DNA from: an uncultured Deinococcales bacterium
GTDB lineage: Bacteria > Deinococcota > Deinococci > Deinococcales > JAAFIG01
DNA length: 31,257 bases
Assembly (NCBI GenBank): GCA_964244895.1
Contig: CAXTKV010000040.1
Span: 1 to 31,257, forward strand
Reading direction: 5' to 3'
In this document: positions 1 through 31,257 of the stretch, piece after piece
How positions within the stretch are numbered: the stretch's first letter is position 1
Layout: each line of letters opens with the position of its first letter
Made by a program: the position numbers and the translations under genes
The notes under the pieces: model-generated
Seen by the model: the letters and a program-made list of their open reading frames with translations, nothing else
Database searches by the model: none
What the model was told of the DNA's origin: nothing

Positions 1-350
1 CATTCCCAGCGCGCCAGCCCGTAGGCGGCGGGCGTGCCCAGCACCAGCGCCAGCAGCGTCGTCAAAAGCGACACGACCAGCGAATTCAGCACGTTCTTAC
101 CGATGCCTGCCTCGAGAAAGGCCTTGGCGTAATGCTCTAAGGTCGGCGCGAACACGAACACGGGCGGGAAGGCCAGCACGTCCGTGCGGGTTTTCAGAGA
201 CGCCGTGACCATCCAGAAAAACGGAAAGACGGTCGCCACGATGATCACCACCAACGCGATCGCGACCGGCCACGATCCGGTTCTCGAGCGGCGCCGAATC
301 GCGGCGGGACGCTCCAGATCGGCGTTGCTGACGGCCTTGTCCACGCTCAC
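1..350 (-). CDS. Carbohydrate ABC transporter permease (MalG-type), 3' part outside the window
   Basis: Hand translation from GTG at 350 (GTGA overlap with the upstream stop): MSVDKAV...VFPFFWMVTASLKTRTDVLAFPPVFVFAPTLEHY...NSLVVSLLTTLLALVLGTPAAYGLAR, a typical MalG-type N-terminus. Confidence 0.9.
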   Translation of the reverse strand, partial: MSVDKAVSNADLERPAAIRRRSRTGSWPVAIALVVIIVATVFPFFWMVTASLKTRTDVLAFPPVFVFAPTLEHYAKAFLEAGIGKNVLNSLVVSLLTTLLALVLGTPAAYGLARWE

Positions 351-1222
351 GCCTCGGCTTCCCGGTAGAAAATTCTGATGTAGGCTCGCGCCAGCAGGAT
401 CGTGACCACCAGCGTCAGGATCGCCATGGCGGACGCCACGCCCTGATCGAAGACCCGAAAGCCCGTGCGCTGCGTGTAGATCGCGATCAGTTCCGTGGCG
501 CTGCCGGGGCCGCCGCGCGTCATGACGAAAATCGAATCGAAGAGTTTCATCACGTCCGCCGTGCGCAGGATCAGCACGGCGGTCAAACCGGGCAGCAGGT
601 ACGGCCATTCGACGTGCCGGAACAGCAACCAGCGGCGGTTGGTCTCGAGGGTCGCGGCTTCAAACGCGTCCTGCGGCACGGCGGTCAGGCTGGCCAGCAT
701 GACCAGCGCGAAGAACGGCGTCCACTGCCAGGTGTCCATCAAGGCGATGGCCAAAAACGCCAGGTTCGGATCGCCCAACCACACGACCTTGCCCGCGCCG
801 AAAAGGGTCGTGACCCAATTGGCCAGACCGAAATCGCTGTCGAACACCAGCCGCCCGATCAAGCCGACCACGGCGGGCGTGGTGGCCAGCGGAATCACCA
901 GCGCCACCCGCGCCACGGCTCGCAAAAAAGGCCAGTCCTTGCGGTGCAACAACAGCGCGATCCCCAACCCCAGCGCGAACTGGATCGGTACGGTCAAAAG
1001 CAAGAACTTCAGCGTCAACCACAGCGCGCCCCAGAAGTACGCGTCCTGAAAGACGGTTGCGTAATTGGCGAAATTGTTCCAGTCGAAACCCAATCGCGGT
1101 TGCGCCAGGTTGTACTGCCGCAAGCTGACGTTGAGCGCGAACAACAGCGGTGCGATGCCGATCAATCCCAGCGCGATCACGGCGGGCGCGAGGAACAGAT
1201 TGCGATCTCTGGTGCTCCACAT
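347..1222 (-). CDS. Carbohydrate ABC transporter permease (MalF-type)
   Basis: Multiple hydrophobic segments, WQWTPF motif, EAA loop (FEAATLE), MTRGGPG motif. Confidence 0.93.
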   Translation of the reverse strand: MWSTRDRNLFLAPAVIALGLIGIAPLLFALNVSLRQYNLAQPRLGFDWNNFANYATVFQDAYFWGALWLTLKFLLLTVPIQFALGLGIALLLHRKDWPFLRAVARVALVIPLATTPAVVGLIGRLVFDSDFGLANWVTTLFGAGKVVWLGDPNLAFLAIALMDTWQWTPFFALVMLASLTAVPQDAFEAATLETNRRWLLFRHVEWPYLLPGLTAVLILRTADVMKLFDSIFVMTRGGPGSATELIAIYTQRTGFRVFDQGVASAMAILTLVVTILLARAYIRIFYREAEA

Positions 1223-1337
1223 CAGCGTTCAAGCCTCCGTTCGTCTCGAGCTTCAAGGTTCTCGGGAAGGAAGCGAGCCTCGAGAACGCGCTTGGATACG
1301 GTTGCGGTGGTTCACGGTCGTTCCCCTTCGTGCGCGA

Positions 1338-1375
1338 TTGTGATTTCTGTCTGCTTTGCGCGTGATCTTTTGTGA
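1338..1375. promoter_or_regulatory. Candidate DeoR-family operator repeats (TTGTGA/GCGTGA) ahead of the permease genes
   Basis: TTGTGA 1338-1343, GCGTGA 1360-1365, TTGTGA 1370-1375; same hexamer and 10-nt spacing as upstream of the DeoR gene. Confidence 0.45.
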
Positions 1376-1383
1376 TGTTTCAA

Positions 1384-1426
1384 GAAGACCGTTCTGGACG
1401 GTATTTCAAAATGGCGTTCTGGACGG
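1384..1426. repeat. REP-like palindromic repeat (two copies)
   Basis: ACCGTTCTGGACGGT at 1388-1402 and GCGTTCTGGACGG at 1414-1426. Confidence 0.8.
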
Positions 1427-1455
1427 CGTATTCCCATCGCTCGAGCTGTTCATCG

Positions 1456-1519
1456 CTGCGTCACTCGAGGTGCGAGTCCCTGCGTTACTCGAGGTGCGAG
1501 TCCCTGCGTCACTCGAGGT
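1456..1519. repeat. 24-bp tandem repeat, about 2.7 units, overlapping the stop codon of the SIS gene
   Basis: CTGCGT(C/T)ACTCGAGGTGCGAGTCC at 1456-1479 and 1480-1503, partial third unit 1504-1519. Confidence 0.92.
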
Positions 1520-2069
1520 TCGTGTGGCGCTCGCGCATCTGATCGGGCGTCTGACCCAAGCGCTCGCGCAGCAGGATCGAAACCAGGTCGTAAAACACGA
1601 GTTGCACGGCTTCAAACAGGCTGCCCATCGGCAGCAATCCGCTCGAGGCTCGGTCGTTGGCCATCGTCTGCGCGGGCAGCACGATCACCGCGTCGCAGGA
1701 TTTCGGTACGGCTCCATCGGGTTGGGCTGTGAAGCACAGCGTCCTCGCGCCGGACGCCCTGGCCACACCGACCAGACCCGCGACGGTCGAGAAATTCCCT
1801 GGCCCAGCGCTGACCATCAAAAGGTCGCCCGCTCCAACCGACGGCGTGGTCATGTCCCCGACCACGTGCGCGTCCAGCCCGAGGTGAAAGAGCCTCATGC
1901 AGAGCGCCCGCATCATCAAACCTTCGCGCCCCACGCCGTAGGTCGCGATCCGATGGGCCTTCAAAATTTCGACGAGCAGCGGTTCCGCCATTCCCGGCTC
2001 GAGCCTCGCGAAGACCTCGCCGATCTCGCCGAGCGCCCTCGAACCGAGTTGTGAAATGTCGTCGTTCAC
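1509..2069 (-). CDS. SIS-domain sugar-phosphate isomerase, 6-phospho-3-hexuloisomerase (HxlB/PHI)-like
   Basis: [37 protein letters not shown] and C-terminal HTNLE match PHI family motifs. Confidence 0.85.
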
Positions 2070-2096
2070 GGTTCACTCCAGGTTTTCGCGTCCGCA

Positions 2097-2154
2097 AAGA
2101 CCGTCCAGGACGGTCTTCTTGGGGGCCGGGAAAATGTGTGTCGGACGGTCTTTC
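2097..2154. repeat. REP-like palindromic repeat (perfect copy plus half copy)
   Basis: Perfect 21-nt palindrome AAGACCGTCC-A-GGACGGTCTT at 2097-2117; GGACGGTCTTTC at 2143-2154. Confidence 0.9.
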
Positions 2155-2249
2155 TTCGTGAAACGAGATCGCCCTTCTGGCCTCACGAAACATCGTTGGA
2201 TGGCTCGAGCGCACCGACCTCGCCGCACGCTCGAGCCGAATCCTGAACG

Positions 2250-3611
2250 CTACTGCAGCTTGGGCTTCTTGCCGTCGTAGTACCCGGCCTTGGTCAGGAT
2301 GTCCTTGACTTTGGCGTCTATCTGGGTCGCGCCATCTTTGACGCTGACCTTGCCGAGCATCATCTCGGTGCCGACCTGCGCCACCACCTCAGAGATCGCG
2401 GGCCATTCGGGGAAACGCGGGCGGAAGACGGGGTTGCCCTGGTTCCAGGCTTTGACCATCGGCACGGTGAACGGGAAGGCCTTGGTGATGGCCGGATCCT
2501 TGTAGGCGCTGGTGCGTGCGCTGACGCCACCGGCGCGGACGTAATCCTTGGATTTGGCTTCGGACGTGATCCACTGGATGAACAAGTAGGACGCGGCCTG
2601 TTCCTTCTCGCTCGAGAAGGCGTTGACGCCGTAGCTGAAGCCGCCCAACGCGCCTTTGATGCCGGCTGGCCCCGCCGGTTCGGTGTCGACCGCCAGGCAG
2701 TTGCCGATCTTCGAGGATTTCGGGTCGTTGAGCGTGCCGTTGAAGGCGCTCCACTCGGTGATCATCGCGACTTTGCCCTGCGCCAGGCCGTTGACGGCCT
2801 CGTTGTGGTCGTAGTCCACAATGCCGGGCGGCATGTACTTCAGCAAATCCTGGCGGAACTGCAAGCCCTTCTGGGACGCCGCCGAGAGCAAATTCGGCTC
2901 GAAGGTCTTGGCGTCGATCAGGCTGCCGCCGAACGGCCAGAGCATCCGCATGAAGCTGTCCGCGCTCTGCGTCTCGCCGCGCCGCGACTGCAGGGCGTAA
3001 GCGTACTGGCCCTTCTTGGCGTCGGTCAGTTTGGGCGCGTATTTGGTCATCAATTCGTCCCAGGTTTTGGGCGGCGATTTGAAGCCCGCCTTCTCGAGCA
3101 TGCACCTGTTGTAGAACAGCAATCCGGCGTAGTTGTCGAACGGCAGGCCGTACAGCACCTTGTCCCACGTGCCGAACGAATCCAGCAAAATCGGGAAGAA
3201 GCCGTTCAAATTGAGCGCCGGGTCGGCCAGCTTGGGGTCTTTGGTGAACTTCTCGAGCGGCGTCAGCCAGCCGTTGGCGGCGAACTCACCGACCCAGACC
3301 ACGTCGGTCAGGGCGACATCGTACTCGCCGCCTTTGGCGGTGAAATCGAGCACTTCTTTTTCGCGGGTGTTCTCGTAGGGGATGACTTCGCTCTCGACTT
3401 TGATGCCGGTCAGTTTCTCGAATTCCGGCACCAGCTTTGCGGCGGCCTTGTAGCCGGGGCGATCCAGGTAGACGGCCTTGATGGTCGTGCCCGCGTAGGG
3501 TTTGGCGGCTTCGGCCAGGGTCCACGCGCCCTGCGCGGTGCCGCGCGTGGCCAGCACACCTGCGGCTGTGGCGGCGAGTCCGAGACCGACGACCAGTTTC
3601 CAGTGCTTCAT
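2250..3611 (-). CDS. Sugar/polyol ABC transporter substrate-binding protein
   Basis: Signal peptide; [30 protein letters not shown] motifs of family-1 binding proteins; GGAGG RBS. Confidence 0.93.
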
Positions 3612-3659
3612 GCGAACCTCCTTGGTACTGTGGGACTTGGAGCGACTGCGGCATTGGCG

Positions 3660-3727
3660 CGGTACGTCTTGTGCTGGTCCCTCCTTTCGACACCCTGGCG
3701 GCGCAGTGGCTGCTGTGTTCGCCAGGG
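3660..3727 (-). promoter_or_regulatory. Hairpin + orphan Shine-Dalgarno GAAAGGAGGG + CAAGACGTACCG leader element upstream of the binding-protein gene
   Basis: Stem 3693-3700/3720-3727; GAAAGGAGGG at 3688-3679 with no start codon at RBS distance; CAAGACGTACCG at 3671-3660. Confidence 0.5.
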
Positions 3728-3865
3728 ACTCAGGTTCCGTCGGTGGGCGGTCGGGTGGAGTTTCGGGTCCTCGTGCCTCGAGCGCGCCCGGTTCGAGCGG
3801 TGAGGTTCAAGCGGTATCGTCAGCGACGGGATTCCAAAAGGGCGCGCTGGACGGTGTTCTCGAGG

Positions 3866-4888
3866 TTAGTCGCCGATGTGGATCACGCTCTTGATCACGC
3901 CGTCGCTGCGGTTGGCCTGAAGCACGAACGCTTCCGGCGCGCGCTCGAGGGTGAAGTGGTGGGTGGCGATGGCTCTGATGTCCACGCGTCCGTCCTGGAC
4001 GAGTTTGATCGCGCGAGGGTAGACGTGACCCATGCGGCGCGACATCTTGATGGTCAGTCCCTTGCGCCGCACCTGCGAGGCGGTCAGGGAAAAACCGTTG
4101 CCGTCCGGTATGCCCACCAGCACGACCTTGCCACCGATGCGCGCGACCGTGCAGGCCGCCTCCGGGCCATCGGGCGTATCGGTCGCCTCGAGCACCACGT
4201 CCACGCCGCGGTTGTTGGTGGCGGTTAAGAGCGATTGTGGCGTGTCGTGAGCGCTGTCCGCGCCCAGTTTCAGGGCCAGTTCGCGGCGGTAGCCGATCGG
4301 GTCGAGCGCGTGAACTGCCGCCGCGCCGACCACGCGGGCGAGTTGCACGATCAGCAAGCCGATCGCGCCCGTGCCGACCACGGCGACGCTCGCGCCGAGC
4401 TTGATCTTGGCCAGGTCAATCGCGTGAATCGCGACGCCCAAAGGCTCCAGGAGCGCCGCATCGGCGGCGTCGAAACCGTCGGGCAGCTTGAAAAGCGCGT
4501 CCGGTCTGGCGTCGTAAACCTCGCGCAGCGCGCCCAGCACCGGGGCGGAACCCGCGAATTTAACGTTCGGACAGAGGTTGACCTCGCCGCGCTCGCACCA
4601 TTCGCAGTGCCCGCACGGTTCGGCGGGATCGACGGCCACCAGCGTGCCGCTCGGGAAACCCAGCGCTTCGCCCCGCTCGTCGTCCACGACCGCAGAGAAC
4701 TCGTGCCCGAGGATGAACGGTTCCGTGATCACCGACGAACCGATCGCGCCTTCTTTGTAGTAGTGCAGATCCGAACCGCAGACCGTCACGGCCTGTACGC
4801 GCAAGCGCAGCGCATCGGATCGGGAACCGGGATCGCTCCAGTCGCCGAGGCGCATCGTGCCGGGGCCATCCAGAAATAAGGCTTTCAT
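3866..4888 (-). CDS. Zinc-dependent (MDR) polyol dehydrogenase, sorbitol dehydrogenase-like
   Basis: CGSDLHYY, GHE catalytic-Zn motif, CGHCEWC..C structural Zn site, GTGAIG NAD motif; start moved to ATG 4888 (MKALFLDG) behind a GGAG RBS. Confidence 0.92.
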   Translation of the reverse strand: MKALFLDGPGTMRLGDWSDPGSRSDALRLRVQAVTVCGSDLHYYKEGAIGSSVITEPFILGHEFSAVVDDERGEALGFPSGTLVAVDPAEPCGHCEWCERGEVNLCPNVKFAGSAPVLGALREVYDARPDALFKLPDGFDAADAALLEPLGVAIHAIDLAKIKLGASVAVVGTGAIGLLIVQLARVVGAAAVHALDPIGYRRELALKLGADSAHDTPQSLLTATNNRGVDVVLEATDTPDGPEAACTVARIGGKVVLVGIPDGNGFSLTASQVRRKGLTIKMSRRMGHVYPRAIKLVQDGRVDIRAIATHHFTLERAPEAFVLQANRSDGVIKSVIHIGD

Positions 4889-4976
4889 TTGGGCTCCATT
4901 CGCAAACGAGCCGACAGGGACGCATCGGATCGTCCGGGACGCGATGTAAATCTGGCACGCGAAGTGAGTGGGCGAA

Positions 4977-5744
4977 TCACGCGTTGACCTCCCTCGCTCG
5001 GATGACGCTGACATCGTGCTGCTCGAGGTATCTCGCGGCTTCAACCGATAGTTTCGAGTCGGTGATGATCGTGTGAACGTTGCTGAGCGGCGCGACCAGC
5101 GGCCCCATGACTTTCCCCCACTTGCTGGAATCCGAGACGATCACGGTCTTGCGCGCGGCCCGCAGCACCTGATGCAGCACGCGCGCCTCGCTTTCCGAAT
5201 AGACCGTCAGGCCGCCCTCGATGTCCATGCCGGTCACGCCGATGAAGGCCAGGTTGATGAACATCCGCTCGATGCTGGCCTCGGCGGCCTCACCGACCAA
5301 CGCTTCGGCGTGGCGTCGCACGCTGCCGCCCGTCAGCACGACCTCGAGTTCGGTGGTGCCCATCAGTTCCTGCGCGATCGGCAAGCTGTTGGTGATGACC
5401 GTCAGCCCTTCTCTGGGCAGCGCCCGCGCGATTTCAGTGGTGGTCGTTCCCGGCGAGAGGTAGATCGTCGCGCCGGGCTGGATCAGGTTGGCGGCGGTTC
5501 TGGCGATGGCCTGTTTTTGCGCGTGCTGCTGCACGATCCGTTCACGGTACGGGGTTTCCTGGACGCCGACGTGCGCCACACCACCGTGCATCTTGCGCAC
5601 CAATCCTTGTTGCTCGAGAAATTGAACATCTCTGTGGATCGTCATTTCGCTGACCCCGAAAGTTTCTGCCAGTTCGGCGATGCGGGCTCGACCGCGTTCG
5701 GCGGTCAGGCTCAACAGTTTTTGACGACGCTCTTCCGCCAGCAC
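4977..5744 (-). CDS. DeoR/GlpR family transcriptional regulator
   Basis: ERRQKLL...VSEMTIHRD HTH, HGG, GTTT, VITNS, SDSSKWG motifs. Confidence 0.95.
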   Translation of the reverse strand: MLAEERRQKLLSLTAERGRARIAELAETFGVSEMTIHRDVQFLEQQGLVRKMHGGVAHVGVQETPYRERIVQQHAQKQAIARTAANLIQPGATIYLSPGTTTTEIARALPREGLTVITNSLPIAQELMGTTELEVVLTGGSVRRHAEALVGEAAEASIERMFINLAFIGVTGMDIEGGLTVYSESEARVLHQVLRAARKTVIVSDSSKWGKVMGPLVAPLSNVHTIITDSKLSVEAARYLEQHDVSVIRAREVNA

Positions 5745-5795
5745 GGTAGGTCACTCCTGGGTACTCGCAGATCGGTTTGGGTTGTGGCTCGCGAA

Positions 5796-5824
5796 ACGAT
5801 ACCTGACCCCGAAACGAAAGTCAA
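5796..5824 (-). promoter_or_regulatory. Sigma70-type promoter of the DeoR/polyol locus
   Basis: Minus strand TTGACT (5824-5819) - 17 nt - TATCGT (5801-5796). Confidence 0.7.
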
Positions 5825-5831
5825 CATTTCC

Positions 5832-5864
5832 TCACAATTTGAGTGTTTTTGTGAAATCTTGTGA
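5832..5864. promoter_or_regulatory. Candidate DeoR operator repeats
   Basis: TTGTGA at 5849-5854 and 5859-5864 (10-nt period) plus inverted TCACAA at 5832-5837, just upstream of the -35 box. Confidence 0.5.
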
Positions 5865-5976
5865 CCTCCAGATCCTGCGGCAACGCACCGATGGCCACTT
5901 CAGAGCAGATCCTGACCCGACCCCGCCTCATTCGTCGCGATGTCCGATCCGGGCTATCGCCCTTCGAGCGCACAGC

Positions 5977-6037
5977 GAGAAAACCGTCCAGGACAGTATT
6001 CTCTGGGTCTCGAGAATCGCGTCCTGGACGGTCTCTC
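5977..6037. repeat. REP-like inverted repeat pair
   Basis: ACCGTCCAGGAC 5983-5994 and its exact reverse complement GTCCTGGACGGT 6021-6032. Confidence 0.9.
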
Positions 6038-6151
6038 GAGCCATGCCCCAGTCAAGCGGTGCGCTGCACCTCGGTTTTCTCGGACAATCTGGGTTGAAAA
6101 TTGACCAGCGCGCACCGTTGAGCCGTCGCTCCGGGCACAGAATCGGCGACC

Positions 6152-7225
6152 CTATATTGGTCGCTTCAACCGCGCCCCGCACGACTGACGGATGACCAGC
6201 GGCGTCTCGACGATCACGTGGCGTTGCGCTGGAACCTGCCCCTGCAACAGTTTCGTCAGGATCTGCACGCCCAGCTCGCCCTGCTCGACCGCCGAAACCT
6301 GAACGGTCGTCAGGGGCGGAATCGTAAAGGCCGCCGTCGGCGTGTCATCGAAACCGACCACGGCGATGTCCTCGGGGATGCGCAGGCCGCGCTGCTGAAT
6401 GGCGGCCATCGCGCCGAGCGCGACCGTGTCGTTGCCCGCGAACACGGCGGTCGGTCGGGATCCGCGTTCGAGCAAGCGCTCCATGGCGTCGAAACCGCTC
6501 TGGGCGCTGTAATTGCCGTACTCGACCAGGCGCGGGTCGTTGGGCAATCCCGCAGACTCGAGGGCGGACAGGTAACCGAGGTGCCGATCCTGCGTGGCGT
6601 GGTACTGCGCGGGCGAGAAGGTCACGTGCGCGATGCGCTCGTGACCCAGACCGATCAGGTGTTCGGTGATTCGGCGTCCGGCGTCTCGGCCATCGGTTCC
6701 GACCGAAGCGGAACGCGCGCCGAGTTCGGCCCAGCCGGGGAAACCCACCAGCACGACCGGGAAATCGCGGGCGATCAGCGCGGGCAGTTGCGTGTCGTCG
6801 GAGCGCGTGTTCAGGACGATCAGCCCATCGATCCGACGCCCGCGCACCAGCTCGTCGTAGGCGTCGGGCCTGGTGACATCCTCGACCGTCTCGAGCAGCA
6901 CGCGGTAGCCGAGCGCGTGGCTGCTGCGGCTGAGGCTGTAGAGCAACTGCGGAATGAACGCGTCCACCTGAAGGTGCTCGGCCTGCGCGACCACCAGCCC
7001 GATCGTGCGCGTCTCGCCGCTGACCAGCATCTGGGCTGCGGCGTTGGGCACGTAACCGAGTTCTTCGGCGGCTTTCAGCACGCGCTCGCGGGTTTCCTGC
7101 CTGATGTTCGCACCCGGCGCGTCGTTCAGCACGAACGAAACCGTGGTTCTCGAGACCCCTGCAAGCTTGGCGACCTGCTGGCTGGTGACGCGTTTGTGCC
7201 TGTCCTGAACGATGTTTTTAACCAC
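6152..7225 (-). CDS. LacI family transcriptional regulator
   Basis: TSQQVAKLAGVSRTTVSFVLN HTH, LGYVPN, IPEDIAVVGFDD, PPLTTV; probable GTG start at 7225 overlapping the end of the upstream GH4 gene (start uncertain). Confidence 0.93.
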   Translation of the reverse strand: MVKNIVQDRHKRVTSQQVAKLAGVSRTTVSFVLNDAPGANIRQETRERVLKAAEELGYVPNAAAQMLVSGETRTIGLVVAQAEHLQVDAFIPQLLYSLSRSSHALGYRVLLETVEDVTRPDAYDELVRGRRIDGLIVLNTRSDDTQLPALIARDFPVVLVGFPGWAELGARSASVGTDGRDAGRRITEHLIGLGHERIAHVTFSPAQYHATQDRHLGYLSALESAGLPNDPRLVEYGNYSAQSGFDAMERLLERGSRPTAVFAGNDTVALGAMAAIQQRGLRIPEDIAVVGFDDTPTAAFTIPPLTTVQVSAVEQGELGVQILTKLLQGQVPAQRHVIVETPLVIRQSCGARLKRPI

Positions 7226-8600
7226 CCATCGCGGTCTGAAGTTCGGCTGTCCGCAGGCTTTCAGGCAGAAAATCACCGTGCGCCGCGATCAGTTCGTCCA
7301 CCAGGCTCTTGATCTGATCCAGGTCGAGTTCCGCCGCCGTGTGTGGATCGAGCATCGCGGCGTGATAGACGTGCTCGCGCTTGCCGGTCAGGGCGGCCTC
7401 GACGGTCAGTTCCTGGACGTTGACGTTGGTGCGCATCATGGCGGCCAGTTGCGGCGGGATGGTGCCGATGCGGGTCGGCTGGATGCCGTTCTCGTCGACC
7501 AGGCATGGCACTTCGACGCAGCAGCCTTGGGGCAGGTTATCGATCAGGCCGTCGTTCAAGACGTTGCCGTAAATCACGCGCGGTTGACCGGTGTGGTGGC
7601 TATGAATGATCAGCGATCCGTACTCGACGCTGCGTTTGACGCTCAAGGGTTCGTCCCCCTCGAGCTTGCGGCGCAACGATTCCCAGCTTTCGATGTTGCG
7701 CTCGCAACGGCGGATGTACTCGTCGATCGGGATGTTGAAACGCGCCAGCAAGTCCGGGCGGTGCGATTTGATGAACCACGGCACGTATTCACTGAAGTGC
7801 TCACTCGATTCGGTCACGGAGTACCCGAAGTGCTTGAAGACCTCGTAGCGCACGTGGTCGGTCAGTCCCCACGGCATGTCGTTGCTGACGCGATGCGTGA
7901 ACTTACCGCGCGCCACGAACTCGCGCACCAACGGGTACAAGTCCTCGCGCCTGCCGTCCTTGTGGTGGCGCTCCAAGGTCAGGTAGAACGCCATGTGGTT
8001 GATGCCCGCCACCAGGTAATGGACTTCCTCGGGTGGCACGCCGATGTCCTGCGCGATCTCCTTGGCGGTGTGCGGCACGCTGTGGCACAAACCCACGACC
8101 TTGATCGGGCTGGCTTTGGAAAGTGCCCAGGTGTTGATCGCCATCGGGTTGACGTAATTCAGGTGCAGCACGTCCGGGCAGACGCGCTCCATGATGCGCG
8201 TGTAAGCCAGCAAGACCGGCACCGTGCGCAAGCCGCGCATGATCCCGCCGATCCCGAGCGTGTCGGCGATGGTCTGCTGCAAACCGTACTTTTTGGGAAT
8301 CTCGAAATCGATCACGGTGGACGGTTTGTAACCGCCGACCTGAATCATGCTGATGGCGTAATCCGCGCCCTCGAGCGCGCGCTCAGCGTCGGTGCTGACG
8401 GTGATTTTGGGGTTGACACCGAGCGCCTGCGTGATCTTGCGCGCCACGATCTCCGATGTCCGGAGGCGTTCCGGATCGATGTCGAAAAGCGTGATGTGCG
8501 CGTTCTCGAGTTCCGGGTAGCTCAGGATGTCGCCCATCAGGTTCTTGGCGAAGACCGTGCTGCCCGCGCCGATCAAGGTAATTTTGGGTGCGTTGCTCAT
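7218..8600 (-). CDS. melA: Family 4 glycoside hydrolase, NAD+/Mn2+-dependent alpha-galactosidase (MelA-like)
   Basis: KITLIGAGSTVF, QTIADTLGIGG, NYVNPM, GLCHSV, AGINHMAF, TESSEHFSEYVPWF, LDPHTAA motifs. Confidence 0.9.
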   Translation of the reverse strand: MSNAPKITLIGAGSTVFAKNLMGDILSYPELENAHITLFDIDPERLRTSEIVARKITQALGVNPKITVSTDAERALEGADYAISMIQVGGYKPSTVIDFEIPKKYGLQQTIADTLGIGGIMRGLRTVPVLLAYTRIMERVCPDVLHLNYVNPMAINTWALSKASPIKVVGLCHSVPHTAKEIAQDIGVPPEEVHYLVAGINHMAFYLTLERHHKDGRREDLYPLVREFVARGKFTHRVSNDMPWGLTDHVRYEVFKHFGYSVTESSEHFSEYVPWFIKSHRPDLLARFNIPIDEYIRRCERNIESWESLRRKLEGDEPLSVKRSVEYGSLIIHSHHTGQPRVIYGNVLNDGLIDNLPQGCCVEVPCLVDENGIQPTRIGTIPPQLAAMMRTNVNVQELTVEAALTGKREHVYHAAMLDPHTAAELDLDQIKSLVDELIAAHGDFLPESLRTAELQTAMGG

Positions 8601-8671
8601 GGTGTTTCCTTTCGGTGGCGAGTTGACGGTTTGAAGGTTGAGATGAAATTCAAGTTTTGATGATTGAAAAA

Positions 8672-8722
8672 ACCGTCCAGAACACGAATTTTAGCTTTCG
8701 AGAGAATGCGTCCGGGATGGTC
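8672..8722. repeat. REP-like degenerate inverted repeat pair
   Basis: ACCGTCCAGAAC ... GTCCGGGATGGT. Confidence 0.65.
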
Positions 8723-8767
8723 TCGCGCTGCGGTCTTCTCGGCTCGAACGAGTCCACTTCGCCGACA

Positions 8768-10873
8768 TCACGGAGCGCCCGACTCACCGACGCGCCGAAT
8801 TCGCAATACCGCGCTTCCAAAATCCGAGAGCGCCACCTCGAGCCCGACGTGCATCCAGGCCGCGCCGGAGCGCGCACCGACGACACCGTCGACCGTGTAC
8901 AACGCATCCGTCTCGAGCCCGCGCAATTTCAGGGGCGCCAGCAACTCTGGGTCGGGGATGTGCGTGCGGAACGCGAACACGACGCCCTCGGATTTGTCTT
9001 TGCTAACGTACATCAACCCCGAAAAGGCTGACTCGAACACGGAACGCAGCCGGTACTGGTCTCCGGACTGCACCACGGGTCGGATCGATTTGTAGAGCGC
9101 GATCAATCGTTTGGCCTCGAGCCGTTCAGATTCCGACCAGTGCAGCAAATTCGCGCCCACGCCCAGCACGCCCGCCATCGAGACGTGAAAGCGGAACTCG
9201 AGCGGCAGGTGCTTCGGACCCATGTCCGTGACCCAGGCCTCCATCGTGCTGGCTGGAAAGAGTTGGGAAAACCCCTCCTGGATGCGCAAGCGCATGGTCG
9301 GTTCCGTCATGTCGCTCGCCCAGATCTGATCGGCGAATCGCAAAATGCCCAGGTCTGCCCGACCGCCGCCGCCGGAGCAACTCTGCCAGGTGACGTTCGG
9401 GTGCCGCTCGCGCAGCGCGCCCCAGACGCGGTACAGACCCTCGACGTAGCGCACCCAGAGGGATTTGGGTTCGCTGTTTTCCATCCAGCCGGGCTCAGAG
9501 ACGTTGCGGTTCATGTCCCATTTGATAAAACGAATGTTGTTGCGTGCCAGCAGGTTGTCAATCGAGCCGATCAGGTACTCCTGCACGTCCTTGCGCGCCA
9601 GGTTCAGGATCAGTTGGTTGCGAGATTCCGTGCGCGAGCGCGTCGGGAAGTGAATCACCCAATCCGGGTGCGCGCGGTACAGGTCGGAATCCGGGTTGAC
9701 CATCTCCGGCTCGAGCCACAGCCCGAAATCCATGCCGAGCCCGTTGACGTGTGCGATGAGCGCCCCCAGACCGTTCGGGAATTTGTGCTCGTCCGGCCAC
9801 CAATCGCCCAAGCCCGCGTCGTCGCTCTTGCGCCCGTGAAACCAGCCGTCGTCCAGCACGAACAGTTCCACGCCCATCCCGGCAGCAATTTCTGCGAGTT
9901 CTTTCTGAGATGATTCGTTGACATCGAAGATCGTGGCTTCCCACGAGTTGTACAGAACCTTGTGCGGGGCGTTCCCGTGCGGCAGGATCGTCTGGCGCAC
10001 GAAATCGTGCATGGTGCGGCTGGCTTTGCCGAAACCCGCGCTCGAGAACCCTGCGATGCTGGCTGGGCTCGTGAACTGCGTTCCCGGCTCGAGCCTGATG
10101 GCGGAATCCCAATCGTTCAACCCGATGTTGAGGCGCGTGCTGCCGAAGACCGTGACCTCCGCCGTGAGCTTCCAGTTGCCGCTCCAACTCAATGCCCCGA
10201 ACCAGACTTCACCCGCGTCCTCGCTGGCCTGCGATCCGGGCGCTGCGCGATCCACCGCGAACCACGGGTTGTGCTGGTGGCTGGTCGTCAAGCGCCGGGA
10301 TTCCACCACCTTCAAACCTGAAGTCAAGGGATCGCGGTGAATCTGCGTCTCCTTGAACCACGCGCCCGCCAGGTGCGTCAGACGGTACGCCTGGTGCAGC
10401 GGCAAGTGCCACTGGGCTGAAAACACCCGCTCGAGCGTGACGGGCGCATCGCCGTCGTTGTGAACCGTGACGAAGCGTTCCAGCAGATCGTAAGCCTCGT
10501 GGACGCGGTAGTGCAGCGTCACTCGAACCGGGTAGTGCGCGTCGCGCAGCTGAATCCGCAACTCGTTCTCGATCGATTCAGCCGACTCGAACTCGAGCAC
10601 CACGTCCCGAACGCCGTCCGGGAAGGTGATTTTCAGGCACGGATCGATGTATTTGGTGCCCGCGTAGCCGGGGTATTCCTCCGGCACGATCTCGCCGGGA
10701 CCGTTGAACGACGCCCAACCGATCGAGTCCATCGCGGGCGGGTAATCATCTGGCCGGGGAAGCTTTGCCCCCCAGTACCGGTGCGTCAGCACACCGCCGG
10801 CGTTCAGCCCGAGGGCGTAAGCGGTCTCGCGGGTCTCGAGAACCCAACCTGAAGATGTGGAGTGAATCGGCAT
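8768..10873 (-). CDS. GH36 alpha-galactosidase
   Basis: LYNSWEA, FVLDDGWF, FGLWLEPEMV, KWDMNR, CSGGGGR, WASD motifs; start set to ATG 10873 (MPIH) downstream of GGAGG. Confidence 0.93.
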   Translation of the reverse strand: MPIHSTSSGWVLETRETAYALGLNAGGVLTHRYWGAKLPRPDDYPPAMDSIGWASFNGPGEIVPEEYPGYAGTKYIDPCLKITFPDGVRDVVLEFESAESIENELRIQLRDAHYPVRVTLHYRVHEAYDLLERFVTVHNDGDAPVTLERVFSAQWHLPLHQAYRLTHLAGAWFKETQIHRDPLTSGLKVVESRRLTTSHQHNPWFAVDRAAPGSQASEDAGEVWFGALSWSGNWKLTAEVTVFGSTRLNIGLNDWDSAIRLEPGTQFTSPASIAGFSSAGFGKASRTMHDFVRQTILPHGNAPHKVLYNSWEATIFDVNESSQKELAEIAAGMGVELFVLDDGWFHGRKSDDAGLGDWWPDEHKFPNGLGALIAHVNGLGMDFGLWLEPEMVNPDSDLYRAHPDWVIHFPTRSRTESRNQLILNLARKDVQEYLIGSIDNLLARNNIRFIKWDMNRNVSEPGWMENSEPKSLWVRYVEGLYRVWGALRERHPNVTWQSCSGGGGRADLGILRFADQIWASDMTEPTMRLRIQEGFSQLFPASTMEAWVTDMGPKHLPLEFRFHVSMAGVLGVGANLLHWSESERLEAKRLIALYKSIRPVVQSGDQYRLRSVFESAFSGLMYVSKDKSEGVVFAFRTHIPDPELLAPLKLRGLETDALYTVDGVVGARSGAAWMHVGLEVALSDFGSAVLRIRRVGESGAP

Positions 10874-10961
10874 GGTGATCTCGGTGCCTCCGGTGTCATC
10901 GTAACGGTTCAAAATAGGTCTGGAGTCCCGAGAGATCGCGCGAACGAAAAATCTTTGCCTC

Positions 10962-11020
10962 GAGAACACCGTCCTGCAGGTCAAATCTTGATTTCAGAAT
11001 ATACCGTCTGGGACGGTCTC
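10962..11020. repeat. REP-like repeat (two copies)
   Basis: GAACACCGTCCTG... and ACCGTCTGGGACGGT at 11003-11017. Confidence 0.75.
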
Positions 11021-11082
11021 TAGGTTTGAACTTCCTCAGCTATTGCACTGTTGGAGCCCTCGCCTGGAACTCGAAATCATCG

Positions 11083-12465
11083 CTACGCTCGGATGCCGAT
11101 TGAAGAATCCGAGCGGCTCGCGAATTCTGGCAGCCATTGGGCTTCAGCCTGGATCATCTCGTCGACCATGGCGTGGATGTCGGTCAGGGTCAACAAGCTT
11201 GCGGTCAATGGATCGAGCATCACGGCGTGATAGACGTGTTCTAGATTCCCGGTCAGGGCGGCCTGAACGGCCAGTTCCTGAACGTTGATGTTGGTGCGGT
11301 TGATGGCGGCGCACTGCGGGGGCAACGAGCCCACCACGGTCGGCTGAAGGCCGTTCGCATCCACCAGACACGGGACTTCCACGCAGCATCCGTCCGGTAA
11401 ATTCTTGATCAGACCATCGTTCGGGACATTGCCGTAAATCACGCGCGGCTGTCCGGTTTCCACGCTGTGAATAATCTGTGCGCCGTACTCGAGCGATGGC
11501 TCGAGGCGTGTTTTCAAACGCGCCAGCAGTTCATCCAGGCTGGTTTCGTCGTGGGCGGAGCAGACCTCGAAGTAATCCCAGCGCTCCGGGATCAAGGCTT
11601 CGATCAGTTGCGGATTCTTGCGGAAGTACGGCGTGTACTCCGAGGCGTGATGGCTGGATTCCGTATTGAAGTATCCGAAAGCCGCCATCAGTTCCGCCCG
11701 GACGCGCTCCTGCGCGCCCTCGTAGACGGAAGCTTTGCGATCCGCACCGCTGTGATCGCCGCGATCAGCCTCGAGTCGCCTCTCGCCCTGTGCACCCATG
11801 AATCGCTGCGTCACGACCTCGCGCATGCGCGGCAGCAAATCGGTTTTCCCGTGCCAAAATTCCAGAAACCACGATTGATGGTTGATGCCCGCCGACAGGT
11901 AACGCACTTCGCCGTAAGGCACCTGGAGTTGCTCGGCCAGCATCCGCGACGTGCCCTGCACGCTGTGGCACAACCCGACCGTCCTGATGCCCAGGCTCGA
12001 GAGGTACCAGCAGGCCATCGCCATCGGGTTGGCGTAATTGATCAGAAGCGCCCCTGGGCAGACTTCGAGCATGTCCGCCGCGATCTCGCGGTAGGCGGGG
12101 GCGGAGCGCAGAAAACGGAATACGCCTCCCGGCCCGAGCGTGTCACCGACCGTCTGGTCGAGGCCGTAGCTGCGCGGAATCTCGACATCGTGGCGGTACG
12201 CCTCGAGCCCGCCGACCTGGAAGGTCACGATCACGTAGTCGGCGCGCACCAGGGCTGCACGCCTTTCGGCGGTGGTTTCGATCCGCGTCGGCAGTCCGTG
12301 GTGCGCCACCAGTTCGCGGGCTGCCCTGGCCGTGCGATCCAGCGTGAATGGGTCGATGTCCATCAGCGAAAGCGTGGCATCCTGAAGTTCCGAAAAACTC
12401 AGGATGTCACCGATCAGGCGCAGAGGAAAGACGAATCCTCCAGCTCCGATGATGGCAATTTTCAC
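11083..12465 (-). CDS. Second family 4 glycoside hydrolase (alpha-galactosidase/alpha-glucosidase-like)
   Basis: KIAIIGAGG, QTVGDTLGPGG, NYANPM, GLCHSVQG, AGINHQSW, TESSHHASEY, LDPLTA; GTG start at 12465 overlaps the upstream TGA. Confidence 0.9.
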   Translation of the reverse strand: MKIAIIGAGGFVFPLRLIGDILSFSELQDATLSLMDIDPFTLDRTARAARELVAHHGLPTRIETTAERRAALVRADYVIVTFQVGGLEAYRHDVEIPRSYGLDQTVGDTLGPGGVFRFLRSAPAYREIAADMLEVCPGALLINYANPMAMACWYLSSLGIRTVGLCHSVQGTSRMLAEQLQVPYGEVRYLSAGINHQSWFLEFWHGKTDLLPRMREVVTQRFMGAQGERRLEADRGDHSGADRKASVYEGAQERVRAELMAAFGYFNTESSHHASEYTPYFRKNPQLIEALIPERWDYFEVCSAHDETSLDELLARLKTRLEPSLEYGAQIIHSVETGQPRVIYGNVPNDGLIKNLPDGCCVEVPCLVDANGLQPTVVGSLPPQCAAINRTNINVQELAVQAALTGNLEHVYHAVMLDPLTASLLTLTDIHAMVDEMIQAEAQWLPEFASRSDSSIGIRA

Positions 12466-13226
12466 GTCCGCGATCCTTTCGCGTTCTGCGCCCGGATCAG
12501 ACGCGGCAGGGATTCTCGAGCGGCCAGCAGCAACAAGCTCATCTCGCCGAGGTTCCAGTAGAAGTGAATTGCCACGCGCGGCAAGCTGGTCAAGCCCGGA
12601 ATGCCGCGACAGATCAGCAGGTTGTTGGCCAGCCAACCGTCGCGCCCCAGGATGCCCGGTAGCACCTGAGCCGCGCCGAACTGCGGCAGGCCGAGCGCAC
12701 CGAGTTCGGCGGCGACGTGCAGGTAATGGATCAGCATGTAGGTGTGCTCCAAGCTGTGCAGCGTCACCCAGGCCAGCAGCGGATAACCCCACAGGCCCGT
12801 CATGCCGTTGCGCACCAGGTAAACGATGCAGCTCCAGGCCAGCCAGTTCCAGATGAAGTGCACCCATTCGACGTTCAGGCTCGAGATCAATCCCTGCGAT
12901 TCGATGCCGGGACGGTTGAAGACGTAAAACTGCATCAGTTGCACGACGTGCTCAACCGTGTGAAAACCCTGCAGCGCCAGCAGCACGCTCAGCACACAGG
13001 CCGCCGCGCCCCAGGCGATCAGGTCATCGCGCCACTTCAAGGAGGCCGGTACCGCAATCACGCCCAGAAAAATCAGCGTCCCGCCCCAGGTCGGCAGTCC
13101 AGCGCGCGTGACGGCCACACCGGCCAGCAGCAATCCAGCGCAGGCGGCTGCCGCGAACAACGCGGTTCGGCTGCGGAGCCGGAGCAAATCAAACAAGGAC
13201 GGTTTGCGCTCGAGTCGAAGGCTCAT
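12462..13226 (-). CDS. Uncharacterised integral membrane protein with duplicated HxxEH...HFxWN motifs (254 aa)
   Basis: ATG 13226 overlaps the upstream TGA (ATGA); several hydrophobic helices; motifs FHTVEH, VHFIWN, LHSLEH, IHFYWN. Confidence 0.8.
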   Translation of the reverse strand: MSLRLERKPSLFDLLRLRSRTALFAAAACAGLLLAGVAVTRAGLPTWGGTLIFLGVIAVPASLKWRDDLIAWGAAACVLSVLLALQGFHTVEHVVQLMQFYVFNRPGIESQGLISSLNVEWVHFIWNWLAWSCIVYLVRNGMTGLWGYPLLAWVTLHSLEHTYMLIHYLHVAAELGALGLPQFGAAQVLPGILGRDGWLANNLLICRGIPGLTSLPRVAIHFYWNLGEMSLLLLAARESLPRLIRAQNAKGSRT

Positions 13227-14917
13227 GGTTTGCGCCCGTCGCGCGTCAGCCTGAGAATCGTGTCGGTTCTGGGCTGAAGGAACTTGGTTTGGGCGCCGTC
13301 CGGCCAGGTCACCTCGAGCCAATCGAGCGTCGCGCTTTCGGGTGCGCCGAAGTGAACCCGTGGGTCTTCGCCGGAAAGGTAACCGCCCTGGCTGCGCACC
13401 TCGCGCTGCAACGTGCCCGCGTTTGAACCGATACTGGTGTGCAGCTTGATGGTCGAGCCGATCGCCCTGGTGTTGCGCGTGCCGGGCCACTCGAGTTCGA
13501 CCTCCAGGCTCCGCCCGCCGCAGACTCGGTTCTCGAAGACTTGCGCGGGGCTGTTGACGTTGTTGACCACGATGTCCAAACGCCCGTCGTTGTTCAAGTC
13601 CGCCATGCTCATGCCGCGCCCGCTCGAGATCGAATTGAGTTTCCAATCGGGTTCGGGTTGAAATCGCCCGAAGGAATTGCTGAAGACCTTGTTCGATTCG
13701 ACCAGTTCGTGATGCGGCAGATACTTCAAGTTTTCCTTGTCGATCATGCCGTTGACGACGTACAGATCCTCGAAGCCGTCGTTGTTCAGATCGCCGAATT
13801 TTGCCGACCAGCTCCAGCCGGTCGCGTCGATGCCCAGATCGTAGGCGACGTTCTGAAAGCCGCCATCTTTTGTGCGCCGTTGCAACACGTTCTCGGCGCG
13901 TTGAATGCTGGCATATTGAAGTTTCTCGTAGGTTTTTTCCATGAACGGCATCCACTTGGCCAGCACTTTGACATCGTCGAACTTCGGTTTCATGTCGGTC
14001 GCAAAAAGCTCTAAACTGCCGTCGTTGTCGGTATCGGCCACGGAGAATCCCATCGTGTTCTTGGTGATGCGTTTGAACGGACTGACTTTCTTCCAGCCGC
14101 CCGGTTTGTTCAGCCAAAAGAAGTCCGGCACGGTGAAATCGTTTCCCACGATCAGGTCGCGGCGACCGTCGCCGTCGATGTCGAACATCGCCATCGCCAG
14201 CGACTGCGAGCTGTTCCACAACCGCTCTTGCTTGTACGCGCCGTCGGTGGGTGTGTACACGACCACGCCGCCGCCGTTCGAGAACAGAAAGCTTTTGTTT
14301 TCTTCCTCGAGAATCGCGTCGTAAGAGGCCGTCACCAAGTCGAGATTGCCGGTTCCGCCCAGGTCATCCCAGAGCATCGTGAAGGCCGGAAACGAGGCGC
14401 TGGTCAGGGTGCGCGGCCTGAAATGCTGGTGATGGTCGTTGGTGAACACGCTGATTCCGCCCTCTGTGTTGGTGAACGCGATGTCGAGCCAGCCGTCGGC
14501 GTTCTCGTCCACCAGCGCCACGGCGCGCGTCTGCGTTTCTGGCAGACCGAACGCGTTCGTGAGCGTCTCGGCGCGGAACTTGAAATCGCCTTCGTTCCAC
14601 TGAATCGTGCTCGGCCCAGCCAGATTCCCGAGCACGACCTCCGGCAGACCGTCACCGTCGAGATCACCGACGGCCACGCCGGAACCGTTGCCGTCGTAGA
14701 CGCTGCCCTCACCGCCCCTCGGGATGGTCGTGTGCGTGAGCGCGTGCTCGAGGAAATTTCCCGTGCATGCAGCGCTCGGGCTGAAGGCAGTGGCCCTCAG
14801 GCTGGCCGAAACCTGGCGGGCGGGCGCTCGAGGCGAGCTGGACGATTCACCGCGCGCGACGCAGGCGGCCAGCAGAAGTAGGCTGGAGGACATCAATACG
14901 GACAGTGTGGTGTTCAT
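13223..14917 (-). CDS. CRTAC1-like lipoprotein with FG-GAP/VCBS repeats and ASPIC/UnbV C-terminal domain
   Basis: Lipobox-like LLAAC; repeats GDLDGDG, DENADGWLD, DIDGDGRRD, DTDNDGSLE, DLNNDGFED, DLNNDGRLD; C-terminal NTRAIG...GGYLSG..RVHFG...VTWPDG. Confidence 0.88.
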   Translation of the reverse strand: MNTTLSVLMSSSLLLLAACVARGESSSSPRAPARQVSASLRATAFSPSAACTGNFLEHALTHTTIPRGGEGSVYDGNGSGVAVGDLDGDGLPEVVLGNLAGPSTIQWNEGDFKFRAETLTNAFGLPETQTRAVALVDENADGWLDIAFTNTEGGISVFTNDHHQHFRPRTLTSASFPAFTMLWDDLGGTGNLDLVTASYDAILEEENKSFLFSNGGGVVVYTPTDGAYKQERLWNSSQSLAMAMFDIDGDGRRDLIVGNDFTVPDFFWLNKPGGWKKVSPFKRITKNTMGFSVADTDNDGSLELFATDMKPKFDDVKVLAKWMPFMEKTYEKLQYASIQRAENVLQRRTKDGGFQNVAYDLGIDATGWSWSAKFGDLNNDGFEDLYVVNGMIDKENLKYLPHHELVESNKVFSNSFGRFQPEPDWKLNSISSGRGMSMADLNNDGRLDIVVNNVNSPAQVFENRVCGGRSLEVELEWPGTRNTRAIGSTIKLHTSIGSNAGTLQREVRSQGGYLSGEDPRVHFGAPESATLDWLEVTWPDGAQTKFLQPRTDTILRLTRDGRKP

Positions 14918-14950
14918 CGCTTCGCCTCGGGCACGGGGCTGGGTTTCTGA

Positions 14951-14997
14951 GAAGACCGTCCAGGACGCAATCAAAATTCGCGCACCGGACGGTCTTC
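14951..14997. repeat. REP/MITE-like unit with 11-bp perfect terminal inverted repeats
   Basis: GAAGACCGTCC (14951-14961) ... GGACGGTCTTC (14987-14997), 8 nt after the binding-protein stop codon. Confidence 0.88.
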
Positions 14998-15005
14998 ACG
15001 AATGT

Positions 15006-16346
15006 TTACTTGAAGAGCGCGTTGACTTTCGTGTTCGCTTCTTTCAGCACGTCCTTGGCCTGAGCATCGCCGAGGAAGATCCGGTCGAGGGCTTTTTGCA
15101 TGATGTCGCCGATTTCACCCGCGTTATCGGTGATCGGAAAGAGGAAGGTCGTGTTCTTGGCGAGCGCTTCCTTGGTGAAGGCACTGACATCCAAGCCCTT
15201 GCTCTTGTAGCTGGCGAGCGCCTTGTTGACCGCGCTCGGGATGGCCGGGAAGACCACGCCGAAGCCGCCGACGACGTCCTGACAGGCGGCGGTGCCCATG
15301 TACTTCAGCCACTGCCAGGCTTCTTTTTGCTTTTTCGAGCCGACCCAGATCGAGTCCGCCAGACCGTTGAACATCGTCTTGCGACCCGCCGGGCCGACGG
15401 GCAATTGCGCGAAGCCGATGTCGGCTTTGGTGTTGCCCTTGTAGGTGGAGATCATCCACGAGCCGTCGAAGATCATGGCGACCTTACCCGCGAAGAACAG
15501 GTTGTTGGCGGCGCTGGCCTTGGTGTCCTTGTAGAGGGGAGCATAGCCCTTTTTCAAGCTGATGTCGGCCTGCCACTGCAAGGATTCCGCCAGCTTCGGG
15601 TCGTCGTAGTTGTACTTGGTTGCCCACGGGCCTTCGTTGAATTTGAAGCCGTTGGAAACCGCGAAGTGGCTCCATTCCGTCTGACCGTACGCGCCGCCGG
15701 AGCTGTTGCCGGGCAGGCTGGCCCAGCCGAAGGTCTTCACTTTCGTCTTGTCGAACTTCGGGCTGTCGCCACGGTTGCCGTTCTCGTCGACGGTCAGCTT
15801 GGCCATGATCTTCTCGAAGCTGCCGCCGTTCTTCGGGTTCCAGCTCATCGAGGCCAAGCTGGTTTCGCTGACGCCTGCTTCCTTGAGGAGCGCCTTGTTG
15901 TAGACGATGGCGACCGTGTCCCAGTCTTTAGGCAGACCGTACTGCTTGCCGTTCTTGCCCCAGAGTTTGAAAAGATCACCCGTGTAGATGTCCGTTGGTA
16001 CCTTGTCTTCCTTGATCAAGGGCGCAATATCCACGATCTGCTGGTTGTTGGCGAATTCCGGGTACTTGGCCAGGTGGTCGGTGAAGATGTCCGGCGCGGT
16101 GCCCGAGATAAAACCGGTGGTGATGCCCGTCCAGTAGTCGTCCCAGCCCTTCTGGATGACGTTGACCTTGATGCCTGGGTTGGCTTTGGAGAAGTTGTCC
16201 GCGCACTGTTTGTAGGCGGGTTCCTGGTTGGAATCCCACAGCCAGTAGTTGATTTCGACCGGGCTTTGCGCTTGCGTGGTCGTGACGAGCGCGATGCCGA
16301 TGGCGGCGAGCGCCGAGCCGAGGACGACGAGTTGCTTGGTTTTCAT
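15006..16346 (-). CDS. Sugar ABC transporter substrate-binding protein (probably alpha-galactoside, from context)
   Basis: Signal peptide; FSKANPGIKV, GTAPDIF, QYGLPKD, IVYNKALL, GKVAMIFDGSW motifs; GGAGG RBS. Confidence 0.93.
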   Translation of the reverse strand: MKTKQLVVLGSALAAIGIALVTTTQAQSPVEINYWLWDSNQEPAYKQCADNFSKANPGIKVNVIQKGWDDYWTGITTGFISGTAPDIFTDHLAKYPEFANNQQIVDIAPLIKEDKVPTDIYTGDLFKLWGKNGKQYGLPKDWDTVAIVYNKALLKEAGVSETSLASMSWNPKNGGSFEKIMAKLTVDENGNRGDSPKFDKTKVKTFGWASLPGNSSGGAYGQTEWSHFAVSNGFKFNEGPWATKYNYDDPKLAESLQWQADISLKKGYAPLYKDTKASAANNLFFAGKVAMIFDGSWMISTYKGNTKADIGFAQLPVGPAGRKTMFNGLADSIWVGSKKQKEAWQWLKYMGTAACQDVVGGFGVVFPAIPSAVNKALASYKSKGLDVSAFTKEALAKNTTFLFPITDNAGEIGDIMQKALDRIFLGDAQAKDVLKEANTKVNALFK

Positions 16347-16414
16347 TCCTGCCTCCGTTTGAGCGGTTCTCGCTCGAGCTTGCGGCTCTCGGGCGTTGTC
16401 GAAACAGTCCCTAT

Positions 16415-16447
16415 CGGTACGTTCTTGCTTTCCCTCCCCCTCCTTTC
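16415..16447 (-). promoter_or_regulatory. Orphan Shine-Dalgarno GAAAGGAGGG + CAAGAACGTACCG leader element upstream of the binding-protein gene
   Basis: GAAAGGAGGG at 16447-16438 without a nearby start codon; CAAGAACGTACCG at 16427-16415; mirrors 3660-3688. Confidence 0.5.
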
Positions 16448-16570
16448 ATCCGTGTTCGAGCTCGAGTGTCGGTGGTCGGACGTTTTGAGGCATGGATCGA
16501 GAACGCCGTGCTGGCGCGACCCGCGAGACTCAAGAGATGTGTGTGCTGGATGGCCTTGTGTCCGGGGTGT

Positions 16571-17494
16571 TTACTTGCCGCCGCTGAACTGCAGCGATTC
16601 GATCACCTGACGCCCGAGCACGATCAGCAGAATGAAGATCGGAACGATGCTGATGAAGGTTCCGGACATCAATGCCGTCCAGTCGGGTGGCCCCGACGGC
16701 TGGTTGGCCTTGAACTGCTGGAGCGCCACCGACAGCACGCGCAGGTTCGTGTCGGAAGCGGAATTGACGATGAACGGCCAGAAGAATTCGTTCCACATGT
16801 TGATCGAGGTCAGGATCCCGAGCGTGGCGATCGGGCCGCGCGCCAACGGCAGCACAATCCGCCAGAAGATGAAGGCCGGTGAGGCTCCGTCCAGCCGCGC
16901 CGCTTCCTCGAGTTCCAGGGGCACGCTCAGGAAAAACTGTCGCAAGAAGAACACCGCGAACGGCGTCATCAGCACGTACGGCGCGACCATGCCCTGAAAG
17001 GTGTTCAACCAGCCCAGGTTCTTGACCAGAATGAAATTCGGGATGAACAGCACGATCCCCGGAATCATCATGGCCGAGAGGATCATCACGAACAAGACGT
17101 TTCTACCGGGGAATTTCAATCGCGCGAAGGCGTAGGCGGCCATCGCGCTGAAGACGATCTGCCCGGACACGCAGACGATCACGAACAGCAAGGAATTCTT
17201 GATCGCCAATAAGAAGTTCGCGGTTTCCGCATTGACGCCTTCTGCCTGGGCGGCTTCCTGACTGACCAGGCCCATGACCCGCCCGAAGTTGAACAGCGTC
17301 GGGTTGGCGGGCAGCAGGTTGGCTGCCGTGGAGGCCAGATCCTTGTGGCCCGTCAGCGCGGTTTTCAGCACGTAATACACGGGGAATACAGACACGAAAA
17401 TGCACAGCGCCATCATCGTCCAGGCGGCAGCCCGACCCGGATTGAAGGCTTTGGTGGATCTCGTCCTCGAGACGGGAGCGGTGGCGGTCGTCAT
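16571..17494 (-). CDS. Carbohydrate ABC transporter permease (MalG-type)
   Basis: AAYAFARLKFPGR, LRQFFLSVPLELEEAARLDGA EAA loop, WNEFFWP. Confidence 0.94.
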   Translation of the reverse strand: MTTATAPVSRTRSTKAFNPGRAAAWTMMALCIFVSVFPVYYVLKTALTGHKDLASTAANLLPANPTLFNFGRVMGLVSQEAAQAEGVNAETANFLLAIKNSLLFVIVCVSGQIVFSAMAAYAFARLKFPGRNVLFVMILSAMMIPGIVLFIPNFILVKNLGWLNTFQGMVAPYVLMTPFAVFFLRQFFLSVPLELEEAARLDGASPAFIFWRIVLPLARGPIATLGILTSINMWNEFFWPFIVNSASDTNLRVLSVALQQFKANQPSGPPDWTALMSGTFISIVPIFILLIVLGRQVIESLQFSGGK

Positions 17495-17512
17495 GGCATT
17501 CTCCCTCTGGTC

Positions 17513-18448
17513 TCAGGCGAGATCGGACTGGTCGGCGCGGAACAGGCGAAGCTGAACGATCGAAAAGAAAATCAAGATCGCGAACAGCGTCATGGACAGC
17601 GCCGTGGCGTAACCCATCTTGAAGAAGGTGAAGGCATTGCTGTAGATGTAGAAGACCAGCACGCGCGTGGCGTCGATCGGGCCTCCGGCGGTCGTGACGG
17701 CGATCGTGTCGAAAATCTGGAACGAACCCACGATGCTCGTGACCAACACGAAAACCGTGACTGGACGAAGGAGCGGTAACGTGATGCGCCAGAAGGTCGT
17801 CCACTCGCTCGAGCCGTCGATGGTCGCGGCCTCGTAGACGGATTTCGGGATGCCCTGTAAACCGGCGTAGAACAAGAGCGCCGTCAGACCCGAGTGCCGC
17901 CAGATGTTGATCGCGGCGATGGTCGGTAGCGCCAGTTGCGGTGACCCGAGGAAAGACTGGTGCGGCACGCCGAACCAGCTCAGGAACGAATTGACGATGC
18001 CCAGCAGCGGATCGAGCATCCAGGTGAAGATCATCGCGGCGATCACGTTCGAGATCAGGTACGGCAGGATCAGCGCGCCGCGCACGAACATGGATTTGGT
18101 CAACCGATCCATGGCCACGGCCAGGAACAACCCGATCACCGTCTGGATCGGGATGTTCATGATCACGTACAGAAAAGTGGTTTTGAGCGCGTTCCAGAAC
18201 GCCGGATCGGCCAGCATCGTCTTGTAATTCTCGAGCCCCACGAAGGTCGGTTCCCGAAGGAGGTTCCAGTTGGTCGTGCTGATCCACAGGCCGCGCAGGG
18301 TCGGGTACAGGTAAAAGAGTGCAAAGCCCACCATGCACGGCAGGATGAACAACCAGGCCGTCACGGTTTCCGCGTTGACGATCTTCCGCCACGGGTTCTG
18401 CGCGGTCGTCGGGAGCTGGGTTTGCCGGTACGCCGTATCCGTGTTCAT
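17513..18448 (-). CDS. Carbohydrate ABC transporter permease (MalF-type)
   Basis: FVGLENY, AGLQGIPKSVYEAATIDG EAA loop, FQIFD, TAGGP; start set to ATG 18448 behind GGAGG. Confidence 0.94.
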   Translation of the reverse strand: MNTDTAYRQTQLPTTAQNPWRKIVNAETVTAWLFILPCMVGFALFYLYPTLRGLWISTTNWNLLREPTFVGLENYKTMLADPAFWNALKTTFLYVIMNIPIQTVIGLFLAVAMDRLTKSMFVRGALILPYLISNVIAAMIFTWMLDPLLGIVNSFLSWFGVPHQSFLGSPQLALPTIAAINIWRHSGLTALLFYAGLQGIPKSVYEAATIDGSSEWTTFWRITLPLLRPVTVFVLVTSIVGSFQIFDTIAVTTAGGPIDATRVLVFYIYSNAFTFFKMGYATALSMTLFAILIFFSIVQLRLFRADQSDLA

Positions 18449-18527
18449 CGTGGCCTCCGAATCGGGCTGCGCCCAAGACAAAGCAAGGTGATCGACGACT
18501 CGATTGCGGCGCGACCGCAACCCCTAG

Positions 18528-18539
18528 TAACGCGTGTTA
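18528..18539. promoter_or_regulatory. Candidate LacI-family operator TAACGCGTGTTA
   Basis: One mismatch from the CG-centred palindrome TAACACGTGTTA; lies just downstream of the predicted promoter. Confidence 0.65.
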
Positions 18540-18554
18540 GTTGGCTGTGAGCGC

Positions 18555-18584
18555 AAATTACCGCAACCCCGGAGAATTTGTCAA
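18555..18584 (-). promoter_or_regulatory. Sigma70-type promoter of the alpha-galactoside locus
   Basis: Minus strand TTGACA (18584-18579) - 18 nt - TAATTT (18560-18555). Confidence 0.7.
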
Positions 18585-18857
18585 TGGGCTCCGAGAAATG
18601 GCCGAAATGCTCGCCGTTTTTTTGCGCCGGGACGAAACCTCTCGGAGGCGAAATACAGCGGTTTTTGAAATGGTTCGGAAGAACCAGGCGAGAATGTTCT
18701 TCGCTGATCCTGATTTCAGGCCGTCGTACTCGACAAACGCTCCGTCCAAACGAGTACCGCTATCAGATGCCGTCTTCGAGGTGCCACCCCGGTGTTCTCG
18801 AGCCTTCGGATGCCGTAGAACCGATGGGTGCGGTTCGCTTCTCGAATGCCCAACAAA

Positions 18858-18915
18858 GAACACCGTCCAGGACGGTGCTCTGAGAGGTTCAGTATTCGCG
18901 TGCTACACGGTGTTC
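18858..18915. repeat. REP-like repeat (perfect copy plus half copy)
   Basis: CACCGTCCAGGACGGTG at 18861-18877; ACGGTGTTC at 18907-18915. Confidence 0.88.
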
Positions 18916-18937
18916 TCGAGCGAGAGCAGGTTCCCGA

Positions 18938-19927
18938 TCAACCCTGAAGGATCGCCTCTAACCCTTGCAACTCGTCATCGGCGAAGTGCAGACCCTCTAA
19001 CGCACCCACCGCATCGTCAATCTGCTCGATCCGGCTCGCGCCGATCAGCGCGGACGTGATTTCCGGGTGGCGCAAGACCCAGGCCAGCGCCATCTGCGCC
19101 AGCGTCTGACCCCTTTTCTGCGCCAGATCGTTCAGGCGCCGAACCTTCTCGAGTTTTTCATCTGTGACGTGTTCCGGCCTCAGGTACCCGTGCGCCTTCG
19201 ATGCCCTCGAACCCGTCGGGATGCCCGAGAGGTACTTGTCGGTCAGCAAGCCCTGCTCCAAGGGTGAGAACGCGATGCCGCCGATGCCCTCCTAGCGCAG
19301 TGCGTCCAGCAGGCCGTCCTCGACCCAACGGTCAAACATGCTGTAGCGCGGTTGGTGAATCACGCAAGGCGTGCCGAGCGCCTTCAGGATGCGGGACGCC
19401 TCACGGGTGCGTTCGGCGGGGTAATTCGAGATGCCTACGTAGAGCGCCTTGCCGCTCCTGACGATCTGATCGAGCGCCCCCATGGTCTCTTCCAGCGGCG
19501 TGTTCGGATCGGGGCGGTGGTGATAAAAAATGTCCACGTACTCGAGCCCCATGCGTTTCAGGCTCTGATCGAGGCTGGCGATCAGGTACTTGCGGGAACC
19601 CCATTCCCCGTAAGGGCCGGGCCACATCAGGTATCCGGCCTTGCTGGAAATAATCAATTCGTCGCGGAACGCGCCCAAATCGTCGCGCAGGAGCTTTCCG
19701 AAGGTCTCCTCGGCGCTGCCGGGCGGCGGGCCGTAATTGTTGGCCAGGTCGAAATGCGTGATGCCCAGATCGAAAGCGCGGCGCACCATCGCCCGCGCGT
19801 CCTCGAGGCGATCCACGCCGCCGAAGTTGTGCCACAACCCCAATGAAATGGCCGGGAGTTTCAGCCCGGAATGGCCGCTGTTGCGGTACTGCATCGCGTC
19901 GTACCGCGCGTCTGACGGTGAGTACAC
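18938..19927 (-). pseudogene. Aldo/keto reductase (L-glyceraldehyde 3-phosphate reductase YghZ/MgrA-like) interrupted by an in-frame TAG at 19292-19294
   Basis: SLGLWHNFG, FDLANNYGPPPGSAE, SKAGY.MWPGPYG, HQPRYSM, then LLDALR*EGIGGIAFSPLEQGLLTDKYL continues in the same frame to 18938; GTG start at 19927 behind GAGGGGG. Confidence 0.85.
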
Positions 19928-20096
19928 GTGAACCCCCTCAAAAACCCTGAACGTGCGTTGAGGCACGAGCGTAACACGCGCCGATCCGGGTGATTGCGCG
20001 AGACAGAATAGGAATTCAGGCGATTGAACCGCAGCCCTCCGGGCTCGAGTCGCGGCGACAATAGGCCAACCCCGAACACCGCGCGAATGCTGGAAT

Positions 20097-20155
20097 ACCG
20101 TCCCAGACGGTGTTTTTATCGCAATTTGAACAAAATCACGTCCCAGACGGTGTTC
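20097..20155. repeat. REP-like repeat (two copies)
   Basis: ACCGTCCCAGACGGTGTT and CACGTCCCAGACGGTGTTC. Confidence 0.75.
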
Positions 20156-20226
20156 CCAGCCTCGCTGGAATTCTCTTCCAGGCTCCACCGTGCAGGTTGT
20201 GCGTCGAGCGCGCCGTTCAGCGCGGC

Positions 20227-20232
20227 TATAAT
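20227..20232 (+). promoter_or_regulatory. -10 box TATAAT of a leaderless transcript
   Basis: Perfect TATAAT followed by 6 nt and then ATG 20239; no SD in between. Confidence 0.75.
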
Positions 20233-20238
20233 CCTCAA

Positions 20239-21948
20239 ATGCAGCCCTCCAGCGCCGAACGCCAACGCCTGGTGCGGGTCGCGCGAGGGCTCGAGCCCGC
20301 CGATCTGGTCATCAGGAACGCTCGCGTGGCGGACGTGTTCACCCTGGAAATCGTGACGGCGGATGTGGCCATCTGCGGAGGCTGGATCGCGGGCGTCGGC
20401 GTCGGCTACCGCGCCAGGGAGATTTTCGAGGCCAACGGCGCGGTGCTCGCGCCGGGCCTGGTGGACGCGCACATACACCTAGAAAGCGCCATGATGACGC
20501 CGCGACGGTTCGCGGAAGTCGTGCTGCCGCGCGGCACGGTCGGCGTGGTGGCCGAACCGCACGAACTGGTCAACGTCGTCGGCATGCGCGGCCTGGAATG
20601 GACGCTCCAGGCTGGGCGAGGTTCGGGATTGCGCGTCTGGGCGAGCGTGCCTTCCTGCGTGCCCGCCAGCGGATTCGAGGCTTCGGGCGCGGTCGTCGGG
20701 CCGGAAGAAGTCGCCGCGGCCCTGGCGCTGCCCGGCGTGTTGGGTCTGGCCGAAATGATGAACTTCCCCGGCGTGCTGGGCGGCGATCCGAAAGTCTGGG
20801 CGATCCTCGAGGCCGCGCGCCACGCCCGCCGGGACGGGCACGCGGCGGGCGTGACCGGAGCGGACTGGACGGGCTACGCAGCGGCTGGACTGGAATCCGA
20901 TCACGAGGCCGTCACGCCCGAGCAAGCCCTGGAGCGCCTGCGCACCGGAACCTGGCTGATGGTGCGCGAGGGTTCCGCTGCCCGCAACCTGAAAGCCATC
21001 GCGCCCGTGCTGGAAAAATACCGTCCGACCCGCGCCATGTTCGTCAGCGACGACGTGGACGCCGCCGAACTGCTCGAGGCCGGACACCTCGATCGCGTGC
21101 TGCGCGAAGCTGTGCGCTTGGGCATTCACCCGGTTTACGCGCTGCGGCTCGCCAGCCTGGGTCCCGCCGAATACTGGCGCTTGCCCAACCGGGGCGCGAT
21201 CGCCCCCGGCCACGTGGCCGACCTGGCGCTTTTTGACGATTTGCGCCGCTGGAACACGCAAGCCGTCTGGGTCGGCGGCAGGCTGGTCGTGCAGGACGGC
21301 GAATTGCTGGATCGCCAGACCAACCCGCCGCCCATCGGCGGGCTGGAACGCACCGTGCAGCTATCGCACGATTGGACGGTCGAACGATTGCGCGTTCAGA
21401 CGGGTAAACCCATGCCGGTGATTGGCGTGCACCCCGACCAGATCTACACCGATACGCTCGAGCCCGCCGCCATCGCCCGATCCGAACCGGGGCGCGATCT
21501 GATCAAACTGGCCGTGATCGAACGCCACAAGGGAACGGGCCGCACCGGCGTCGGCTTCGCCAAAGGCATCGGCTTGAAACGCGGCGCGATCGGGCAGACC
21601 GTTTCACACGACGCGCACAACATCATCCTGGCGGGCGTCAACGACGAGGACATGGGCGTGGCCGCCCGCGAACTCGAGCGCATGGGCGGCGGCGCGGTGG
21701 TGGTGCTGTACGGGCAGGTGCTGGCGCGGCTCGAGCTGCCGATCGCCGGACTGGTTTCCGATGCGCCCCCGTTGCGGCTCGTGCTGGCGCAGCGCGCCCT
21801 GGAAGCCGCCGCGCGAGACCTGGGCTGCACGCTGCCGCACCCGATCATGACGCTGTCGTTCCTGGCGCTGTCCGTGATTCCCAGCCTGAAGATCACCGAT
21901 CAGGGTTTGTTCGACGTGCGCGCCTTTCAGTTGGTCGAGACGGATTGA
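20239..21948 (+). CDS. ade: Adenine deaminase (AdeC-type amidohydrolase)
   Basis: DAHIHLES, PHELVNV, AEMMNFPGV, DGH, SDHE, REGSAARN, SHDAHN, LSFLALSVIP motifs. Confidence 0.92.
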   Translation: MQPSSAERQRLVRVARGLEPADLVIRNARVADVFTLEIVTADVAICGGWIAGVGVGYRAREIFEANGAVLAPGLVDAHIHLESAMMTPRRFAEVVLPRGTVGVVAEPHELVNVVGMRGLEWTLQAGRGSGLRVWASVPSCVPASGFEASGAVVGPEEVAAALALPGVLGLAEMMNFPGVLGGDPKVWAILEAARHARRDGHAAGVTGADWTGYAAAGLESDHEAVTPEQALERLRTGTWLMVREGSAARNLKAIAPVLEKYRPTRAMFVSDDVDAAELLEAGHLDRVLREAVRLGIHPVYALRLASLGPAEYWRLPNRGAIAPGHVADLALFDDLRRWNTQAVWVGGRLVVQDGELLDRQTNPPPIGGLERTVQLSHDWTVERLRVQTGKPMPVIGVHPDQIYTDTLEPAAIARSEPGRDLIKLAVIERHKGTGRTGVGFAKGIGLKRGAIGQTVSHDAHNIILAGVNDEDMGVAARELERMGGGAVVVLYGQVLARLELPIAGLVSDAPPLRLVLAQRALEAAARDLGCTLPHPIMTLSFLALSVIPSLKITDQGLFDVRAFQLVETD

Positions 21949-21963
21949 TCTTTGAGGCTAACC

Positions 21964-22230
21964 ATGTCCTGGACGAAATGGTTTCGAGCGCGCGCTCAAC
22001 GCAAAAACTGGGAGGTTTGGAAGCTTAAGATGCGCTCAGACATCGCGCTCCTGGCGGAAGCGAAACTCGGACGCTCGATGACGGTCAGTGAGCGCGGTGG
22101 ACTCGAGAAAATCCATTCAGGAATGATGCTCGAGTCCGTGTGGCAGAAGTTTGCATTCGAGGGAACCACGGCGCATCAGGTTGACATCGATCTTGGTTTC
22201 TTTGCGAGCCTCGCCTATCCGGAACGGTGA
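21964..22230 (+). CDS. Small hypothetical protein (88 aa)
   Basis: ATG 21964 preceded by GAGG, 15 nt after the ade stop; fills the gap; no recognisable motif. Confidence 0.5.
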   Translation: MSWTKWFRARAQRKNWEVWKLKMRSDIALLAEAKLGRSMTVSERGGLEKIHSGMMLESVWQKFAFEGTTAHQVDIDLGFFASLAYPER

Positions 22231-22276
22231 GGCCGGACTTCATTGGCGAGTCCGTGCTCGAGATGTCGATGCTTGA

Positions 22277-22324
22277 GAACACTGTCCAGTACGCGTTTGA
22301 GTGGTAGCGCGCTGGACGGTGTTC
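22277..22324. repeat. REP-like inverted repeat pair
   Basis: GAACACTGTCCAG ... CTGGACGGTGTTC. Confidence 0.8.
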
Positions 22325-22399
22325 GTGTTCGAGATACCCAGCGATCTCCGTTGCCGAACGTCCTCGAGATCGCCAGGCGAGGCAAAATGATGAATTCAC

Positions 22400-22930
22400 T
22401 CACAAGAACGTGAACGATCCCAGAATCGTGCCGCCCGTGGCGCGCAAACGATCGTAATTCTGGCGGTCGCACTCAAAAGTAAACGAGTACAATCGGCCCG
22501 CGCGCACCGTGTACACCACGAAACCCGCGAACAAGAACTTGCCTTGCCGCGCCGTGAACAACAATTGCGTGGCCGCGCTGCCGCCGAGCGAGCCGGATTC
22601 TTTTTTGTAGAGCTTGTAATCCGTCAGGATCGTGGTGAACGTGTCCTGAATCAGCCTGTCGGCGCTCACCAGCGTGACGTTCGGTTTGACTGGCCCGGCG
22701 GTGACGGTGACGCTCGAGAGGTAGCCCTTTTTGACGGTCGCGTCCACGAACATGACCGTGCGACCGTTCGGATTCTCGCGCAGCTGCCAGGTGTCCGGGT
22801 ATTTCAGGCTGAACCCGAGCGCGGCGCTCGAGTACGTGGGGTTGGTCTGCGCATCCGCCAACGCGTTGGGTTGCGTACCCACCAACGCGATGCCGACGAG
22901 AACCAGGGCGGTCAGAAGGATTCGTCTCAT
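22400..22930 (-). CDS. Exported PsbP/DcrB-like protein
   Basis: Signal peptide MRRILLTALVLVGIALVG; GFSLKYPDTW N-terminal and ILGSFTF C-terminal patterns; start 22930 preferred over 22939 because the TAGAAT box is only 1 nt before 22939. Confidence 0.7.
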   Translation of the reverse strand: MRRILLTALVLVGIALVGTQPNALADAQTNPTYSSAALGFSLKYPDTWQLRENPNGRTVMFVDATVKKGYLSSVTVTAGPVKPNVTLVSADRLIQDTFTTILTDYKLYKKESGSLGGSAATQLLFTARQGKFLFAGFVVYTVRAGRLYSFTFECDRQNYDRLRATGGTILGSFTFL

Positions 22931-23005
22931 GTCTGTCATGATTCTAGCGGAATTGGTTCAAAACCATCCGAAAGTTGACCAGCGCTTTCGCGCTAGACTG
23001 ACCGG

Positions 23006-23713
23006 ATGAAATTTCGTTATTTTGACCTGATCCTGGGCGCGTTCGCGGTCGCGCTGGTGGTTTCCAACATCGCCAGCACGAAAATTGCCACGCTGCAACT
23101 GGGCGCGTGGAAACCCACTTTTGACGGCGGGACGTTCCTGTTCCCGCTGACCTACATTTTTGGTGACGTGCTGACGGAAGTCTACGGTTACGCCCGGTCG
23201 CGGCGCGTGATCTGGTTCGGCATGGCCATGAACCTCTTGGCCAGCCTGGTGTTCGCGCTGGTCGGCTTGCTGCCAACCGATCCCTCGAGCCCGACCAAAG
23301 GCGCGTTCGAGGCCGTGCTGGGCTTCGTGCCGCAGATCGTATTCGCGTCCCTGGCCGCGTTTTTCCTGGGCGAATTCCTGAACGCCTTCGTGCTGGCCAA
23401 GCTGAAGGTGGCCACCAAAGGCCGCTTCTTGTGGACGCGCACCATCGGCAGCACGCTGGTCGGGGAGGCGGCGGACACGCTGACCTTCACGATGCTGGCC
23501 TTCGGCATCGGCCTGAACGCGCTTCCGCAGGAGGTGTTGGTGTCCATTATCGTCACGAATTACGTCTATAAGGTCGCGCTCGAGGTGATCCTGACGCCCG
23601 TGACGTACGCCGTGGTGGGCTTCCTGAAGCGCGCCGAGGGCGTGGATTATTACGACGCGCGCACGAATTTCAACCCGTTCAGGCTGGATCTCGAGGCCGA
23701 CCCAGGGGCGTGA
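23006..23713 (+). CDS. Queuosine precursor transporter (VUT/YhhQ family)
   Basis: SNIASTK, FLFPLTYIFGDVLTEVYGY, ASLAAF, LWTRTIGSTLVGE motifs; TAGACT 6 nt upstream of ATG (leaderless). Confidence 0.9.
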   Translation: MKFRYFDLILGAFAVALVVSNIASTKIATLQLGAWKPTFDGGTFLFPLTYIFGDVLTEVYGYARSRRVIWFGMAMNLLASLVFALVGLLPTDPSSPTKGAFEAVLGFVPQIVFASLAAFFLGEFLNAFVLAKLKVATKGRFLWTRTIGSTLVGEAADTLTFTMLAFGIGLNALPQEVLVSIIVTNYVYKVALEVILTPVTYAVVGFLKRAEGVDYYDARTNFNPFRLDLEADPGA

Positions 23714-23752
23714 GTCCAGGACTTTTCGGGGACGGAATCGCGCCGTGAGGTG

Positions 23753-23858
23753 AGGGCAGGTAATCGACTTGTGCCGACAGGGAATGAGCCTCGCGTTCCC
23801 TCGAGCCGTCGGGGTTTCTCGAGCGCACACCCGACGGACGGAACGCGAGGTGTGCCCT
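23753..23858. other. Extended nested stem-loop between convergent genes
   Basis: AGGGCA/TGCCCT, CCTCGCGTTCC/GGAACGCGAGG (23789-23799/23840-23850), CCGTCGGG/CCCGACGG (23806-23813/23830-23837). Confidence 0.6.
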
Positions 23859-23882
23859 TGCTGGGATTTCGACCTCGAGCCG

Positions 23883-23929
23883 AAAACACCGTCCAGGACG
23901 CGATTCTATGAATGCTGTCCTGGACGGTC
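23883..23929. repeat. REP-like inverted repeat pair abutting a stop codon
   Basis: ACCGTCCAGGAC ... GTCCTGGACGGT, ending directly next to the TGA at 23930-23932. Confidence 0.9.
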
Positions 23930-24925
23930 TCAATTGATTTTGATGGTCGATCCCGTGCGGGCGGAACGCATCAGCGCATCGACCACTTTGGCCTGACGCA
24001 CGGCGTCCTCGGGTGGAAATCGCAGGGGTTCGATGCCGCGCACGGCGTTCGAGAAGTGCTCGAGCATCAGTCGGTACTGATCCGCGCCGCGCACCAGGCA
24101 CAATTCGCCATCCAGGAAGTACCCGGCGTCGCCCAGACCGGGTTGCCACGGCATGGCCAGCGTGATCGTGCCTTTCTCGCCGACCAGCTCGAGTTGCTGG
24201 CGTCTCGCGCCCTGCAACGAACATTCCAGCACGCCGCGCACGCCGTCGCCAAAATCCAATAGGCCGTAGAAGGATTCGTCCACGCCGGTGCGCCCCAGGT
24301 TGGCCTCGCCGATCACGCCGATCGGTTCACGCCCGACGAAACCCCTCGAGACGCTGACGCCGTAACAGCCGATGTCGAACAGCGCGCCGCCACCCAACGG
24401 GCGCGACCAGCGAAAATCTTCGGCCCGCTCGAGGTGATAAGAAAACGCTGACCTGACCAACCGCAAGTCGCCGATGGCTCCGTCCGCCACCAGCCAGCGC
24501 ACTTCCTCGAATTGCGGGTGAAAGCGGTACATGAAGGCTTCCATCACCAGCAGGTAGTTCTCTTTGGCTCTGGCGGTCATGGCGAGCGCTTCGTAGGCGT
24601 TCAGTGCGAAGGGTTTCTCGACCAGCACGTGCTTGCCCGCTTCCAGCGCGCGTTGCGCCCAGAGCGCGTGATCGGCGTTGGTCAGCGCGATGTAGACGGC
24701 TTCGATATCCGGGTTGTAGAGCAGCGGCTCGTAAGCGCCGTAGTACTCGGGGATGTCGTGATCTTCGGCAAATTTCGCGGCGCGTTTCAGGTCGCGCGAG
24801 GCGATGGCCACGATCTTCGCGTTGCTCGCGTGGCGCATCGCGGGCAGGATCGCCTTGCCCGCGATTCTGGCCGCGCCGAGGATGCCCCAGCCGACGGGGT
24901 TGCTCGAGACTCGAGGATCGTTCAT
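23930..24925 (-). CDS. Gfo/Idh/MocA family oxidoreductase
   Basis: WGILGAARIA, AGKHVLVEKP, EAFMYRFHPQ, GGGALFDIGCY motifs. Confidence 0.93.
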   Translation of the reverse strand: MNDPRVSSNPVGWGILGAARIAGKAILPAMRHASNAKIVAIASRDLKRAAKFAEDHDIPEYYGAYEPLLYNPDIEAVYIALTNADHALWAQRALEAGKHVLVEKPFALNAYEALAMTARAKENYLLVMEAFMYRFHPQFEEVRWLVADGAIGDLRLVRSAFSYHLERAEDFRWSRPLGGGALFDIGCYGVSVSRGFVGREPIGVIGEANLGRTGVDESFYGLLDFGDGVRGVLECSLQGARRQQLELVGEKGTITLAMPWQPGLGDAGYFLDGELCLVRGADQYRLMLEHFSNAVRGIEPLRFPPEDAVRQAKVVDALMRSARTGSTIKIN

Positions 24926-25078
24926 CAATGTTTAATCTATCCTGGAATTTCGTTCTGACATGCACGAAAAGACCGTTCAGCGCCTCTTCTCGCCCCGCTC
25001 GGGAAGGCCTGGCAGCTCGAGATCGTGGGCGTCAACGCGATACTTGATGGTGCGCCAGCCGCTTCACGGGCGCACGTT

Positions 25079-26173
25079 TCAATGCCCCGGCGCACCAGGC
25101 AGGCTCGGCAAAAAGAAGAACGCGATCGCCAGAATCAGGTACACGCCCAGCAGCATCAACCCCTCCAGCCAGTTGGTTTCACCGTCCTGGGCCACACTGT
25201 TGGCGATCAAGACTGCACCGACCAGCGTCACCAGTTCCAGCGGGTTGTTCAAGACCAGATCCATGCGCTTACCGATCAACCACGACAGAATCACCAGCAC
25301 CGGTGCGACCAGCAACGCCACCTGGATGGTGCTGCCGATGGCGATGGTCACGGCCAGTTCCATGCGGTTCTTGAGCGCGAACACGACCGCGCTGGCGTGC
25401 TCTGCGGCGTTGCCGACGATCGGGATGATGACCAGACCGACGAAGAATTCGGACAACCCGAAGGTCTTCGTGAAACCCTCGATGGACGCCACCAGGAATT
25501 CGGACATGAACCCGACCATCACGGTCGCACCCAGCAGCACGCCCAGCGCCAACGGAACGCTCCAGGTCGCGGCGTGCTCTTCGGTGTCCTCATCAGCGCT
25601 CGAGAGCAAATCCTTGTGCGTCACCAGCGTGAACACGATGTTGCCCGCGTACAGGGCCAGCATCACCAGCGATACACCCAGGGCCAGGTTCGTGTCGTCG
25701 ATCCTGACCTTGCTGGCATCGATGCCGAAGCTGCGTTCGGTGAAATCGAACAGCGCCGGAACCAGAAACGCGATCACGCTGATCACCAGCAGGCTAGCCG
25801 CGATGCGCGCGTTGGCCGGATTGAAGGTCTGCTTCGGGTATTTCAAGCCGCCCAGAAAGACCGCCAATCCCAGCACCAACAGCAGATTCCCGATGATCGA
25901 ACCCGTGATGCTGGCCTTGACCACCTCGAACTTGCCCGCCGACAGCGCGAAAAACGCGATGATCAATTCCGTGGCGTTGCCGAAAGTCGCGTTCAAGAGC
26001 CCGCCGATGGTCGCGCCCGTCCTGGCCGCGAGTTCTTCGGTGGCGCGACCCATCAAGCCCGCCAGCGGCAAAATGGCCAGAGCCGAAATCGCGAAAATCC
26101 AGACCGCGTCCGGCTGAACGATGAATTCCAGTACGAAAGCCACGGGTACCAATACGAGCAACCAGTTCAGCAC
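25079..26173 (-). CDS. cax: Ca2+/H+ exchanger (CAX family), copy 1
   Basis: alpha1 GGLLNATFGNATE and alpha2 GNAAEH motifs; start set to GTG 26173 (MLNWLL, same as the paralogue), 6 nt after TAATAT. Confidence 0.93.
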   Translation of the reverse strand: MLNWLLVLVPVAFVLEFIVQPDAVWIFAISALAILPLAGLMGRATEELAARTGATIGGLLNATFGNATELIIAFFALSAGKFEVVKASITGSIIGNLLLVLGLAVFLGGLKYPKQTFNPANARIAASLLVISVIAFLVPALFDFTERSFGIDASKVRIDDTNLALGVSLVMLALYAGNIVFTLVTHKDLLSSADEDTEEHAATWSVPLALGVLLGATVMVGFMSEFLVASIEGFTKTFGLSEFFVGLVIIPIVGNAAEHASAVVFALKNRMELAVTIAIGSTIQVALLVAPVLVILSWLIGKRMDLVLNNPLELVTLVGAVLIANSVAQDGETNWLEGLMLLGVYLILAIAFFFLPSLPGAPGH

Positions 26174-26368
26174 GCTCAAATATTAACCGGATCGCCCGGA
26201 CGCGGCGCGCGGGCTCGAGCATTGAGGGCGTAGCGAACTCGAGCGCTCGGTTGTCGCCGCGAACTCGAGCGCTCGAGTTGTATGCCTGGAGCGCCCAAGA
26301 GCGTTGTCCAGTATCCGCCTGAGGGCTGAAGCGCGTTCAGCAGACCATCGGCCAGGTGCGTTTCAGGC

Positions 26369-26427
26369 GAACATCGTCCTGGACGCGACGTTTGAGCATC
26401 CAACACTCACCGCGCTGGACGGTGCTC
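26369..26427. repeat. REP-like degenerate inverted repeat pair
   Basis: GAACATCGTCCTGGACG ... CTGGACGGTGCTC. Confidence 0.75.
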
Positions 26428-26442
26428 GCGGCGCGCGCGATT

Positions 26443-27510
26443 TCAGGGTGTGGGAACGAAGAAAAATGCCAGCGCCAGAAGCAAATACACGCCCAGCAGC
26501 ATCGCGCCCTCGAGCCAGTTGGTCTCGCCATCGCGAGCCACGCTGGCGGTGATCAGCGCCGCCCCGACCAGCCCGGCCAGTTCTAACGGGCTGTGAATCA
26601 CCAGATCCATCGGCTTGCCGATCAAAAAGGACGCGAACACCAACACGGGTGCGACCAAGAGCGCGATCTGAATCGTCGCGCCGATGGCGATGGTGATCGA
26701 AAGATCGAGCTTGTTCTTCAGGGCGAAGACGCTGGCGGCGTGCTCTGCGGCGTTGCCGATGATCGGAATGATGATCAGCCCGGCGAACAGTTCGGACAGA
26801 CCTAAGGCGCTGGTGAAACCCTCCAAAGACCCGACCAGCACCTCCGAGAGCCACGCGACCGCCAACGTGCAGACCAGCAGCGTCCCGATGGCCCGAGGGA
26901 CGCTCCAGACGTTCTCGTGTTCGTCTTCGTCAGCGCTCGAGAGCAAATCCTTGTGCGTCACCAGGCTGAAAATCATGTTGCAGACGTACAACCCGATCAG
27001 CACGGCGCTCGCGCCCAGCGAAAATTGTTCGTCACCGATCAAGGAGCGCTCGCTCGAGACACCAGAGACGCGCTCCGTCAGGTCGAACAGCGCCGGGATC
27101 AGAAACGCGATCATGACGATAATCAAAAGGCTGGCGAGCGCCCCGGCGGCCTGCTTGTTGAAGGTCTGCTGCTGGTATTTCAAGCCGCCCAGGAAGAGCG
27201 CCAGTCCCAGCACCAGCAGCAGGTTGCCGATCATCGAGCCGACGATGCTGGCCTTGACGACATCAATTTTCCCGGCCTGCAACGCGAAAAACGCGATGAT
27301 CATTTCTGTGGCGTTGCCGAAGGTCGCGTTCAACAGCCCGCCGATGGTCGAACCCGTGCGGGCCGCCAGGTTTTCCGTGGCCTGACCCATCAGTGCCGCG
27401 ATCGGCACGATGGCCAGCGCCGCCGAAGCGAAGATCAGCACGTCGGACGCGTGCAGCACGAACTCGAGCAGGGCCGTGATCGGCACGAAGACGAGCAACC
27501 AGTTCAGCAC
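26443..27510 (-). CDS. cax: Ca2+/H+ exchanger (CAX family), copy 2
   Basis: GGLLNATFGNATE and GNAAEH motifs; GTG start 6 nt after TAAACT. Confidence 0.93.
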   Translation of the reverse strand: MLNWLLVFVPITALLEFVLHASDVLIFASAALAIVPIAALMGQATENLAARTGSTIGGLLNATFGNATEMIIAFFALQAGKIDVVKASIVGSMIGNLLLVLGLALFLGGLKYQQQTFNKQAAGALASLLIIVMIAFLIPALFDLTERVSGVSSERSLIGDEQFSLGASAVLIGLYVCNMIFSLVTHKDLLSSADEDEHENVWSVPRAIGTLLVCTLAVAWLSEVLVGSLEGFTSALGLSELFAGLIIIPIIGNAAEHAASVFALKNKLDLSITIAIGATIQIALLVAPVLVFASFLIGKPMDLVIHSPLELAGLVGAALITASVARDGETNWLEGAMLLGVYLLLALAFFFVPTP

Positions 27511-27617
27511 GTTCGCAGTTTAACCTGCGCGTCTGGGCGCACCGATTCTCGGTTTCGGGTGAAATCCGAGGCTCCTGAACCGCACCGTGGGCGGGCGAGC
27601 CCCGGAAGTCCAGGGCA

Positions 27618-27673
27618 AAGACCGTCCAGGACACGAATCTTCGAGCTTCAGGAATGACGTGCTGAACGGTCTT
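27618..27673. repeat. REP-like inverted repeat pair
   Basis: AAGACCGTCCAGGAC ... CTGAACGGTCTT. Confidence 0.82.
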
Positions 27674-27779
27674 CTCGAGTGGGCGCGCGCGTTTGCCCCC
27701 GAGCCACAGACAAAAGCGCACCCGAGGTTCCGCGCGAACAGCACATTCGTTTCATGGCGCTCGGGCTACGATGAATCCC

Positions 27780-29114
27780 GTGAAGAGACGCTACGTGGTT
27801 CTCGGTGTGGGCGCAGTGTTGCTCGGTGCGGTCGGGTTCGCGCAATTGCGAAACGTGGTGGACGCGCGCAACGAAATTTTCAGCTCGCCCAACGGCAAAG
27901 CCTTCCTGGAGGTCTACACGGCCCTGCGAACCAAGTACCTGCGCGACGTTCCGGCTGAAAAGCTCCTCAAGGGCGCGACCACCGGCATGATCGATTCCTT
28001 GCAGGACGAATTCACGTACTATCTGGAACCCGAAACCTCCGCCACCATGGGCGAGGATCTCAAGGGCGAGTTCTTCGGCATCGGTGTAACCATATCCTCC
28101 GCCTACCGCGACGGCACGGGAACCCGCATCGAGACGACTTTCCGGGGTTCTCCGGCGGCGGCGGCGGGCATCGAACCCGGCGACGTGATCGAGAAAGTCA
28201 ACGGCGAGGATGTCACGAAAATTTCTTACGAGGCCGCCGTCCGAAAGATTCGCGGCCCCAAGGGAACGGTCGTCAAACTGACCGTCCGGCGCGGCCCGAG
28301 CGCCATCACCATCAGCATCACCCGCGACAAGATCAACGTCGTGAACGTCTCCAGTACGGTGCTGCCGGGCAATATCGGGTACGTCGCTATATCGGACTTC
28401 GCCAATTTTAAGGTCACCGAACAGCTCCAGACGGCGCTGGCGGAACTGAGAGCCAAGAACATCAAGGCTCTGGTGTTCGATTTGCGCAACAACCCCGGCG
28501 GGCTGGTCGATCAGGCGGAAGGTGTGGCGGATACCTTCTTGTCCAAGGGCGATATCTTCATCACTCGAGACCGCACCAAAGACGTGCGCGTCGAGTACGC
28601 CGCCAAACCGCAAGCCACGGATTTCAACCTGCCGATGGTCGTGCTGGTCAACGGCTCATCCGCCAGCGCCTCCGAGATCGTGACGGCATCCTTGCAGGAA
28701 AACGATCGGGCCAAGGTCGTGGGCGAGAAGACCTACGGCAAGGGCGTCGCCAACATCCCGACCAAGCTCAGCAGCGGCGCGCAGGTCAACGTCTCGTTCG
28801 AGGAATGGTTGACGCCCAAACGCAACAGCATTTTCAAGAAAGGCGTGACGCCCGACGCGCTGGTCGAGGACACGCGCTTCCCGAAACTGCTGACCCTGGA
28901 AGGGCTGAACGCCAAACCGGGCAGCCAGATCGAGGTCAAGGTCAATGGCAAGACCCTGAAGCTCAAAGCGGACGCCAAAGGGCGTTTCACCTACCAGGAC
29001 GAACCCTCGAGGATTCGCACCAGCGACCGCCAGGGGACGGCGTTGGTCGATCTTCAGACCGACGCGCAGCTTCGCAAGGGGCTCGAGGTTCTGGGGGCGA
29101 CCGCGCCCAAGTAA
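27780..29114 (+). CDS. ctpA: S41 family C-terminal processing protease with PDZ domain (CtpA-like)
   Basis: FFGIGV and GSPAAAAGIEPGD (PDZ), DLRNNPGG, SASASE, GEKTYGKG; likely start GTG 27780 (MKRRYVV), 7 nt after TACGAT; ATG 27771 is an alternative. Confidence 0.92.
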   Translation: MKRRYVVLGVGAVLLGAVGFAQLRNVVDARNEIFSSPNGKAFLEVYTALRTKYLRDVPAEKLLKGATTGMIDSLQDEFTYYLEPETSATMGEDLKGEFFGIGVTISSAYRDGTGTRIETTFRGSPAAAAGIEPGDVIEKVNGEDVTKISYEAAVRKIRGPKGTVVKLTVRRGPSAITISITRDKINVVNVSSTVLPGNIGYVAISDFANFKVTEQLQTALAELRAKNIKALVFDLRNNPGGLVDQAEGVADTFLSKGDIFITRDRTKDVRVEYAAKPQATDFNLPMVVLVNGSSASASEIVTASLQENDRAKVVGEKTYGKGVANIPTKLSSGAQVNVSFEEWLTPKRNSIFKKGVTPDALVEDTRFPKLLTLEGLNAKPGSQIEVKVNGKTLKLKADAKGRFTYQDEPSRIRTSDRQGTALVDLQTDAQLRKGLEVLGATAPK

Positions 29115-29125
29115 ACGCCGCGCTG

Positions 29126-29161
29126 AACGCTCCCGAGCGCCCGTCCTCGGGAGCGTTTTTT
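29126..29161 (+). terminator. Intrinsic terminator after the S41 protease gene
   Basis: AACGCTCCCGAG - 8-nt loop - CTCGGGAGCGTT followed by a T run. Confidence 0.88.
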
Positions 29162-29180
29162 GTGGTCGCGAACGGGCTGT

Positions 29181-29224
29181 ACCGTCCAGGACAGCGCCAA
29201 CACGGTGCGTCCTGAACGATGTTC
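29181..29224. repeat. REP-like degenerate inverted repeat pair
   Basis: ACCGTCCAGGAC ... GTCCTGAACGATGTTC. Confidence 0.78.
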
Positions 29225-29409
29225 CCTGATCAATGCCATCCAAACGGTGCCGTGCGAGCCTCGAATTGGATCAGATTCGAGGCTCGAATCTCGAGACCCG
29301 ACGGCTCGGTTCTGCGGGGCGCGCAGGGCAAAAAGTGCGCTCTGGACGGCACAACCAAACAGACTCGCGTTCACGACGGTTCTTTTGAGGGTAGACTCGT
29401 GATGAGCTC

Positions 29410-30714
29410 ATGAACCCGTGGATTGCGCACCTCACGACCCTTGCAGGCGGCCACCTGCTGGCGCAACTCGAAGCGCCGGAAGGCACGTTCGGTGCGAGCG
29501 CCACCGAACTGATGTTCGCATCGCAAGACGGTCTGCGCCGCCTCAAACTGACCAGCATCACCCGGATCGCCAGGAGCAGCGGCGCGGTGATCATCTCGGG
29601 CCGCGACGGTGAACTGCTGCGCGTCCTGATCAACGTGCCGAACAACGACCTGCTGGCGTTCTTTCAGGCCGTCAAGACGATCGCCAACCAGGCCAGGTTG
29701 CTCGAGCACGATCAGGGCACCCGGAGAAGCGCGCCTGAAGGTTCCACACCGACGCCGAAAAGCCCGCCCTCGAGCCAGGCGAGCGTTTCGCCGCCCGAGT
29801 CCAGGGACGCGGAGGCGTCGGGGAAATCCACCGTGGTGCTCGAACCGGCCCGATCCAGCTCGTTTCGGCCAGAGCCAGCCCGACCAGAATCGGCCCGACC
29901 AGAATCGGCCCGACCAGAATCAGCCCGGTCAGCACCGCCCAAACCCGGCCCTCTCAAACCCGCGCCACCGTCCCGATCCAGCGCGCCGACGGATCTGAAA
30001 GCCTCCTCGATTTTCTGGCCCGCGCCGCACATCGGTGACGAGGCCGTCCACAACTCCCTCGATCACCTTCGGATGATGGCGAATGACGACGCGCCGCACG
30101 AACCCGCCCAATGGAACAAACGCCTGATCGCCGCGGCGCTCGACGCTGGACTGTTCCTGTTCGCGCAAATCCTGGTCTCGAGACTGCTGGGCTTGTGGCC
30201 CGCCACGTTTCTGGATCTGCTGAGCATCGGTTCGCATCGCGTCCTCAACCCGAGCACCTACTGGGAGGCGATCATCGACATGGCCTCCGTGATCGGCTTC
30301 ACCGTCGTGCTGAGCTGGCCGTACTTCGCGCTCTTCGAGGCGTCCGCCCTTCAGGGCACGCCCGGCAAGCTGGCCATGCGCTTGAACGTGACCGACCTGA
30401 ACGGTCGCCGGGCCGATTTCGGGCGCACCACCTGGCGTCACCTGGCGCGGCTCGTACCGATCCTGTGCGGCTTCGCGCTGTGGTTCGGCGGCACGGCCTT
30501 CGCGCTGGCGCTCGACGAGGCGGTCGGCAGGAACCTCGGCCTGGTCGCGCTCGTTCTGTTCACGATCCTCGGGATGGCCTTTCCGGTCGTGGCGTACCTG
30601 CGCGCCCGCAAGGACGCGTTCCACCAGACGCTCTACGACCAGATCGCCGGGTGCGTCGTGCTCGGGCTCGATCCGGTCGAAGCCGCTGCCGGAGCGCGAG
30701 CGCGCGGCGGCTGA
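29410..30714 (+). CDS. RDD-family membrane protein with small N-terminal domain and Pro/Ser-rich linker
   Basis: KRLIAAALD, QGTPGKLAMRLNV, QTLYDQIAG RDD signatures in the C-terminal half. Confidence 0.85.
   Translation: MNPWIAHLTTLAGGHLLAQLEAPEGTFGASATELMFASQDGLRRLKLTSITRIARSSGAVIISGRDGELLRVLINVPNNDLLAFFQAVKTIANQARLLEHDQGTRRSAPEGSTPTPKSPPSSQASVSPPESRDAEASGKSTVVLEPARSSSFRPEPARPESARPESARPESARSAPPKPGPLKPAPPSRSSAPTDLKASSIFWPAPHIGDEAVHNSLDHLRMMANDDAPHEPAQWNKRLIAAALDAGLFLFAQILVSRLLGLWPATFLDLLSIGSHRVLNPSTYWEAIIDMASVIGFTVVLSWPYFALFEASALQGTPGKLAMRLNVTDLNGRRADFGRTTWRHLARLVPILCGFALWFGGTAFALALDEAVGRNLGLVALVLFTILGMAFPVVAYLRARKDAFHQTLYDQIAGCVVLGLDPVEAAAGARARGG
29878..29927 (+). repeat. 15-bp coding tandem repeat (ARPES x3)
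   Basis: GCCCGACCAGAATC(G/A) at 29878, 29893, 29908. Confidence 0.92.
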
Positions 30715-30720
30715 AGGCCA

Positions 30721-30777
30721 GAAGACCGTCCTGGACGTAATTCCCTCAGACTCGAGATGAGCCTCCCGGACGGTTTT
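30721..30777. repeat. REP-like inverted repeat pair between convergent genes
   Basis: GAAGACCGTCCTGGACG ... CCGGACGGTTTT. Confidence 0.8.
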
Positions 30778-30801
30778 GGCCCGAGCGATGCCAGTCAAGC
30801 T

Positions 30802-31257
30802 TCAACGGTTCAGGATGTGAATCGAGTGCTTGTGGACGTTCTCTGCGGCCTCGATCATCAACTCGCCCAGCGTCGGGTGCGGGTGGATCGTCAGCGCGAT
30901 ATCGTCCACGATCGCACCCATCTCGAGCGCCAGGGCCGCTTCAGAGATGATGTCGCTCGCGCCGACGCTCGTGACGTGGACGGCCAGCACCAGATCGGTC
31001 TCCTCGTCGGCGATCATCTTGATCACGCCCTCCGTGCTGCCGAGCGTCAGCGCCCGCCCGAGCGCGGAAACCGGAAACTTGCCGATGCGCAACTTGTAGC
31101 CCTTGTCGCGCAATTCCTTTTCCGTCGGGCCGACCCAGGCGATCTCCGGGGTGGTGTAGATCACGCCGGGGACAGTCACGGCGTCGTTGACGCTCTTCTT
31201 GCCCGCGCAGCGTTCGGCGGCCACCAGGCCGTCCTTCATGGCCTTGTGCGCCAGCCA
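30802..31257 (-). CDS. lpdA: Dihydrolipoyl dehydrogenase, C-terminal part (5' end outside the window)
   Basis: [27 protein letters not shown], catalytic HPHPTLGE motif. Confidence 0.93.

Follow-up and report, generated by a model that had tools for sequence, protein, structure and literature searches.

Gene content of the locus

The window, a stretch of 31,257 nucleotides from an uncultured Deinococcales bacterium, carries a reverse-strand sugar-ABC operon in which a two-gene pair is embedded. Upstream of the pair lie two BPD_transp_1 permease genes (17513..18448, the operon's first gene, and 16571..17494) and a CUT1 sugar-binding protein gene (SBP; 15006..16346; SBP_bac_1 and an orthologue survey), and downstream are genes for a divergent GH4 alpha-galactosidase (11083..12465, 47% identical to the second GH4), a GH36 alpha-galactosidase (8768..10870), a second GH4 alpha-galactosidase (7218..8600) and a LacI-family regulator (6152..7276, the longest ORF, with the true start probably slightly downstream), all assigned with Pfam. 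Both GH4 proteins passed the NCBIfam alpha-galactosidase cut-off of 486 bits (578 and 663), and the one at 7218..8600 is orthologous (60-83%) to the GH4 located after the membrane protein gene in most relatives.

The pair comprises a CRTAC1/UnbV-type exported protein of 564 aa (14917..13223, reverse strand; N-terminus MNTTLSVLMSSSLLLLAAC; ORF, Pfam and model) and an unnamed membrane protein of 254 aa (13226..12462, reverse strand; ORF, model and conserved motifs). As the original prediction had described, the membrane protein ORF lies between the propeller gene and GH4, and 4-nt overlaps chain the genes (ATGA at 13223-13226 between propeller and membrane protein, GTGA at 12462-12465 between membrane protein and GH4). 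Because databases contain 194 and 1391 relatives of the two genes, whose GC3 (0.80-0.82) is like that of neighbouring genes (0.76-0.87), they are not chance ORFs. The 88-nt spacer between the SBP and propeller genes contains a strong hairpin (z -4.2; REP-like inverted repeat core at 14955..14993), which is usual at this position among relatives (z<-2 in 20 of 27). Since this hairpin belongs to an inverted repeat with approximately 970 copies across the genome, it was ruled out as a system-specific element.

The exported propeller

Pfam searches placed FG-GAP_3 (E 2.6e-36, six stretches) and UnbV_ASPIC (E 4.5e-17, residues 485-555) on the exported protein, the CRTAC1/ASPIC-UnbV domain set lying above the Pfam cut-offs (124.5 vs 26.9 and 62.1 vs 23.4 bits). 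The protein carries strict Dx[DN]xDG motifs at residues 85, 137, 246, 295, 376 and 440, six in all, with a degenerate seventh at 185, and a lipobox (LAAC, residues 16-19; 14861..14872, reverse strand) follows the N-terminus, so that the lipobox, the six repeats and the ASPIC/UnbV tail named in the original prediction were all recovered. Motif presence and the structural model (pLDDT 92.5; best fold match 9ETN, murine CRTAC1, TM 0.64, E 2.9e-24) predict a seven-repeat calcium-blade beta-propeller with Ca2+ loops, a fold whose members include, according to PMC3123361, GPI-phospholipase D, a lectin and a sugar lyase.

A polar and aromatic face of the propeller is conserved, with nearly invariant top-face positions, as is a cysteine pair (C51 and C466, in 108/109 and 109/109 homologues). 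The lipobox varies between lineages, with a regex match in 40/109 homologues, a hydrophobic N-terminus in 84/109 and, in many, a plain signal peptide instead; a lipid anchor as a family trait was ruled out on this count.

The membrane protein

Of the HMM identification foreseen for both proteins, the propeller part succeeded, whereas the membrane protein matched no Pfam or NCBIfam family. Its model (pLDDT 95.3) has two N-terminal helices and a four-helix core, a duplicated helical hairpin in which HxxEH...HFxWN occurs twice and whose halves are homologous (hhalign 94%, E 2e-8). The first HxxEH (H89, E92, H93; 12948..12962) is invariant in 104/104 sequences and kept in 58, 58 and 56 of 60 diverse relatives; among the same 60, ExxHFxWN (E120, H123, N127; 12846..12869) is kept in 59, 55 and 49, the second HxxEH (H157, E160, H161; 12744..12758) in 59, 60 and 59, and HFxWNxGE (H221, N225, E228; 12543..12566; all four motifs on the reverse strand) in 58, 56 and 32, E228 occurring only in some branches. 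Overall, six His and three Glu are kept in 55-60 of the 60, across approximately 25% identity. Each motif occupies a single helix face, and a polar His/Glu/Gln/Asn ladder lies in the four membrane helices.

The predicted topology is N-in and places the His/Glu cluster in the membrane's outer half, which gives a putative outward-facing, non-haem two-metal site; we consider metal binding very probable. Foldseek returned no match to the model at E<=0.001, a VIA fold search reached at best Z 9.6 to designed bundles with no clear fold match, and no PDB sequence match was found. The domain, which occurs in Deinococcota, Chloroflexota, Actinomycetota and on one cyanobacterial plasmid, looks like an unnamed metal-site family.

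Linkage, spread, gain and loss of the pair

Among the best 80 of 237 GTDB hits, a sample biased to close kin, the propeller gene lay directly upstream of the membrane protein gene in 63/71 scorable loci and was absent beside it in 8/71, a sugar-ABC permease was near the pair in 54/57 loci and GH4 in 31/59; as an approximate control, 8-9% of this genome lies <=6 kb from such a permease, the surveyed loci reaching up to 10 kb. Within this phylum, all 25 strong hits carried both genes. No neighbourhood analysis and no claim made here draws on the unpublished genomes G768 and G815, and the 65-row tree excludes two short SBP rows. The expectation that the genes stay linked to each other and to sugar genes was thus upheld.

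Four unrelated SBP classes (<=33% identical) host the pair, with three class changes on the propeller tree and six on the membrane protein tree. Enzyme neighbours include GH4, GH36, GH31, GH100-like and GH2 proteins as well as GH29, GH65 and GT-C, and PhyH is present in class-3 loci and in those of genome G572. Given these SBP classes and the GH100-like, GH2, GH29, GH65 and GT-C neighbours, the galactoside specificity first proposed is rejected. A galactolipid deacylase was also set aside, since the GH100-like and GH2 loci do not suggest a lipid substrate.

The pair is missing from 40/64 scorable orthologous operons of this phylum, which rules out an essential role in uptake, and 31 GH4 operons lack it. 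It is gained or lost as a unit, with nine gains or losses among orthologous operons, and this joint behaviour, together with natural fusions, agrees with the two-protein module originally envisaged. The pair is therefore an optional, dispensable two-gene cassette of sugar-ABC operons. It is undescribed in the literature searched.

Fusions and distant branches

Genome G572 encodes six membrane-propeller fusions, four in SBP/permease/GH2/GH4 loci and two outside sugar loci, whose propellers are only 27-29% identical to that of the window. Beta-helix fusions directly followed sugar-ABC permeases in 7/7 loci fetched. AU tests rejected a single clade for the G572 propeller-fusion and beta-helix-fusion groups (p 0.001 and 4e-6), the groups having been chosen after the first tree, a quick LG+G4 tree, was seen. 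Recruitment to unrelated sugar-ABC systems took place in at least three separate branches of the membrane protein family. Several fusions are without one or more of the His, and the fusions contain an internal twin-arginine motif.

In a distant branch, scanned with the narrower alignment A3 as seed, a UnbV propeller neighboured 0/80 loci. The membrane domain is further fused or adjacent to cNMP, FHA, NHL, SdrD, DUF2330, YkuD and protease domains, with GT-C glycosyltransferases as neighbours, and NosD-like fusions were found. No kinase, GGDEF or MCP fusion occurred among 97 distant members scanned. A shared-word search for longer fused forms, itself weak, returned none, the fusions having come from other searches. 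Distant relatives lay in enediyne clusters in 5/5 annotated Streptomyces hits opened.

Proposed function and alternatives

As a tentative candidate function, drawn from sequence and context, we propose that the pair is an optional, outward-facing metalloenzyme of the cell surface and that it modifies certain glycosides ahead of their import. In this scheme, the propeller would hold the glycoside, and the predicted two-metal His/Glu centre of the membrane protein, with which the propeller probably forms a physical partnership, would carry out the chemistry making it importable. Each metal would take an i,i+4 His pair and a His of the next helix, with two bridging Glu, in a hemerythrin-like arrangement; by this analogy, redox chemistry at a di-iron-like site is somewhat favoured over Zn-type hydrolysis. 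The cassette may act on a small part of the operon's substrate range, widening the diet rather than enabling uptake. We counted in favour of a metalloenzyme the linkage, joint gain and loss, fusions, recurrent recruitment, conserved metal-type residues, the nearly invariant propeller face with substitutions that follow ABC class, the other known calcium-blade propellers and the RnfD-like membrane protein beside E4 of C-1027. We counted against it the promiscuity of the membrane domain, which fits a generic envelope role, the derivation of the class-following residues from a single event in each class, so that kinship can explain them, the 8/71 loci without a propeller (best 80 of 237 hits), the two of six G572 fusions outside sugar loci and the His losses in fusions.

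A non-catalytic role in capture or sensing, in which the propeller is a lectin that docks to the membrane protein and enriches oligosaccharides around the ABC transporter, the metal site being structural or reporting occupancy, seems unlikely. Fungal lectins with the calcium-blade fold are among the propeller's fold matches (TM ~0.37), and the cNMP and FHA fusions, together with propeller subclades that track ABC class, also count for this role. Nine metal-type residues kept at such divergence exceed what a dock needs, however, the window's propeller has its own predicted lipid anchor, and the absence of kinase, GGDEF and MCP fusions among the 97 distant members also speaks against it. We regard as improbable a generic envelope module that matures, metal-loads or oxidatively protects its exported partner, sharing the operon's regulation and leaving the sugar untouched. 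The highly varied exported partners and contexts, including the enediyne clusters and GT-C neighbours, and the dispensability of the pair are as such a module would have it, yet hitch-hiking does not predict that at least three separate branches joined unrelated sugar-ABC systems.

GH4 enzymes need Mn and PhyH dioxygenases need Fe, and the membrane protein could instead be a metal permease that, with a surface scavenger, feeds these metals to the operon's enzymes. The polar ladder, the frequency of GH4 near the pair, the PhyH genes of class-3 and G572 loci and the NosD-like fusions suit this idea, which nevertheless appears distinctly unlikely: the pair also accompanies GH36, GH31 and GH100-like enzymes, the ladder probably ends within the membrane's outer half, the repeats are parallel rather than inverted, and 31 GH4 operons do without the pair. 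Least probable, and very unlikely, is a membrane cytochrome that binds haem and partners a surface sugar oxidase, a reading to which the His-rich four-helix bundle could point and which would match the haem partner of the original prediction. In b-type cytochromes, bis-His pairs sit at two membrane depths, whereas here the His form i,i+4 pairs on one helix face, clustered with adjacent Glu at one depth; this spacing and clustering make a haem partner unlikely, and none of three fold searches, which gave no clear match to any fold, singled out a cytochrome b.

Returning to the surface metalloenzyme, a wider and doubtful extension is that the membrane protein founds a superfamily of two-fold symmetric six-His di-metal enzymes, with a hemerythrin-like site in the bilayer repeatedly coupled to an exported propeller or beta-helix, which together with UnbV propellers would form a surface glycoside redox enzyme. 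CRTAC1/UnbV propellers abound in bacteria, and E4 of every enediyne pathway is one of them. Because the propeller here has a defined partner, few candidate substrates, cultured hosts (Calidithermus roseus) and natural sister operons with and without the cassette, its function is tractable by knockout and assay. If the six-His reading is true, bacterial CRTAC1/UnbV proteins would gain their first tractable function, and the unexplained E4 step of enediyne pathways would become approachable; if the membrane domain is only a co-regulated envelope helper, interest drops to the level of a new DUF.

Comparison with known systems

Murine CRTAC1 (9ETN) resembles the propeller in domain set, export and fold (TM 0.64 over 543 columns; profile E 2.3e-31), whereas the window's protein is 17% identical to it and has its own top-face residues, the C51/C466 pair and a fixed membrane partner. 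We know of no settled function for CRTAC1 or bacterial UnbV propellers. Enediyne cassettes likewise couple a UnbV propeller gene to a membrane protein gene (E4 with E5/UnbU), and E3, E4 and E5 are called genes of unknown function in PMC9992847. In the C-1027 cluster, E4 adjoins an RnfD-like membrane protein, and four genes from E4 lies WP_010056327.1, a distant relative of the window's membrane protein (E 1.7e-26 to profile A2) that keeps all six His. The window's propeller is only 21% identical to enediyne E4, however, and its membrane protein gave no match to C-1027 E5/UnbU with profiles A1-A3 or BLAST. With no PKS, E3 or thioesterase domain found by Pfam among 28 window proteins or the neighbour clusters scanned, and a membrane partner that is not E5-like, membership of an enediyne PKS cassette was ruled out. 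The JGI label 'enediyne biosynthesis protein E4' on propeller homologues is family-level only.

The best named look-alike of the membrane protein is DUF6008 (PF19471; language-model features 0.84-0.85), which to our knowledge is uncharacterised and which no paper in the literature searched names. Its HMM weakly matched 7/73 distant members (best E 2.1e-5, <=24.6 bits vs a 27-bit cut-off), and neither the window's membrane protein nor its own genome gave a match. The Lipocone superfamily (VanZ, YfiM and PTDSS), as described in PMC12419801, has a four-helix membrane core with an outward-opening polar site, fusions to cNMP-binding, FHA and beta-propeller domains, and a triad of one His (H2), a Glu (H3) and an Asp (H4). 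The membrane protein shares the core, the predicted outward polar site and the cNMP, FHA and propeller fusions, and differs from that description in having six His arranged as a two-fold repeat and in the conserved motif that its first helix carries. The triad is absent: His123 and Glu160 could map to it, but His221 replaces the helix-4 Asp and helix 1 bears a full HxxEH. Lipocone membership was ruled out on the absence of this triad, and no Lipocone family was listed among the Pfam matches or fold-match lists for the protein.

Helix layout and single-face motifs fit hemerythrin-type bundles, in whose di-iron sites each metal takes an i,i+4 His pair and a His of the next helix, with two bridging Glu. 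The entry 3cax, which we take to contain hemerythrin, aligned to the model with Z 8.2 (rmsd 3.8, 132 aligned), Z 8 being noise level for helical bundles. LuxS and pitrilysin spell HxxEH in unrelated folds, once each against twice here, and like hemerythrin-like bundles they are soluble, whereas the window's protein is membrane-embedded. The host operon shares the permease-permease-SBP-GH4-LacI backbone and order of the alpha-galactoside CUT1 operons of this phylum, in most of which GH4 directly follows SBP, and the pair is an insert at that SBP-GH4 junction.

Operon organization and flanking elements

The originally predicted gene order and reading frames were reproduced: on the minus strand, a permease (17513-18448), a second permease and a sugar-binding protein (SBP) precede an exported CRTAC1/UnbV-type propeller protein (P0001; 13223-14917, 564 aa) and a membrane protein (P0002; 12462-13226, 254 aa), followed by GH4, GH36, GH4 and LacI genes, and the two predicted 4-nt overlaps are present in the sequence. 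Both GH4 proteins passed the alpha-galactosidase cut-off, and close relatives among GTDB matches are labelled Deinococcales. Upstream of the operon (18938-19990, minus strand) lies an aldo-keto reductase resembling L-glyceraldehyde-3-phosphate reductase, its domain divided by one in-frame TAG (19292-19294), indicating either a pseudogene or an assembly error. A second sugar or polyol operon (347-5744, minus strand; DeoR, Zn-dehydrogenase, SBP, permease) follows the LacI gene, and a tandem pair of Na/Ca-exchanger (CaCA) genes (25079-27510, minus strand) was not linked to the propeller/membrane pair in the relatives examined. An inverted repeat with arms ACCGTCC/GGACGGT, REP-like or MITE-like in character, is highly abundant, with ~970 copies genome-wide in three main lengths (15, 40-41 and 50-51 nt) and copies in the window at 2100, 5983, 10968, 14955, 18862, 23888 and 30725.

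Conservation and dispensability of the pair

A gene-neighbourhood survey of the best 80 of 237 GTDB matches to the membrane protein upheld the linkage of the two genes to each other and to sugar transport. The propeller gene directly preceded the membrane gene in 63/71 loci with at least 1 kb upstream, and a CUT1 permease was present in 54/57 pair loci that had 4.5 kb or more of upstream sequence. By approximate comparison, some 8-9% of this genome falls within 6 kb of a permease of this kind. A glycosidase occurred anywhere in the locus in 48 of the 59 pair loci with at least 1.5 kb downstream (GH4 31, GH36 6, GH100-like 6, GH2 5, GH65 2, GH29 1, GH31 1). The propeller-membrane gap was an estimated 4-nt overlap in 20/67 and at most 30 nt in 40/67. 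Family members were found in 38/401 evenly sampled Chloroflexota genomes, with the propeller present at 5/6 newly fetched close-type loci; in three of these five, a GT-C glycosyltransferase comes next in place of the glycosidase. The pair is real and conserved in three phyla, and was undescribed in the open-access literature searched.

A PMT_2 (GT-C) glycosyltransferase stands after or beside the pair or fusion at L351, L306, L307, L035 and L364, joined by a GT2 at L351, neighbours that hint at lipid-linked sugar chemistry. At L019, L026 and L020, sulfate-activation genes (PAPS_reduct, APS kinase/GTPase) stand upstream of the pair and a GH100-like hydrolase gene downstream, and in some of these loci a HicB-like gene separates the propeller and membrane genes.

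The galactoside specificity proposed in the original prediction was not borne out, as the pair occurs with four classes of nearest SBP that are at most 33% identical (classes 0 and 1 include two singletons assigned to them manually), with three class switches on the propeller tree and six on the membrane-protein tree. Within this phylum, 64 of 364 genomes encode an orthologous SBP and 25 a strong membrane-protein match, adjoined by the propeller in 25/25. The gene next to the SBP at 67 loci was GH4 (31), propeller (24), GH36 (4), other (5) or unknown (3); presence or absence of the pair switches nine times across a tree of 65 rows, and even the sister species G171 and G172 differ in this respect; and in genome G335 a single in-frame deletion takes out the propeller's second half together with most of the membrane gene. 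The pair is therefore not essential, but an optional unit of sugar-ABC operons.

Features of the two proteins

P0001 passed the Pfam cut-offs for both FG-GAP_3 and UnbV_ASPIC, and its model (pLDDT 92.5) best matched murine CRTAC1 (TM 0.64), with six strict copies of the calcium-blade motif plus a seventh, degenerate copy. Export is kept across homologues while lipidation is not (lipobox regex match in 40/109). In 57 partner propellers, near-invariant residues (N77, R131, S198-Y199-D200, N259-D260, D308-M309, W368, W370, N389, R434) lie immediately ahead of the first strand and behind the second strand in each repeat, where they probably form a top-face pocket, and positions 75, 200, 238, 310 and 342 carry class-specific substitutions. 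A second CRTAC1/UnbV gene (L003, G000:C14:32308-33963; ~29% to P0001) stands without a His-motif partner and is followed by a membrane GGDEF protein gene; another sugar ABC system lies ~4.5 kb away.

P0002 had no family match in Pfam or NCBIfam, no sequence match in PDB and no clear match in fold searches. Its model (pLDDT 95.3) comprises a four-helix core of two homologous halves (hhalign 94%, E 2e-8) plus two N-terminal helices, each core motif being confined to a single helix face. Invariant in 104 close homologues are Q86, H89, E92, H93, Q96, E120, H123, N127, H157, E160, H161, H221 and E228; the six His with E92, E120 and E160 are retained in 55-60 of 60 sequences selected across the whole family. 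Some fused members carry cytoplasmic cNMP domains at the C-terminus, and all 14 propeller fusions read have a twin-arginine motif between core and propeller, implying from sequence a C-in core whose His/Glu cluster would face outside; dual Sec-Tat membrane proteins have precedent (PMC5449189).

Fusions and recurrence

The membrane domain is fused to FG-GAP and ASPIC/UnbV in three database proteins (P0327, P0370, P0371). Genome G572 encodes six of these fusions: four share their loci with SBPs, permeases, GH2, GH4 or PhyH, and two lie in other settings. The G572 propellers show 27-29% identity to P0001, and the SBPs at the fusion loci 21-24% identity to the four classes. A beta-helix/membrane fusion directly follows a MalK-type sugar ABC system at seven loci in two phyla. 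The two kinds of fusion fall on separate branches of a 60-row tree, and AU tests on groups picked after the first tree was seen reject joining them in one clade (p 0.001, 4e-6). Counting against independent recurrence, a UnbV neighbour was absent from 80/80 metagenome loci of a distant membrane-family branch (many loci short), and the domain is joined to many other, non-UnbV partners.

G572 (L362-L367), G596 and G628 each encode five to six paralogous fusions of membrane domain and propeller. In each, four membrane helices precede an internal twin-arginine motif, and the group is a candidate for a new family of dual Sec-Tat membrane proteins; PhyH dioxygenases, GH2, four tandem permeases and FAD halogenase-like genes are frequent in their loci. 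At L372-L378 the NosD-like beta-helix fusion ends a MalK-SBP-permease-permease operon, and no glycosidase was seen in the vicinity. Elsewhere (L318, L320, L348, L077) the domain is fused to or beside DUF2330 and a gene for a xylose-isomerase-like TIM barrel comes next, and short relatives lie beside a ~250-aa unnamed exported protein and SARP/STAND (BTAD) regulators (L156, L157, L158, L160).

Proposed function and relation to known systems

The His/Glu cluster of P0002 is most naturally read as a putative non-haem two-metal site; a metal permease is improbable, and a haem cytochrome more so. Our tentative reading, held at somewhat below even probability, is that the pair is an optional surface metalloenzyme: the propeller would hold a glycoside, the two-metal centre would act on it, the ABC system would import the product and the glycosidase would complete its breakdown. 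Redox is modestly favoured over hydrolysis, because the ligand set presumably resembles two hemerythrin half-sites and an RnfD-like protein accompanies the enediyne UnbV protein E4.

Among calcium-blade propellers, passages of PMC3123361 name integrins, a lectin from fungi, a rhamnogalacturonan lyase and GPI-phospholipase D, so the fold permits binding as well as catalysis. A unit for capture or sensing is an unlikely alternative, as is a generic envelope helper.

A short relative of the membrane protein matched 14 plasmid records and lay inside an enediyne cluster in 5/5 annotated Streptomyces matches opened, four genes from E4 in the C-1027 cluster; the enediyne-cluster relative retains all six His and is not named in passages of PMC4480864 and PMC2657911. 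Comparison with the C-1027 cluster ruled out P0002 being E5 (UnbU); passages of PMC9992847 describe E3, E4 and E5 as genes of unknown function. No E4 was found near the Nonomuraea and Geminocystis copies. At L284 (19932-20961), L285 (15013-16091) and L287-L290, a conserved two-gene unit at the enediyne-cluster edge, divergent from an HxlR regulator, encodes a His/Glu membrane domain and a 142-173 aa membrane protein; Nonomuraea has the same unit.

The pair is a variation on the theme of a UnbV propeller coupled to a membrane partner, and its membrane-protein family may be new in itself. Lipocones, as described in passages of PMC12419801, resemble P0002 in its predicted four-helix, outward-facing layout and in the fusions they form, but differ in residue pattern.
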